From positions 2,560,001 through 2,624,000 of the forward strand of contig CBDCTH010000012.1 of NCBI GenBank assembly GCA_965222155.1: 64,000 bases of DNA, written 5' to 3'. The notes below the pieces were generated by a model. That model was not told the origin of the DNA. It saw only the letters and a program-made list of their open reading frames with translations, and ran no database searches. The translations under genes and the position numbers were made by a program. Within the stretch, counting starts at the first letter, position 1; each line of letters begins with the position of its first letter. This DNA is from Gammaproteobacteria bacterium (GTDB lineage Bacteria; Pseudomonadota; Gammaproteobacteria; Eutrophobiales; Eutrophobiaceae). Shown piece by piece: positions 1 through 64,000 of the stretch.

Positions 1-1
1 G

Positions 2-808
2 AACCTGCATAGTGCGGGACATTTGCATGGGGTTTGGAACCGTACCCGTCGTAAAGCGGAACGTCTTGCCGGACAAACGGGCGCAGTTTTGTTTGAAACG
101 CCGGGTGATCTGGCCGGCGCATGTGAACTTATTCTCCTGTGCGTATCCCGGGATGGTGACGTCATGGAAATGGTGGAGCAGGTTGCTGCAACTGCAACAG
201 CAGGCACGATTGTTGTGGATACCTCCACCGTCAGCAGTAACACGGCGCAACTCGCGGCGGCGATGCTGGCGGAAACAGACGTGGCTTTTCTGGATTGCCC
301 CGTCTCGGGCGGCGTTGAAGGGGCTAAAAACGGTACCCTGGCCATGATGGTGGGCGGTGACCCCGAAGTACTGGCAAAAGCGCAAGAGACACTGGCGTCG
401 ATTGCCGCAACGATTACTTTGATCGGCCCTAGCGGCAGTGGCCAGGCCTGTAAGGCGGTGAATCAAATCATGTGCGCCGGTGTCAATCAGGCTGTGACTG
501 AAGCCCTGGCTTTCGGCGAGGCCATGGGGCTGGATATGGGAAAAGTCGTGGACGTGGTGGCGAAGGGTGCTGCCGGCAACTGGTTTCTGGACCATCGCGG
601 CAAGACCATGCTGGTCGATGATAACGCTACCGGGTTCAAGTTAAATCTGCATCACAAGGACCTGACTATCTGTAAAGTCATGATGAAGGACCTGGAAAAT
701 ATCTCCCTGCCGCTGGTTGATACCACCCTTAAGCAGTATGAGCAATTGATGGAACATGGATTCGGCGATGAAGACATTTCCGCCCTGTACCGGCTGAAAA
801 GACCCTGA
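2..808 (+). CDS. NAD(P)-dependent oxidoreductase, beta-hydroxyacid dehydrogenase (3-hydroxyisobutyrate DH/tartronate semialdehyde reductase) family; 5' end lies outside the window
   Basis: Frame open from the window edge; motifs VWNRT, FLDCPVSGG, GSGQACKAVNQ. Confidence 0.9.
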   Translation, partial: NLHSAGHLHGVWNRTRRKAERLAGQTGAVLFETPGDLAGACELILLCVSRDGDVMEMVEQVAATATAGTIVVDTSTVSSNTAQLAAAMLAETDVAFLDCPVSGGVEGAKNGTLAMMVGGDPEVLAKAQETLASIAATITLIGPSGSGQACKAVNQIMCAGVNQAVTEALAFGEAMGLDMGKVVDVVAKGAAGNWFLDHRGKTMLVDDNATGFKLNLHHKDLTICKVMMKDLENISLPLVDTTLKQYEQLMEHGFGDEDISALYRLKRP

Positions 809-935
809 AATTTGCGTGATTTATTCGTCTGCAGGTTGACGAAGCTCGAAAAATATGCAGAATAACGCATCTCACAGGTATTCTGCCTGAGCAGCAACAA
901 ACCCCGTTAATCGAAAAATTATCTGACTACGGATT

Positions 936-1706
936 ATGACAGTGAATGACAAATCACCGGCCATTGAGGTCAGGGGGCTGGATAAACGCTTCGGACCTAT
1001 TCATGCCGTACGGAATGTTTCCTTCTCCGTAAACCATGGCGAGGTCCTGGGATTCCTGGGCCCTAACGGCGCCGGCAAGTCTACCACCATGAAGATGATT
1101 ACCGGTTTCCTTGAGCCGACCGATGGTACCGTGCTGGTCAACGGACATGACGTCCTGACGGACCCCATCAGCGTGAAGGCCTCTATCGGCTACCTGCCGG
1201 AAGGCGCGCCGGCTTATGCGGAGATGACGGTAATCCGCTTTTTGGAATTCGTAGCCGAGATACGAGGCTATAACGGCGCTGAAAAACAACAGCGAATCGA
1301 TAAGGTTATCAATCAGGTGCACCTGGATACCGTCCTGGATCAGACCTTCGAGACCTTGTCTAAAGGCTTCAAACGCCGCGTCGGGGTGGCCCAGGCCTTG
1401 TTGCACGACCCCGATGTACTGATCATGGACGAACCCACGGACGGTCTTGACCCGAACCAGAAGCATGAAGTGAGGAGTTTGATTAAGGAAATGGCTGAGA
1501 ATAAGGCTATCGTCATTTCTACCCACATCCTGGAGGAGGTCGATGCCGTTTGCAGTCGGGCGATTATTATTGCCGCCGGCCGGATCCTGTTTGACGGTAC
1601 ACCGGCTGAACTGCGGGCGCAGTCCGGGATTAATGACTATGATGACGCGTTCCGCACCATTACCAGCAGGTTCTATTCCAGCCAGGGAGAGGCGGCCCAG
1701 TCATGA
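936..1706 (+). CDS. ABC transporter ATP-binding protein (GldA-like)
   Basis: Walker A GPNGAGKST, signature LSKGFKRR, Walker B LIMDEPT. Confidence 0.95.
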   Translation: MTVNDKSPAIEVRGLDKRFGPIHAVRNVSFSVNHGEVLGFLGPNGAGKSTTMKMITGFLEPTDGTVLVNGHDVLTDPISVKASIGYLPEGAPAYAEMTVIRFLEFVAEIRGYNGAEKQQRIDKVINQVHLDTVLDQTFETLSKGFKRRVGVAQALLHDPDVLIMDEPTDGLDPNQKHEVRSLIKEMAENKAIVISTHILEEVDAVCSRAIIIAAGRILFDGTPAELRAQSGINDYDDAFRTITSRFYSSQGEAAQS

Positions 1707-2440
1707 CTAAAAATATCAAGGCCATATTCAAACGTGAATTGTACAGTTATTTCCATACTCCCGTCGCCTATGTCTTTATTATAATCTTCCTGTTCCTGAC
1801 CGGCATATTCAGTTTTTACCTGGGGGCATTCTATGAACGCGGCCAGGCTGACCTGGAGCCTTTTTTCCGGTTTCATCCATGGCTTTACCTGTTTCTGATA
1901 CCTGCTATTGCCATGCGACTCTGGTCTGAAGAGAGGAAGACCGGCACCATTGAACTGCTTATGACACTGCCGATTTCGGTCATGGACGCGGTGCTGGGTA
2001 AATATCTTGCCGCATGGTGCTTTACGGCAATTGCTCTGGCACTGACTTTCCCCATGTGGATCACCGTAAATTATCTCGGCGAACCGGATAACACCGTTAT
2101 TCTCGCCAGTTACCTCGGCAGCCTGCTGATGGCGGGCGGTTTTCTGGCCGTCGGCTCCTGTATCTCAGCCCTGTCTAAAAGCCAGGTCATTGCATTCGTG
2201 ATCAGTGTCGTCATCTGTTTCCTGTTTATCCTCAGCGGCTTTCCGCTGGTGCTGGATTTTTTCCAGGGCTGGGCGCCACAGGCACTGGTGGAAGTGATTT
2301 CATCGCTCAGTTTTCTGACCCACTTCGATTCAATCAATAAAGGAGTGATCGATATGCGCGATCTGATTTATTATCTCGTGCTTATCTCCTTCTGGCTGTA
2401 TGCCAACGTAGTGGTTATCGATTCCCGTAAAGCCGATTGA
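1703..2440 (+). CDS. ABC-2 type permease (GldF-like)
   Basis: Multiple TM segments, MRLWSEERKTGTIELL motif; ATGA overlap with the ATPase gene. Confidence 0.93.
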   Translation: MTKNIKAIFKRELYSYFHTPVAYVFIIIFLFLTGIFSFYLGAFYERGQADLEPFFRFHPWLYLFLIPAIAMRLWSEERKTGTIELLMTLPISVMDAVLGKYLAAWCFTAIALALTFPMWITVNYLGEPDNTVILASYLGSLLMAGGFLAVGSCISALSKSQVIAFVISVVICFLFILSGFPLVLDFFQGWAPQALVEVISSLSFLTHFDSINKGVIDMRDLIYYLVLISFWLYANVVVIDSRKAD

Positions 2441-2449
2441 GAAACAGGT

Positions 2450-4312
2450 ATGAAATATAGACGACTCTTATCAGGCTCGGGCATCCTTGTGGCGGCCGTA
2501 TTGGCGGTGGCCCTGATCACAATCAACAACAACCTGTTTACCGGTGTCCGGCTTGACTTGACGGAAAATAAACTTTTCACGTTGTCAAACGGCACCATCA
2601 ATATCATCAGCACACTGGAAGAACCGATTTCCCTGGATTTCTACCTGTCCCGGAAGACCCTGGCAGACTTCCCGCAACTGATGAATTACGCTAACCGGGT
2701 GCGCGACCTGTTGGAAGAATATGCGGCAAAATCGGGCGCTAAAATTGCATTGTCCATTATCGAACCGGAGCCTTTCTCGGAGGAAGAAGACCAGGCTGTA
2801 GCCAGCGGTTTAAACGGGATTTCCGTTAATGCCGCAGGTGACCGCGCCTACTTCGGACTGGTAGGTGTCAACTCTACTGATGATGAAGCCAATATTCCAT
2901 TTTTTCAGACAAGCCGGGAACAGGCGCTGGAATACGACATTACCAAGCTGATCTATAACCTTGCCAACCCGGAAAAGCGCGTGGTCGGCGTCATGTCGGG
3001 TTTGCCCTTGTTCGGCAATCCCACGCAAGGGGTCAGCGAACGCTGGGCTATCATTAACGTCATGGAGGAGTTCTTCGAAGTGCGCAATATCGGCGTCAGT
3101 ACTGACCGGGTCGATGAAGACGTCGATGTATTAATGGTCGTCCATCCCAAGGGTTTCACTGAGCAGACCTTGTTTGCGATAGACCAGTTTTTACTTAAGG
3201 GCGGTCATGCCATGTTGTTTGTTGACCCCCTGGCTGAAGGGGACAACGCCGAACCGGACCCGGCAAACCCGTATGTCATGCCGGACATGTCCTCCAGCCT
3301 GGAAATATTGCTGGATGGCTGGGGTGTGGAAGTCGACACAAGCAAAATTGCCGCAGATATCAACCTGGCCATGCGGGTGCAGACCCAGGGCGCCCGCGGC
3401 CCCCAGGAGAGTAATTATCTGCCCTGGATGCAACTGGGGATTGACAACTTAAACCGTGAGGACTTCAGCACCAGTGAGTTGAACCTCATCCACATGGGTA
3501 GCGCAGGGATTATCGAACGGCTGGAAGATGCGACCATTGAATTTACCCCGTTGCTGCAGACCACCACGGACTCGATGAAAATGGAAAGAGACCTGATTTT
3601 CTTCCAACGGGACCCCAATGTGATGCTGGCAAATTTCGAATCGGAGAATAAAGCACTGGTACTTGCGGCTAGGATCAGCGGCAACGTCCCCAGCGCATAT
3701 CCCGATGGTTTGCCGAAAGAGGATGAGGAAGGAGAAACTGCCTCCATGGGTGATGTGATCAAGGAGGGCAGGATCGATGCTGTCCTGGTTGGGGATACCG
3801 ACATCCTGGCGGATCATTTCTGGATCAGGATGCAAAATTTCTTCGGGGTGCAAATACCCCAGAGTATTGCCAATAATGGCGACTTCGTCATCAATACACT
3901 GGATAACCTGGCGGGCAATACCGACCTGATAAGCCTGCGCAGCCGGGGCGAGTTTTCCCGACCGTTTACCGTGGTTGAGGAGATACGCCGGGATGCGGAA
4001 ACCCAGTTCCGCGCACAGGAGCAGGCATTACAGACCCGTCTGGAAGAAACGGAACAGAAAATTGCCCAGTTACAACAGGAAGGCGGTGAAGGCGCGTTAT
4101 TGCTGACCCAGGAACAGGCCGCGGAAATTGAAAAGTTCCGGCTGGAACAAATCAAGACCCGGAAGGAACTACGCGCTGTCCAGCACGAACTGCAAAAGAA
4201 TATCGAGCGCCTGGGCACGCTACTCAAATTTATCAATATCGGTTTAATACCGTTATTCATCGCGCTGCTTGCCCTGTTTGCGGGTATTCGCCACGCGCGC
4301 CGCAAAGCTTGA
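2450..4312 (+). CDS. GldG-family ABC auxiliary component
   Basis: N-terminal TM, RLDLTENKLFTLS motif, IDQFLLKGG, C-terminal coiled coil and TM. Confidence 0.9.
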   Translation: MKYRRLLSGSGILVAAVLAVALITINNNLFTGVRLDLTENKLFTLSNGTINIISTLEEPISLDFYLSRKTLADFPQLMNYANRVRDLLEEYAAKSGAKIALSIIEPEPFSEEEDQAVASGLNGISVNAAGDRAYFGLVGVNSTDDEANIPFFQTSREQALEYDITKLIYNLANPEKRVVGVMSGLPLFGNPTQGVSERWAIINVMEEFFEVRNIGVSTDRVDEDVDVLMVVHPKGFTEQTLFAIDQFLLKGGHAMLFVDPLAEGDNAEPDPANPYVMPDMSSSLEILLDGWGVEVDTSKIAADINLAMRVQTQGARGPQESNYLPWMQLGIDNLNREDFSTSELNLIHMGSAGIIERLEDATIEFTPLLQTTTDSMKMERDLIFFQRDPNVMLANFESENKALVLAARISGNVPSAYPDGLPKEDEEGETASMGDVIKEGRIDAVLVGDTDILADHFWIRMQNFFGVQIPQSIANNGDFVINTLDNLAGNTDLISLRSRGEFSRPFTVVEEIRRDAETQFRAQEQALQTRLEETEQKIAQLQQEGGEGALLLTQEQAAEIEKFRLEQIKTRKELRAVQHELQKNIERLGTLLKFINIGLIPLFIALLALFAGIRHARRKA

Positions 4313-5394
4313 TGAATAACAGGTATATCATAGTCACAGTCCTGACACTTGTTGTCGTCATTGCGGCAGTTATCGTCAGTCAGCAAAGGGCGCCGCAAAC
4401 AAGCATGGTTAAAACCAGGTTGTTCCCGGAGCTTGCTGAGAAAATTAATGATGTGAGCGAATTGATTATCCGTGACAATCAAACCGTGCTGACTGTTCAC
4501 CGTGTATCGGGCAAGTGGGGTATTGCGGAATCCGATGGTTACCCCGCCCAGGTGGATAAGGTAAAGCAAACCGTGCTTGCCGTCTCCGACCTCAACATTG
4601 TTGCAGACAAGACAAATAATCCTGATCTCTATAAGAGGCTGGGCGTTGAGGATCCTGACAGCCAGGGGTCTACCTCCCACTTGTTGACGCTGACAAGTGA
4701 CGGGGATGAGCTGGCAAAACTGATTGTCGGCAACACCAGGCGAAGCAAGTCCGCATCCAGCGCCCCGGGTTTGTACGTTCGTATTCCCGGACAGCAACAG
4801 GCTCTGCTGGTAGAAGGCAGGCTAACGGTCAGCGCAGACATTATTCAGTGGATCAAACGGGATATCATCAATATCGAGGGGGATCGGGTCAGTGCCGTTA
4901 AAATACGGCCCACAGGCGAGCCGGAGGTTGTTCTGAAAAGAGATAATCTCGGGGATGATCTGGAATTACAAAATATCCCGGAGGGCAAGGTACAACAATC
5001 CGAATACCTTATCAGCCGTATGGCGACCCTACTGGAAAATATATTCGTGGATGGGGTAAGAAAGAAGGACAGTATTGATAACACCAGGCCAGATGCCAGG
5101 ATCAACGTTACAACGTTCGATGGTTTGATAGCGAACATAGAGGTCATGAAAAGCGCTGAACATACCTATGCACTGTTTTCATTTTCAGCACAGGTTGACC
5201 GTACAATTACGGAACACACTGCAGATGAAAGCTCCGGGGAGAGTGATGCTGAGGAAGAAGTAGAGGTAACTCCGGAACAGGAGGCCGAAACCCTGAACAA
5301 CCTGGTAGAAGGCTGGGCCTACCAGTTATCCACATCAAAGGCGGAGTTGTTCAACCAGTCCTTATCTGACCTGATAAGGGACCCTGAGGGATAA
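4309..5394 (+). CDS. DUF4340-like membrane-anchored periplasmic protein
   Basis: N-terminal TM; fourth gene of a gldAFG-like operon; LIVG..YVR motif. Confidence 0.75.
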   Translation: MMNNRYIIVTVLTLVVVIAAVIVSQQRAPQTSMVKTRLFPELAEKINDVSELIIRDNQTVLTVHRVSGKWGIAESDGYPAQVDKVKQTVLAVSDLNIVADKTNNPDLYKRLGVEDPDSQGSTSHLLTLTSDGDELAKLIVGNTRRSKSASSAPGLYVRIPGQQQALLVEGRLTVSADIIQWIKRDIINIEGDRVSAVKIRPTGEPEVVLKRDNLGDDLELQNIPEGKVQQSEYLISRMATLLENIFVDGVRKKDSIDNTRPDARINVTTFDGLIANIEVMKSAEHTYALFSFSAQVDRTITEHTADESSGESDAEEEVEVTPEQEAETLNNLVEGWAYQLSTSKAELFNQSLSDLIRDPEG

Positions 5395-5560
5395 TATCGA
5401 AGCGCCCTGTCATGCTGGTGAAGGCCAGCATCCGGATACCCAGCCCTGTGATTTCTGTGCCATCTGCAGCTTTTTTCACTAATTTTTAATCGCTAACCAT
5501 TTGTTTTATATATAAAAACAAAAAAAGTCATGTTTTTTTAAAAAAAATTGCAATTTTCTG

Positions 5561-5597
5561 TTGCATTGCACAAATTATTCGGTTATGATGCGTTGCA
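5561..5597 (+). promoter_or_regulatory. Sigma70 promoter of the phasin gene overlapped by two PhaR-type TGC-N3-GCA boxes
   Basis: TTGCAT 5561-5566, 17-bp spacer, TATGAT 5584-5589; TGCATTGCA 5562-5570 and TGCGTTGCA 5589-5597. Confidence 0.65.
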
Positions 5598-5626
5598 ACA
5601 TTAACTTAACAGAGGAGACATCCGCT

Positions 5627-6010
5627 ATGAATACACAAACCGATAAATATTTTGAACCCGTCAGGGAGATCAATGCCCTGGCACTGGAAAACGTTGAGAA
5701 ACTGCTGGATATTCAACTGAAATCAATCAACGATACAGCCAGGCTTGGCGTAGAGCAGTTGAAGTCTGCAACCGACGTCAAGGACGCTGATAGCCTGAAA
5801 CAATATTTTACCGACCAGGCTGATTTGGTGAAATCTCTCGGCGAACGTTTTGTTAAAGACACGCAGGCTGCATTGGAACTTGGCACCAGCTATAGCGAAA
5901 AGGTACAGCAGATCATGACGGAGACCATCAAGCCGGAGACTATTTTAAAAGCTGCGGCAGCAAGTACAGAATCGGCAACTGTCGCTAAAGCTGCTCCCAA
6001 AAGCAAATAA
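5627..6010 (+). CDS. phaP: Phasin family (PHA granule-associated) protein
   Basis: RBS GAGGAG before ATG 5627; helical 127-aa protein (ENVEKLLDIQL...VKDADSL) with an Ala/Lys-rich tail. Confidence 0.8.
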   Translation: MNTQTDKYFEPVREINALALENVEKLLDIQLKSINDTARLGVEQLKSATDVKDADSLKQYFTDQADLVKSLGERFVKDTQAALELGTSYSEKVQQIMTETIKPETILKAAAASTESATVAKAAPKSK

Positions 6011-6066
6011 GCAGTCAAACTATCCCTCCTTACCGCTGGCTTTCCCCCTAAAGCCTGCGGTTGGTT

Positions 6067-6091
6067 AGCCGCCCGAAAGGGCGGCTTTTTT
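6067..6091 (+). terminator. Rho-independent terminator after the phasin gene
   Basis: AGCCGCCC-GAAA-GGGCGGCT followed by a T run. Confidence 0.9.
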
Positions 6092-6145
6092 ATTTCTACC
6101 CTGTTAAAATAGCGGCTATTATTCACAAAATACTACCCGCATACT

Positions 6146-7054
6146 ATGACGTTCCAGGAATTGATTGTCGCCTTGCAGCAGTATTGGTCAGAGCAGGGTT
6201 GCGTTATACAACAACCCTATGATATGGAAGTGGGGGCCGGCACTTTTCATCCGGCCACTTTCCTGCGTGCTATCGGCCCTGAGCCATGGAATGCCGCGTA
6301 CGTACAGCCTTCCAGACGGCCCACTGATGGACGTTATGGTGAAAATCCAAACCGCCTGCAACGTTATTACCAGTTCCAGGTGATATTAAAACCCTCCCCG
6401 GCTGATATCCAGGAACTCTACCTGAAATCATTACAACACCTGGGAATTGACACGCTCACCCATGACGTTCGATTTATTGAAGACAATTGGGAATCACCAA
6501 CACTGGGCGCCTGGGGGCTGGGCTGGGAAGTCTGGTTAAACGGCATGGAGATAAGTCAGTTCACATACTTTCAACAGGTCGGAGGGCTGGAGTGCAGACC
6601 GGTTTCCGGTGAGATCACCTACGGCCTGGAACGAATAGCCGTCTACCTGCAAAACATAGACAATGTATACGACCTGGTCTGGGTCAATGCTGATGACGGC
6701 CCGGTAACCTACGGCGCTATCCACCACCAGGATGAAGTGGAAATGTCTACCTATAATTTCGAGAAGGCAGACACAGAACACCTGTTCCGCTGGTTTGACG
6801 AATGTGAAACGCAGAGCTTGAAGCTGGTTGAGGACGACCTGCCCTTACCCGCCTACGAACTGGTGCTGAAAGCATCCCATATCTTCAACCTGCTGGATGC
6901 CAGACACGCCATCAGCGTAACCGAACGGCAACGATTCATACTGAGGGTCAGAACAACGGCGCGAGCGGTAGCCCGGAGTTATTACGACAAACGGGAACAA
7001 CTGGGATTTCCATTATGTAAACAGCAGCCACAGAGAACACCCATAGCCACATAG
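6146..7054 (+). CDS. glyQ: Glycine--tRNA ligase alpha subunit
   Basis: [43 protein letters not shown]. Confidence 0.99.
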
Positions 7055-7089
7055 GACATAGAGAGTACTGAGTTTGACAGTGTCAGTCC

Positions 7090-7180
7090 CGTTATTCCGG
7101 GCTTGACCCGGAATCCAGTGAAATACATTATTCCTTATAGGGAATTAATTGGCTGGATTCCGGTATTCACCAGAATAACG
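7090..7180. repeat. CGTC-type REP doublet (REPIN-like) between glyQ and glyS
   Basis: CGTTATTCCGGGCTTGACCCGGAATCCAG ... CTGGATTCCGGTATTCACCAGAATAACG as an inverted pair. Confidence 0.8.
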
Positions 7181-7206
7181 CGCTCCCTTTGGCTAATATA
7201 GCGGAT

Positions 7207-9276
7207 ATGACCGAAACAAAAGACTTATTGCTCGAAATTGGCGCGGAAGAGCTGCCGCCAAAGTCGTTGGCGCGCCTGGCGTCGGCCCTTGCCGACGGTA
7301 TCCACCAGGGATTACAGGACAAAGCCCTTGAGCACGGAGATTTTTCCTGGTTTGCCACCCCGCGCCGGCTTGCAGTCATAGTTCGCGACCTCGCAGTTAC
7401 CCAGGCGGATAGTCAGGTAGTAAAACGCGGACCGGCAACCGCTTCGGCATTTGACCAGGCAGGCAATCCCACCAAGGCAGCCGAGGGTTTTGCCCGCTCC
7501 TGTGGTGTAAAGGTGGAAGACCTGGAGCACCTGGAAACGGACAAGGGCAGTTGGTTGTCATACAAATTCCTGGCACAAGGGGCGCGAACCGACGAACTGG
7601 TGTCGGATATTATCAATCGAGCGCTTGCCGGATTACCCATATCCAAACGCATGCGCTGGGGTGATAACGACACCGAGTTTGTCCGACCCGTCCATTGGGT
7701 GGTGTTGCTGTTCGGCAGTGACGTTATCCGCACAACCATCCTGGGTATAGAAACAGGACGGGAAACCTGTGGCCACCGCTTTCACCATCCTGAAGCAATC
7801 AAATTATCCGATGCCGACGAGTATTTAAACAGGTTACTTACAGAGGGTCGTGTAATCGCCGACTTCAGCGAGAGAAAAAATCAAATCAGACAAGCCGTAA
7901 TCGAGTCTGGACAAGCTTGTGGCGGGCGGGCGCTGATCGATGAAGATTTACTGGATGAAGCAACCGCACTGGTGGAATGGCCCGTCGCCATAACCGGATC
8001 ATTCGATAATGATTTCCTTAAACTCCCTAAAGAGGTACTCATCGCGACCATGCAGTCACACCAGAAATATTTCCCCGTGCTGCATTCCGACACCGGTGAA
8101 TTGACTGCCGATTTTATCACTATAGCCAATATCGTCAGCGCGTCTCCTGACACAATCAAACGGGGAAATGAACGGGTTATCCGGCCGCGACTGAGTGATG
8201 CTGCGTTTTTCTGGGAGCGTGATCGCAAACAACCTCTGGAACATTTCAACCCACAAACAAACAAGGTCGTCTTCCAGCAAAAACTTGGAACTGTTGCAGA
8301 CAAAACCGCGCGCATCAAAAACCTCGGGGTATTTATTGCGGGACAACTGGGGGTCAAGCCAGACCTGGTAGAACGCGCGTCCTACCTGGCAAAATGCGAC
8401 TTGTTGACCGATATGGTCGGCGAGTTGCCGGAACTGCAAGGGATTATGGGACGCTATTATGCCTTGGAGAGTAATGAACACCCTGAAGTCGCCCAGGCGC
8501 TGGATGAACAGTATATGCCGAGGTATGCCGGTGCTGCTTTGCCGGAAACAGCCACGGGAAAGATACTCGCGCTGGCCGATAAACTGGATACCCTGGTCGG
8601 GATTTTTGCCGTCGGTAAGGCGCCCACCGGTGATAAGGATCCTTTCGGCCTGCGTCGCGCGGGTCTGGGGTGTTTGCGGATCATGATTGAATGCGCGTTG
8701 CCCCTGGACCTGGAAGCCTGTATAGCGCGTTCTTCCAGCACGTTTCCGGACGATATCAATGCCCGGTCAATCGCGTCTGAGGTGTTTGATTTTATGCTGG
8801 AGAGACTGCGGCGTTATTACCTCGATAACGGCGTCAGCCCCGCCGTATTCGACGCGGTACAGGCCTGCCGGCCGACGCAGCCCCATGATTTCAACCTGCG
8901 GGTGCTGGCAGTGGGTGAATTCCTGCAATTACCTGAATCAGACAGCCTGGTGACAGCCAACAAGCGTATCCGGAATATCCTGAGACAGGCAGAGTATACT
9001 GGTGAGACCGGCGCGGATGAAACATTGCTTGTTGAAAAAACGGAGATAGATCTCTATAAACAAATACATGCATGCGGGGCAGGGGAGCATATCGGACGCG
9101 GCGATTACGGCGCCGTGCTGTCTGCCCTGGCCGGCCTGAGAGATCATGTGGACGCCTTTTTTGATGAAGTCATGGTCTTGTGCGATGACATGAAACTGAG
9201 AAATAATCGTCTTGCCTTATTAAACGAGTTGAGAAAACTGTTCCTTACCAGCGCGGACATCTCCAGACTACAATGA
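7207..9276 (+). CDS. glyS: Glycine--tRNA ligase beta subunit
   Basis: LLLEIGAEELPP, ATPRRLAV, KRMRWG, FVRPVHW, DPFGLRR, NRLALL. Confidence 0.99.
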   Translation: MTETKDLLLEIGAEELPPKSLARLASALADGIHQGLQDKALEHGDFSWFATPRRLAVIVRDLAVTQADSQVVKRGPATASAFDQAGNPTKAAEGFARSCGVKVEDLEHLETDKGSWLSYKFLAQGARTDELVSDIINRALAGLPISKRMRWGDNDTEFVRPVHWVVLLFGSDVIRTTILGIETGRETCGHRFHHPEAIKLSDADEYLNRLLTEGRVIADFSERKNQIRQAVIESGQACGGRALIDEDLLDEATALVEWPVAITGSFDNDFLKLPKEVLIATMQSHQKYFPVLHSDTGELTADFITIANIVSASPDTIKRGNERVIRPRLSDAAFFWERDRKQPLEHFNPQTNKVVFQQKLGTVADKTARIKNLGVFIAGQLGVKPDLVERASYLAKCDLLTDMVGELPELQGIMGRYYALESNEHPEVAQALDEQYMPRYAGAALPETATGKILALADKLDTLVGIFAVGKAPTGDKDPFGLRRAGLGCLRIMIECALPLDLEACIARSSSTFPDDINARSIASEVFDFMLERLRRYYLDNGVSPAVFDAVQACRPTQPHDFNLRVLAVGEFLQLPESDSLVTANKRIRNILRQAEYTGETGADETLLVEKTEIDLYKQIHACGAGEHIGRGDYGAVLSALAGLRDHVDAFFDEVMVLCDDMKLRNNRLALLNELRKLFLTSADISRLQ

Positions 9277-9812
9277 AACTCATCATACTCGATATGGATG
9301 GCGTGATTAACCGTGATTCGGATGACTATATCAAAACGGAACAGGAATGGGAGGCCATCCCCGGCAGCCTGCAGGCAATAGCGCGGCTTAATCATAGCGG
9401 TTTTCATGTCGTCACCGCGACCAATCAGTCAGGACTGGCCAGGGGCAAGCTGACGCTGAGAGAGTTGAACAGGATTCACAAGAAAATGCATACTCACCTG
9501 GCCCAGTACGGCGCTGTCATTGAGGCTGTTTTTTTCTGTCCCCATGACCCGGACGAGGGCTGCGCCTGCCGTAAACCCAAACCGGGATTGTTCAGGGAGA
9601 TTGAAAGAAGGCTGCATACGTCCCTGGACGGTGTTCCCGTCATAGGCGATCGGCTGAGTGACATCCAGGCTACGCAAGCCGTCGGCGCCAGGCCCATCCT
9701 GGTCAGGACCGGTAAAGGACAAGGACAACTGGATGAAGGCCTTATTCCGGACAACATTCCCGTCTATGATGATTTGGCGCAGGCGACATCGGCGTTACTT
9801 GCCGGGAAGTAA
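9273..9812 (+). CDS. gmhB: D-glycero-beta-D-manno-heptose 1,7-bisphosphate phosphatase
   Basis: HAD motif LDMDGVIN, TNQSG, CPH-x5-CxCRKPKPG; conserved position after glyS. Confidence 0.95.
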   Translation: MKLIILDMDGVINRDSDDYIKTEQEWEAIPGSLQAIARLNHSGFHVVTATNQSGLARGKLTLRELNRIHKKMHTHLAQYGAVIEAVFFCPHDPDEGCACRKPKPGLFREIERRLHTSLDGVPVIGDRLSDIQATQAVGARPILVRTGKGQGQLDEGLIPDNIPVYDDLAQATSALLAGK

Positions 9813-9883
9813 CAATAATGAATTATACGGCTGGGATGATCATAATTAACCAGTCGACCATCCTTTGTTTGCAGGAATCCAAC

Positions 9884-9985
9884 GCCGTCATACCAGCGTA
9901 TGCCGTCATACCAGCGTATGCCATCATACCAGCGTATGCCATCATACCAGCGTATGCCGTCATACCGGCGTATGCCGGTATCCAG
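9884..9985 (+). repeat. Five tandem 18-bp units of a REP left arm, ending in a complete CGTC-type REP
   Basis: (GCCRTCATACCRGCGTAT)x5 then GCCGGTATCCAG. Confidence 0.9.
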
Positions 9986-10091
9986 TCACGTAACCTATCC
10001 ATTTCTGTCCTCAGAACAGATAAGACACAGGTATGACCGAGCGCCTTGATGGAAAAGCAGGTGTCAGTCCTTTTATGCAGGATATGCCTGG

Positions 10092-10838
10092 ATGATCATT
10101 GTCAGGTCGTCAATATTCTTACTGGGAATGGTAATTTCTACCCTCATAGCGGTTCCCATTACCTTCCTCCTGCTGGCAGCGCCCTTCCCGTTCAGGTTTC
10201 GTCTGGTATCAAACTGGGCCAGGTTCAACCTCTGGTGGTTACGTATTACCTGTAACATAACACCAGAGATAGAAGGATTGGAAAATATTATCGACCAACC
10301 CGCCATCATCATGTGTAAACACCAGTCCACCTGGGAGACCCTGCTTATCCAGTTATTGTTCCCACCCCAGGTATGGATATTAAAACGGGAATTGTTGTGG
10401 ATCCCGATCTACGGCTGGGGTCTGGCAACCATGCGCCCCATTGCCATTGACCGATCTCTGGGAGTGCGCGCATTGAAACAGATCGTACGCCAGGGTGTGG
10501 AACGATTAAACGCCGGTTTATGGGTGGTGGTGTTTCCGGAAGGCACACGAATTGCGCCGGGTGAGCGGCAAAAATACCATCCCGGTGGCGGCCTGCTGGC
10601 GCAGAAATCAGGTTGTCCGGTAATCCCCATCGCGCACAATGCCGGTTACCTGTGGCCCCGCAACAGTTTTCTCAAATGGCCCGGTGTCATACGGATGGTC
10701 ATCGGCTCTCCCATACAATCCCAGGGCAAAAAGGCCGCGCAAATCACCCGGGAAGTTGAGGATTGGATCGAAACTACCGTGGCTACTTTGCCTGAGCCAA
10801 CGAACCAGAAGAATAACGGCAACTCTGGCAACCCATGA
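10092..10838 (+). CDS. plsC: 1-acyl-sn-glycerol-3-phosphate acyltransferase
   Basis: KHQSTWE, KRELLWIP, FPEGTR motifs; conserved operon context. Confidence 0.93.
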   Translation: MIIVRSSIFLLGMVISTLIAVPITFLLLAAPFPFRFRLVSNWARFNLWWLRITCNITPEIEGLENIIDQPAIIMCKHQSTWETLLIQLLFPPQVWILKRELLWIPIYGWGLATMRPIAIDRSLGVRALKQIVRQGVERLNAGLWVVVFPEGTRIAPGERQKYHPGGGLLAQKSGCPVIPIAHNAGYLWPRNSFLKWPGVIRMVIGSPIQSQGKKAAQITREVEDWIETTVATLPEPTNQKNNGNSGNP

Positions 10839-11659
10839 ATAAACAAGACGGGAAGCCCAGAAAAGATGGCGAGTACCTGAGCACTCTTGCTCGGGGTCTG
10901 TCCGTACTTCGCTCGTTCACCAAGGAACGACCGGAAATGACATTGAGCGAAGTTGCCGCATACACGAATCTAAGTCCCGCCGTGGCCCGACGTTGTCTTA
11001 ACACCCTGGTTCAATTGGGTTACGTTGGGAAAAGAGGTAAATTGTTTCTATTGACGCCCGAAGTAATGGGTTTTGCCTCCGCTTTTCTGGAATCCGTAAA
11101 CCTGGAAGAAGTCGCGCGGCCGTATCTACAGGAAGTCCGGGACAGTACCGGAGACAGTTCCTCACTGGCGGTATTATCACATCTTGACATTTTATACCTG
11201 GTTCATGTTTCAACAAACCGCATGATCAGGCTCGATGCCGGCTTCGGCACGCGCTTTCCTGCTTATTCTACGTCCCTGGGTCGTGTCCTTATCGCCCACC
11301 AGACAGATAAATACATTGACGATTATCTCAGACGGGTCAAACCTGAGAAACTCACCAATAAAACCGTGACATCCAAGGTTCAACTCCGAAAAATTCTGAA
11401 CAAGTGCAGGCGCTACGGTTTCACTTCAACCCAGGATGAATTGGATTATGGGATTGTGTCTGTGGCTGTGCCCGTATTCGATAACGACGGTGAGATTCTC
11501 GCAGCAATAAACTGTTCAACCGCGACGACCCGCGTTAACCAGGAGGAGATGATCGAGACCCGCTTACCTCACCTGATGACGGCGGCAAAAAAAATCGAGC
11601 AGGAACTACGCCGTTATCCGATCCTGGTCCACTCAATCAAGAGCGCCTCTTCCCGATGA
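10835..11659 (+). CDS. IclR-family regulator, PcaR/PcaU/PobR type
   Basis: LARGLSVL HTH, GTRFPAYSTSLGRVL, ELDYGIVSVAVPV. Confidence 0.93.
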   Translation: MNKQDGKPRKDGEYLSTLARGLSVLRSFTKERPEMTLSEVAAYTNLSPAVARRCLNTLVQLGYVGKRGKLFLLTPEVMGFASAFLESVNLEEVARPYLQEVRDSTGDSSSLAVLSHLDILYLVHVSTNRMIRLDAGFGTRFPAYSTSLGRVLIAHQTDKYIDDYLRRVKPEKLTNKTVTSKVQLRKILNKCRRYGFTSTQDELDYGIVSVAVPVFDNDGEILAAINCSTATTRVNQEEMIETRLPHLMTAAKKIEQELRRYPILVHSIKSASSR

Positions 11660-12487
11660 GGGTGCATATTCGTCAACACCGGCACAAAAGCGTATCACCT
11701 GTTCGTTGTATAAATCCGGCTCGGTGAGATTACTCAGGTGGCCACTGTGTTCAAAAACGATCTCTCGACAATCCGGGATAATCTCGAGTAATTTTTGCGC
11801 GTGCGCACGCAGTCTGCTGATTTCGTTTGCCCCGGTCAGGAGCAGGGTCGGAGCAGCGAATTCAGCGAGTTTCCCCAATACATCCTGCGAAAAAGCGAAA
11901 CTATCCGCTGAGAAATTCATCATATCTGCGCCGGTGTAAGAACCCAGGATTTCATCAAGCAGACGGTGGACGGTCTCGTACCGGGGGTCCAGATTCATCA
12001 AGGGATGACGGAGCCAGCGCTGACGCATGATGTCCGTTTTTCCGGCGCGAATCAACTCTGCATACTCTGCGAAGGGTATGCGTTCATTTTCTGGTTCATC
12101 GACAACCAGGCCGTCTACAACCGCCCCCTGCAGAATCAGGGAACGCAGGCGTTGTGGCCGGGTAACCGCATAGCGCAACGCAAGCCGCGCGCCCTGGGAC
12201 ATGCCCAGCAGGTGTATGGTGTCAAGCGACAAGGCGTCGGCAATCCTGTCCACATCATCCAGTTCCAGCTTAAGGTCCGGGGCTGCTGTTGATTGGCCAA
12301 AGCCGCGACGATCATAACTGATGACGTGGAAGCATTCACTGAGACGAGGTATCTGAGGTTCGAACATGCGCTGATCCAGGGCCCAACCGTGCATGAGCAA
12401 TAGTGGCGACCCTTCACCCGCCTGCCGGAGGTAGAGTTTTCCTCCATTGACCTTGATCCACATCGTTTTGTTTCCGACCGTGACCAT
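11633..12487 (-). CDS. Alpha/beta-fold hydrolase (PcaD-like); start uncertain
   Basis: LLMHGW, YDRRGFG, nucleophile GMSQG, GHL catalytic His. Confidence 0.88.
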   Translation of the reverse strand: MVTVGNKTMWIKVNGGKLYLRQAGEGSPLLLMHGWALDQRMFEPQIPRLSECFHVISYDRRGFGQSTAAPDLKLELDDVDRIADALSLDTIHLLGMSQGARLALRYAVTRPQRLRSLILQGAVVDGLVVDEPENERIPFAEYAELIRAGKTDIMRQRWLRHPLMNLDPRYETVHRLLDEILGSYTGADMMNFSADSFAFSQDVLGKLAEFAAPTLLLTGANEISRLRAHAQKLLEIIPDCREIVFEHSGHLSNLTEPDLYNEQVIRFCAGVDEYAPSSGRGALD

Positions 12488-12495
12488 CGTTGGGA

Positions 12496-13266
12496 TCAGT
12501 CCTGGTAAGTGATACGCTCCTGTGCAGCAAACCACAGGTCATGCCCGATTGGATTGTTCATCTCCTCAAACAGGTGTCCCACCAGGCCGGCACAGCGTGC
12601 AATCAGCACGATACCGCGCATCAGGGAGGCCGGCACGCCAGCTTCGCCAAGCACTGCCGCGATAGCTGCGCTGACGTTCATAACGAGCGGTTTGTTGATG
12701 ACCTCCTGTACGGCAGCTTCAAGGATTTCGAGTGCGCTGAGATATTCACCGTTCACGCCGATCTCTCTCGCAACTTCCAAAAGACGACCGACCCGCAGGT
12801 CGCCCCCATGATGAATGGGGTGGCCGAAACCGGGGACCGGACGACGTATCTGCCGGTATGACCTGACCTTCTCAATCGCTATGGATTTTCGTTCCGCCGC
12901 CGTTGCCGCGACGATATCTTCGAGCAACTCACCGCATTCACCGGCAGTGCCGGCGTAGCGGTCTCCAACACCCAGCAATCCGGCAACTACCGCGCCCTGA
13001 AATGATTCAGGCGCGCCATGGTGGGTCAATCTGGTGGCAATGGAAGACGGCACCAGACCGTGCTCCATGATGGTTACCAGCACGGCATCGATGATCCGGG
13101 ATTGCATTTTGGTTGGTTCTTTGCCGAGCGCCTGCAGCAATAACAATTCAGTAAACGAATACTTCCCAATGAGTTCGTTCACGAGATTCCTGCCGCGGAT
13201 CAATACGTTTTCCTCATCAAACCCGCAGATAGCCGTACTGGGCGGCGGCTTGTCTTTGTCAGTCAT
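12496..13266 (-). CDS. Citryl-CoA lyase / citrate-synthase-fold CoA lyase
   Basis: RGRNLVNELIG, EHGLVPS, PGFGHP, ARCAGLVGH; RBS before MTDKD. Confidence 0.88.
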   Translation of the reverse strand: MTDKDKPPPSTAICGFDEENVLIRGRNLVNELIGKYSFTELLLLQALGKEPTKMQSRIIDAVLVTIMEHGLVPSSIATRLTHHGAPESFQGAVVAGLLGVGDRYAGTAGECGELLEDIVAATAAERKSIAIEKVRSYRQIRRPVPGFGHPIHHGGDLRVGRLLEVAREIGVNGEYLSALEILEAAVQEVINKPLVMNVSAAIAAVLGEAGVPASLMRGIVLIARCAGLVGHLFEEMNNPIGHDLWFAAQERITYQD

Positions 13267-13377
13267 CAAAGTCCTCCTGTCCTGAAAATATGGGAGCCAC
13301 ATGTTGCAGGCACAAAAAATTCACTATAGCACAATCGAATCGTGCAGCGACGCCCTGGTTTCATGTTCCAAAAAAAC

Positions 13378-13413
13378 ATTTCGTATATCGAAGTTGACTT
13401 CGATATACGAAAT
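13378..13413. promoter_or_regulatory. Perfect 17-bp inverted repeat; probable tandem IclR (PcaU/PobR-type) operator in a divergent promoter
   Basis: ATTTCGTATATCGAAGT-TG-ACTTCGATATACGAAAT; each arm contains TTCG-N5-CGAA. Confidence 0.7.
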
Positions 13414-13484
13414 TGTTATCGTATACCAAACTGGGATAGTAATATCCTGAGCATGAATAAACGGAAACCGTGAGACAGTAACAA

Positions 13485-14027
13485 ATGAACACAAAACTGA
13501 AAATTTCCGGCCGTCTTCACCATAATGCGCACGTTACAACGGACATGGAAGCCGTAAGAAAATTCTACGAGGAGATCATCGGTGCTCCGCTGGTGGCAAC
13601 CTGGTGTGAAAAAACCGATTTGTTCGGTAAAGAGCGAACCTACATGCATTGTTTCTTTGAAATAGGCGGTGGTGAATGCCTGGCATTTTTTCAATTTGCC
13701 GATGAAGATAACCGGCGTGAATTCGGACCGGAGTTGCCACTCTCAGGCTTTCGTCACCTCGCCATGAAAGTCGACCAGGAGACCCAGGATGGCATCCGTG
13801 ATCGCCTGGCGGCCGCCGGATACAAAGAACCGGACACATACATTCTGAACCATGGGTACTGCTACTCGCTGTACGTGCTTGATCCTGCGCAGCTTCTGAT
13901 TGAATTTACTGTTGACCATGAAGATGTCGAACAAATAAACACGGACCAGCGCGACAAGGCCCATAGCGAACTCAAGCGCTGGCTGGCTGGAGACCACTCC
14001 CCGAATAACGAAGCGTATCACCGGTAA
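13485..14027 (+). CDS. VOC (glyoxalase/extradiol dioxygenase) family protein
   Basis: LHHNA, RHLA, SLYVLDP...IEF metal-binding pattern. Confidence 0.88.
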   Translation: MNTKLKISGRLHHNAHVTTDMEAVRKFYEEIIGAPLVATWCEKTDLFGKERTYMHCFFEIGGGECLAFFQFADEDNRREFGPELPLSGFRHLAMKVDQETQDGIRDRLAAAGYKEPDTYILNHGYCYSLYVLDPAQLLIEFTVDHEDVEQINTDQRDKAHSELKRWLAGDHSPNNEAYHR

Positions 14028-14085
14028 AACCATCTGGAAAAAACTTGAGAACGACTATCCCAAACAACTGCAGAAAGCCGGCGCC

Positions 14086-15426
14086 ATGATGTATGACCAA
14101 GACATTGAAACTCGCCCGGTAGAGGAACAATTCTCACTGGATCGGGAAAGCTATCGAAAACAAATCCGATACTTATTCAACCAGTCCGCTTTTTACCAGC
14201 GAAAACTGAATGGGGCCGGCTTTCAAAATCCTGCTGAGGTGGGCGAGTTGGATAATATTGCCAGTCTCCCGTTTACGGAAAAAGACGAGATTCGAGCGAC
14301 TCAAGCAGCCTCTCCCCCATTCGGGGATCACCTGGCCTGCCCCCCGGAAGAACTGTTGCGGGTCTACAATACCAGCGGCACGACAGGGGTGCCGTCCCGT
14401 CTTGGACTAACGCGTAACGACCTGGACGTTTACGCAACAAACGTAGCCCGAGGTTATACCGCGGCCGGCTTCGCGACAGGGCAACGCATCGTTGTCGGGT
14501 TTAACGCCGGACCGTTCGTTGCGGGAGCAGTTTACAATGGTTTTGACAAATTACGCTGTACGATAATACCCATAGGGACCGGCAACATGGAGCGACTGGT
14601 CTCTGCTATCCAGACATTAAAGGCAACAGGCATCAGCTGCACCCCTTCCTATGGACTGTATCTTATCGATTGGTGTCGACAGCATAACATCAAGACTCAA
14701 ACCCTGGGGCTCAAAAATATGATCACCGCGGGCGAACCGGGAGGCAGTGACCCGTTGATTCGCAGCCGAATTGAGGACGCCTTCGGCTGTAAAGTACGTG
14801 AGGCCATGGGGATCGGCGATATTTCACTAACGGTATGGGCTGAGGACAATGACGCTGATGGAATGCACTTTATGGCGCGCGGCTTTGTCCACATTGAACT
14901 CATCGATCCTGACAGCGGCGCTCCACTGGCCTGGGAAGACGGCGTGAAAGGAGAGTTGGTTTACACGGCTCTGCAACGCGAAGCGATGCCGTTGTTGCGC
15001 TTCCGGAGTCGCGATCACGTCATAGTGAACATGAAACCCAATCCGCTTGGCCGAACCGGCCCCAGAATACGCTGCGTGGGCCGCACTGACGATATGCTCA
15101 TCGTGCGCGGCGTCAATGTATTTCCGTCCGCAATCCGTAGCGTACTCAAGCAGTTCACCCCTGAAGTATCGGGCATGATGCAAGTAAGGCCGAAACAAAA
15201 AGGAGTCACGCAAACACCGCCTCTCCCGGTCGTGGTTGAACTTGGCGATAACGGCGCCCCGCCGTCCAATCATTTACAACAGCGCATCGTCGATGAGGTT
15301 AGATCGCGTCTCCTTGTCAAAACCGATATTAAGCTTGTGTCTTACGGGACGCTGCCCCGTGAAACGTACAAATCCAGACTTATCGACTATTCCGATGTAA
15401 CGCCGGTCGAGGTTGTATCAACATGA
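14086..15426 (+). CDS. Phenylacetate--CoA ligase family protein
   Basis: LPFTEKD, TSGTTG, AGEP, PLLRFRSRD, GRTDDMLIVRGVNVFPS. Confidence 0.92.
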   Translation: MMYDQDIETRPVEEQFSLDRESYRKQIRYLFNQSAFYQRKLNGAGFQNPAEVGELDNIASLPFTEKDEIRATQAASPPFGDHLACPPEELLRVYNTSGTTGVPSRLGLTRNDLDVYATNVARGYTAAGFATGQRIVVGFNAGPFVAGAVYNGFDKLRCTIIPIGTGNMERLVSAIQTLKATGISCTPSYGLYLIDWCRQHNIKTQTLGLKNMITAGEPGGSDPLIRSRIEDAFGCKVREAMGIGDISLTVWAEDNDADGMHFMARGFVHIELIDPDSGAPLAWEDGVKGELVYTALQREAMPLLRFRSRDHVIVNMKPNPLGRTGPRIRCVGRTDDMLIVRGVNVFPSAIRSVLKQFTPEVSGMMQVRPKQKGVTQTPPLPVVVELGDNGAPPSNHLQQRIVDEVRSRLLVKTDIKLVSYGTLPRETYKSRLIDYSDVTPVEVVST

Positions 15427-15481
15427 AATCAATATATTCGAATAGGGTCGCTATCGACCTGCCGCCGCAGGGTAACGACTG

Positions 15482-15752
15482 ATGTGGCCCTTCGGTGACG
15501 GCGAAGATTTCCTTGAGAATCAGTGGTATGTGGCGGCGTGGAGCAACGAGGTCAGTTCAGATAAACCGTTTGAGCGATGGATCTGCGGACAACCGGTGGT
15601 TTTCTACCGCGACCAGGAAGGAAAGGCTGTCGCCCTGCACGGGCGCTGCCCGCACCGCAACTTCCCGCTGAGCAAGGCCCGCATCCGCGGCAACATACTG
15701 GAGTGCGGCTACCACGGTCTCCAGTTCGATCCCGACGGCAACTGCGTGCAAA
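15482..15752 (+). pseudogene. Truncated Rieske non-heme iron oxygenase alpha subunit (VanA-like); only the Rieske domain remains
   Basis: NQWYVAAW, CPHR, CGYHG; sequence switches to transposase after GNCVQ. Confidence 0.85.
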
Positions 15753-15755
15753 CAC

Positions 15756-16305
15756 ACGCACCAGGGACGTTTGCCGCAGGAATTGGCCGCGGCCGGTATT
15801 ACCACGATGAACGCCGCCAATGCGTATCTGCGGGATGTCTACCTGCCGGCGTTTAATGCCGAGTTTGCCCATCCGTCCCGGGAGGCCGGCTCAGCCTTCG
15901 TGCCCTGCCCGCAGTCAGTGGTACTGGATGACAGCCTGTGTGAGCATGTTGCGCGAACCGTGAGCAAGGACAACTGCGTGCGTGTAGACGGCCTGGTATT
16001 ACAGCTTCCAGCTGACCGGCATCGCTATCACTACATCAAGGCCAAGGTGAAGGTCGCTCGTCCCCTGCTCAACGCCCTGCAGGGGCAGGCTCTGGGACGG
16101 CACCCTGAGCCTGTTCCATGGCCCCCGGCGCTTGGCACGATGCGATGCGCAAGGACAGCTCATAGCCGATGAACTACCGACTGCTGCGTAATGTCCGCCG
16201 CACAGTCGGCATTGGAATCTCGATCCTTCAGGAGCGATTCAGTGTGAAGACAAAAGCGGACAATTCATTTGTTACAGAAGCGGACAAATCTATTTGTTGA
16301 CAACA
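15756..16305 (+). mobile_element. 3' remnant of an ISNCY/IS1202-like element (transposase C-terminus plus right end)
   Basis: THQGRLPQELAAAGITTMNAANAYL..YLPAFN; end carries AAGCGGACAA-N-ATTTGTT twice and terminates in ...GACAACA. Confidence 0.75.
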
Positions 16306-16423
16306 AAATATAAAATATTATTTGACAATATTACCTATTGTTATAAAGTATATGTAACCACACCGTTGGTATGCCCATCTTCCCTGCATGCAGCAGGCAG
16401 GGAAAGGAGGGAGCCACGGCCCG

Positions 16424-16454
16424 ACAGCCGCCACTAACGCGGCTGTTCTTTTTT
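16424..16454 (+). terminator. Rho-independent terminator (orphan, or bidirectional)
   Basis: ACAGCCGC-7nt-GCGGCTGT followed by TCTTTTTT. Confidence 0.7.
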
Positions 16455-16563
16455 GTGTTGCTCATTCTCCGGGTAATCAATTCCTTCTTCGTGCAGACTT
16501 CCTGTGATCGCGCGTGGCGTCACAATGTTCTTGGCGCCCCATTTCTTCAACAGAGTGTCAAGG

Positions 16564-17706
16564 CTATTCCAGTCCCGTCAGTCGTTCGATGAACCGGGCC
16601 TTGCGAGAATGTCGGGAGCGAAGTGCGCGAAGACGTTCTGAATAGGTTTTCAACGTGTTGTCTTCCTCGGCCAGGACACGAAGATCGGTAAGCAGCTCCG
16701 TTGCGCGTTCATACCCGTTTGCATTACGTTTTTCGATCTCTCTTTCGATCTCATTCCAGACAGACAGGCCCCGTCGCTTGACGATACTCAGACGTGCGCG
16801 CCGCGCCTTTTCAGCTGCGCGCACCTGTTGCTGCCGTAGCGCTTCCAGCCGCTCAGCTTCGGCAGCTTCACGCGCCTTGCCTATTTCTGCGGCACGGGCG
16901 CGCAGGGCCGACACTGTTCGGCGCCTCTCCTGTATTTCACCCGTGGCGAGTGCTAGCGCCTCCCGAACCCTGCTCCGAACCTCCGCCGCCACATAAGGAT
17001 CACCCTCTGCCAGACGCTCTAATAAGGCTTCCTTTTCCTTGTTCGGAATCCCTGAGATGGCTGCGCGGGTCGCGACTTCCGGAAGGACAGAAGCGCCTGC
17101 GTATGGAGACTCCTCAGCGGCAGCCTGCACGAGATCGGGGTCTATACGGAAGAAATCTGCGAATGCTTCGAGGCTGTCGCTAAGCGGGCCGATACCCGCC
17201 AGGGGTTCCTTCTCGTCGTCTTTCAGGTCCTTCCTTTGCGCCATCATAAGCCAGAGGAGGTAGAACATCCTCCAATCGCCTGAAAGCAGGTCAGCCCGTA
17301 GCGGCGCCAATGTGCCGAGCCAACCAGAACCATCGTCATCCCAATCAGTAAATTCCGAAGGTTCATCGTCGTCGTATATGTCGATGATCAGGTTCTCACC
17401 CGACGCCCGTATATCGACACCATCGACGTCGTGTAGGAACACATCGAGTCGGGTATGGTTAACCAATCGTTTCGGTAACCGGATCATCAGCCGGCGTGAC
17501 CCCCAGTTCGCGAGATACAGGTGCAAGTCGAACCAGCGCTCCATCAACCGCCTAGGGTCGCCCCTGAAGTTACCCCAATCATAGTGATTGGTAAAGCTCG
17601 TGGCCGTGATGCGTGCTCTGGTAGACAATGCTCGCAGTGCCTCCATATCCTGCTTGTCAAGGGGTCGATCGACTGCCTGGAACTCGTAATACTGGTATTC
17701 GCTCAA
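16564..17706 (-). CDS. Conserved hypothetical protein of the MSEYQYYEF family
   Basis: 380-aa ORF with TTG start; conserved N-terminus SEYQYYEFQAVDRPL..LSTRA..YDWGNF..YLANWG; coiled-coil C-terminus. Confidence 0.85.
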   Translation of the reverse strand: MSEYQYYEFQAVDRPLDKQDMEALRALSTRARITATSFTNHYDWGNFRGDPRRLMERWFDLHLYLANWGSRRLMIRLPKRLVNHTRLDVFLHDVDGVDIRASGENLIIDIYDDDEPSEFTDWDDDGSGWLGTLAPLRADLLSGDWRMFYLLWLMMAQRKDLKDDEKEPLAGIGPLSDSLEAFADFFRIDPDLVQAAAEESPYAGASVLPEVATRAAISGIPNKEKEALLERLAEGDPYVAAEVRSRVREALALATGEIQERRRTVSALRARAAEIGKAREAAEAERLEALRQQQVRAAEKARRARLSIVKRRGLSVWNEIEREIEKRNANGYERATELLTDLRVLAEEDNTLKTYSERLRALRSRHSRKARFIERLTGLE

Positions 17707-17778
17707 GAACGGCCCTCCCCATTATTAACAGCGACTTACTGGCAGAAACCTGATTATTCTACCATCGATTAACAGGAC

Positions 17779-17836
17779 CACGAATCTTGATTTGCTCCAT
17801 GTACACAAATGTGTCGTATTTATCCGGATGCGTCAA
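17779..17836. repeat. 58-bp diverged copy of the antitoxin promoter and first codons (partner at 21934-21991)
   Basis: 52 of 58 positions identical by manual alignment. Confidence 0.9.
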
Positions 17837-17939
17837 TGGTTAGCTCACAGCATCTCACCTTTCAGGTATAATGTACAAAGAGAGACGGTAAATGCGGACA
17901 AGAAGGAAGTGAGGAATCCAAGCAACAGAAACAATCTCT

Positions 17940-20111
17940 ATGAAAGCAGAGAAAACAGGTATTTCAGAGCAGCTGAAATTGATACGTGAACAATCACGCA
18001 TTTCCACGCCTGAGTTGGCGCAGCTTATAGGTACTTCACTTGTCGCCGTTGAGCAGTGGGAACGAAGTAATGTTTCGCCATCACCACAACAACAAGATAA
18101 AATAGCTGAACTGCTGGAAAAAATCCAAAAAGGAGAAATAGTCCAGCCTCCGTCGCTGGTACTGCAGAATGGCACATTCGCATCAAGAGGAGCTACCAGG
18201 AGGGCGTTAAAATCAAAGCAGACTGATTTATTTACCAGACAACCAAAAATACAATTCAGAGAAACACCGTCTCCATCACTCCTTTCCATCATCAAGAACG
18301 GTCAATTTATTTTGGACGGCGAGGATTGCTTGAAAGAGATACTGGCTAATCATCCAAAGCAGGCGAGGACAGTAAGCAACCCAAAAAAATTGGAGATGTC
18401 GGCGGGTAAAAATACATATACCTATGATGCCCACACCTATCACACGAAAGTACCACCACAAGGAATTGTCGAATTTATCAACCATTACCTGCCAGAGGGC
18501 GGTTTAGTCTTCGACCCGTTCTCAGGCAGTGGAATGACCGGCGTTGCTGCGCGTATTACCGGGGCAGATGTCATATTAAATGAACTTTCCCCGGCTGCGT
18601 GTTTTATCAGTCACAATTTTACCGAAGCTATCCCACCTTTGGAATTCTGTACAGCAATAAAAATTATTTTAGACGCCGTGGAGGAAGTACGAGGCAAGCT
18701 TTATACAACCAAATGTCGCGAGTGTGAAAGAAACACGGAAATTCTCTATACCGTATGGTCATATCGCGTTTTGTGTCCCCACTGTGAAACTGAGTTCTTA
18801 TTGTGGGACCACTGTAGAAAATATGGCCGTACAGTCCGAGAACACAAGATATTAAAAGAGTTTTGCTGTCCGTCCTGTGGGGAAACTATAAAGAAAAGAT
18901 CATTGACCCGAACTTTGGCTGAACCGGTGATGCTCGGTTATAAATGTTGCAGTAAATCGCAAGTTGAACATGATCTGACAGATTCGGATTTGGCGATAAT
19001 AAGTGAAGCAGATTCGGGCTGTTTCTTACAGCAAGGTTATTTTCCAGTTACAGAATTACCCGGAGGAGTTAATTTAAATCAGCCAATCAAACACGGTTTA
19101 ACATCAATTGACCGGTTCTATACCACTCGTAATTTATCAGCCATGAGTCACCTCTGGAGAGAGATTCACAGGATCAGTAATCCTGAACTTGCTTCGTCAA
19201 TCGCGTTTATCTTTACTTCTTTGTACCAAAGGGTTACCCGTCTGTCTGAGTTTCGTTTTTGGGGCGGCAGTGGTAATACGGCGCGTTTTAATGTGCCATT
19301 TATTTTTAACGAATCCAACGTATTCGTCACTTTTGAACGCAAGGCTGCAAGTATTCTTGATCATTTGGAAACAACTGCAATCAACTATAAAGGAAGAAAA
19401 GCTGTTGTTTGTAATTCGGCAACGGAACTCAATTATATCCCTGACGAGTCGATGGATTTTATTTTCACTGATCCTCCTTTCGGGAGCAACATTAATTATT
19501 CCGAAATGAATATACTGTGGGAGGCTTGGCTTGGTGAATTTACAGATAACACCCGGGAAGCAATAGTGAACAAAGTTCAAGGAAAAAGTATCAGCGATTA
19601 TGAAGACCTTATGAGGGAAAGCCTGTCCGAGTGCTATCGAATCTTGAGAACCGGACATTGGATGCTGCTCGTATTCATGAACTCATCAAAGGACGTCTGG
19701 GAGGCATTGAAGAGTGCGGTACAAAAGGCGGGTTTTATTATTGAACGACTGGATATATTTGACAAACAGCATGCAACGTTCAAGCAGTTTGTCAGTGACA
19801 ATACCGCTGGTTGTGATTTAGTCTTGCATTGCCGAAAGCGTCTGTCTTCCAGGCTGGTTGACACCCAAGCAAACGCCGTAAAAAATGAAAAATCAATAAC
19901 CCTGTTTATGGCCAATCGCTATGGAGATATTCCGACAACTGAATTTCTGCATGTAACCCGTGATGATGAGCCGGATTTACGCAGGCTATATAGCGAATGG
20001 TTAACGTACGCGTTACCCAAAAACCATGAGCTTGTAGATTTTTCTACTTTTCGTGATTTTGTAACCCAAATTACAAAAACTGAAGGCAAAAATTTAACAA
20101 ACAATGCGTAG
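17940..20111 (+). CDS. DNA amino-methyltransferase (N4-C/N6-A) with N-terminal XRE-type HTH and internal Cys-rich zinc-ribbon region
   Basis: HTH ELAQLIGTSLVAVEQWE; SAM motif FDPFSGSG; catalytic TDPPF; CxxC pairs. Confidence 0.9.
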   Translation: MKAEKTGISEQLKLIREQSRISTPELAQLIGTSLVAVEQWERSNVSPSPQQQDKIAELLEKIQKGEIVQPPSLVLQNGTFASRGATRRALKSKQTDLFTRQPKIQFRETPSPSLLSIIKNGQFILDGEDCLKEILANHPKQARTVSNPKKLEMSAGKNTYTYDAHTYHTKVPPQGIVEFINHYLPEGGLVFDPFSGSGMTGVAARITGADVILNELSPAACFISHNFTEAIPPLEFCTAIKIILDAVEEVRGKLYTTKCRECERNTEILYTVWSYRVLCPHCETEFLLWDHCRKYGRTVREHKILKEFCCPSCGETIKKRSLTRTLAEPVMLGYKCCSKSQVEHDLTDSDLAIISEADSGCFLQQGYFPVTELPGGVNLNQPIKHGLTSIDRFYTTRNLSAMSHLWREIHRISNPELASSIAFIFTSLYQRVTRLSEFRFWGGSGNTARFNVPFIFNESNVFVTFERKAASILDHLETTAINYKGRKAVVCNSATELNYIPDESMDFIFTDPPFGSNINYSEMNILWEAWLGEFTDNTREAIVNKVQGKSISDYEDLMRESLSECYRILRTGHWMLLVFMNSSKDVWEALKSAVQKAGFIIERLDIFDKQHATFKQFVSDNTAGCDLVLHCRKRLSSRLVDTQANAVKNEKSITLFMANRYGDIPTTEFLHVTRDDEPDLRRLYSEWLTYALPKNHELVDFSTFRDFVTQITKTEGKNLTNNA

Positions 20112-21093
20112 TAACTATAACGCCGTACTAAATGCCTTTACGAAAGAAGAGTACGACAAAGCCAAAATACTTCTTGCTACTCAAGTAGCTCACATGATGG
20201 GACGCAAACTCGAAGAGACCGACTGGAACGAGGTTTACTGTGCTGCTAAAGGTATCCCGCATAGCGGGTGGAGTAACTTGAATATCGATGTGAATTACTC
20301 CGGTTTAGGCGTTGAGCAGAAACTGCTTAGAGTATCCGGACTACGAGGGCGTCCAATTAAATCAGTATGCGGAACGACTATGATGCACCCCGCTGCAACA
20401 AGGTCAATAAGGATCGATAACACTGACTTAGAGGCAGAAGAAGTAATGCGTGATGTGTTTCAACAATATTCCGGTTTAATTGACATTCGAACCGAGAAAG
20501 TCAGGGAGAATTCTGGCGGAAAAGAACCGGATATGCGTATTGGATGGTTGTTGTGGGAAGATTCGTTGAAAGAGTTTCTTTATTTTGAAGAACCATTAGT
20601 TGCTCCGCAACCGGATTACTATTACGCAGAGTGGAATGAAACACCGTCCAGAGGAGCGAGAAAGGGCGGCAAGAGTTTATGGATATATGAACGGGGTAGT
20701 AACAGGAAAAGATACTCTGTAACTACCAGTGCCGGCATCAAGATTCAACCATATTTTGATGTACCGGCTCCATCTGATGAAAACCTTTATTATTTTCGAG
20801 TTCAGAGTGAACCAGTTGATTATGACACGGTCCGTATATGGGTTTCCTCAACAACGGCAAAGGCAATTCAACGAGAGTTAGGAAGCCTGGAAAAAGATAA
20901 TGTCAGTAATGCGGTAATAAAGACTGCGAAGTTCCCTTCCATCGAAGATACTGGAATATCACCTGATGATGATATGGCACAGCCGATTTTAATTAACCGA
21001 AAAGCTTTTGAGATTTTCAGATCCAGTTGGGAAGGGGTCAGCGACGAGCACCGTGCTCAGTTATTTCTTAAGGCACTATACAAAATAAATTAA
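20104..21093 (+). CDS. Putative restriction endonuclease of unassigned family
   Basis: Overlaps the MTase stop; same AT-rich composition; candidate PD-(D/E)xK motif IDV...VEQK. Confidence 0.6.
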   Translation: MRSNYNAVLNAFTKEEYDKAKILLATQVAHMMGRKLEETDWNEVYCAAKGIPHSGWSNLNIDVNYSGLGVEQKLLRVSGLRGRPIKSVCGTTMMHPAATRSIRIDNTDLEAEEVMRDVFQQYSGLIDIRTEKVRENSGGKEPDMRIGWLLWEDSLKEFLYFEEPLVAPQPDYYYAEWNETPSRGARKGGKSLWIYERGSNRKRYSVTTSAGIKIQPYFDVPAPSDENLYYFRVQSEPVDYDTVRIWVSSTTAKAIQRELGSLEKDNVSNAVIKTAKFPSIEDTGISPDDDMAQPILINRKAFEIFRSSWEGVSDEHRAQLFLKALYKIN

Positions 21094-21180
21094 GAGGCCT
21101 GGCAGTCACAATAATTCTCTCTATCACCGATGAAATAATCTTATCGTCCTGGTTTATAGGAAATCTATTTAACAATATTT

Positions 21181-21220
21181 GGGGTCAGTGTAAAAATTCA
21201 CAGAGTTTTTACACTAACCC
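21181..21220. repeat. GGGGTCAG-type palindromic repeat (near copy at 25072-25113)
   Basis: GGGGTCAGTGTAAAAA...TTTTTACACTAACCC hairpin. Confidence 0.8.
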
Positions 21221-21254
21221 GTGACTTTCCACCGGCTGTCAGCAGACAACGTTC

Positions 21255-21716
21255 TCATACAGGATCTCCGGTTAATCCGGACGGCTCAATCACATCGCAA
21301 CCTGTTATGCCGACCTGTGGCGCTGAAGCCAGCAGACGCTTGTCATTGCTGTAGATTTCCGAGAATCCACACAGTTTGGCAGAGACCAGATGCACGGCAT
21401 CGCCAGTTCGCAGGAATGCGCGCCGGGACAGACTCGTGAATGTGTCGGTTACCGAGGTCAGAATGGCTGACGACAAAGGCAGCCACTCCCAGAGTCTCAT
21501 CGACTCGTCCACGCTCAATTGTCGCAAGATAACGTTAAGTTGCTGCTCGGTAAACTCTCCTTCACGCAGTTTACGGTGGAGAGCAGCATGAAGTTCCAGA
21601 CGTCCATAGATAGAGCAGGCGATGCGTTCGCGACCGCGCGCGAACGCCCGTACTTTTTCCCAGCCATGTTCCTTTACGTAGCACTTCAGTATGTACGCCG
21701 TATCGAAATAAGTCAT
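21255..21716 (-). CDS. vapC: PIN-domain toxin, VapC family
   Basis: YFDTAYILK, LRTGDAVHL, YSNDKRL. Confidence 0.9.
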   Translation of the reverse strand: MTYFDTAYILKCYVKEHGWEKVRAFARGRERIACSIYGRLELHAALHRKLREGEFTEQQLNVILRQLSVDESMRLWEWLPLSSAILTSVTDTFTSLSRRAFLRTGDAVHLVSAKLCGFSEIYSNDKRLLASAPQVGITGCDVIEPSGLTGDPV

Positions 21717-21955
21717 GAACGATCGCGGTCTTCGGATACATATGCCGTCGCATCGCCGGAGACCTCAGGCAAAGCGTCGAACTCGGGGAGCATCCGGCGT
21801 TCACGGAACGATCGACTCGAATCGTCCTCGCAAAACGGTATCAACGAAGCCACAGGACGACCTCGTTCGGTGATGACTACGCCTTCGCCGCGCGCTGCCC
21901 GGCGCACCCATTCGCCAGTCTTGATATGAAGATCACGAATCTTGATTTGCTCCAT
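21713..21955 (-). CDS. Phd/YefM-family antitoxin
   Basis: IKIRDL...VVITERGRPVASLIP; ATGA overlap with the toxin gene. Confidence 0.9.
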   Translation of the reverse strand: MEQIKIRDLHIKTGEWVRRAARGEGVVITERGRPVASLIPFCEDDSSRSFRERRMLPEFDALPEVSGDATAYVSEDRDRS

Positions 21956-22013
21956 GTGCACAAATGTGTCACATTTATCAAGATGAGTCAAGTCTGATGT
22001 GATGCTCTGGGTC

Positions 22014-22068
22014 CAGCAGTTCCCGCTAACTCCCGGGATCGAGGGCATCCTGCCCTCGTGGAGGGCGA
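22014..22068 (-). repeat. Partial copy of the MITE at 28507-28682
   Basis: Reverse complement matches 28628-28682. Confidence 0.85.
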
Positions 22069-22080
22069 AGGACTCTATTG

Positions 22081-22998
22081 TCAAGCCGACAGGTTCTCAT
22101 GTAGCAGCCTGATATGCTCAGGACCGATGCCACAACATCCGCCGATAACCCGTACACCATGGCTGACCCATTGCCTTGCATAGCCAAGATAATCCTGTGG
22201 GCTTATGATATTCTCGAACTTCCAGCTCGGCGGGATGAAATGCCCGCTTTCCGCATAGGCAAACACGGGACCGTCCCATAACTCGTTCAACTCCGTCAGG
22301 GCCGGCCCGGTGTGGTGGACGCTGGTATGCATCACGCCTGCCACGTCACAACCCACCGACAGGACTTCCTCCACCATTTTTTTGAACGGGATTATCTTAA
22401 GCTCAAGTCCCCGGACTGAAACGTAGTTGGTCACTTCGTTATAGTCATTCATGAAAGCGCTGAAACCCGTCCATACCGGTATTCCCGTTGATCTGGCCGC
22501 GCCAACCACGATGCGGGCATTGTCAATGTCCCGCATCATCTCCGCGATAATAAGCTCGGCGCCGGCTTCCACTAGTAACTCGGCCTGACGCAAGTAACCT
22601 TCCTTGGCCGTAGCGTCCGTCGGCATACGGACAGAATCAAACGCCGGTGTAGAAGACATGGAAGCAGCAACACATACGTCCTGTCCGGTGTTATCACGCG
22701 CCTGTAACGCCAGATGTACCGCGGACTGGTTGATTTCCGCGATTTTATCTTCCAGTCCCAGGCGCTGGAGTATGTGAGGCGCTGTGCTGAATGTGTTGGC
22801 GATTATCACATCAGCGCCGGCATGGATGTAACTCTCGTGGACCCGCCGTACCACCTCGGGTTGTTCCATGTGGGCGATACCGCACCAAGCCAGGTCGTTC
22901 ATCCTGACGCCCTGCCGTTCTATCTCCGAACCGGTTCCCCCATCGAGCAGGACTATATCCCCGTTATCTATCTTATCTTTGATAATACGGTAGCTCAT
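22081..22998 (-). CDS. Homocysteine S-methyltransferase family protein
   Basis: LLDGGTGSEI, HESYIHAGADVI, IGGCCGIGPEHI. Confidence 0.92.
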   Translation of the reverse strand: MSYRIIKDKIDNGDIVLLDGGTGSEIERQGVRMNDLAWCGIAHMEQPEVVRRVHESYIHAGADVIIANTFSTAPHILQRLGLEDKIAEINQSAVHLALQARDNTGQDVCVAASMSSTPAFDSVRMPTDATAKEGYLRQAELLVEAGAELIIAEMMRDIDNARIVVGAARSTGIPVWTGFSAFMNDYNEVTNYVSVRGLELKIIPFKKMVEEVLSVGCDVAGVMHTSVHHTGPALTELNELWDGPVFAYAESGHFIPPSWKFENIISPQDYLGYARQWVSHGVRVIGGCCGIGPEHIRLLHENLSA

Positions 22999-25053
22999 GG
23001 TGTCATTGCCTGCTCACGTTCAAAGACTATGTTGCCATCGAAAATTGTCATATCCACCTGCGTCTTTCCAATTTTGTCGGCCTGTCCATGCTCAGCCATT
23101 TCTACGACGTTTTGATTCAATACTATCAGGTCAGCAGTTTTCCCGACTTCAATACTACCCAGCTTGTCATCATGGCCCATCAGACGTGCTGTAAGCAGCC
23201 AGGGCATCATGAATAGTGATACGTTGACCGGCATTCATCACCACGCCGTCTGCCTCCCGGGTCACTGCGGCCTGCATACTGGGAAAGGGGATAGGGTCAC
23301 GCCTACCCACCGGGGCGTCACTCCCCCATGTCAGGATACCACCGGCATCCATCACTGATTTAACCGGGTAAACATTCTGCATGTAATAGTGTTGAGGGTT
23401 ATACAAATCTGCAATGCCGTCTACCTTATCAATGAAGGGAATCACCATCACATCGTAGTCAACGTCCGGGAATATCCAGACATAAGTAAACGCGACATAG
23501 ATACCCAGATCGCCCATACGTTTGACATCATCGGGATGCGCTAACTGAACGTGGGTAATGCTTTGCGTTAAATTTTTCGCGTCTGCCTCCTGTTTAACTT
23601 CAGAAAATGCGTCTATTGCGGCGCGTACTCCACGATCTGATAGTGCATGAATATGGACATGAAATCCTGCAGCTGTCATCTGTCGTACATATTCCTTTAT
23701 ATACTCTTCGCTGTGTTCCAGTACACCGCCGCTTTTTATACATTGTGCCGGTTGATAACCATGTTTATCTGCAAACTTTTGGATCAAGTCGGGTTTAGCG
23801 TAATTATCCGGATGTTTACGCACCTCCGTACAGGTTGCGCCATCCAGGTCGACATAACCGCTAATCTCGACCGATTCCGTCCCGGTATTGATTGAGAATA
23901 CAGGCTATTCAAATTCACCAAAAATCGCCGCAACGGGTAATGTGGGCGGTTGAGCAAAGGGATTGCCTTCCAATACGGCATCAGCAAAGAGTTTGACCGC
24001 ATTCGGCTGGATGAGGGTACTGTTTTTCAGTTTCTCTCTTTGAGCTTTGAAATATTCAACATGTGCAGGAATCTGTGCCAGGTCTCCTGCATAATGAGAA
24101 TCATCAGAGAGGTGGTAGAAAGCTGTTCTTAAACGGAAAGTCATCCGCCCGCTTTTCTCCAGCCAGTCATAACATTCCAGTAGTTCCGAAACTGAATAGG
24201 GATCCTGAATTGAGGTAATGCCGGATGCAGCCAGTTTTGCTGCGACGGCAGGCATCGTGTCTTCAGCAGTACCGTGCAGTCCCATCATATCTTCAATAAA
24301 ATCCGGCCGTACTATCATGCGTGCGCCTTCATTCAGACCGCCGGCAGGTTCACCGGATTCATCCACGGCAATCATTTCCCTGAAATCGGCAAAAACGGTC
24401 TCGATTGTCTCCTTGTTCAAACCCACCACCTTTCCGTTTTTGTCTCTTGCCTGTGCCAGGGCCAGACTGTTGACTGCGGCATGATGACCATCGTCACCCC
24501 ACATGATAATCGGGTGCTTGTCTGATGCGGCATCCAGGGCAGCACGTATTGTTTTCAGTCTTTCACTCGGCTGGTTACCGCTGGAGAATGGCCACTGCAA
24601 GACCACCAGCCAATCACCTTCGGCTATCTGATAGTCCTCAATACATCCCTGTAGAAAAGGCACCATTTCTTCAAGCGATTTCGCGCCACCTTTGAAATCA
24701 CACATATCCGGTTCCACAACACCGGTGGCGTGGATATGCATGTCATGCAGTCCCGGCATCAGCATACGCCCACCCAGATCACGCACCTCTGTGTTGTTGC
24801 CGATAAACTTGTTGGCCTGATCGTCACTACCGACATAGATAATTTCGTTGCCGCGAATCGCAACAGCCTCTGCGACTGTACGACTGTCGTCTACAGTGTA
24901 GACATAGGCATTGGTCAGTAGGAGGTCGGCCGGCTCAACGGCAGGAAGTGGCGTGCCGGGTTGACTTGTCGATTGTTGTTGTTCCTGGGAACAGCCAACC
25001 AAAGTCGTGCTGAAAATAAAAAATAGAACAAGTAAATGATTCGTCAGGTTCAT
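22995..25053 (-). pseudogene. YtcJ-like amidohydrolase lipoprotein, disrupted
   Basis: Lipobox LVGC, PGLHDMHIH, VKLFAD, HIHALSD, GSDAPV, GSIEVGKTADL; in-frame TAG at 23905-23907 and a frameshift near 23190. Confidence 0.85.
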
Positions 25054-25071
25054 GGTATATCCTAGATATTT

Positions 25072-25113
25072 GGGGTCAGTATAAAAAATCCTGTGAGTTT
25101 TTACACTGACCCC
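25072..25113. repeat. GGGGTCAG-type palindromic repeat
   Basis: GGGGTCAGTATAAAAA...TTTTTACACTGACCCC. Confidence 0.8.
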
Positions 25114-25277
25114 TGACTTACAACAGTGAGTTCAATATGAGGCGCGCAGTAAAGCACACAAGTGCTTTACTGCGTAGCATTCAATCCTGTTTTCAGGCGT
25201 CATGGGCGATGAACCGGATGAATGTAGAGCTTTTCGGAACTGGGATGAAGGCCCAGAAAATACGCGAGACCGCAGCC

Positions 25278-25493
25278 TTACACAGCGATAGGCGTGAGAC
25301 TGAACACGCGCGAATATTTTGCAGCAGTCTTAACGTCACCTCGACGAAGAGCCTCCCGTACGTCGTCGAGACGATACGCGTCTTCGAAAGAAAGATACGG
25401 AGACCATCCTTCAGGTTCCTCCATTAACTCTACGTCAACTTCTGCTACATAGTTTCTTTCATGGATGAACTTCGTTTTTGTTCTCTTACTCAT
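25278..25493 (-). CDS. Small conserved protein, probable antitoxin-like partner of DUF4258 genes
   Basis: YVAEVDVEL..GWSPYLS.EDAY.LDDVREALRRGD pattern. Confidence 0.65.
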   Translation of the reverse strand: MSKRTKTKFIHERNYVAEVDVELMEEPEGWSPYLSFEDAYRLDDVREALRRGDVKTAAKYSRVFSLTPIAV

Positions 25494-25688
25494 TTGCGTC
25501 TCCGGAAGATTTCATCAATGTAATAAAAACCTCAAGTCGATCCTTCGTTGCTCAATCAATTCGTCAAGTCTGGTATCATCTCCCACATGCATATCTTTAT
25601 TGAGACTTGATGATCCGTTAAATTTGTTTTTTTCAGCAACCGGTTCATTATTAAACTATTCCAAAAAAATGCATATAAGGAGCATAGT

Positions 25689-26696
25689 ATGAAGGCGATT
25701 GTATTAGAAGAACTCGGCGGTCCGGATAACCTGAAGATAAAGGAGGTGGATACGCCAGAGGCGGGACCGGGTGAAGTACGGGTAAAGCTGCAAAACTCTG
25801 CACTGAACCGGCGTGATTACTGGATCACCATCGGCAGGTATCCGCGCACGAGTCTCCCCTGTACCACCGGTTCCGACGGCGCCGGGACAATTGATGCCGT
25901 TGGTGAGGACATTGATGACGTTGTAATCGGTAATGAGGTGGTAGTCTACCCGGCCAGGGAATGGGGTGACAGCGAGGCCGTGTCCGGGCCGAATTTCCGC
26001 GTGCTGGGTATGCCGGACCAGGGCACGTTTGCCGAGTACATCTGCTGCCCGACTACGGATGTCTATAGCAGACCCGCGCACCTGAGCTGGGAGCAGTCAG
26101 CTGCTGTACCACTGGCCGGTCTGACGGCCTGGCGCGCCGTTGTGACACAGGCTGAGGTAAAAGCGGGACAAACCGTGCTGGTGACGGGGGCCGGCAGCGG
26201 CGTTTCCACCTTTGCCATCCAGTGGGCCAGCGCGTTCGGCGCAGAGGTCTATGTGACCAGTGGGTCGGAAGAAAAAATCGACAAGGCGAAATCCATAGGC
26301 GCCACTGACGGCGTCAGCTATAGACAAGAGGACTATCATAAAATCCTGAAAAAACAGGCCGGCGGCTTTAATGCCATCATCGATAGCGCCGGCGGGGATG
26401 ATATGAATAATCTTCTCGGTACCTTGAGGCCCGCCGGGCGGTTTGTGTTCTTCGGTGCTACACTCGGCGTGCCCTCGACCGGTCTGGAAATACCAAGACT
26501 GTTTTTCAACCAGACACGCATTCAGGGGACAGTGCTGGGATCCAATGCCGAATTCAAGGCGATGCTGGACTTCGTCAGCGAGAACAAAATTGAACCGGTC
26601 GTGGACCGGGTCCTGCCCATGAGTGAGGCCATCGCCGCACACAAGCTGCTGGAATCATTCGGCCAGATGGGTAAAGTTGTTTTGCAGAATAGTTGA
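25689..26696 (+). CDS. MDR-family zinc-binding dehydrogenase / quinone oxidoreductase
   Basis: GSDGAG, GLTAWRA, VLVTGAGSGV, GKVVL. Confidence 0.92.
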   Translation: MKAIVLEELGGPDNLKIKEVDTPEAGPGEVRVKLQNSALNRRDYWITIGRYPRTSLPCTTGSDGAGTIDAVGEDIDDVVIGNEVVVYPAREWGDSEAVSGPNFRVLGMPDQGTFAEYICCPTTDVYSRPAHLSWEQSAAVPLAGLTAWRAVVTQAEVKAGQTVLVTGAGSGVSTFAIQWASAFGAEVYVTSGSEEKIDKAKSIGATDGVSYRQEDYHKILKKQAGGFNAIIDSAGGDDMNNLLGTLRPAGRFVFFGATLGVPSTGLEIPRLFFNQTRIQGTVLGSNAEFKAMLDFVSENKIEPVVDRVLPMSEAIAAHKLLESFGQMGKVVLQNS

Positions 26697-26703
26697 GGTA
26701 TCT

Positions 26704-28314
26704 TTAAAAATCATACAGGAGCGCGATCATCCCGATTGCGATGATTGCAACCAAAAGATACAGGCTGCTCAGGTAATGGCGTCGTTTGAGCGTCCCTTCC
26801 CTGGCTGCCGTTAATTCCTGTCCGAGAGTGCCATAACGGCTTGGTAAAAATGTACCGAGGTATTCACTCAGGAAGTTACTTGTACGTTGAGTCGGCAGGC
26901 CCATGTCATGCATCAGTTCGTCAACGTAATGAGAGATATATGGCCCTGTAAATATGCCATCTTCGGATTCCGGCACCCTTTGTTTCGCCCAGTTTTCCAG
27001 CTGTTCAATTTGCCGGTCCATCTCTTCGACCGGCGGCAGGGTCATATTTCCCGTAAAACTTTGTAGCGCCCAGTGGGCGCCTATTTCAGAAGACAACGGA
27101 CAGGTAAGGGTTGGAAAAAATCCCAGGAATGCCAGTCTCGGTTGCCCGGGAGGTAATATCCGCCGGAATAAATGGAATCGGCCGTTTTTGAACACCCGCG
27201 CGCTCAGTTCCTCGCTCAGGAACGATAAATCACGCCGCCATCCTGTGGCAAGGATAACCAGATCTGCCTCCAATCGTGTTCCATCGTCGAGTTCCAGTCC
27301 TGTTTCATGAAATCCGTTGACGCCGGCCCGTTTGGCGCTGATACGGCCGGCATTCAGCAAGTCAAAGAAGTCGTCGACCTGCCCCACGCTTTCGAATCCG
27401 TTCGGTAATTTTTGTTCAGGCACCATAAGCTTCGGCATGTCCAGAACACGGGGCACAATGGCGCTCATAAAGGTCCACCAGAGCCACACGAGCGGTTTGC
27501 CCGGGCCGTGCAATACTGCTTCACCCCGTGGACGGACAGGATAATAGACAAACATCTCGATAAACCGTGAGATAAACCGTAAATCACTGCGGGCACCGCC
27601 GGGCAGATAACGCGGCACCATCCAGTGCGGTCTGCGAAAGACTATGGTAGAGGATTTTCCTTCACGGGCTGCCCATGCGGCACAATCGAGTGCCGATTTG
27701 CCAGCGCCAACGACGACCACCCGCTGAGCATCTGCAACAGCGGGGTCAGTACATTGACTCGAATGGCGTACCATGCCCTTGAAAGCCTCCACTCCTGGAA
27801 AGTCCGGCATCGAAGGCATGGAAAAGGCCCCCGAGCAAATGACGACAAAAGAGAACTCATACTCGCCCTTGTTGTCGTGGTCGGCCGTTGAGCGAACTGT
27901 CAGATTGAAGCCCTGCTTTCCATCATTACCGGTTTCAGCAAGGTGAACTACTTCACTATTAAAATTGATATGACGATACAAACCAAAATGATCTGCATAG
28001 GATTCCAGGTATTCACGGACTTCCCCGGCATCAGGATAACCACTGGTGGAATTCGGATAGGGATAGTCAGTATAGCCATAGGTTTCTTTTGCAGTATTCG
28101 CCCGCAAACCGGGATAGGCGCGCGCAACAGCCCAGACCCCGCCCAGGGTAGCCTCCTTTTCGAAGACAAGGACGTCGAACCCGTTTTCCAGAAAGATTTT
28201 AGCCGTAGAGAGACCGGCAATACCGGAGCCTATGATGCCGACCCGTTGTACCGGATTCGTGCCTTTAGCCGGCCTTTCGGCAGTTCCTGATATTGCACCT
28301 GTATTATCGCTCAT
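26704..28314 (-). CDS. Flavin-containing monooxygenase (class B) with C-terminal hydrophobic anchor
   Basis: GSGIAG, GGVW, FKGMVRHSS, GAGKSALD, LATG; RBS before MSDNT. Confidence 0.9.
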   Translation of the reverse strand: MSDNTGAISGTAERPAKGTNPVQRVGIIGSGIAGLSTAKIFLENGFDVLVFEKEATLGGVWAVARAYPGLRANTAKETYGYTDYPYPNSTSGYPDAGEVREYLESYADHFGLYRHINFNSEVVHLAETGNDGKQGFNLTVRSTADHDNKGEYEFSFVVICSGAFSMPSMPDFPGVEAFKGMVRHSSQCTDPAVADAQRVVVVGAGKSALDCAAWAAREGKSSTIVFRRPHWMVPRYLPGGARSDLRFISRFIEMFVYYPVRPRGEAVLHGPGKPLVWLWWTFMSAIVPRVLDMPKLMVPEQKLPNGFESVGQVDDFFDLLNAGRISAKRAGVNGFHETGLELDDGTRLEADLVILATGWRRDLSFLSEELSARVFKNGRFHLFRRILPPGQPRLAFLGFFPTLTCPLSSEIGAHWALQSFTGNMTLPPVEEMDRQIEQLENWAKQRVPESEDGIFTGPYISHYVDELMHDMGLPTQRTSNFLSEYLGTFLPSRYGTLGQELTAAREGTLKRRHYLSSLYLLVAIIAIGMIALLYDF

Positions 28315-28506
28315 ATTTTCTCCTGCTTTGTGTGGTGATTTACCGCAAACCACTGAATTAAAAAATCGGCGCTCGTTACTCAGTCGATACTGAAGTATTC
28401 TAATCGTATCCCACTTCAATTGCCTCACCTCCTTCTTACACATCCTGCTAAACCGGTTCGATGCCATGGACAAAGGAGAGCGATGAACCTGGTCCATGGC
28501 TGGAGG

Positions 28507-28682
28507 CAGACGCTACCGCTAAATCGAGGTCAATACAGTGATTCTTGCCGGATTCGAGACAGGGGGGACAGATTTAAATCTGTCCCCCAGGAGTCACGGG
28601 GCCCGTTTCCCTGGGAGGGAGGGCGTCTCGCCCTCCACGAGGGCAGGATGCCCTCGATCCCGGGAGTTAGCGGGAACTGCTG
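28507..28682. mobile_element. 176-bp MITE with an 8-bp target duplication
   Basis: Ends CAGACGCTACCGCTAA / TTAGCGGGAACTGCTG; GCTGGAGG repeated at 28499-28506 and 28683-28690; internal GGGGACAGATTTAAATCTGTCCCC palindrome. Confidence 0.8.
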
Positions 28683-28793
28683 GCTGGAGGCCTCAGCATT
28701 TTATCGATGGCCACTATTCCGATATAATGGTTAGCAAGATCAGCAAGGCGGGTAATGTCGTTTTGCAGAATAATTAACAATGAGTTAAGGAAT

Positions 28794-29999
28794 ATGAATC
28801 AAGCAATCATTTATGCCGGGGTGCGTTCGCCATTTGGCCGTTATGGAGGCGGTCTGTCAGTGAAGAGGCCGGACGATCTGGCAGCCGCTGTTATCAGGGC
28901 TTTGCTGGACCGAAGTGGTATTGAGAGCAGCCTGGTGGAGGATGTCGTGTTCGGCAACACCAACCAGGCGGGTGAAGATAGTCGAAACGTGGCGCGCAAT
29001 GCCGCCTTGTTGGCCGGCATGCATACATCGACGGGCGGAGCGACCGTCAATCGATTATGCGGCAGCGGCGCGGCGGCAACCCTGGACGCAGCCCGCGCGA
29101 TCAGTTGCGGGCAGGGGCAGTTGTTCATCTCCGGCGGCGTGGAGAGTATGAGCCGGGCGCCCTGGGTACTGAGCAAGGCGGAAACCAGCTTTGATCGCAA
29201 CCAGCAGATGTATGACACTGTTCTCGGCTGGCGTTTCCCCAACAAGTCACTCCTCAAGCAATACGGTGACGACACCATGCCGCAGACCGCGGATAACGTC
29301 GCCAGGGACCTGAACATCAGCCGGGAAGACAGCGATGCCTTCGCGTATGCCTCACAGCAAAAATACCAGGCGGCAAAAGATGCCGGTTTTTACGCGGATG
29401 AACTGGTTGAAATTGAAGTACCGGCAAAACGGCGCAAAGACCCGCCGGTAAAAGTGACGACCGATGAGCATCCCAGGCCCGCTACCACCCTGGAGAAATT
29501 ATCAACCTTGCCCGCCTTGTTTGACGGCGGTGTCGTGACTGCCGGCAATGCTTCCGGCATCAATGACGGCGCTGCGGCGCTGCTGCTGGGTAATGAGGAT
29601 ATCGGTAAAAAGCTGGGTATGACGCCACGCGCACGCATCCTGTCCGGCGCCATCGCCGGGGTTGAACCCCGGGTGATGGGGGTAGGCCCTGTCCCTGCAT
29701 CACAGAAAGCCCTGCAGCGAGCGGGCTTGTCTTTGTCCGATATGGATGTGATTGAGATAAACGAAGCCTTTGCAACCCAGGTACTGGGATGTCTGAAACA
29801 ACTGCAGATTGATTTTCAGGATGAACGGGTCAACCCGAACGGCGGCGCTATCAGTATCGGACATCCGCTGGGCGCATCCGGGGCGCGCCTCATATTGACG
29901 GCCTTACGCCAACTGGAAAATATCCAGGGCCGTTATGCGCTCATTACCATGTGCATCGGCATCGGCCAGGGCATCGCTGTTGTTATCGAACGAATTTAA
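28794..29999 (+). CDS. pcaF: Thiolase, 3-oxoadipyl-CoA thiolase (PcaF/PaaJ) type
   Basis: NQAGEDSRNVAR, NRLCGSG, GWRFPN, NEAFA, GHPLGASG, CIGIGQG. Confidence 0.85.
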   Translation: MNQAIIYAGVRSPFGRYGGGLSVKRPDDLAAAVIRALLDRSGIESSLVEDVVFGNTNQAGEDSRNVARNAALLAGMHTSTGGATVNRLCGSGAAATLDAARAISCGQGQLFISGGVESMSRAPWVLSKAETSFDRNQQMYDTVLGWRFPNKSLLKQYGDDTMPQTADNVARDLNISREDSDAFAYASQQKYQAAKDAGFYADELVEIEVPAKRRKDPPVKVTTDEHPRPATTLEKLSTLPALFDGGVVTAGNASGINDGAAALLLGNEDIGKKLGMTPRARILSGAIAGVEPRVMGVGPVPASQKALQRAGLSLSDMDVIEINEAFATQVLGCLKQLQIDFQDERVNPNGGAISIGHPLGASGARLILTALRQLENIQGRYALITMCIGIGQGIAVVIERI

Positions 30000-32323
30000 A
30001 GCTTGCCAAGACCGGCCAATATCTTCTCAGGTGTAATCGGCAACTCCCTGATGCGCACGCCGACTGCATTAAATACGGCATTGGCAATGGCAGGGGCAGG
30101 AACGATTAAACAACATTCCGCAAGACTTTTTGCACCAAAAGGCCCTGTTTCTTCATTGGATTCGATGAAAATGGATTCAATCCTGTCCGGCATTTCCATG
30201 GCAGTCGGCATCTTGTAATCAAGGAAATCGGCAGAGAGGCAAGCGCCCGATTCCGGGTCAAACTGCAAATCTTCCATCAGGGCGTAACCAATCCCCTGTT
30301 GTACGGCCCCTTCGACCTGTCCCTGGGCGGTTACCGGGTTGATGACCCTGCCGATGTCGTGGGCATAGACGACATGCTCGACCTTGACCTGACCGGTATC
30401 CGTATCTACCTCCAGTTCAACGAACATGGCCCCGCAAGGGATTGGCGTAATCTTAGGGTTAAGGCTGGAAAGACCGATAATCGTCCCGCGAAATGGTGTA
30501 GAGTCCGGCTGCGGGCCTTGCGGCGTCTCATGCACCATGGGCGAATCCGCCCGGGCGGCAACCTCCTGAACCGTCACGGCATTGGCCTCACTGCCTTTGA
30601 CGAAAATTTTCCCGTTACGTACCTCAAGGTCCCCGGGGTTGGCTTCCAGCATGGTGGCAGCTACGGCGAACATCTTTAATTTTGCGTCACCGGCTGCCGC
30701 CTTTACGGCGCCGCCCGCCGCATAGGTGCCTCGGCTTGCGTGGGTGGGGGCATCGAACGGTACATTCCCGGTATCCACAGTGCTCATCCTCACCTGTTCA
30801 AGCGCTATGCCCAGTTCCTCCGCGGCAATTTGACAAAACACGGTGTTCTGGCCGGCGCCGATATCTATGCAAGCCGTAGCGATATCAGCGGAACCATCAG
30901 GGTTCAGCTTGACCACGGCGCCGGAGTGCTCGTACAAATCAGGCTGGCCGATACAGTTGGAAGTCCAGGTCGGGACACAGGCCATGCCCAGTCCCCGTTG
31001 TCTGGCACCCGGGTCGGAAATTGGGGGAGTCCGCCGCCCCCAGCCGATACGCTCGGCGCCCTGCCTGATGCAATCCTCAAAACGGTAAGTGGTAAACGTC
31101 TGGTTAAATACCGGGTGCTGTTCACCCTCGCGGTGCCCGTTTTTAATCCTGATTTCCAGCGGGTCCAGTCCGGTCTCGTTACATATCTCATCCAACTGGG
31201 ATTCCACGGCGAAGGCTGCCTGGGGCGCGCCGTAACCGCGATATCCGCCGCTGATCATATTGTTGGTATGCACGGTGAGCCCTTCCCAACGGCGATTCGG
31301 GCAATTATAGGTGTACATGAACCCGAACAGGCCGTGCACCATGATGACCGTGGAGCCGTGGGTTGCATACGCCCCGGCGTCAAAAATACTTTTGCCGCAG
31401 CGTGCGGTAATGGCGCCGTCGTTTCTGATGGCGGTGGTCAGGCTGAGATTAACCGGGTTCCGGGCGCCGGTGATGAAATTTTCGGCACGCGTATGCATGA
31501 ACTTGACCGGCCTGCCGGTGCGCCTGCTCATGATCGCCGCCAGCGGTTCGATATAGCCGATGTCCAGTTTGCCGCCGAAGCCGCCGCCTATATAGGGTGG
31601 TTTTACCACCCGCACCCTGCTTACCGGCATATCAAGCACAAAAGCCAGTTTTTCCCTGAGTCCGAACAAATGCTGATTGGAACTGTACACGGTCAGGTTT
31701 CCCTGTGAGTCGGTGTCGACTACTACCATCCTCGGTTCCAGGTAACAGGTATGCACCCGTTGGGTCTGGTATGTATGTTCAAAGACCCGGTCCGCCTCAG
31801 CCAACGCCGTATCTACGTCGCCGGTTTCAAAATAGGGGTGTTTGGCAATGTTGTTGTCGGTGTAATCATGAAGCCCGATGGCGCCATCAGCCATAGCAGC
31901 ATCAGTTGTAAATACCGCCGGGAGTTCTTCATATTCAACTTCAATCAATTCCAGGGCCTGTTCCGCAATTTCCGGGGAGGTGGCCGCGACGGCTGCGATC
32001 GGCTGGCCGGAATATCGAACGGTGCGGTTAAGAATATCCATATCATGGTTGGCGCCCAGGGCCGTGACCGGCATGAAATAAATCGGATTGAACTTCTTTT
32101 GCGGCACGTCGTCAGCCGTCAGAATCGCCTTGACCCCCGGCAATTTTTCCGCCTTGGACGTATCGATAGAGATGATTTTGGCATGCGCATAAAAACTGCG
32201 CAGTAACTTTCCGTGCAACATCCCCGGGAGTGAGACATTGACCGGATAGCCCCGGCCACCCACTACTTTGTCATAAGCGTCAATATTTGGGATTTCCGCT
32301 CCGATGTAGCTTGATTCCGGCAT
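29996..32323 (-). CDS. Xanthine dehydrogenase family molybdopterin-binding large subunit
   Basis: GGGFGGK, YRGYGAPQ, GQVEG, DYKMPT, GPFGAKSLAE. Confidence 0.93.
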   Translation of the reverse strand: MPESSYIGAEIPNIDAYDKVVGGRGYPVNVSLPGMLHGKLLRSFYAHAKIISIDTSKAEKLPGVKAILTADDVPQKKFNPIYFMPVTALGANHDMDILNRTVRYSGQPIAAVAATSPEIAEQALELIEVEYEELPAVFTTDAAMADGAIGLHDYTDNNIAKHPYFETGDVDTALAEADRVFEHTYQTQRVHTCYLEPRMVVVDTDSQGNLTVYSSNQHLFGLREKLAFVLDMPVSRVRVVKPPYIGGGFGGKLDIGYIEPLAAIMSRRTGRPVKFMHTRAENFITGARNPVNLSLTTAIRNDGAITARCGKSIFDAGAYATHGSTVIMVHGLFGFMYTYNCPNRRWEGLTVHTNNMISGGYRGYGAPQAAFAVESQLDEICNETGLDPLEIRIKNGHREGEQHPVFNQTFTTYRFEDCIRQGAERIGWGRRTPPISDPGARQRGLGMACVPTWTSNCIGQPDLYEHSGAVVKLNPDGSADIATACIDIGAGQNTVFCQIAAEELGIALEQVRMSTVDTGNVPFDAPTHASRGTYAAGGAVKAAAGDAKLKMFAVAATMLEANPGDLEVRNGKIFVKGSEANAVTVQEVAARADSPMVHETPQGPQPDSTPFRGTIIGLSSLNPKITPIPCGAMFVELEVDTDTGQVKVEHVVYAHDIGRVINPVTAQGQVEGAVQQGIGYALMEDLQFDPESGACLSADFLDYKMPTAMEMPDRIESIFIESNEETGPFGAKSLAECCLIVPAPAIANAVFNAVGVRIRELPITPEKILAGLGKL

Positions 32324-32340
32324 GAGTTTCCTGGTTCCGG

Positions 32341-32912
32341 TTATGAATTAGCCGTGGCGGCAGCTACAATGGCGTCAACGATCTTTATATAACCCGTGCA
32401 GCGACAAAGGTTTCCGGCAATTGCCTGCCTGATTTCCGCTCTGGTCGGACGTTGATTGCTATCGAGCAGTTCTTTAGCTGCCATGATAAAACCGCAACTA
32501 CAGTAGCCGCACTGCACCGCGCCGTGCTCGACAAAGGCCTGCTGGATAGGGTGAGGTCTCCCGCCTGAGACCAATCCCTCAACGGTGGTGATCTCCTTAT
32601 TCTGCGCAGATAAAGCATAAGGGAACCTCTAATAATTGACAGTTTTTGATACACAGGGTCGCTAACTTATTGAAATCATTGACCGCTAATATATCAATTT
32701 GTGAATAAATAGAGGTTCCCATAAGTCATACAGGAATAATGTGATTTACCGTTGATCAGCACAGTGCAACAACCGCACCCCCCTGAATCACAACCGCGTT
32801 TGGGTCCCATAATACCCAGTTGCTCGCGCAAAACATCAAGCAGCATTGCGTATGGCTCTATGGCTATCTGGTGTGTCTCTTCATTAACATGCAGTTCAAT
32901 GAGTTGTTTCAC
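32341..32912 (-). pseudogene. (2Fe-2S)-binding small subunit of the Mo-hydroxylase, interrupted by a MITE
   Basis: GCDSGGCGCCTV in the 5' part; QCGYC and GNLCRCTGY in the 3' part; removing the insert restores YSCMTYALSAQNKEITTVEGL. Confidence 0.92.
32621..32720. mobile_element. 100-bp MITE with IS5-like ends and a 4-bp ATAA target duplication
   Basis: GGGAACCTCTA...TAGAGGTTCCC; ATAA at 32617-32620 and 32721-32724. Confidence 0.92.
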
Positions 32913-32930
32913 AATTATTACCCGTAACTC

Positions 32931-33452
32931 TCAGGCCGATGCAGAATTTACCCGCATATCATCAGCAGACAAGAATATTTCAAACGGTGGGTCAATATCC
33001 ATGATTTCCTCGTCGTCACTGCCGTCGCCACACCACATCAATATTGCCATTTCGGCGGTTTCATCAAGCACGGTCATATCGTGATGCCAGACACCACGGC
33101 GATAAGTGATACCCTGTTTGCCATCTGCCAGGAAACATTTGACCCGGTTCAGGTCCGGACTTCCGTCAGGATTGTCTGGTGCCACGGTAACCAGGTATCT
33201 GGCCACCTTGATCGGTATGAACGTCTGGCTGGTATAGGGGTGTCTTTCCAATTCTGTCGCGCGCATCGGCAGTCTGTCGAGCGGACTGATAGTGATGATT
33301 GATAAATCAACACCGGCATTTTTTCGGGAGTTTTCCAGAATATCATTGAAGAATTTACGCCCCGGCTCGGCCGGACTTTCCAACACCTGCCCAAATGGGT
33401 AAAACGCCTCGGGATTCAAGGGTTCGGCAGTGATTTGCGGACGTTTTGTCAA
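32931..33452 (-). CDS. Ureidoglycolate lyase family protein
   Basis: AFYPFGQV, LERHPYTSQTFIP, QGITYRRGVWHH. Confidence 0.88.
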   Translation of the reverse strand: MTKRPQITAEPLNPEAFYPFGQVLESPAEPGRKFFNDILENSRKNAGVDLSIITISPLDRLPMRATELERHPYTSQTFIPIKVARYLVTVAPDNPDGSPDLNRVKCFLADGKQGITYRRGVWHHDMTVLDETAEMAILMWCGDGSDDEEIMDIDPPFEIFLSADDMRVNSASA

Positions 33453-33486
33453 GCAGATTTACCGACTGGTTAACTCCATTGATGTA

Positions 33487-33807
33487 TCAATACTGCGATT
33501 CCGGCGTATGTACAACCAGGCCGTCCAGTTGCGCGGTTACCTTTATCTGGCAACTCAAGCGGCTGGTCGGCTGCGGACTCATGACAAAGTCGAGCATCTC
33601 CTTTTCCATGTTCTGCGCTTCAGGCAGTTTGTCGAACCACTCCTCCTCCACGTGCATGTGACAGGTGGCGCAACTGCACGCACCGCCGCATTCGGCAACG
33701 ATTCCGTCAACCCCGTTATTCACGGCGGTTTGCATGACACTCATACCTTCTTTGGCATCTACGACGGTTTCTGTGCCATCGAATGCGATATAGGTGATTT
33801 TCGGCAT
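33487..33807 (-). CDS. 2Fe-2S ferredoxin (putidaredoxin/adrenodoxin type)
   Basis: AECGGACSCATCH, SRLSCQI. Confidence 0.95.
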   Translation of the reverse strand: MPKITYIAFDGTETVVDAKEGMSVMQTAVNNGVDGIVAECGGACSCATCHMHVEEEWFDKLPEAQNMEKEMLDFVMSPQPTSRLSCQIKVTAQLDGLVVHTPESQY

Positions 33808-33910
33808 TTCCTGAACTCCAAAAAAGCTGTTGTTTCGTATTATTGTCCAGACTTCAGGTAGAGATTATAAAGAAATCAGGGGAAAAGGGGGCAGATTTAT
33901 TATTCAGGAT

Positions 33911-35243
33911 CACTAGTGTCCGGAATATTAATCGAATAAATTCAATTGGTTAGAGAACGTGTCATAATTCATGTCAGTCTCATAATCGCTAAGTAGTTGA
34001 TTTAGGGGCATTCTTTCGAACAGTGTCACACTTAAAATTTGTAGAATTGTGTACAGGCTGCGCTCGCAGTTCAGACGCTTCTTGATGATCGCAACCAACA
34101 CGTAGATGGAGACAGCTATCCAGATCTGCGTTTTCACAGCATTCTCTGAGGTGCCGAAGAACGTTTTGATGCGCAAGTGTTGTTTGATCCATTTGAAAAA
34201 CAATTCGACCTGCCACCGGCACCGATATAAGTCGGCGATAGTGGCGGCCGGTAAGGTAAAGTTGTTGGTGAGAAACACCAGTGTTTTGTGGGTGTTCACA
34301 TCGTGATACTTGATGCGGCGCAGTGTGTCGGGATAGCGCTGAGCGGAGTGGCGGTCGGTCAGCACACCGGTTTGGTCGTAACGTAGTCCGGTGGTCTTGT
34401 CGACCTGATGGGAGTAGCGGCGGCGAAACTTGAGGTTGGATTTGGCCCGGATAACGAAGAAGGCCGAGGCCATGGTCAATCCATGCAGTCGCTCGAAGTC
34501 GAGGTAGGCGCGGTCCATGATATAGAAGGCGCCGGGCGCCGGCAGCAAGGTATCGAGCACCTTGACATCGTGCAGTTTGCCCGGTGAGACATGGATAAAC
34601 GTGGGAATATTGCCACGCAGGTCCAGTAATGTATGCACTTTTACCGCGGCCTTGGTACGCCGAAAGTGCGCCCAGGGGAACACGGAGAGACACAGGTCGA
34701 TGGGGGTAGAATCGAGCGCATAGACCGTGTTGTCGAGTTCGACGCCGAACTGGTCGTTGAGATACAGGTGTCGTGCGGTGTGTATCAAGGCGTGGGCAAA
34801 CTCGGCGTAGATGCGCCAGTCGCGTGTCTCGTTGGCGTCGGCCAAGGTGCTGCGGGACACTGTGCTGCGCAGGCCCATATGATAGAGTTTGTTGCGCTGG
34901 GCGCGCAGGCAGGCTTCGATATCGCGCAGACTTTCGCGATGGGTGAGTTGCGCAAAGGCCATACATCGATACTGGTCCTGACAACTGAACCGCTTGACGT
35001 GACGATGGCCATGGTAGCGTTGAATACAGCGACGCAAGGTATGGTGTGGCAGGTGTTCGAGTGTTTGTGCAAAGACCAATTTGCCGTTGTACATGTGCGT
35101 GTGCTCCCATCTTGTTACTTGATGGAAGAGCTTGAAACAAACGGGGCAGGCAGTTCAAGTCGGTGACACCCATAATGAGAGGATTTTATAATGAATGACA
35201 GTAAGTTAGCTTTTATCTTCGTCGAATATTCCGGACACTAGTG
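33911..35243 (-). mobile_element. Complete IS4-family insertion sequence
   Basis: 19-bp perfect TIR CACTAGTGTCCGGAATATT; 9-bp target duplication ATTCAGGAT (33902-33910, 35244-35252). Confidence 0.95.
33928..35094 (-). CDS. IS4-family DDE transposase
   Basis: ALDST, MDRAY, YRCRWQVELFFKWIKQ (YREK signature). Confidence 0.95.
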   Translation of the reverse strand: MYNGKLVFAQTLEHLPHHTLRRCIQRYHGHRHVKRFSCQDQYRCMAFAQLTHRESLRDIEACLRAQRNKLYHMGLRSTVSRSTLADANETRDWRIYAEFAHALIHTARHLYLNDQFGVELDNTVYALDSTPIDLCLSVFPWAHFRRTKAAVKVHTLLDLRGNIPTFIHVSPGKLHDVKVLDTLLPAPGAFYIMDRAYLDFERLHGLTMASAFFVIRAKSNLKFRRRYSHQVDKTTGLRYDQTGVLTDRHSAQRYPDTLRRIKYHDVNTHKTLVFLTNNFTLPAATIADLYRCRWQVELFFKWIKQHLRIKTFFGTSENAVKTQIWIAVSIYVLVAIIKKRLNCERSLYTILQILSVTLFERMPLNQLLSDYETDMNYDTFSNQLNLFD

Positions 35244-35305
35244 ATTCAGGATAACGAAGTATGCCTTGCGACTATGTAACAAAAATAAATCTGTCCCCTT
35301 TTCTG

Positions 35306-36289
35306 TTAATCAGCGACCTGCAACATGATTTTTCCGATATGCCGGCTCGACTCCATCAATCGATGGCCTTCATTGGCCTTGCTCAACGGCAACACCGTAT
35401 GAATGATCGGTTTAACCTGACCTGACTCCAGCAGGGGCCAGACCTGTTTTCTCAATCCGGCTGCTATAGCTGCCTTGAACGCAACCGGTCTGGGACGTAA
35501 CGTCGAGCCGGTTATCACCAGACGCTTCAACATGATGGAGCGGATGGATACCTCTGCCGAAAACCCTCTCAGACCCGCGATGATGACGTAACGGCCTTCC
35601 ACTGCAGCCGCGGCAATATTACGGTTGGTATAATCTCCCGCCACCATATCGAGTATGACCTCAACACCCTTACCATCGGTGGCGTTCCTGCATGCTTCGA
35701 CAAAATCCTCTTCGTTGTAATTGATCACAAGGTCCGCTCCCAGTTCACGGCATACCTTGCATTTCTCCTCATTCCCCGCCGTGGTAAACACAGTTGCGCC
35801 AAATGCTTTTGCCAACTGTATGGCCGTCGTGCCGATGCCGCTGCTGCCGCCATGGATTAATACCGATTCCCCCGCCTTGAGCCCGGCGCGATCAAACAGG
35901 TTGCTCCAGACGGTGAAAAAGGTTTCCGGCAGGGCAGCAGCTTCAATAGGCGTCAGCCCTGCGGGAACGGGTAAACACAAGGGTGCATCTGCAACGGCAA
36001 ATTCGGCATAGCCGCCGCCGGTTACCAGCGCGCAGACTTGATCGCCCGGATGCGGCCAGGTCACATCCGCACCGGTTTCAATGACTTCACCTGCAATCTC
36101 CAGGCCGGGAATAGCCGACGCGCCCCGGGGCGGTGGATATTTTCCCTGCCGTTGCATTATGTCGGGACGATTGATACCGGCTGCCTCGACTCTTATCAAT
36201 ACCTGATTTTCACCAGGGACCGGTGCGTCACCCTCGGTGATTTGCAGGACGTCGGGACCGCCGAATTCTGTAATTTCAATATGTCTCAT
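35306..36289 (-). CDS. NAD(P)H-quinone oxidoreductase, PIG3 family
   Basis: GINRPD, YPPP, LPETFFTVW, HGGSSGIG, GSTLR, HIGKI. Confidence 0.93.
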   Translation of the reverse strand: MRHIEITEFGGPDVLQITEGDAPVPGENQVLIRVEAAGINRPDIMQRQGKYPPPRGASAIPGLEIAGEVIETGADVTWPHPGDQVCALVTGGGYAEFAVADAPLCLPVPAGLTPIEAAALPETFFTVWSNLFDRAGLKAGESVLIHGGSSGIGTTAIQLAKAFGATVFTTAGNEEKCKVCRELGADLVINYNEEDFVEACRNATDGKGVEVILDMVAGDYTNRNIAAAAVEGRYVIIAGLRGFSAEVSIRSIMLKRLVITGSTLRPRPVAFKAAIAAGLRKQVWPLLESGQVKPIIHTVLPLSKANEGHRLMESSRHIGKIMLQVAD

Positions 36290-36341
36290 AGAGTCTTTCA
36301 ATCAGTAAGCCTTTGCTGGACTGTAACACCCTGAGTGCCGA

Positions 36342-36710
36342 TCAATTTGTCGGGGGTAACAATGCCAATTCAGCGGCTATCCTCCCAAGCCGCTTATCAC
36401 GGGTCAGTAATGACCCTGATTTAGCCAGAGACATGGATGCCAGCAAATGGACATCAATATAGCCAATACCTTTCCCCATCAGCCTATGCTGTTCAATGAA
36501 AAATAATACTTCGGCTTCGGTGGCAACCGGGGCTGCCGGCAAATTGCCGAGTAGAGCCAGCACCTCGGTGCGTCGGTCCAGGTTGCCACAGGCTAATTCT
36601 CCCAGCACAAAAGGATGAAGCAGTACCTGGTTGTTGTTGAGCAATAGCTCCAGATTCCGGCTTCCGGATCGCAGGTGATCAATCCATATCGATGTATCAA
36701 CCAGTATCAT
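36342..36710 (-). CDS. vapC: PIN-domain toxin VapC
   Basis: MILVDTSIWIDHL, GELACG, GIGYIDVHLL. Confidence 0.93.
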   Translation of the reverse strand: MILVDTSIWIDHLRSGSRNLELLLNNNQVLLHPFVLGELACGNLDRRTEVLALLGNLPAAPVATEAEVLFFIEQHRLMGKGIGYIDVHLLASMSLAKSGSLLTRDKRLGRIAAELALLPPTN

Positions 36711-36904
36711 TCAACCCTGCTACGGCGCCGGGGAATAACTTGAAGGCCAGGCTGGCTGCCTCCCAGTCGAGCCAGCCGCTGTGCGCTCTCACGCTCGATA
36801 AGGGCTTTAAGCCCCTCACGAACCAGCACTGACTTGCCAGTTACACCTGTGATTTGCTGGGCTTTTGCCAACAGTTGGTCGTCGATTGTTAAAGTTGTTC
36901 GCAT
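36707..36904 (-). CDS. vapB: VapB antitoxin (RHH)
   Basis: MRTTLTIDDQLL...ESAQRLARLGG; overlaps vapC. Confidence 0.93.
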   Translation of the reverse strand: MRTTLTIDDQLLAKAQQITGVTGKSVLVREGLKALIERESAQRLARLGGSQPGLQVIPRRRSRVE

Positions 36905-36933
36905 GATTCAACCTCTGAGCTATGGCCAGGAAG

Positions 36934-36957
36934 CATCATATTATACATAAATTGATG
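36934..36957 (-). promoter_or_regulatory. vapBC -10 box within a palindromic operator
   Basis: CATCA-N14-TGATG enclosing TATAAT on the minus strand (36940-36945). Confidence 0.55.
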
Positions 36958-37058
36958 TCGTTTACTATGCACCAGTAGACTGAAAGAGTCAGAACGCTCG
37001 TTGAAGAAGCCAGTCTACCGTGCACTCCGGCCGCGCGGGCAGAATTTAGTTTATCTCT

Positions 37059-37454
37059 TAGCCCGGATTTCTCACCAGGTGATGCGATGATCACGCAGGA
37101 TTTTTTGCGCCAGCGGGTGCCGGAGCCTGCCCCGTACTTGATACGGGGACCGAAAGCATAGCCGTAGCTATGGTTGAGGGACAAATTGTCAGGACAGACA
37201 ATTTGCACGGCGACAGCCGCCCGCAGGGTTGCGCCCAGAGCCTGCCCCCCTGCTTACAACCGCAGGGGCAAGCTCTGTATGGAGTTGAGCAGGGGGATGG
37301 GCGCAATGAACACGTGCCCGCTGGCGCAAAAAAGACAAGTGAGGGCGCATCAAGCGCAGTGTGTAATGTCGTCATACTGAGGAGATGATCATAACTTATT
37401 GACAATAAATATGTTTCCGATGGCGACAAGCGACCTGGTGAGAAATCCGGGCTA
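37059..37454. mobile_element. About 396-bp non-autonomous element (MITE) with nested palindromes
   Basis: 22-bp perfect TIR TAGCCCGGATTTCTCACCAGGT; inner IR TTTTTTGCGCCAGCGGG / CCCGCTGGCGCAAAAAA; no transposase. Confidence 0.82.
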
Positions 37455-39518
37455 GTAATTCAACCGGACCGACAAGCCGCCGTAGACATTCAGCGTAGGC
37501 GCCGGTTCAAACACCCTGCCGCCAAAACCGTTGAGGCGCAGGTTGGACATGTATTTCTGGTCAAACAGGTTGTTGACGCCGATGAACGGCGACAGTTCAA
37601 AGCCTGCGAGTTGCAGGCGGTGTCCCGCTCTCAGGTTCGATACTTCATAAGAATCGGATATAACGCTATTGGTGTTATTCACCGCCAGGTCGTCAACCGC
37701 GAGGATATCCCAGCTCAGGTAGAAACCGGAATCATGGTTATACGCCAGTTCCGCGTAAAACTGGTTCTCCGGCAGACCAGGCAGCATCTTGCCTTCTGCC
37801 GCCATGTTCGTGGGGAAGCGGTCAAACTCGAAGTCTGAATAAGTGTAGGACGCGGTAAGCTGCAATCCGGCCATGAGGTCTACGACGACGGATGCCTCGA
37901 TGCCGTTGCGGTCGGTATCGGCATTTTCAAAAAATGAACGGTTGCCAATATTGGTCACGCTGACTACCTCATCCTCCACGTCCATGATGAAGCCGGCAAT
38001 ATCGAAGTACGCACGGCCGCCAATGATGCCTCGGGCGCCGATCTCGAGACTCTGCGCATTCTGGGCGTCCACGGAGGCAAACCCACCAAGGTTCACATTG
38101 AGATTGCGCGCCGGGTTGGCCAGTTCCGTAAAAGTGGGCGTCTCGAACGCGGTCGCGTAGTTGAAATAGAGACTGACCGAATCTGTCGCTGCCCAGGTCA
38201 ACCCGACACTTGGGCTGAATTCATCAAAATCCAAATCGCCGGACTGATCAGCGTTGGACAGGAACCGGTCCTCGACGGAGAGGTCCACAATGTCGTAACG
38301 ACCGCCTATGGTCAGTTGCAGGGAGTCGGTCACTGCCAGGCTGTTGCGGACGTAAAATCCATAAGCTTCCGCTTCTTCCAACTGGTCGAAGGCCAAAGCG
38401 CCTTTAATCCCGGCGTCATTGAAATAACGCTGCCGATCATCTTCCTGGATATCGAGATCAAAGCCCGCGCTGAATTGATTGGGACGACCAAACAATTCCC
38501 CCGTATAGGAGTATTGAGCGCCCCCGCCGAAAAAGAACCGGTCGAATTCAACCACCCCGTCATCCGCTACAAACCGGATATGGGAGCCAATGGGCAAAAA
38601 GGCCTGAAAATCCCGCCACAGGTAGTAATTGCGCACCCTGATCTCATGTTGCTCACCGAACTGGTGACGATAGATCCAGCCGAACTTCTGTTGTGACAAT
38701 TCCTCGCCGGCATTGGAACTGAGGTTTCTTGACTGTGCTTGACGCCGGTCTGCTTCCACATCCGCCGTATTGATTCCACCCGAATCATCCGCCTGCGGGG
38801 AATCCACCAGGTTGAAGATGACGGTCAGGTCTGAGTCCGCGTCAAATTCATAGCGGAACTTGCTGTTCACCAGTCCATGTTCCACCCTTGAGTTGGCGCG
38901 ATATCCGTCACTCTCCAGGTAGGAACCATTCACCAGGTAATTCAGCTTGCCCGTTTGTCCGCCGAGCTTGAGTTGATATTTCTGGTGGTCGTACTCACCG
39001 ACCGTGACCCTGGCCTCAGCAAACGGTGTATCAGTGCCGTCCTCCGTATAAAGGCTCATGACACCGCCGGACGAGCTGCCATACAAAGCGGAAGATGGCC
39101 CGCGTATAATTTCGATGCGTCCTACAGAACCGATATCAATATCGTCGACCCCGCTCTGGCCGTCAGCCAGAGTTGCCGGAAGGTCGTCCACGAATACCTT
39201 GATACCGCGAATGCCGAAGTTTGCCCGGGAACCGAAGCCCCGGATTGCAACACGCAGGTCCTGGCTGAAGTTGTAGCGATTCTGAAAGAAGATGCCCGGC
39301 ACCCGGTTCAGCGATTCGTCCAGCCCCAACTGCTGGCGACCCACCTGAATGGCGTCTTTCTCCACGACGCTGACCGCACTTGAGACATCCGCCAGCGTCT
39401 GGTCTTGTCGTGTTGCGGTGACGATTATTTCATCGAGTTCGGTAACACCGTAACTGGCTGTTGCTGAGATCATAATACCTGCGACAAGTGCCCACCTGCC
39501 GAAGTAAAAATTCTCCAT
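37452..39518 (-). CDS. TonB-dependent receptor
   Basis: Signal peptide, TonB box DEIIVTATR, IEIIRGPSSALYG, VNNLFD, terminal aromatic residue. Confidence 0.95.
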   Translation of the reverse strand: MENFYFGRWALVAGIMISATASYGVTELDEIIVTATRQDQTLADVSSAVSVVEKDAIQVGRQQLGLDESLNRVPGIFFQNRYNFSQDLRVAIRGFGSRANFGIRGIKVFVDDLPATLADGQSGVDDIDIGSVGRIEIIRGPSSALYGSSSGGVMSLYTEDGTDTPFAEARVTVGEYDHQKYQLKLGGQTGKLNYLVNGSYLESDGYRANSRVEHGLVNSKFRYEFDADSDLTVIFNLVDSPQADDSGGINTADVEADRRQAQSRNLSSNAGEELSQQKFGWIYRHQFGEQHEIRVRNYYLWRDFQAFLPIGSHIRFVADDGVVEFDRFFFGGGAQYSYTGELFGRPNQFSAGFDLDIQEDDRQRYFNDAGIKGALAFDQLEEAEAYGFYVRNSLAVTDSLQLTIGGRYDIVDLSVEDRFLSNADQSGDLDFDEFSPSVGLTWAATDSVSLYFNYATAFETPTFTELANPARNLNVNLGGFASVDAQNAQSLEIGARGIIGGRAYFDIAGFIMDVEDEVVSVTNIGNRSFFENADTDRNGIEASVVVDLMAGLQLTASYTYSDFEFDRFPTNMAAEGKMLPGLPENQFYAELAYNHDSGFYLSWDILAVDDLAVNNTNSVISDSYEVSNLRAGHRLQLAGFELSPFIGVNNLFDQKYMSNLRLNGFGGRVFEPAPTLNVYGGLSVRLNY

Positions 39519-39576
39519 CGTATCTTCCCCCGGAGTAATACTTGTTTGGTTTGAATTAAACAATTACATCGAATAC

Positions 39577-39987
39577 CTACGACGGCATCATTTTCGGGTG
39601 AGATTCCATCTTCACTTGCTCACGGGTCCATTGCTGGGCACTGTCGCAGTAAATTTCCATGACGGGTCTGACCCAGGAGGTGTCATCCAGGGTGCCTGCC
39701 TTGAGTACGGTGATGGTATCCATAGTCGAGGGTTCGCTGCTGATGGGCGACCCGCAACGCGCGCAGAAATTGCGGTCCAGGGTCTGTCCGCTGTCTCCCG
39801 TATCCACGTAGGTGGTCATTTCACCCTGGATATCCAATGAGCCTTTCGGCAGAACAACATTTAACGAATAAGCCCCACCGCTTTGTTTCTGGCAGTTAAT
39901 GCAATTACAAAGCACCGTAACCAGGGGATCAGCTTCACTCTTGTAGCGTATGTTGCCGCACAGACAACCACCTTCAATCTTTGCCAT
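39577..39987 (-). CDS. GFA / CENP-V family zinc protein
   Basis: GGCLCG, CNCINCQK, FCARCGS. Confidence 0.92.
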   Translation of the reverse strand: MAKIEGGCLCGNIRYKSEADPLVTVLCNCINCQKQSGGAYSLNVVLPKGSLDIQGEMTTYVDTGDSGQTLDRNFCARCGSPISSEPSTMDTITVLKAGTLDDTSWVRPVMEIYCDSAQQWTREQVKMESHPKMMPS

Positions 39988-40548
39988 GTTATGCTCCGGA
40001 TAGTAATATGAATTTTATTTCAGCATCCGCTGGGCCGGATGCCGCATACAGGTCAATTATAACAGGATCGGCCTGCACCTGCAGGGGATGCCGCGATCTA
40101 TGTCGCCCCGTCCCCGGGCACGCCCCTTTGTGCGCCTTGGTCCGGTCCGCGCTCCTGCCTGCTTGTCCTGCGTTGCGACACTGTGGGCCTTTGCGGCTCT
40201 GCCGTTCTCAGCCCGCTTTTACTGCCCTGCCAGTCGGCATCAGCCACACTGTTGTCCAGAAATCACATAGTGCCAAGAGGGGGTCAAGGGGGAGATCCCC
40301 CCTTGCCCGACCTTTTGAGCGAAGCGATAAAGGTTTACCGGGCTTTGGCGGGGCGAACGGAGTGAGGCACGGCGGTGATAAGATTTCATGTCATCGGGAC
40401 TGGGGAGATGGATAAGCGAAAAAGACAGGCTGAGAGTCTGCGGGCCATGAGGGCCTTAACGGCAGAATACAGGGGGCTGAGGTGTGGTGCGTTTTCCTGA
40501 GGGAAGGATTATAGCGTCTCTGGGCAGCACTATTGCAATCAGGTCAGT

Positions 40549-40592
40549 ATCGTGCCAGAATCGTGCCAATATCGTGCCAGAATCGTGCCAAT
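40549..40592 (+). repeat. Four tandem 11-bp repeats upstream of the Fic gene
   Basis: (ATCGTGCCAGA ATCGTGCCAAT)x2. Confidence 0.9.
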
Positions 40593-40620
40593 GATACGCC
40601 TTGCCAGGCAGGGACGGAGA

Positions 40621-42048
40621 ATGAAAAAGAATGATTTAACAGTGATATCAGAGATTGTTAACGCGGCTGATGAGGGCCTCAGCAGCGCTGATATCTATGC
40701 TGCCTTAAAGAAAAGGATGCAGGATGAAGCAGGCAGCCACAGATCGTTCTTGCGCAAACTGGCATCTCTCGTTGATGAAGGGAAAATCATTCGGACCGGG
40801 CGCGCGCGCGCCGTGCAATATAGGAAACCCGCCAGCGCACCGGCAGTTTCCGCAACGCCAGACGTTGCGCCGTATATCCCCGTGTCGGACGAGAGCAAGG
40901 AGATCATGGATTATGTGCGCAGGCCCGTCCAAGGCAGGGTCCCCGTCGGCTACCAGAGAGAATATCCAGAGAGTTACGAGCCAAACCGGACGTACTACCT
41001 GCCGGCTGACATCAGAACGCATTTACACAACATCGGGCAACTTGGAGATCGGGGACAGGTAGTCGGCGGTACCTACCCAACGTACCTGGTAAACAGGTTG
41101 TTAATAGATCTGTCCTGGGCGTCAAGCCGACTTGAAGGCAATACCTATTCGCTCCTGGACACCCAGAACCTGATTGAAGCCGGGCAGGTCAGCCAAGGGA
41201 AAGACCTCGCCGAAGCGACGATGATCCTGAATCACAAACGCGCCATAGAGATGTTAATCGAGGCAGCACGGGATATAGACTTCAACATGTACACTTTTCT
41301 GAACCTGCACGGCATATTGTCAGTCAATCTGCTGGGTAACCCGAATGACAGCGGGCGTTTGCGGGACAAGATCGTCGAGATAGGCGGCTCTGTATACATG
41401 CCGCTGGGGATCCCCCAACAGGTAGAGCAGTATTTCAGATTGATTCTGGACAAGGCCAGGGAAATAGGCGACCCGTTTGAGCAATCTTTCTTCGTGATGG
41501 TGCACATACCGTACCTGCAGCCCTTTACCGACGTCAACAAGCGGGTGTCAAGACTGGGCGCCAATATCCCGCTTATAAAAAACAGACTGTGTCCGTTGTC
41601 ATTCATCGACGTCCCTGAGAAATTCTATATTGAAGGGACATTGGGTGTATACGAATTAAACCAAATCAGCCTGCTGAGGGATGTGTTCGTCTGGGCCTAT
41701 GAGCGGTCATGCCAGCGTTACAACCTGTCAAAGGACTATGCTGCCGAACCTGATCCGTTTCTACATAAATACAGGCAAATGCTTGATTCAGTAATAGGCC
41801 GTATCGTCAGGAACCAACTTGCATCCACTGCACAATCCATTGCAGGCATGACAGAAGGACGTATCCCTGACGAAGATGCCGACAAGTTCATTACGATGGT
41901 TGACGATGAATTGCAGAATCTTCATGAAGGCAAGCTGAGCCGGTATCGTATACGCTTGCCAGAGTTTATCGAATGGAAACAACTGCAATCGGCGTCTCAC
42001 CCTGATGGCACGTCATCCCGTCCGCCCGGTCCGCCCACGGGGGGGTGA
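40621..42048 (+). CDS. Fic-family protein with N-terminal wHTH
   Basis: LSWASSRLEGNTYS, MILNHK, variant Fic motif YLQPFTDVNKRVSR. Confidence 0.9.
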   Translation: MKKNDLTVISEIVNAADEGLSSADIYAALKKRMQDEAGSHRSFLRKLASLVDEGKIIRTGRARAVQYRKPASAPAVSATPDVAPYIPVSDESKEIMDYVRRPVQGRVPVGYQREYPESYEPNRTYYLPADIRTHLHNIGQLGDRGQVVGGTYPTYLVNRLLIDLSWASSRLEGNTYSLLDTQNLIEAGQVSQGKDLAEATMILNHKRAIEMLIEAARDIDFNMYTFLNLHGILSVNLLGNPNDSGRLRDKIVEIGGSVYMPLGIPQQVEQYFRLILDKAREIGDPFEQSFFVMVHIPYLQPFTDVNKRVSRLGANIPLIKNRLCPLSFIDVPEKFYIEGTLGVYELNQISLLRDVFVWAYERSCQRYNLSKDYAAEPDPFLHKYRQMLDSVIGRIVRNQLASTAQSIAGMTEGRIPDEDADKFITMVDDELQNLHEGKLSRYRIRLPEFIEWKQLQSASHPDGTSSRPPGPPTGG

Positions 42049-42160
42049 ATTCGCGGTTCGACGAGCGCAGCCTGACACGGACAGCGGTTTTTCGGCAGGA
42101 CGAAGCAGGCATTGATACCTTGCTTTGACGGGGCGAACGCATACTTTAGAATCCGGGTTA

Positions 42161-42312
42161 TCGTCATTCCGGCGCAGGCCGGAATCCAGTCGAAAAAGAC
42201 GGTTCCTTATGGTAAAAGGTTGGTTTGTTAACTGGATTCCGGCCTGCGCCGGAATGACGAACTGAGTTATACAGCTGGTTTTCTATTCTTGACGGCCGGC
42301 GCCGGAATGACG
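42161..42312. repeat. CGTC-type REP doublet plus partial third REP
   Basis: CGTCATTCCGGCGCAGGCCGGAATCCAG ... CTGGATTCCGGCCTGCGCCGGAATGACG; near-identical to 46401-46481. Confidence 0.9.
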
Positions 42313-42316
42313 AACT

Positions 42317-42430
42317 CAGGGCAACCGCATACTTTTTTATATCTATTATAAGGACTGTCCAAATAGAATCTCCGCCTGTCTCGTATCACTCCACCCGGCC
42401 TGCTTGAGCTTCCCCCGCATACTGTTCTTG
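42317..42430 (-). mobile_element. Isolated ISAs1 right-end fragment
   Basis: Reverse complement of about 46300-46394 (KNSMRGKLKQAGW and CAGGGCAACCGCATAC end). Confidence 0.85.
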
Positions 42431-42436
42431 TATGGA

Positions 42437-42521
42437 GGGGACAGATTTAAATCTGTCCCCGCTGTCTTCGAATCCGGCAAGAATCACTGTGTTGACTTCG
42501 AGTTAGCGGGAGCACCTGCTG
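42437..42521 (-). repeat. Partial copy of the 28507 MITE
   Basis: GGGGACAGATTTAAATCTGTCCCC...GAGTTAGCGGGAGCACCTGCTG. Confidence 0.85.
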
Positions 42522-42645
42522 GCAAGTTGACTAACCGATTGATACAAACAGACATGGACATCCTTAAAATGATAAAGTTTTATGTATCGGCATCAATGGG
42601 TTTCGGTTAACATCGTTTCCAGGTCTGCCGGACAGTTCAACTGCC

Positions 42646-44664
42646 ATGAGATCAAGTTCATTAATTCGACGTTATATTGTCTTTCTGGGCGTATGTTTCC
42701 TCTGTGCCTGTACAGGGGAACACACGCCGGACGAAACCGCGGTTCCTGCACCGGTGATCCAAAAGACGATGCTGGAAGCGGGTACCGATACGGATGTCGC
42801 TTATTACGGTTTAAGCCAGGACCTGAAACGAAATTCCGATCTCAGTCAGATCAATACCGAGACGGTGCAAAGACTGGCGCCGTTGTGGACGCTCTCGCTC
42901 GGTGAAAATCACGGCCTTCAAACCCAGCCATTGGTCATTGACGGGGTGATGTACGTCACAACCCATGATTCGACCCATGCTATTGACGCCAGGACCGGCC
43001 GGCAAATCTGGAAAACCTTATCGGAATATTCACAGAAAACAGTGAACTGTTGCGGTTTCGCCAATCGCGGTCTGGCATTCCATAACGGCAAACTGTACAG
43101 GACCAATATCGATAATCGCATCCTGGCGATTGACCCTGTCAATGGCGCTATCCTCTGGGAGAAAAACGTGATCGATCCATCGCTCGGATACAGTATGACC
43201 AGCGCGCCGTTGATTGCAAACGACGTGCTGATTACCGGAATCGGCGGGGCGGAGTTCGGCGCGCCCGGGTTCCTGGATGGCTGGGACACGGAGACAGGGG
43301 AACACCTGTGGCGTTTTAATACGATCCCCGAACCCGGCGAACCGGGCAGTGAAACCTGGCCCGGCGAGACCTGGCGCCAAGGCGGTGGTGGTACCTGGCT
43401 GATCGGTTCCTATGATGCGGAACTTGACCTGGTCTACTGGGGAGTAGGCAATCCGGCGCCCTGGAGCGCACAAAACCGTCGCGGAGATAACCTCTACACC
43501 AGTAGTATGCTGGCTATAAGGCCGAAATCCGGGGAGCTGGTCTGGTATTTTCAATTCACCCCTAATGACACGGTGGATTATGACGGAAACAATGAACCCA
43601 TACTGACTGAACTCCAGGTTGATGGAGAATTAAGGAAAGTACTCATTCAGGCCAACCGTAACGGTTTCTTCTATGTACTGGACAGGACTAACGGAGAATT
43701 CATCGGCGCCAATCCTTTTGTGGAAAAGGTCACCTGGACAGATGGCCTGGATAGCGAAACCGGCAGGCCATCCCGATCCAATTCCATTGAACATATGCTG
43801 GAGACGGGAGAGCCTACCGAAATCTGGCCCACAGCGATGGGCGCGAAAAATCTGGCGCCTATGTCATACAGTCCTGACACGGGACTGGCTTATCTAAACG
43901 CGATTAATATGGGCTGGATATATACACCTGTCCAACAGGAATTCAAGCTCGGCGCCCCCTACTATTCCATTGAATTTGAATGGATAGATACCGATGGCGC
44001 AAAAGGGGAATTAAAAGCCATCGAGCCTTTGTCCGGCAAAACGGTATGGAGTTTTCCGACACAGGTTCCCATGAACGGCGGCACCCTGGTCACGGCAGGT
44101 GATCTCGTTTTTTCCGGTGCCCAGACCGGTGAGTTTTATGCTTTCCATGCGCAGACCGGCGAGAAACTCTGGGAGTATCGCACCGGTTCAGGGATTATTG
44201 CGCCACCGGTTACCTACCGGCTTGACGGCAAGCAGTACGTAGCGATTGCCAGCGGCCTCGGTGGTGTTTACGCGGCGGTATCCGGGGACCCTTATTTAAA
44301 AAATATCAATCCGGGGGGTGCAATCTGGGTGTTTGCATTGAATGATTCCCCGGCGGCGCGGACGCCTGAAGCAACATCCCTGTTGCCTCCGCCCGTTCAT
44401 GATGTTGCAAATCTAATAGCCTCGGCCCAGGTCTCAGAAGGCAGGGTTTTGTACAACCGAAATTGCGCACACTGCCACGGTGTCGATATGGTCACTGCCG
44501 GCAACAATTATGATTTGATCCAATTCCCCAAAAATAGTGAACAACGGTTTATTTCAGCCATCGTCGACGGCAAAGGCAATATGCCGGCCTGGGGGAATAA
44601 GTTGAATCAAACCGAATTGAAAACAATTTATGCTTATGTGAATGCCAAATGTTGCGGGGGATAA
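42646..44664 (+). CDS. PQQ-dependent alcohol dehydrogenase family lipoprotein with C-terminal cytochrome c
   Basis: Lipobox LCAC, vicinal CC, GGAEFG, WGVGNPAPW, DYDGNNE, NRNGFFYVLDR, heme motif CAHCH. Confidence 0.93.
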   Translation: MRSSSLIRRYIVFLGVCFLCACTGEHTPDETAVPAPVIQKTMLEAGTDTDVAYYGLSQDLKRNSDLSQINTETVQRLAPLWTLSLGENHGLQTQPLVIDGVMYVTTHDSTHAIDARTGRQIWKTLSEYSQKTVNCCGFANRGLAFHNGKLYRTNIDNRILAIDPVNGAILWEKNVIDPSLGYSMTSAPLIANDVLITGIGGAEFGAPGFLDGWDTETGEHLWRFNTIPEPGEPGSETWPGETWRQGGGGTWLIGSYDAELDLVYWGVGNPAPWSAQNRRGDNLYTSSMLAIRPKSGELVWYFQFTPNDTVDYDGNNEPILTELQVDGELRKVLIQANRNGFFYVLDRTNGEFIGANPFVEKVTWTDGLDSETGRPSRSNSIEHMLETGEPTEIWPTAMGAKNLAPMSYSPDTGLAYLNAINMGWIYTPVQQEFKLGAPYYSIEFEWIDTDGAKGELKAIEPLSGKTVWSFPTQVPMNGGTLVTAGDLVFSGAQTGEFYAFHAQTGEKLWEYRTGSGIIAPPVTYRLDGKQYVAIASGLGGVYAAVSGDPYLKNINPGGAIWVFALNDSPAARTPEATSLLPPPVHDVANLIASAQVSEGRVLYNRNCAHCHGVDMVTAGNNYDLIQFPKNSEQRFISAIVDGKGNMPAWGNKLNQTELKTIYAYVNAKCCGG

Positions 44665-44676
44665 TAGGGTTACAGT

Positions 44677-45111
44677 ATGTCAGTTGAAGAGAATAAAGAA
44701 ATCGTAAGGGGCTATTTCGCAGAAGTTGTTGATAAACTCAACATCGACCTCTTGGATCAATACTATACCGATGCTTGTATTATCCATCGCCCGGAAGTAT
44801 CGAAACCCATAATTGGTATCGAAAATTTCAAGGTCGGCCTTTCAAGGGTTATTGACAGCTACAGTTCAATAAAAACGACTATTTACGAGATGTTCGGCTC
44901 AGATGATCGCATCTCCTGCCGGTTGAGCCACTTGGCTGTTCACCGCGATAACTGGAAAAGCCGGATCGGTTATCACGAGGTGGCCGGGAAAACGGTGGGT
45001 TGGTGCGCCATCACAAACTTCAGAATCGAAGGGAATAAAATCGCAGAAGAATGGGTCTGTCGCGATGAACTGGGCATGTTGATCGAACTGGGCGTTATAG
45101 ACGTAGAATAA
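44677..45111 (+). CDS. SnoaL-like ester cyclase / NTF2-fold protein
   Basis: MSVEENKEIVR, GNKIAEEW..RDELGMLIELG. Confidence 0.85.
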   Translation: MSVEENKEIVRGYFAEVVDKLNIDLLDQYYTDACIIHRPEVSKPIIGIENFKVGLSRVIDSYSSIKTTIYEMFGSDDRISCRLSHLAVHRDNWKSRIGYHEVAGKTVGWCAITNFRIEGNKIAEEWVCRDELGMLIELGVIDVE

Positions 45112-45174
45112 TCAGTGAACCTAAGGATGTTGTGGGGATCATAGCAGTATTCACCCCAAACAGAGGAGAAAACC

Positions 45175-46394
45175 ATGAGTTTACTTGCATGTGGCCACGA
45201 TTGATGACCCGCGTCGTGATATCAATGTGAACCATCCGTTGTTGGACAGTCTGTTTTTGACAGTGAGTGCGGTGCTGTCGGGGGCGGCGGGCTGGAAAGA
45301 CATCAAGGATTTTGGTGATGAGAAGCTGGCTTGGTTGCGCCGCTACCGGCCATTTGCTAACGGGATACCGGTGGATGATACAATTGCGCGGGGGGTACGG
45401 GCGCTGGACCCGGTGCAGTTCAACCGGGCGTTTTTGAATTGGGTGAATGCGGTCCGGCGTGAGCAGGGCCAGGCGCAGATTGCCCTGGCTGGGAAGACCT
45501 CAGCAAAGTTCCCATGACGGGGAAAGGCAGGCGGCCTTGCACCGCATCACGGCCTGGGGTCATGCGTGCGGGCTGGTGCTGGCACAGATGACGTCGAAGG
45601 GGAAGAAGAACGAGCAGGCATCGGTGTTGGAGCTGTTGGATAGGTTGCACGTCAAGGGAGCGCATAGTACTGCGGATGCGATGAACACGCAGAAGAAGAT
45701 TGCCCGGAAGATACACGAGAAGGGGGGCGATTACACGTTGTGTCTGAAGGCTAATCATGGGCTATTGCATGAGGAAATAAAGGCGTACTTTCATAGCGTC
45801 CATCCCCCTGCTCAACTCCATACAGGGGCAGGCTCTGGACGCTACCCGATGGGCGGCTGGCGCCGTGCAAATCGTCTGTCCTGACGATTTGTCATAAGGT
45901 TACGCGCGCTGAGCCGGCGACATTGGCGGTGTAGAGGTAAGTCGATGGGGGGCATGGCCGGGTGGCGCGGCGTGTCTGTCGGCAACTGCGGGTGACGGCA
46001 TGGAGTAGTGAGGCAACCAAGTGGCCGGGATTGCAAACGGTGATTGAGAGGGCGCGGGAACGACACCTGCCGGGGAAAGACATGGAGACCGAGACGCAGT
46101 ACTCTATCAGTTCCCTGCCGGTGGCTGCGGTGCGGGTGGCGCGCGGGATACGTCAGCATTGGGAGGTAGAGAACAAGGCGCATTGGGTGTTGGACGTGGC
46201 GTTCAAGGAAGATGACTGTCGGCTACGACGGGGCAATGGGGCGGAGAACGTGGGGATAATCCGGCGCTTCTGCTTGAACCTGGCGCGGCGGTATCCGCAG
46301 AAGAACAGTATGCGGGGGAAACTCAAGCAGGCCGGGTGGAGATTCTATTTGGGCAGTCCTCATAATAGATATAAAAAAGTATGCGGTTGCCCTG
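45175..46394 (+). pseudogene. Degraded ISAs1-family transposase with intact right end
   Basis: DPRR, GIPVDDT, IALAGKT, TADAM, LKAN, RQHWEVENKAHWVLDV spread over several frames; repeat insertion near 45790-45895; end GTATGCGGTTGCCCTG. Confidence 0.9.
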
Positions 46395-46400
46395 CTCAGT

Positions 46401-46681
46401 TCGTCATTCCGGCGCAGGCCGGAATCCAGTCGAAAAAGACAGTTCCTTATGGTAAAAGGTTGGTTTGTTAACTGGATTTCCATCCTTGGTTCCGTTGACG
46501 GTTATACCTTCGTCGTCATACCGGGCTTGTCCACTGTCGTCATACCGGGCTTGTCCCGGTATCCAGTGTGATGCTGTGTCGCCGGAGGCGACTCATTGTC
46601 ATACTGGATACCGGCATTCGCCGGAATGACGGCCGGGGGCAGGCGCCGGAATGACGGCCGGGGGCAGGCGTCGGTATGACG
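46401..46681. repeat. Cluster of CGTC-type REPs with partial tandem duplications
   Basis: GTCGTCATACCGGGCTTGTCC x2, CTGGATACCGGCATTCGCCGGAATGACG, GCCGGAATGACGGCCGGGGGCAGGCG x2. Confidence 0.85.
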
Positions 46682-46792
46682 ATAGCCCGGATTCTAAAGT
46701 ATGCGTTCGCCCTGTCATAGGTACTGAACCCGGACAAAGAGATTGACTTTGCATGAAGCAGCAGGATAGAGTATGCCGACTATGATTAGGGG

Positions 46793-49700
46793 ATGGACAG
46801 CCGCATGGCAATAGACCTGAACGGTCGCGTGATGCGCCGTGGCCTGCCTGACGGGGCAGAGTTCGGCACGGCCAACGCTGCCGGTTGCAGTGCTGACTCA
46901 CTGAGGCGGCCGCTGCGCGGCGTCCCGCGCCCAGCCTCCTTTACCCCCCCCCCATGAGATAACAGGTCGCCGGCGCGGCGCTGCCGCTTCTCCGCGCGCG
47001 CAGGTAGCGGGCGCCGGGAGGGCGTCGGCCAGGACGGGGCTATCCAACCGGTTACGGCGCGGGGTCTTGTGCGCCCTGGCGTTCATGACGCTGATGTGCG
47101 GGCCGACCGTGCCGGCCTGGGCGCAGTCGGTACTTCCCGCTCCGACCCTCACGCCCGGCAATCGGCAGATCACGGTGGAGTGGACTGAACCCAGCGACAG
47201 CGCGGGCCTCAACCGAGAGACTGAAATAGGCTACCAAATCACATACCGCCCCGGCACGACCGGCAATTGGTTGGTCGCCTACAAAGAGGGCACCACCACC
47301 AGCACGACCCTCACGGGCTTGACCAACGGCCAGAGCTACCAGGTGGGAGTGATAGTCATCTATGCCCTTGGGACAGGGCGAAGCCCAGCTGCCTATCCAA
47401 TCGTCAGCGCCACACCCCGGGCGCCCCGGAAGCCCGACGCGCCGGACGCCCCGAGGCTGACGCCCGGCAACGAGCAGCTGACGGTGTCGTGGACCGCCCC
47501 GTCCGACAACGGCGCGGCCATCAGCGACTACGACGTGCAGTACAAGCTGAGCAGCGTCACCGGCTGGACGGATGCCAACTACGACGGCACCGGCACCAGC
47601 ACAACCATCTCCAGCCTGACCAACGGCCAGAGCTACGACGTGCAGGTGCGCGCCACCAACTCTGTGGACTCGAGTGACTGGTCGACCTCCACCACGGACA
47701 CGCCGACGGACGTGGCGCCCGGCAAACCGGCGACCCCGACGGTCACCGTGCTGGGCGCCACCTCGCTGCGGGTAAGCTGGGCGGCGCCGGCCAACACAGG
47801 CAGTGCCCTCACCGGCTACACGCTGCAACAGAGCGCAAACAGCGGCGTCAACTGGAGTACGGTATCGGGCGTGAGCGGGACGAGCCACGACGTGACGAGC
47901 CTGACGCCGGGGACGTCGTATGTGTTCCGGGTACGGGCAACCAACGGTGCGGGGGCCGGAGACTGGTCGGATGCGTCATCGCCGGCCACCCCCGCGGCGG
48001 CACCGGCGGCGCCCGCCATCCCCAACCTCGCGCCCGGCGACGGGCAGCTGACGGTGTCGTGGAGCACGCCGGCCGCCAACGGCGCCGCCATCTCGGACTA
48101 CGACGTGCAGTACAAGCTGGGCAGCGTCACCGGCTGGACGGATGCCAACTACGACGGCACCGGCACCAGCACGACCCTCTCCAGCCTGACCAACGGCCAG
48201 CCCTACGACGTGCAGGTGCGGGCGAAGAACAGCGTGGGCTGGGGCGGCTGGTCACCCAGTGCCAGCGCCACGCCGGCCACCACTGCTACGGTGCCCGCCG
48301 CGCCGGCGCCGGCACCAGCACAACCCTCCCCAACCTCACCAACGGCCAGCGCTACGACGTGCAGGTGCGGGCCAAAAACGCCGTGGGCTGGAGTGACTGG
48401 TCGACCGCCGCCGCGGCGACGCCGGATGCGAAGCCGGGCAAACCGGCGGCCCCGACGGTCACCGTGCAGAGCGCCACCTCGCTACGGGTGAACTGGGCGA
48501 CACCGACCAACACGGGCACTGTCATCACCGGCTACACGCTGCAACAGAGCGCAAACAACGGGACAGACTGGAGTCCGGTGTCGGGCGTAAGCGGGACGAG
48601 TCACGACGTGACGGGCCTGACACCGGGGGTCGCGTATGTGTTCCGGGTACTGGCAACCAATGCGGCGGGGGCCGGGGCCTGGTCGGATTCGTCATCGCCA
48701 GCCACCCCCGCGGCGGCACCGACGGCGCCCGCCATCCCCAACCTCGCGCCCGGCGACGGGCAGCTGACGGTGTCGTGGAGCGCGCCGGCCGCCAACGGCG
48801 CGGACATCTCGGACTACGACGTGCAGTACCGCGCCGGCAACAGTGGCCCGTGGACGAACGCCCACTATGACGGCACCGGCACCAGCACGACCCTCGACGG
48901 TCTGACCAACGGCCAGCGCTACGACGTGCAGGTGCGGGCCAAAAACGCCGTGGGCTGGAGTGACTGGTCGACCGCCGCCGCGGCGACGCCGGATGCGAAG
49001 CCGGGCAAACCGGCTGCCCCGACGGTCACCGTGCTGGGCGCCACCTCGCTGCGGGTGAACTGGACGGCGCCGGCCAACACGGGCAGCGCCCTCACCGGCT
49101 ACACGCTGCAACAGCGCGCGAACAACGGGACAGACTGGAGTCCGGTGTCGGGAGTAAGCGGGACGAGTCACGACGTGACGGGCCTGACACCGGGGACCGC
49201 CCATGTGTTCCGGGTACTGGCCACCAATGCGGCGGGGGACGGGGCCTGGTCGGATTCGTCATCGCCGGTCACCCCCTCGGCTGCGCCGGCGGCGCCCGCC
49301 GCCCCCGCGATCCCGACCCTGAGGCCCGGCGACCGGCAGCTCGAGGTGTCATGGCACGCGCCCGGCAGCGACGGCGGCTCGACCATCACGGGCTACAATA
49401 TCCAGTACCGCGCCGGCGCGAGCGGCGCCTGGACCCGCCACGGCGCCACTGATGCTGGCAGCACCACCACAACCATTTCCGGCCTGACCAACGGCCAGGA
49501 CTACCAGGTGCAGGTGCGGGCGGTGAACGCGCAGGGCGCGGGCCCCTGGTCAGCCAGCGCCACGGCCACGCCTGCGTCCGCAACGACGCCCCCTGAGCCT
49601 GTCACCCCCCCTGGACCCGGCACCAGCACCAGCACCCCCGAAATCACCCGCTTCGAGGCCACGCCACTCAGGGACGGCAAGTCAACCCTGAGTTGGGCGG

Positions 49701-52700
49701 TGAGCAAGAACACGGACGTGCTGAGCCTGGTCGATGACCAGGGCACCATCCTGATAGACCCGGGCGATGGGCTGCCCGCCGGCAACCAGCTGGCGGTCGA
49801 GACCCGTGTGGGCACCGTCTATACCCTGATTGCCGTCAACAGCGAGAGTGGCCTCAGCAGCAAGCCCCGTACCGTCACGGTCAGGGCACCGGCGCCGGTC
49901 AGGCCCACCGTCAGGCCCCCGCCTGAGCCCGTCAATGCTGCGCCCACCGGGGTGATTGTCAGTTGGGTCCCCCCGGCCACGGACGGCATGATTGCCGAGG
50001 ACGTGGACACAAGCACCGGCCGGGTGAAGCTGGCGAACCTGTCCGCCACCGATCCGGACGACAGTCGCCATACCTTCAGCGTCGTCGGCGCGGACATCTT
50101 CGAGATTACCGGCGCCGCGCTCTACCTGAAGCAGGGTGTAGTGCTGGATTACGAGACACAACCACGCCATGGCTTCACGCTCACTGCAACGGATGGCGGC
50201 GGCCTCAGCGTCACCGGCGCTGAGCAGACCCTTGCCGTGACCTATGCCAACGAGGCGCCGACCGAAGTGATTGTCACCTGGGTGCCCCCGGCCACGGACG
50301 GCGCCATCGCCGAGGACGTGGACACGAGCGCCGGGCCGGTGAAGATTGCCGAGCTGTCCGCGGTCGACCCGGATGCCGACGACAGCCACGTCTTCAGCCT
50401 CAGTGATACGACACTCTTCGAGATTGCCGGCACGGCGCTCTACCTGAAGCAGGGTGTGGGGCTGGATTACGAGACGCAGCCACGCCATGGCGTCACACTC
50501 ACTGCAACGGATGGCGGCGGCCTCAGCGTCACCGGCGCTGCGCAGACCCTTGCCGTGACCGATGCCAACGAGGCGCCGACCGAAGTGATTATCGCCTGGG
50601 TGCCCCCGGCCACAGACGGCGCCATCGCCGAGGACGTGGACACAAGTGCCGGGCCGGTGCAGCTGGCCGAGCTGTCCGCGGTCGACCCCGATGCCGACGA
50701 CAGCCACGTCTTCAGCCTCAGTGGCGCGGACATCTTCGAGATTACCGGCGCCGCGCTCTACCTGAAGCAGGGTGTGGGGCTGGATTACGAGACACAGTCA
50801 AGCTATGGTTTCACGCTCACTGCAACGGATGGCGGCGGTCTCAGCGTCACCGGCACTGAGCAGACCCTTGCCGTGACCAATGCCAACGAGGCGCCGACCG
50901 AAGTGATTGTCGCCTGGGTAGCCCCGGTCACGGACGGCGCCATTGCCGAGAACCTCGACACCCGCGCCGGCCCGGTGCAGGTGGCAACGCTGTCCGCCAC
51001 TGATCCGGACGCCGGGGACCAACACCGCTTCACCCTGGAGGGTGAGCAGGCGGCAGTGTTCGAGGTGGCCGGCAGCGACCTGTCTCTCAGGCAGGGCGTG
51101 GTGCTGGACCGTGAGACCCACCCGGCCTACCCCTTTACGGTCGTGGCCCGTGACACAGCGGGGCTGCGCGTCAGTACGGCAGTCGTCCTAGAAGTATCCG
51201 CTGAGACCGATACGCGGGCCCGGGCGCGGCTTAAGCGGGTCAACCGGGCCATTCTCCCGGCATTGTCCCGGGCCCTGGTGGCCGGTACCCTGGACGCCGT
51301 AGAGCGGCGCATTGACAGTGCCGGCGCGGCGCCGGGCGCGGCCACGCCGGCCGAGACTCTGGCGGGGCTGCTGTGGGGGCAGGCTGAGTCCCTGCGTGCG
51401 GGGCGCTGGGCAGAGGTGCTGGGGCGCTCGTCCTTTGCCCTGCGCCTGGACGAGGGGCCCCGCCGCCGGGGGGCTGAACACTATCACCCTGTGGGGCGGG
51501 GGCGATTACCGGCGCCTGTCCGGGGGGGCTGACGACCGGGCAGGGGCCGCTGACCCGGTGCACTGGGACGGCGCCGTGCTGAGCGCCCGCCTGGGGCTGG
51601 ACGCCCGGCTCCGGGACGACCTGCTGGCGGGTCTGGCGCTGTCCTGGGCCAAGGGCGAGTTTGACTACACCGACCGGGGTGCGGCCGGCTACCTGCCCAT
51701 AGAGGGCGCCCATGAAAGCCGGCTGCTGAGTGTCTACCCCTACGTGGGCTGGCACCCCCGGGCCGAGTTAGGTCTGTGGGGCATGGCGTAGGCGAGGTGC
51801 GGCTCCGGGACGCTGAGGCCGGCCGGCAGGCCGCGGACAGTGAGCAGGCCACGGCGGCGCTGGGTGGTCGGGTGCGGCTGTTTGCAGGCAACAGTCTGGT
51901 TGCCGGCGGGGCGACGGTGTTGAATCTCAAGGGTGCGTGGTGGGGCTCGCGCTATGAGGTGGCGGCGGCGGGGTTGATTGAGGGGCTGGCGACGGACGTG
52001 TGGCGGCTGCGCCTGGCGCTGGAGGGCTCGCATGCGCAGCGCCTGGCCGGGGGCGGGACCGTGACGCCTTCGGTGGCGTTGGGGCTGCGCCATGACGGCG
52101 GCGATGGCGTGACCGGCGGCGGGCTGGAGTGGGGCGGCGGGCTGGTCTGGTTTGATCCGGCCCGGGGGCTGCGGGTAGAAGGCTATGGCCGGGCGCTGCT
52201 GGCGCACGCGGGGGACATCGAGGAATGGGGCGTCGGGGGACTGGTGGTGCTGACGCCGGGGACGGACGGGCGCGGGCTGTCGTTCCGTGTGCGCCCGGGT
52301 TGGGGCGTGGTGGACGGCCTGGCTGCCGGGCAGGCCGGGGCCGGCGCTGTTGAGCGGCTCTGGGCGCGGAGCTCGGACGTTGGGGGCAGTGGGCCTGGGT
52401 CACCGTCCCGCGGGGTGCGGTGGGAGACCGAGTTGGGTTATGGGCTGGCGACCGGGGGCGGTCTGCTCACGCCTTATGGGGGCATGGTAGTGGACGGGGG
52501 CGGGCGGCGTTACCGGTTGGGCGGGGTGTTCGAGCTGGGCCGCGCACTGACGCTGAGTCTGGAGAGTGCGCGCCGGGAGGGTGTGTTCGAGTCCCCGGAC
52601 CATGGCCTCATGCTGAGGCTGCGCTACGGGCTGGGGGGTGCGGGGTTGGCGACCCCGGCGCGTGGGTTACACGGGCCGCATACCCTGGGACGCGGCCCCG

Positions 52701-52729
52701 GTTGGGAACAGGACAGCAGTGCCCGCTAA
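46793..52729 (+). pseudogene. Large FN3-repeat/cadherin-repeat autotransporter adhesin, frameshifted
   Basis: Signal AWA-QS; about 9 FN3 repeats (LTVSW..YDVQY..LTNGQ.YDVQVRA); 4 cadherin repeats (LDYE, ATDGGG, NEAPT); C-terminal barrel (LWGGGDYR, GLRHDGGD, TPYG); breaks near 46950, 48310, 51460, 51785. Confidence 0.88.
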
Positions 52730-52886
52730 CCCGTATATCTCACCAATTGATGCGCTGACAAATCGTCAGGACAGCCGATTTACAAAGTATATCCTGTACT
52801 TTGCCTGCCCCGTCGGGGCCAGGCTCGCGCGGCGCGACTGTTCAACAGCTCCCGGCAGATTTGTGATGTGCGCCTTACATCTCTCC

Positions 52887-52911
52887 GGGGACGGATTTCA
52901 AATCCGTCCCC
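52887..52911. repeat. GGGGAC-type palindrome
   Basis: GGGGACGGATTTCAAATCCGTCCCC. Confidence 0.8.
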
Positions 52912-52987
52912 TTGTGCGTCCCCTTATGCACTCACGTGCCCGCTGGCGGCACAAAAAGCAACTGACACCTCAGCGCGCCGGATAAGC

Positions 52988-53003
52988 GTATGCGGTTGCC
53001 CTG
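52988..53003 (+). mobile_element. Third ISAs1 terminal repeat
   Basis: GTATGCGGTTGCCCTG, identical to 46379-46394. Confidence 0.7.
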
Positions 53004-53087
53004 CCTGATTGTAGAGTCTGTGATTGTAGAGTCTTGCATTTTATTGAATAACTGATTTAATATATCAAAGGAAATAGGGTAAACGTA

Positions 53088-55529
53088 ATGTCGAACATAA
53101 CAAAAACGTCTCAGCGACCGCCGGTACGGAAAAAGACTCTTGCCATTGCGATGTCGGCCCTGCTCGGCGGCGCCCAAGCTGCGGATGCGCAACAGGTGCT
53201 GGAGGAAATCGTCGTTACCGCCACCAAGCGGGAAGCCAACCTGCAGGACATTCCGGTATCAATCACTGCCTTCACTACCGATGATATTCAAAGGCGCGGC
53301 TTCAGGGGCTTGCAGGACTATGCCAGTTATATTCCGGGACTTGCACTCGGGCAGCGCGAACCAGGGGGGAATTCAGTCGTTTTCCGCGGCGTTGCCGCCT
53401 CGGGAATCCAGTTCGGCACCAACCCCTCCAGCGGCGTCTACCTGGATGAACAGCCCATCACCGCCGCCGGCATCAACCCGGACCCGCGCTTGATCGATAT
53501 TGAGCGGGTCGAAGCCCTGAGCGGTCCCCAGGGCACGCTGTTCGGCGACGCGTCACAATCGGGCACCCTGCGGATAATCACCAATAAGCCGGATGCAACC
53601 GAATTCGACAGTTGGATAGATGCCTCCGGTTCACAGGTCGACGGCGGCGACGCCGGCTATGACGTCAGCGCCATGGTCAACCTGCCCGTCAGTGAAAACC
53701 AGCTTGCCATTCGGTTGGTGGGTTTCCATGCGGAAGATGCCGGCTATATCGACAACGTGCTCGGCGCCAGCGCAGGAGGCACTTTTACCAACGCAGACCT
53801 GGTAGAGGATGACGTCAATACTACAGAAACCACCGGCGGCCGGGTCGCGGCGCGCTGGACACCGAATGATGACTGGACCCTGGATATTTCTGCGCTGTAC
53901 CAGGAGACCAATGCCGACGCTTTTGCCGATACCAACATCGAGGTGGGCGGCCTGGAGCAGGTACGCTTCGCCGAGGAAAAACTGAACGAGGAATGGTACC
54001 AGATCGGCCTGACCCTGCAGGGTAACCTGGGCTTTGCCGATGCCCTGGTGCATGCGTCCTATTTCAATCGCGACTTCCGTTATGACGCCGACGGCACCGA
54101 TTACCAGTTTGCATTCAACCAGTTGTTCGATGATGTATATTATGATGTCTACAATTTCGGCGGCGACCCGCAGAACGGATTTGCCATCAATGATATCAAC
54201 AATGACCGCTGGACCGTGGAGGCGCGTTTATCGACGCCTGTTGATTCCGGCAGCAAGTGGTTCGGACTGGTGGGGCTGTTCTACAATCACTCCGAGGAAA
54301 AATCACTGTTTGCTGCCGGGAACGACAGTTTCGCCGGTTCGCCGGGCTTTTACTACCTGGCCTATAACGTTGAATTCAACAACCCGGTCTATATAGATTA
54401 TGACGGGACCATCCCCAACCCGGATTTCGACCCGTATTCTGCTTCCCTGAACGGCCTGCCTCCCGGCAGCTGGGAGGCTAACAGCAACTGGTTTTTCGGC
54501 ACCTATGATGAGACTATCGAGCAGTTCGCCATTTTCGGGGAGATGAGTTTCGATTTTACCGAAAACTTTACAATCACCGCGGGGGGACGCTGGTTCCGGG
54601 TTGAACGTGATTTCCACCTGGTGCAGGGCGGCCTGCAACAGGACGGAATAGAGCCTGACTATGCTACTGATTTCATCGTCACCGATGAAATGGTCAGCGG
54701 ACTGGATCATGGTTTCGTACCCAAGGTAAACCTGACCTGGCGCTATAGTGATGACGACATGGTCTATTTTACCTATTCACACGGTTTCCGTAGCGGGGGC
54801 GGAAACGGGTCGAAGCGTATTTCGGGTATTCCGCGTTCGTACGATTCGGATACCTTGAAGAACCTGGAAGTCGGGGCAAAAACCACCTGGTTTGACGGGC
54901 GATTGCGGGCTAATTTCACCGCTTACATGATGAATTGGGAGGACATACAGGTACAGGTTGAAGATCCCAACCCGCTGGTATTCTCCCTGGGGATTGTCAA
55001 TTTCCCGGCAGCAGAGGTGGACGGCTTCGAGTTTGACTTTGCCTGGCTGCCCGCCGAAGGCTGGGACCTGAGTGGCACCGTTGCCTATAATGATGCAAGG
55101 ATCTCTCAATCAGCCTCGCTGGATTTCCTGGGATTTACCCTTGACGCAGAGGAAGGAAGCAGGCTGCCAATTACCCCGGAATGGAAAGCCAGCCTGTCTG
55201 CAGAGTATACCTTCCCGCGCATGATGTTCGGCGCCGAACCCTACGTGCGGTTTGATTACGCTCACACCGGCGAGTCCATCAATGCCCTGGAAGGGCTTGA
55301 ACCCATCGTATCCCTGGAATCCGATCCGCCGACGACAATCCAGAAGGCTTTTAATGTAGGAAACTTCAGCATGGGGCTGGATAACGAATCCTGGAGTGCC
55401 TCTTTCTACATCAACAACGTCTGGGATGAGCGCGGGACCACATTCGTCAATAACCGCTGGGCCGAACGGCGCTTCGGCGTGAATCAGCCGCGCACCTTCG
55501 GCGTCACTTTCAGAAAAAACTTCAGGTAA
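53088..55529 (+). CDS. TonB-dependent receptor
   Basis: Signal peptide, LEEIVVTATKR, IERVEALSGPQGTLFG, PRTFGV. Confidence 0.95.
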   Translation: MSNITKTSQRPPVRKKTLAIAMSALLGGAQAADAQQVLEEIVVTATKREANLQDIPVSITAFTTDDIQRRGFRGLQDYASYIPGLALGQREPGGNSVVFRGVAASGIQFGTNPSSGVYLDEQPITAAGINPDPRLIDIERVEALSGPQGTLFGDASQSGTLRIITNKPDATEFDSWIDASGSQVDGGDAGYDVSAMVNLPVSENQLAIRLVGFHAEDAGYIDNVLGASAGGTFTNADLVEDDVNTTETTGGRVAARWTPNDDWTLDISALYQETNADAFADTNIEVGGLEQVRFAEEKLNEEWYQIGLTLQGNLGFADALVHASYFNRDFRYDADGTDYQFAFNQLFDDVYYDVYNFGGDPQNGFAINDINNDRWTVEARLSTPVDSGSKWFGLVGLFYNHSEEKSLFAAGNDSFAGSPGFYYLAYNVEFNNPVYIDYDGTIPNPDFDPYSASLNGLPPGSWEANSNWFFGTYDETIEQFAIFGEMSFDFTENFTITAGGRWFRVERDFHLVQGGLQQDGIEPDYATDFIVTDEMVSGLDHGFVPKVNLTWRYSDDDMVYFTYSHGFRSGGGNGSKRISGIPRSYDSDTLKNLEVGAKTTWFDGRLRANFTAYMMNWEDIQVQVEDPNPLVFSLGIVNFPAAEVDGFEFDFAWLPAEGWDLSGTVAYNDARISQSASLDFLGFTLDAEEGSRLPITPEWKASLSAEYTFPRMMFGAEPYVRFDYAHTGESINALEGLEPIVSLESDPPTTIQKAFNVGNFSMGLDNESWSASFYINNVWDERGTTFVNNRWAERRFGVNQPRTFGVTFRKNFR

Positions 55530-55581
55530 GGTCTTTTCGTCAAAATGCCGGCCAGCTGTCGTTCATGTGCAGGCTAATGGT

Positions 55582-56916
55582 ATGACCATGTTCAAAAAAT
55601 GGTTCCAGGATAATGCCATCGAAGAGGTGGAAGTGCTGATCCCGGATATTGCCGGGATGGCCAGGGGAAAGTTTGTGCCGGCGGAACGTTATCTGGCGGA
55701 TAACGGCATCCGTATTGCCAAAGGGCTGTTTACCCAGACCATTACCGGAGATTACATCGAACTGGTTGAGATCATCAATCCTGCCGATATCGATATGGAA
55801 GCCAGGCCGGTAGCGGAAACAAAACGTAAAGTTCCCTGGGCGCCTTACCCGACGGCTCAAATCATCCATGATTGCTATCATCTTGACGGAACCCCCGTGG
55901 AAATTGCCCCCAGGCAGGTATTGAAACGCATACTCGACCTGTATGAGAAACAGGGCTGGCAGGCCGTTGTTGCGCCGGAGATTGAATTTTACCTGGTCAA
56001 GACCAATACCAATGCGGATTTGCCGCTGGAACCCCCAACCGGCCGCTCCGGCCGGCAGGAGCAGGCCCGGCGCACCTTCAGTATCGACGCCTTGAATGAA
56101 TTCGAGAACGTGGTTGAGGATATCTACGATTTTTCAGAACAACAGGAACTCGATATTGAGACGCTCTCCCATGAAGACGGTATTGCCCAGTTGGAGGTCA
56201 ATTTCCTGCATGGCGACCCGATGAGGCTGGCCGACCAGGTGTTTACCTTCAAAAGAACGGTGCGCGAGGCGGCATTCAAGCAAGATATGTATGCCACTTT
56301 CATGGCCAAACCACACCAGCATCAGCCGGGCAGTTCAATGCACCTGCACCAAAGCATTGTAGATAAAAAAACCGGTAAAAACATTTTCGCAAGCAAGAGC
56401 GGCAGGCCCAACAAGCTGTTCAGGAGTTATATTGCCGGCTTACAGAAATACCTGCCCGCAACCATGCCCCTGTTTGCGCCCAACGTGAATTCCTACCGGC
56501 GGATCACCCGTTACTATGCGTCCCCCATCAACACCCACTGGGGTTTCGATAACCGTACCGTCGGCCTGCGTGTGCCGCTGGCGCCGGCCGAGGCCACCCG
56601 GGTTGAAAACAGGGTGCCCGGTTCCGACACCAATCCGTATCTTGCCATCGCCGCGTCACTGGCCGCAGGTTACCTGGGGATGGAAGAAAAACTCGAACCC
56701 ACCAAACCGCTGGAGAGTAGCGCCCATGAACGGGCCATCACCCTGCCCAGGGACATGCATTCGGCATTGAAACTCATGCGGAGATGCGCGCCCGTACGCC
56801 GCCTGCTCGGTGAAGAATTTATCCAGGTCTACAATGCTGTCAAGGAACTTGAATACGAAACCTTTTTCCAGGTTATCAGTTCCTGGGAACGGGAACACCT
56901 GTTGTTGAATGTGTAA
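55582..56916 (+). CDS. Glutamine-synthetase-like gamma-glutamylpolyamine synthetase (PuuA/SpuB type); start uncertain
   Basis: PDIAGMARGK, APEIEFYL, QLEVNFLHG, ATFMAKP, GSSMHLHQS, WGFDNRT, RVENR. Confidence 0.9.
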   Translation: MTMFKKWFQDNAIEEVEVLIPDIAGMARGKFVPAERYLADNGIRIAKGLFTQTITGDYIELVEIINPADIDMEARPVAETKRKVPWAPYPTAQIIHDCYHLDGTPVEIAPRQVLKRILDLYEKQGWQAVVAPEIEFYLVKTNTNADLPLEPPTGRSGRQEQARRTFSIDALNEFENVVEDIYDFSEQQELDIETLSHEDGIAQLEVNFLHGDPMRLADQVFTFKRTVREAAFKQDMYATFMAKPHQHQPGSSMHLHQSIVDKKTGKNIFASKSGRPNKLFRSYIAGLQKYLPATMPLFAPNVNSYRRITRYYASPINTHWGFDNRTVGLRVPLAPAEATRVENRVPGSDTNPYLAIAASLAAGYLGMEEKLEPTKPLESSAHERAITLPRDMHSALKLMRRCAPVRRLLGEEFIQVYNAVKELEYETFFQVISSWEREHLLLNV

Positions 56917-56938
56917 TATATTTGTATATTTTTAATTA

Positions 56939-58306
56939 ATGGATAATTACACTACAAACAGGACCTCAGACTGGCAGGCGGTTGATCGCGCTCACTACCT
57001 GCATTCTTTTACCGATACAAAAGCATTGGCCGAAGAAGGCTGCCGGGTGATCACCCGCGCAGACGGGGTTTATATCTGGGACTCGGACGGGAACCGCCTG
57101 CTGGACGGCATGGCCGGTTTGTGGTGTGTCAACGTGGGTTACGGCCGTAAGGAGCTGGCGGAAGCGGCGTATAGACAACTGCTGGAGTTGCCCTATTACA
57201 ATAATTTCTTCAAGACTTCCCCGCCAACGGCAATTGAATTGGCAGGAGTGCTGGCGCAGGTCACGGCGCCGCATTTAAATCATGTTTTTTTTACGAATTC
57301 AGGTTCTGAGGCTAACGATACCGCATTCAGACTGGTGCGACGCTACTGGGACCTGGCGGGCAAACCCGGAAAAGAGGTGATTATCAGCCGTGACCTCGCC
57401 TACCACGGCAGCACGGTCGCGGCGGCCAGCCTGGGCGGACAGAAACTGATGCATGAACAAGGTCACTTGCCGATACCCGGCATCAGGCATATCGCGCCCC
57501 CGTACTGGTACCGGGACGGAGGTGATTTGTCCCCGGAGGAATTCGGTAAGGCTGCCGCCCGACTGCTGGAACAGGAAATCATCTCATTGGGCGCGGAGCG
57601 GGTTGCCGCTTTCATTGGCGAACCGATTCAATGTGCCGGCGGGGTGATTATCCCGCCGGAAAGCTATTGGCCGGAAATTCAACGCATCTGCAATGAATAC
57701 GACGTCCTGCTGGTCGCGGACGAGGTAATCTGCGGTTTCGGCCGTCTTGGCACCTGGTTTGGTTCCGACTACTACCGGTTGCAACCTGACCTGATGCCGA
57801 TAGCCAAGGGATTATCGTCCGGCTACCTGCCTGTCGGTGGCGTGATGGTGGCGGATCGAATCACTGATTTGTTTATCGCAGAAGGTGAGGAATTCGCCCA
57901 CGGCTTCACCTACTCCGGCCACCCCGCTGCGTGTGCGGTAGCCCTGGCTAATATTGCCATCTTGCGGGATGAGAAAATCGTGGAAAACGTAAGAGATAAC
58001 ACTGGGCCCTATCTTGAACAGCGCTGGAACGAACTCGCGCAACACCCTCTGGTGGGTGAGACGAGAGGCGTCGGTTTCCTCCGTGCATTGGAACTGGTAA
58101 AGAATAAACAATCCCGGGAGTTTTTCGATCCCGTAGGCAAAATCGGACAGATCTGTCGTGATATTTGTTTTAACAACGGCCTGGTCATGCGTGCAATACG
58201 TGACACCATGGTCGTCTCCCCACCCCTGATATTGACGAGAGAACAGATTGACGAACTCGTCGAATTGGTCAACAAGTGCCTGGACTTGACCGCAAGAGAA
58301 CTGTGA
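56939..58306 (+). CDS. spuC: Class III aminotransferase, putrescine--pyruvate (SpuC) type
   Basis: LDGMAGLWCVNVGYGR, SGSEAND, YHGST, DEVICGFGR, AKGLSSGY, HGFTYSGHP. Confidence 0.85.
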   Translation: MDNYTTNRTSDWQAVDRAHYLHSFTDTKALAEEGCRVITRADGVYIWDSDGNRLLDGMAGLWCVNVGYGRKELAEAAYRQLLELPYYNNFFKTSPPTAIELAGVLAQVTAPHLNHVFFTNSGSEANDTAFRLVRRYWDLAGKPGKEVIISRDLAYHGSTVAAASLGGQKLMHEQGHLPIPGIRHIAPPYWYRDGGDLSPEEFGKAAARLLEQEIISLGAERVAAFIGEPIQCAGGVIIPPESYWPEIQRICNEYDVLLVADEVICGFGRLGTWFGSDYYRLQPDLMPIAKGLSSGYLPVGGVMVADRITDLFIAEGEEFAHGFTYSGHPAACAVALANIAILRDEKIVENVRDNTGPYLEQRWNELAQHPLVGETRGVGFLRALELVKNKQSREFFDPVGKIGQICRDICFNNGLVMRAIRDTMVVSPPLILTREQIDELVELVNKCLDLTAREL

Positions 58307-58321
58307 ACAGGAGAGAATAAC

Positions 58322-60145
58322 ATGAGCTGGCAACATCAAATATTACGGGTCAACCTGACCGATCTGAACTGTACAATAGAACCGCTAAACGAGGAATGGG
58401 CGCAATCCTACCTCGGACAACGGGGACTGGGCACCAAGTACCTGTATGAAGAGATAGACCCCAGAGTCGATCCGGTATCTCCTGAAAATAAGTTAATCTT
58501 TGCAACCGGCCCGTTGACCGGCACCATGGCCTCAACCGGGGGGCGCTATTCCGTCATTACCAAAGGCGCATTGACCAATGCCATCGCCTGCTCCAATTCC
58601 GGCGGCCAGTTCGGCGCCGAACTGAAGCTGGCCGGGTATGACCTGCTTATCCTGGAGGGCAAGGCGCCGGAACCCGTTTACCTTTATATCGAAAACGACC
58701 GTGTGCGCCTGCTCCCTGCCGACCACCTGTGGGGCCGGACCGTCTGGGAAACGGAAACGACCATCAAGCAGGCCCACAGCGACCCGCTTATCCACGTCGC
58801 CTCGGTCGGTCCCAGCGCTGAGTATGGCTGCCGTTATGCCTGCGTTGTCAATGATATGCACCGGGCGGCCGGACGTTCGGGTGTAGGCACGGTAATGGGA
58901 TCAAAACACCTGAAAGCAGTTGCCGTCAGGGGCACGAAAGGTCTCAGCGTGTCGGACCCGGAAGCATTTATGCAGGTAGTAAGGAGCACCGCACAAGCTA
59001 TGCGGGAAGACGACGGGCGCAAAGCCTTGACCAAGGATGGCACCATCAGCATGATGGATACGACCAACGTCTACGGCACACTGCCCACCCGGAATTTCCG
59101 CGACGTCCAGTTCGAAGGCGCCGACAAGATAGGCCTGGGCGCGATGAAGGCAGTGAATGAAAACGGCCACTCCAACCTGGTGACAAACAGCGCCTGCTTC
59201 GGCTGCACTATCGGCTGTGGCAGAGTCTGCCGCATCGACCCGGAGCATTTTTCCGTCAAGGACAAGCCGCAATACCACGGCGCCTCCGGTGGACTCGAAT
59301 ACGAAACGGCCTACGCCCTGGGCTCCGGCGTGGGGGTAAGCGACATCGACGCCGCCACCTATTGCGGTTTCCTCTGCAATGAATACGGTATGGACCCCAT
59401 CTCTCTGGGCGGCTCCATCTCCGCGGCCATGGAATTATTTGACATCGGCGCGCTTGATGAATCGGTGACCGGCGGCATCAAACTGGAATTTGGTTCAGCC
59501 GAGGCCTTATGCGCAATGACGGAGGCCGTTGCCAGGGGAGAAGGGTTCGGCCGGGATATCGGCATGGGCTCGAAGTTGTTGTGTGAAAAGTATGGCCATC
59601 CCGAACTTTCCATGTCAGTCAAGGGCCAGGAATTTGCCGCCTATGACGGGCGCAGCATGCAGGGTATGGGCCTGGGATACGCCACCAGCAACCGCGGCGC
59701 CTGTCACTTGCGCGCCGCTCCTTATGAGGATGATTTCACTACCCTGGAACCCGCCGGCAAGGCGCAGGTGGTCAAGGAGACACAGGACTTCATCGCCGCA
59801 GTCGATTCCAGCGGGTTATGCCTTTTCTCAGGCTTCGGCGGCTTTTCCAATGAACTGGTTGCAGGACACATCAACGCCGCCTGTACGGGGGGATGGGACC
59901 TGGAACGTTTGCAGGAAACCGGGGAACGCATCTGGAACCTGGAACGGCAATTCAACCTGGCTGCCGGGTTGACCGCCAGTGACGATACCCTGCCGCCCAG
60001 AATTCTTACCGAGCCGGCTCCCAGCGGCGTGGCAAAGGGATGGGTGTGCAAGCTGGACGAGATGCTGCCGAAATATTACCGGCTGCGCGGCTGGGATGAA
60101 GCCGGCGCACCATCTCCCGAAACCCTGGCGCGGCTCGGACTTTAG
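58322..60145 (+). CDS. Aldehyde:ferredoxin oxidoreductase (tungstopterin AOR family) catalytic subunit
   Basis: SGGQFGAELKLAGYD, AGRSGVGTVMGSK, CFGCTIGC, LEYET, GMDPIS, TSNRGACH, DSSGLC. Confidence 0.95.
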   Translation: MSWQHQILRVNLTDLNCTIEPLNEEWAQSYLGQRGLGTKYLYEEIDPRVDPVSPENKLIFATGPLTGTMASTGGRYSVITKGALTNAIACSNSGGQFGAELKLAGYDLLILEGKAPEPVYLYIENDRVRLLPADHLWGRTVWETETTIKQAHSDPLIHVASVGPSAEYGCRYACVVNDMHRAAGRSGVGTVMGSKHLKAVAVRGTKGLSVSDPEAFMQVVRSTAQAMREDDGRKALTKDGTISMMDTTNVYGTLPTRNFRDVQFEGADKIGLGAMKAVNENGHSNLVTNSACFGCTIGCGRVCRIDPEHFSVKDKPQYHGASGGLEYETAYALGSGVGVSDIDAATYCGFLCNEYGMDPISLGGSISAAMELFDIGALDESVTGGIKLEFGSAEALCAMTEAVARGEGFGRDIGMGSKLLCEKYGHPELSMSVKGQEFAAYDGRSMQGMGLGYATSNRGACHLRAAPYEDDFTTLEPAGKAQVVKETQDFIAAVDSSGLCLFSGFGGFSNELVAGHINAACTGGWDLERLQETGERIWNLERQFNLAAGLTASDDTLPPRILTEPAPSGVAKGWVCKLDEMLPKYYRLRGWDEAGAPSPETLARLGL

Positions 60146-60168
60146 ACAAGGGGCATGCCAAGGATAAT

Positions 60169-60244
60169 CAGCAGGTGCTCCCGCTAAATCGAGGTCAATA
60201 CAGAAGACGGGGGGGACAGATTTAAATCTGTCCCCCAGGAGTCG
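60169..60244 (+). repeat. Partial copy of the 28507 MITE
   Basis: CAGCAGGTGCTCCCGCTAAATCGAGGTCAATACAG...GGGGGACAGATTTAAATCTGTCCCCCAGGAGTC. Confidence 0.85.
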
Positions 60245-60273
60245 AAAAATCCCTATACGATGAGGAAAGTTGC

Positions 60274-61557
60274 TTGACTGGCTTCCCCCAACCCCACTGC
60301 GGTTCCTATTACGCGGCAACTGCGAACGTTACCACTGATTACCCACAGCTTACAGGCGCAAGCAGTTGTGATGTCTGTATCATCGGCGCCGGGTTTACCG
60401 GCATTTCCGCGGCGCTCCAGCTGGCCGAGCGCGGCTATAAGGTCAGTGTCCTTGAGGCGAACCGGGTAAGCTGGGGGGCCTCGGGACGTAACGGCGGCCA
60501 ACTGATAGGCGGCATCAGTGGTGAAGAACGCCTGAAAAAATTCGTGGGCAAGGACGACCCCGAGCTTTTATGGAAGATGCGCTGGGCAGGTCATGAGATT
60601 ATCAGGCAACGTGTGGAGAAATATGCGATCGACTGCGACCTGAAGTTCGGTTACATGGATGTGGCTATCAAAACCCGCCACTGGCGCGCCCTGGAGGAAG
60701 AATACGAGTCCCTGCAACGACCTGATTTCCCCTATGAAACCAGGCTGGTGTCGAAACAGGAAATAACAGGCGTGATAGGCACGGATGCCTATATCGGCGG
60801 CCTGGTCAACATGGCCAACGGCCACCTGCACCCCCTGAACCTGTGCCTCGGTGAGGCGGCGGCGGCAACGCAACAGGGCGCCGTCATATATGAGCAGTCT
60901 CCGGTAGTCCGGTTTGAACATGGCAGCAAACCCCGGGTTCATACCAGAGAAGGCAGCATCACCTGTGATTTCGTCATCCTCGCCGGTAACGCCTATCACC
61001 ACCTGGAAGCACGCCGTCTGAGCGGGGTTGTTTTTCCTGCCGGCAGTTTTATTATCGCTACCGAACCCCTGACGGATGATCAGGTCAATGATATCAATCC
61101 CCTGGACCTGGCCGTATGTGACCCGAATCACGTACTTGATTACTTCAGGCTCAGCGCGGACAAGCGATTATTATTCGGCGGTCGCTGCAACTATTCCGGG
61201 CGGGAGCCGCGCAGCATCCGGAAATCCATTCTCCCGAGAATGCTCAAGATATTCCCGCAATTGAAAGACGTGCGCATTGACTACGAATGGGGTGGTAAGA
61301 TAGGCATTGTGATCAACCGTGTCCCACATGTCGGCAGGCTGGATAAAAACATCTACTACTCCCAGGGCTATTCCGGCCACGGCGTCAACGTCACCCACCT
61401 GGCCGGCCAGGTGGTGGCCGATGCTATCGCCGGCACTTATGAACGGTTCGACGTATTCGAGAAGGTGAAACACTACCGCATCCCCGGCGGCCAATGGGTC
61501 GGCAATCAACTACTCGCCCTGGGGATGATCTACTTTCGGCTGCTGGATCTCCTTTAA
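60274..61557 (+). CDS. puuB: FAD-dependent oxidoreductase, gamma-glutamylputrescine oxidase type
   Basis: SYYAATAN, IIGAGFTG, GASGRNGGQ, GHLHPL, DYFRLSAD, GYSGHG. Confidence 0.85.
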   Translation: MTGFPQPHCGSYYAATANVTTDYPQLTGASSCDVCIIGAGFTGISAALQLAERGYKVSVLEANRVSWGASGRNGGQLIGGISGEERLKKFVGKDDPELLWKMRWAGHEIIRQRVEKYAIDCDLKFGYMDVAIKTRHWRALEEEYESLQRPDFPYETRLVSKQEITGVIGTDAYIGGLVNMANGHLHPLNLCLGEAAAATQQGAVIYEQSPVVRFEHGSKPRVHTREGSITCDFVILAGNAYHHLEARRLSGVVFPAGSFIIATEPLTDDQVNDINPLDLAVCDPNHVLDYFRLSADKRLLFGGRCNYSGREPRSIRKSILPRMLKIFPQLKDVRIDYEWGGKIGIVINRVPHVGRLDKNIYYSQGYSGHGVNVTHLAGQVVADAIAGTYERFDVFEKVKHYRIPGGQWVGNQLLALGMIYFRLLDLL

Positions 61558-61574
61558 GGGACCACCCAGCCCTA

Positions 61575-61700
61575 TCATTCCGGCGCATGCCAGCCATTGC
61601 CGTCGTCATTCTGGCGCATGCCAGAATCCAGTAGAAAAAAATTCCTTATAATGATAAGCAAGGTTGTAATCCAAGGCTGGCATTAGCCGGCATGACGGGA
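61575..61700. repeat. Degenerate CGTC-type REP doublet with duplicated left arm
   Basis: TCATTCCGGCGCATGCCAG / CGTCATTCTGGCGCATGCCAGAATCCAG ... GCCGGCATGACG. Confidence 0.75.
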
Positions 61701-61810
61701 CTGTGATTTCGTGGGAATATGTTCCCCATTTGTGCTTGTAAGCATAAATATAGAGCATTTATGGTTGAATTTGCTTGTCATATCGTCACTTTTCGGGTAT
61801 TTTTGACGAC

Positions 61811-62959
61811 ATGGTGTACCAACGAATCACTCGACTATCAAGCCGCAGTTTCTTCCTGTTCGGTGTGCGAGGCGTTGGCAAGAGCTCATGGGTGCGTGTA
61901 ACGCTTCCAAACGCGCTACGCTTTGACCTGTTGGATGAAGCGCTATATCACGATCTCCTGGCTGACCCGTCGCTGTTTCGAGAATTGGTTTCCACCGTTT
62001 CACAAGGTGATTGGGTTGTCATCGATGAGGTACAGCGCATTCCTACGCTGCTGAATGAGGTGCATCGACTGATAGAGGAACGCGGCCTGCGTTTTGCCCT
62101 GCTCGGCTCCAGCGCACGAAAACTCAAAACCGCGGGCACAAACCTGCTGGCCGGGCGGGCAAATCGTAAGGCCATGTACCCACTGGTTCCGCAAGAACTT
62201 GGCGCCGATTTCATCCTGGAGGATGTGCTCAGGTACGGCAGCATCCCCCTGGTCTGGACTGCGGACGACCGTCGTGAAGTTCTCGAAAGCTATACTCAAC
62301 TGTACTTGAGGGAAGAAATTCGCGCGGAAGCCGTAGTCCGCAACCTGTCCGGTTTCGTTCGTTTCCTTCCCATTGCCGCGTTGCTTCACGGGCAGACCTT
62401 GAATGTAACGGGCATCGCCCGGGATGCCGGGGTAGCGCGCACTACCGTTACCGGCTACCTGGATGTTCTTGAAGACACCCTGCTCACTTGGCGTCTGCCC
62501 GCTTTCGAAGCCAAACTGCGGGTGCGTGAACGACGACGCCCAAAACTCTACTGGGTCGACTCCGGCCTGGTGCGCGCCGTGAAACGCCAGTTCGGGCCCG
62601 TATCAGTGGAGGAACGCGGCGCCCTGTTCGAGGGCTGGGTTCTCAGCCTGTTGCGCGCCCACGCTGAAGAACAATCGGTATTTGACACCATTCATTACTG
62701 GGCGCCGGCAGAATCGAATACTGAGGTCGATTTTCTGCTCAGCCGGGATACCGAATACCTCGCCATTGAGGTCAAAGCAGCAACACGGTATAACACTGTC
62801 TTACTCAAGGGGTTACGCGCCATTAACGACCTGCCACATCTGGTCCGCCGCATTCTCATCTACAACGGCGCGCGCGCCTTCCATACCGAAGACGGTATTG
62901 ACGTGTGGCCGGTGAAACAATTGCTCGAAGCGTTGCAAACAGATGAGCTTTGGCCCTGA
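61811..62959 (+). CDS. AAA+ ATPase with DUF4143 nuclease-like C-terminus
   Basis: GVRGVGKS, IDEVQ, LLGSS, LAGRA, KLYWVDSG, EVDF..AIEVK. Confidence 0.92.
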   Translation: MVYQRITRLSSRSFFLFGVRGVGKSSWVRVTLPNALRFDLLDEALYHDLLADPSLFRELVSTVSQGDWVVIDEVQRIPTLLNEVHRLIEERGLRFALLGSSARKLKTAGTNLLAGRANRKAMYPLVPQELGADFILEDVLRYGSIPLVWTADDRREVLESYTQLYLREEIRAEAVVRNLSGFVRFLPIAALLHGQTLNVTGIARDAGVARTTVTGYLDVLEDTLLTWRLPAFEAKLRVRERRRPKLYWVDSGLVRAVKRQFGPVSVEERGALFEGWVLSLLRAHAEEQSVFDTIHYWAPAESNTEVDFLLSRDTEYLAIEVKAATRYNTVLLKGLRAINDLPHLVRRILIYNGARAFHTEDGIDVWPVKQLLEALQTDELWP

Positions 62960-63266
62960 AGCCGGAAACAGTCAGGGAGATTATTTGTCACAGATGCGGA
63001 CATTATAGTTGTTCCTGACAATCTTGCTAACACTGACCGGCTTGCCGGAGGCGGGGGATTTTTTGGTATAGTGACTACGGTAGCGCCCGAGGTGGTAGCC
63101 GTGTTGGCATCGCGTCAGACGCTGGATGTCTTTCCGGTGGCCTTAAATGCATGCCGTGTGTACGCGTTTCAATTACACCCTCCAGCCAAAAATTCGCCAA
63201 AATACGGGGGTGAGTGCTAAACTTGGGCTAAGGGTACAGAGGTTTAAATTCACAGGGGCTACGACT

Positions 63267-63752
63267 ATGACTACGACTATTGATTATAACAGCATACGTT
63301 TCGGGACTTTGACGCTGTTGGCGCTGGTGGTCTTGACGACTTCCATCAGTACACAGGCCTGGACAAGGACATCGCCCTACGAGCTCTGTCCGGATGCCGA
63401 GCGCACAAGGCCGCCTGCTTGCGTGACGGTGCAGGAATCGGAAACCCGCATTGTAGCTACGAGCGCCTGTAAAAAACTTGTTGCCGTTACGGCGGACGTC
63501 GTGAGCCGGGAGTCCGGGGTAAGCACCCAGGAGCATAGTGCCCACATATTCCTTTATAGCGGCGAGACCGCGACGGTGGAGCTGACAGATATTGTGACAG
63601 GTATGGCGGTTGTGATCCCCGACATCACCGACAAAAGACTGGGGTTTACGAAAGTGAAATGCTGCCCCAGCTTCAGGGCAACGGCTAATAATCCGAGCGG
63701 GGTAGAGGCTTGCCCAGGGGACGATAATGAAATCCTGTTCCTTCCCGAGTAA
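63267..63752 (+). CDS. Secreted Cys-containing hypothetical protein
   Basis: Hydrophobic signal ending TQA-W; paired cysteines; followed by a strong hairpin. Confidence 0.7.
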   Translation: MTTTIDYNSIRFGTLTLLALVVLTTSISTQAWTRTSPYELCPDAERTRPPACVTVQESETRIVATSACKKLVAVTADVVSRESGVSTQEHSAHIFLYSGETATVELTDIVTGMAVVIPDITDKRLGFTKVKCCPSFRATANNPSGVEACPGDDNEILFLPE

Positions 63753-63761
63753 TAAAAATTA

Positions 63762-63822
63762 AAATAAAAGGGGTCGGTGACAAATGATATTCATTCTCAT
63801 TTGTCACCGACCCCTTTTATTT
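63762..63822. repeat. Long GGGGTC-type hairpin, possibly also a terminator
   Basis: AAATAAAAGGGGTCGGTGACAAATGA / TCATTTGTCACCGACCCCTTTTATTT. Confidence 0.85.
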
Positions 63823-63896
63823 ACCGCATCCCCGGCGACCAGTGGGTTGGCAATTAGTTCTGGGGACACAATACTTAATTCTGGCATACTGTCAAT

Positions 63897-64000
63897 ATGG
63901 CAAGGCTGGCAAGGATCGTTCTACCTGGGTATCCTCACCACGTGACGCAACGGGGGAACCGTCGTCAGGACGTGTTCTTTTGTGAAGGCGATTTTCAGGC
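63897..64000 (+). CDS. HUH Y1 transposase-like nuclease (IS200/RAYT superfamily), 5' part only
   Basis: MARLARIVLPGYPHHVTQRGNRRQDVFF; preceded by GGGGACAC at 63862. Confidence 0.88.
   Translation, partial: MARLARIVLPGYPHHVTQRGNRRQDVFFCEGDFQ

Follow-up and report, generated by a model that had tools for sequence, protein, structure and literature searches.

Introduction

Polyamine catabolism in Pseudomonas aeruginosa depends on the Spu/Pau system, which comprises a SpuC transaminase, PauA ligases, PauB oxidoreductases, a PauC aldehyde dehydrogenase and a PauD hydrolase, and in Escherichia coli the Puu system holds puuA, puuB, puuC and puuD in one cluster. The aldehyde-to-acid step falls to PauC, KauB or PuuC in Pseudomonas and E. 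coli, and aminoaldehydes are normally removed by an NAD-dependent enzyme unrelated to the AOR family. In AorABC-type AORs the catalytic gene stands between aorA (4x[4Fe-4S]) on its upstream side and aorC (FAD) on its downstream side, and to our knowledge no pathway has been firmly assigned to bacterial AorB-type AORs. PauC is the P. aeruginosa aldehyde dehydrogenase of polyamine catabolism (PMC12006823). The one AorB-type enzyme studied, AOR_Aa, is described as detoxifying aldehydes broadly and as able to assume their bulk oxidation as well (PMC10413684), and is reported to have oxidised all aldehydes tried (PMC6365974). A full-text search, in part limited to the 15 best-ranked matches, found no literature link between an AOR-family enzyme and polyamine catabolism.

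Results

Organization of the operon

The window analysed here is a 64,000-nt stretch of a gammaproteobacterial genome (C12:2560001-2624000), the relevant features of which are collected in Table 1. Five co-oriented genes had been reported in the initial annotation, and their coordinates and domains were borne out, with intergenic gaps of 37, 22, 15 and 128 bp in the order receptor, ligase (GS), transaminase (AT), AOR and DAO-family flavoprotein. Likewise, AOR does begin 15 bp past the transaminase stop with an RBS of its own (GGAGAG, 7 nt before the ATG and directly 3' of that stop), and GAGGAAAG precedes the TTG start of the flavoprotein gene. The absence of an aldehyde dehydrogenase (ALDH) from the operon also held, since all 11 PF00171 matches in the genome lie outside the window. 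No AorA- or AorC-like gene, electron-transfer partner for AOR, PauD-/PuuD-type gamma-glutamyl-GABA hydrolase, regulator or PuuP-type importer was seen in the operon.

Table 1. Features of the amine operon, in positions of the window
Feature	Position	Strand	Basis and remarks
Upstream control region	53007..53063	+	Read from sequence; putative promoter
TonB-dependent receptor	53088-55529	+	Pfam Plug and TonB_dep_Rec_b-barrel; 813 aa; opens the operon
GS-like ligase	55567-56916	+	Gln-synt_C, 344 bits; 449 aa
SpuC-like amine:pyruvate (omega) transaminase, class III	56939-58306	+	Aminotran_3; 455 aa
AorB-type AOR, tungstopterin AOR family	58322-60145	+	AFOR_N and AFOR_C; 607 aa
REP-like perfect palindrome, inserted between AOR and flavoprotein genes	60213..60234		Read from sequence
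DAO-family FAD oxidoreductase	60274-61557	+	PF01266, 235 bits; 427 aa; TTG start

The control region contains two direct copies of GATTGTAGAGTCT (~53007-53019 and ~53022-53034), together with TTGCAT (53034-53039), an 18-nt spacer and TAATAT (53058-53063). The TTGCAT...TAATAT pair is conserved 5' of the receptor gene in two related loci, L007 and L009, whereas the direct repeat is not, and the region may serve as the promoter. A consensus scan for promoters and terminators returned no more sites than shuffled sequence did and is thus uninformative on the operon borders; the TTGCAT...TAATAT site was absent from its listing. The REP-like motif occurs in 178 copies genome-wide, four of them in the window, and relatives lack it between AOR and the following gene, which AOR overlaps by 1 nt in L007 (where its stop overlaps a GTG start) and by 11 nt in L009. 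All four enzyme genes are represented in metatranscriptome contigs (90-99% alike, from three runs in two studies), which also bridge the receptor-GS and AOR-flavoprotein junctions and leave parts of the stretch uncovered, gaps to which no meaning can be attached; as such contigs cannot prove a single transcript and the libraries may contain DNA, they provide a weak hint of operon expression. The five genes are presumably co-transcribed.

The AOR protein

Membership of the AOR family was judged by full-length matches to PF02730 and PF01314, and the window AOR spans both (AFOR_N, 260 bits, profile positions 2-199 of 199; AFOR_C, 413 bits, 2-385 of 385). Its best solved match is the AorB of 8C0Z (E 2.8e-233), and 1aor is matched at E 7.5e-154. 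Two motifs, Cys-x2-Cys-x3-Cys (292-299) and Asp-x-x-Gly-Leu-Cys (495-500), line up with their counterparts in 1aor and 8c0z, and the [4Fe-4S] cysteine ligands are present in all 12 members of the clade described below and invariant in alignment A1. In the P. furiosus AOR these ligands are Cys288, 291, 295 and 494, by numbering checked on the 1aor alignment, and the pterin/Mg-binding and catalytic residues are Arg76, Asn93, Arg182, Tyr312, Glu313, His448 and Asp489. The window AOR has the identical residue at every one of these pterin and catalytic positions, and likewise at the active-site positions Glu331, His464 and Tyr443 given for AorB in PMC10413684. R75, N92, R181, Y327, E328, Y441, H462 and D495 of the window AOR are invariant in A1, and cofactor and catalytic residues are kept in all 12 clade AORs, the exceptions being two flank mismatches to the search patterns. 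Seven positions, including Asp470, eight residues past the catalytic His, separate these 12 AORs of polyamine context from 102 other stand-alone copies, and are offered as a sequence lead only. The metal is presumed to be tungsten; sequence cannot tell W from Mo.

Amine-side genes

No NCBIfam model reached its cut-off for the TonB-dependent receptor, orthologues of which (90-91% identical) stand first in L007 and L009, and a 61% orthologue adjoins GS-AT in L197. The GS-like ligase, at 185 bits, falls short of the 650-bit cut-off of the gamma-glutamylputrescine synthetase model and is also below cut-off for true GS models. Of 400 class genomes, 39, among them G000, have an orthologue of the ligase (E <= 1e-100), and a SpuC-like transaminase lies directly 3' of GS in 11 of 20 related GS regions; the protein is here read as a putative gamma-glutamyl-polyamine synthetase like SpuB, PauA and PuuA. 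The transaminase exceeds the NF005682 cut-off (762 bits vs 510), and its full-length solved relatives include 6gwi, a putrescine aminotransferase (E 2.5e-196), 9j4z, a polyamine:pyruvate transaminase (E 5.9e-186), and 6hx9 (E 8.2e-185), placing it by similarity in the SpuC/omega-transaminase subfamily, with amines as predicted substrates. The flavoprotein has glycine and sarcosine oxidases as its nearest, distant solved relatives; its homologues (39-47%) adjoin a second GS paralogue in other genomes, with GS pairing in eight of 20 related regions, and it is read as a putative PuuB/PauB-like gamma-glutamyl-amine oxidoreductase. A role for the flavoprotein as redox partner of AOR, in place of AorC, is less likely: it has no Fe-S domain, and AOR-less genomes also show its homologues paired with GS paralogues.

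The description of a polyamine-type operon finds support in these solved transaminase relatives and in the neighbours found in related loci. An agmatinase (444 bits vs a cut-off of 302) stands next in L007, L014 and L074 and just beyond a flavoprotein remnant in L005, and PotG/H/I-like genes are upstream in L014 and L074 (potA subfamily, 408 bits vs 355.6), two loci in which an amidase-signature protein separates AOR and flavoprotein. It may be argued that the operon instead serves aromatic or other biogenic monoamines, with transaminase and AOR forming an amine-to-acid pair, as AOR_Aa does with benzylamine and phenylalanine products. The transaminase family is broad, general omega-transaminases such as 4a6t being among the solved relatives; phenylacetaldehyde and benzaldehyde are the best AOR_Aa substrates (PMC6365974); GS-like ligase and flavoprotein both fall below every equivalog cut-off; and small polyamines are not the usual cargo of an outer-membrane receptor. 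However, the adjoining agmatinase, the PotG/H/I-like genes and the putrescine and polyamine:pyruvate enzymes among the best transaminase matches render a non-polyamine operon improbable. As to the TonB-mediated uptake proposed initially, the receptor gene is there, but in one lineage only, other lineages having an ABC transporter.

Recurrence and loss in relatives

Adjacency of AOR to spuC/puuA-like genes is not unique to this genome, as GS-AT-AOR was found in six of 160 loci around AOR relatives (L007, L009, L014, L074, L089 and L091), the 160 being partly redundant, since some contigs appear in both of two collections. AT and AOR are 14-15 bp apart in the window and in each of the four loci whose gap was measured (L007, L009, L014 and L074), and AOR identity reaches down to 71% across the GS-AT-AOR loci. 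Chance adjacency of AOR and amine genes is ruled out by the kept spacing and the recurrence. The 12 AORs of polyamine context form one clade (SH-aLRT support of 99 and 96 in trees of 73 and 37 rows, respectively), and the association with the operon has a single origin; the loci are therefore not independent cases.

The operon is thus real, although AOR is not tied to the amine pathway alone, as the amine genes have been deleted and AOR left intact in at least three lineages. In L005 (AOR 96% identical) the transaminase is reduced to its last 66 residues and the flavoprotein to its first ~149, in L085 a 15% remnant of the transaminase persists, and in L008, L010 and L011 AOR stands alone. Such survival would be expected of a general aldehyde scavenger that was rearranged into the operon and is carried by harmless read-through, the true aminoaldehyde dehydrogenase being an NAD-dependent ALDH elsewhere. 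This explanation also draws on the next 102 stand-alone AORs in order of closeness (64-71% identity), which have varied contexts, many beside housekeeping genes, with an ABM-domain gene and a ThiS/MoaD-like gene as flanks; on genome G361, where a sister AOR (75%) is unlinked from the GS-AT-receptor cluster; on the generic ALDH of the present genome; and on the detoxification role proposed for AOR_Aa (PMC6365974). Moreover, the expectation of an ALDH at this spot does not hold in general: among 20 related GS clusters, four have an ALDH within the stretch and none an AOR, and 16 are without any aldehyde-oxidising gene. However, neither the 14-15 bp gap nor the overlap with the gene that follows was lost while AOR diverged to 73%, and the whole cluster diverges in step, as seen in L074 (GS 66%, AT 73%, AOR 73% and DAO 69% identical to the window). 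A passenger scavenger accordingly appears doubtful, if a serious contender, and it overlaps with the main reading in that a co-expressed scavenger would still act on the aldehyde products of its neighbours.

Partner subunits, ALDHs and metal uptake elsewhere in the genome

The stated lack of AOR partner subunits is true of the operon but not of the genome, in which a canonical aorA-aorB-aorC set is found at C12:2329196-2332952, its AorB being 59% identical to the window AOR. Two small ORFs after this aorC (92 and 83 aa) have no Pfam or NCBIfam match and are on that account not assignable as aorD/aorE. AorA/AorC flanks are confined to AORs 56-63% identical to the window AOR, and of 15 genomes with a stand-alone-type AOR copy, 14 also have an AorA orthologue. 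About nine ALDHs are encoded outside the window. None of the eight scanned reached the PuuC cut-off of 850, and no genome ALDH is at cut-off for aminobutyraldehyde dehydrogenase or succinate-semialdehyde dehydrogenase; the puuC search elsewhere that was suggested initially leaves one generic candidate, at C12:2454005-2455504, which could oxidise aminoaldehydes. The nearest PF00171 match (C12:2454050-2455438) is ~106 kb before the first base of the window. As for gamma-glutamyl-GABA hydrolase, a C26 peptidase at C12:2024240-2025022 scored 169 bits against a cut-off of 266. A tupABC set, likewise to be looked for elsewhere, was not found: modABC passes its cut-offs, but the one TupA-like binding protein (236 bits vs 400) is an orphan with no permease or ATPase beside it, a result that speaks neither for nor against tungsten use.

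Discussion

The present data allow a model in which AOR is a co-expressed aminoaldehyde oxidiser of the stand-alone AorB type, recruited once into a Spu/Pau-type operon for polyamines (putrescine/agmatine), a reading to which we assign a probability of roughly one half. This model proposes that amines enter by the TonB-dependent receptor, or by a PotGHI-type ABC transporter in other lineages, whereupon the SpuC-like transaminase would convert free diamines to aminoaldehydes and the GS-like ligase and DAO-type flavoprotein would generate gamma-glutamyl-aminoaldehydes. The co-translated AOR may then oxidise these reactive aldehydes to acids, either GABA or gamma-glutamyl-GABA, and might at a later step act on succinic semialdehyde too. 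AOR probably removes the reactive aldehydes made by the neighbouring enzymes; its specificity is probably broad, so that it would still be useful once the amine genes are lost. A dedicated role is weakened by that loss, by aorABC and the ALDHs elsewhere, and by the scarcity of ALDHs in related GS-AT clusters. The pathway substrates in this scheme are predicted, as is the electron acceptor of AOR.

One candidate for that acceptor is the AorA/AorC electron wire 290 kb away, for which the stand-alone AorB could be a second, interchangeable catalytic head, induced by polyamines and docking on the AorA filament to pass aminoaldehyde electrons to NAD+. We consider this unlikely at present. Head swapping on AorA would be a natural case of the subunit swapping that was raised, as an engineering idea only, by the authors of the 8C0Z structure (PMC10413684); polyamine catabolism in these uncultured Gammaproteobacteria would then be tungsten-dependent. 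That a single AorA regularly accompanies the stand-alone copies in any event offers a testable route by which they may dispose of electrons.

AOR might also run in reverse, reducing a carboxylic acid to an aldehyde that is then aminated by the transaminase in a biosynthetic cluster. The two genes are adjacent, and AOR_Aa reduces benzoate, at very low rates and with strong reductants needed (PMC6365974). However, thermodynamics disfavours such a reduction, the neighbourhood encodes no low-potential donor, and catabolism is indicated alike by the uptake genes, the agmatinase, the ligase of gamma-glutamylation type and the flavoprotein, making a biosynthetic role exceedingly improbable. If AOR is instead the aminoaldehyde oxidiser of the operon, an unrelated metalloenzyme takes the place of the PauC/PuuC aldehyde dehydrogenase and polyamine turnover acquires a trace-metal requirement. 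An AorB copy within an amine operon thus offers a concrete physiological role to test.

Comparison with known systems

The window AOR shares with AorB of the Aromatoleum aromaticum AorABC (8C0Z; PMC6365974, PMC10413684) the same two Pfam domains over its full length, the Fe-S cysteines and the active-site Glu, His and Tyr positions, and both come from mesophilic bacterial lineages. Unlike AorABC, however, it has no adjacent aorA, aorC or MoaD-like genes, is embedded in an amine operon, and belongs to a clade of stand-alone copies that is sister to the AorABC-linked AORs; the layout with aorA upstream and aorC downstream is found instead at the canonical set. Also comparable are the uncharacterised stand-alone AorB-like genes flanked by ABM and ThiS/MoaD genes in Gammaproteobacteria and Burkholderiales, which are likewise without adjacent AorA/AorC, form the sister clade to the polyamine-context AORs (SH-aLRT 96) and have an AorA orthologue elsewhere in five of five genomes tested, but differ in their neighbours, among which there are no amine genes. 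With the E. coli Puu cluster the operon has in common that ligase, flavoprotein and aldehyde-oxidising enzyme are encoded together; it differs in including a transaminase, and the gamma-glutamylputrescine synthetase and PuuC models are far below cut-off or absent for its proteins. The Spu/Pau system is matched in the order of a GS-like ligase and then a SpuC-like transaminase, in the DAO-type flavoprotein, and in the presumed logic from amine to aminoaldehyde to acid. The window operon departs from it in lacking a PauD-type hydrolase, in having a TonB-dependent receptor for uptake and in that the aldehyde step, carried out by an ALDH-superfamily gene product in Spu/Pau, would here be performed by a member of the AOR family.

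Results

The operon comprises five open reading frames in tandem, separated by gaps of 37, 22, 15 and 128 bp, in a genome of 4.55 Mb on 12 contigs; the initial annotation's observation of these co-oriented genes proved right throughout. Only the transaminase exceeded a curated NCBIfam cut-off, and it gave full-length matches (E 1e-185 to 1e-196) to solved omega-transaminases of the putrescine, polyamine:pyruvate and SpuC types. The AOR start lies 7 nt after a GGAGAG that directly follows the transaminase stop TGA, bearing out the claim of an AOR with its own ribosome-binding site 15 bp past that stop. The operon also lacks an aldehyde dehydrogenase (ALDH), as had been stated, since none of the 11 PF00171 matches, found at about 10 places in the genome, falls in the window.

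Features in and around the operon (window positions, unless prefixed by C12, contig CBDCTH010000012.1, or by a locus number)
Feature	Position	Strand	Annotation
Operon	53088-61557	+	five ORFs
TonB-dependent receptor	gene 1 of operon	+	Plug and barrel domains
Glutamine-synthetase-like ligase (GS)	gene 2	+	185 bits vs gamma-glutamylputrescine synthetase cut-off 650 (NCBIfam)
Class III aminotransferase (AT)	gene 3	+	NF005682, 762 bits vs cut-off 510
AOR-family protein	gene 4	+	AFOR_N and AFOR_C domains
DAO-family FAD oxidoreductase (flavoprotein)	gene 5	+	no specific NCBIfam model reached
REP-like palindrome copies	28565-28586, 42438-42459, 52888-52910, 60213-60234		
REP-associated tyrosine transposase fragment	L223 65-565		just beyond window end
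Insertion in L223, just after the window (span of L223 given)	C12:2624001-2640000		15 kb
G+C-rich stretch with two fibronectin-III and cadherin repeat proteins	47067-52729		both proteins very large
Xanthine-dehydrogenase-family molybdenum enzyme subunit	29996-32323		
Quinohaemoprotein alcohol dehydrogenase	42646-44664		PQQ and cytochrome c
Canonical aorA-aorB-aorC set	C12:2329196-2332952		in L222, C12:2324000-2338000
Second amine-type cluster, in L241 (span of L241 given)	C12:2478001-2494000		
Asp/Asn beta-hydroxylase-like gene (PF05118)	C12:3118729-3119271		unlinked from operon

The 128 bp spacer between the AOR and flavoprotein genes is due to the insertion there of a perfect palindrome of REP-like type (GGGAC-GATTT...AAATC-GTCCC), present 178 times in the genome and 4 times in the window, which parts two genes that overlap in relatives, by 1 nt in locus L007 and 11 nt in L009. 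The genome's own agmatinase gene (444 bits, cut-off 302) is found 15 kb beyond the flavoprotein gene, parted from the operon by an insertion; in between are an AAA_14/DUF4143 gene, IS21 istA/istB, a REP-associated transposase and genes for a DNA methylase (955 aa), a GNAT-domain protein (674 aa) and a ResIII helicase-like protein (1043 aa). The insertion looks like a restriction or defence island. On the other side of the operon, the stretch with the large repeat proteins, which bear a weak likeness to MXYO-CTERM-anchored proteins, has 68-72% G+C against a background of 52-60%; it also holds a 317-aa ORF of no family, with a homologue in L005.

The closest solved match of the window AOR is AorB of Aromatoleum aromaticum AorABC (8c0z, E 2.8e-233), followed by 9mqx and then P. 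furiosus AOR (1aor, E 7.5e-154). Alignments with solved relatives found identity at the four Fe-S cysteines, at the Arg, Asn and Arg which bind the phosphates of the pterin, and throughout the Glu-Tyr-Glu stretch, the active-site Cys-His and the Asp-x-x-Gly-Leu-Cys motif. The residue numbers of 1aor were confirmed by counting along its alignment. The AorB active-site residues used for comparison came from PMC10413684, whose figure S4, on the substrate channels, may bear on clade-specific residue differences. The A. aromaticum enzyme (AOR_Aa) oxidised every aldehyde tested, a set without aliphatic aminoaldehydes (PMC6365974, Table 3).

Four AOR-family genes are present in the genome. One copy, 59% identical to the window AOR, sits between genes for an AorA-like 4x[4Fe-4S] protein and an AorC-like flavoprotein; the reported absence of AOR partner subunits thus holds for the operon, which encodes none, but not for the genome. 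Two small ORFs 3' of the canonical aorC had no family match. This set divergently adjoins genes of a PQQ-dependent alcohol dehydrogenase system, a binding protein and a beta-propeller (341 bits vs a cut-off of 287), a neighbourhood that suggests an alcohol-to-acid route. Beyond aorA and aorC, the genome has modABC and a lone TupA-like binding protein under its cut-off. None of the eight ALDHs scanned reached the cut-off of the aminobutyraldehyde dehydrogenase, PuuC or succinate-semialdehyde dehydrogenase model; one of the eight is a generic enzyme with transposases on its flanks, and the others were placed in aromatic, valine, lysine or phenylacetate pathways. Outside this set of eight, the genome also encodes a 1044-aa ALDH-domain protein. 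A C26 peptidase resembling gamma-glutamyl-GABA hydrolase is encoded elsewhere, below cut-off. The second amine-type cluster contains another GS paralogue and a class III transaminase along with two amine-oxidase-like flavoproteins, a GCV_T aminomethyltransferase and a Rieske oxygenase; a BetI-type TetR regulator and a solute-binding protein are also encoded there, but no ALDH. TonB-dependent receptors are abundant in the genome, the operon receptor giving more than 70 aligned segments by tblastn.

Confirmed AOR relatives numbered 558 in reference genomes and 582 in metagenomes; the loci around the best 80 of each were fetched, some contigs being common to both sets. Ranked by identity to the window AOR, these fall into three patterns: at 56-63%, seen in 20 loci and in the copy of the genome itself, AorA and AorC stand on either side of the AOR; at 64-71% there are 102 full-length copies without AorA or AorC, usually with a divergent ABM-domain gene before and a ThiS/MoaD-like gene after, and with varied, often housekeeping, wider neighbours; and at 71-97% the AOR occurs in the context of the window. 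We know of no description of the stand-alone AorB-type copies with the usual ABM and ThiS/MoaD-like flanks. The adjacency of the AOR to spuC- and puuA-like genes is not unique to this genome, as GS-AT-AOR recurs in six loci (L007, L009, L014, L074, L089, which carries frameshifts, and L091, whose contig stops at the AOR). The window, L007, L009, L014 and L074 share an AT-AOR gap of 14-15 bp. The flavoprotein gene lies directly 3' of the AOR in L007, L009 and L089, and follows an intervening amidase in L014 and L074; the AOR-flavoprotein pair also occurs in L085 and on the short contig of L006. An agmatinase gene comes next in L007, L014 and L074 and lies just beyond a flavoprotein remnant in L005, and PotG/H/I-like genes are found upstream in L014 and L074; the context is therefore one of polyamine and agmatine utilisation. 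A divergent gene for a 188-aa PF05118 protein precedes GS in L009, L014, L074, L089, L091 and L197.

A tree of 73 AORs (all 12 of the third pattern, all 21 with AorA/AorC and a random 40 of the remaining 102; the frameshifted L089 and L146, with an internal stop, were kept out) grouped the 12 in a single clade (SH-aLRT 99), whose sister is the ABM/ThiS group (support 96). Because full-operon loci branch first within this clade, the incomplete loci are later losses. In L005 (AOR 96% identical) the transaminase is reduced to residues 390-455 and the flavoprotein to about 149 residues, L085 retains a 15% remnant of the transaminase, and in L008, L010 and L011 the AOR stands alone, the amine genes gone; in all five the AOR is intact with its motifs. 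Upstream in L005, a BREX BrxL gene fills the site from which the receptor, GS and AT genes have been lost. The 75% identical AOR of genome G361 branches immediately outside the clade (support 93) and neighbours acyl-CoA and thiamine-diphosphate enzyme genes; G361 has its GS-AT pair on another contig, together with a 61% receptor orthologue and an AspH-like gene.

Among 400 scored class genomes, 39, that of the window included, have a ligase orthologue (E <= 1e-100). In the 20 of these 39 whose regions were fetched, a SpuC-like transaminase (58-72% identical) directly follows the ligase in 11, a second GS paralogue paired with a flavoprotein homologue lies alongside in 8, an ALDH is within the stretch in only 4, and an AOR is near the ligase in none. 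GS-AT is therefore a common module, of which an aldehyde-oxidising gene is no regular part, and the AOR is an addition restricted to a single lineage.

No electron acceptor for the AOR is encoded in the operon. Among 401 class genomes, 57 have an AorA orthologue (E <= 1e-45) and 55 an AorB-type gene (E <= 1e-150), and each of the four sampled genomes whose copy is at least 68% identical to the window AOR carries AorA as well as a second copy at 58-60%. AorA is present at 85-98% identity in four of five third-pattern genomes, G405 (genome of L074, completeness uncertain) giving only partial matches at 41-42%, and at 72-83% in five of five second-pattern genomes. It thus occurs in 14 of 15 genomes with a stand-alone AorB-type copy (G000, which is the window's own, G361, G129, G319, G152 and G401-G410), a figure that is no statistical test because the genomes are related and were picked by the feature. 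Docking of the AOR on AorA could explain this co-occurrence, and a shared need for cofactor maturation would account for it equally well.

Contigs 90-99% like the operon stretch were found in three metatranscriptome runs from two studies, covering parts of all five genes. One spans the receptor-ligase junction (55405-55608), and two, one per study, run from the end of the AOR gene into the start of the flavoprotein gene across a spacer of 30 nt, against 141 nt in the window. These contigs, assembled from relatives, show presence in RNA libraries rather than a single transcript.

Discussion

Taken together, these data are most likely explained by a single recruitment, into a Spu/Pau-type operon, of a stand-alone AorB-type enzyme of broad specificity, which oxidises the aldehyde products there. 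The AOR would be made together with two aldehyde-forming routes and would act on what both yield; its outlasting the loss of the amine routes agrees with the wide range of substrates accepted by AOR_Aa, its solved relative. In full-text literature searches, some of them covering the top-ranked matches, no paper tied an AOR-family enzyme to polyamine catabolism. The initial annotation had proposed an undescribed tungsten-dependent amine route as a candidate new system. The present reading departs from that account in degree: the operon would be a variant of a known pathway in which one step is non-homologous, not a new system complete in itself, and the enzyme, surviving route loss, is not bound to the pathway.
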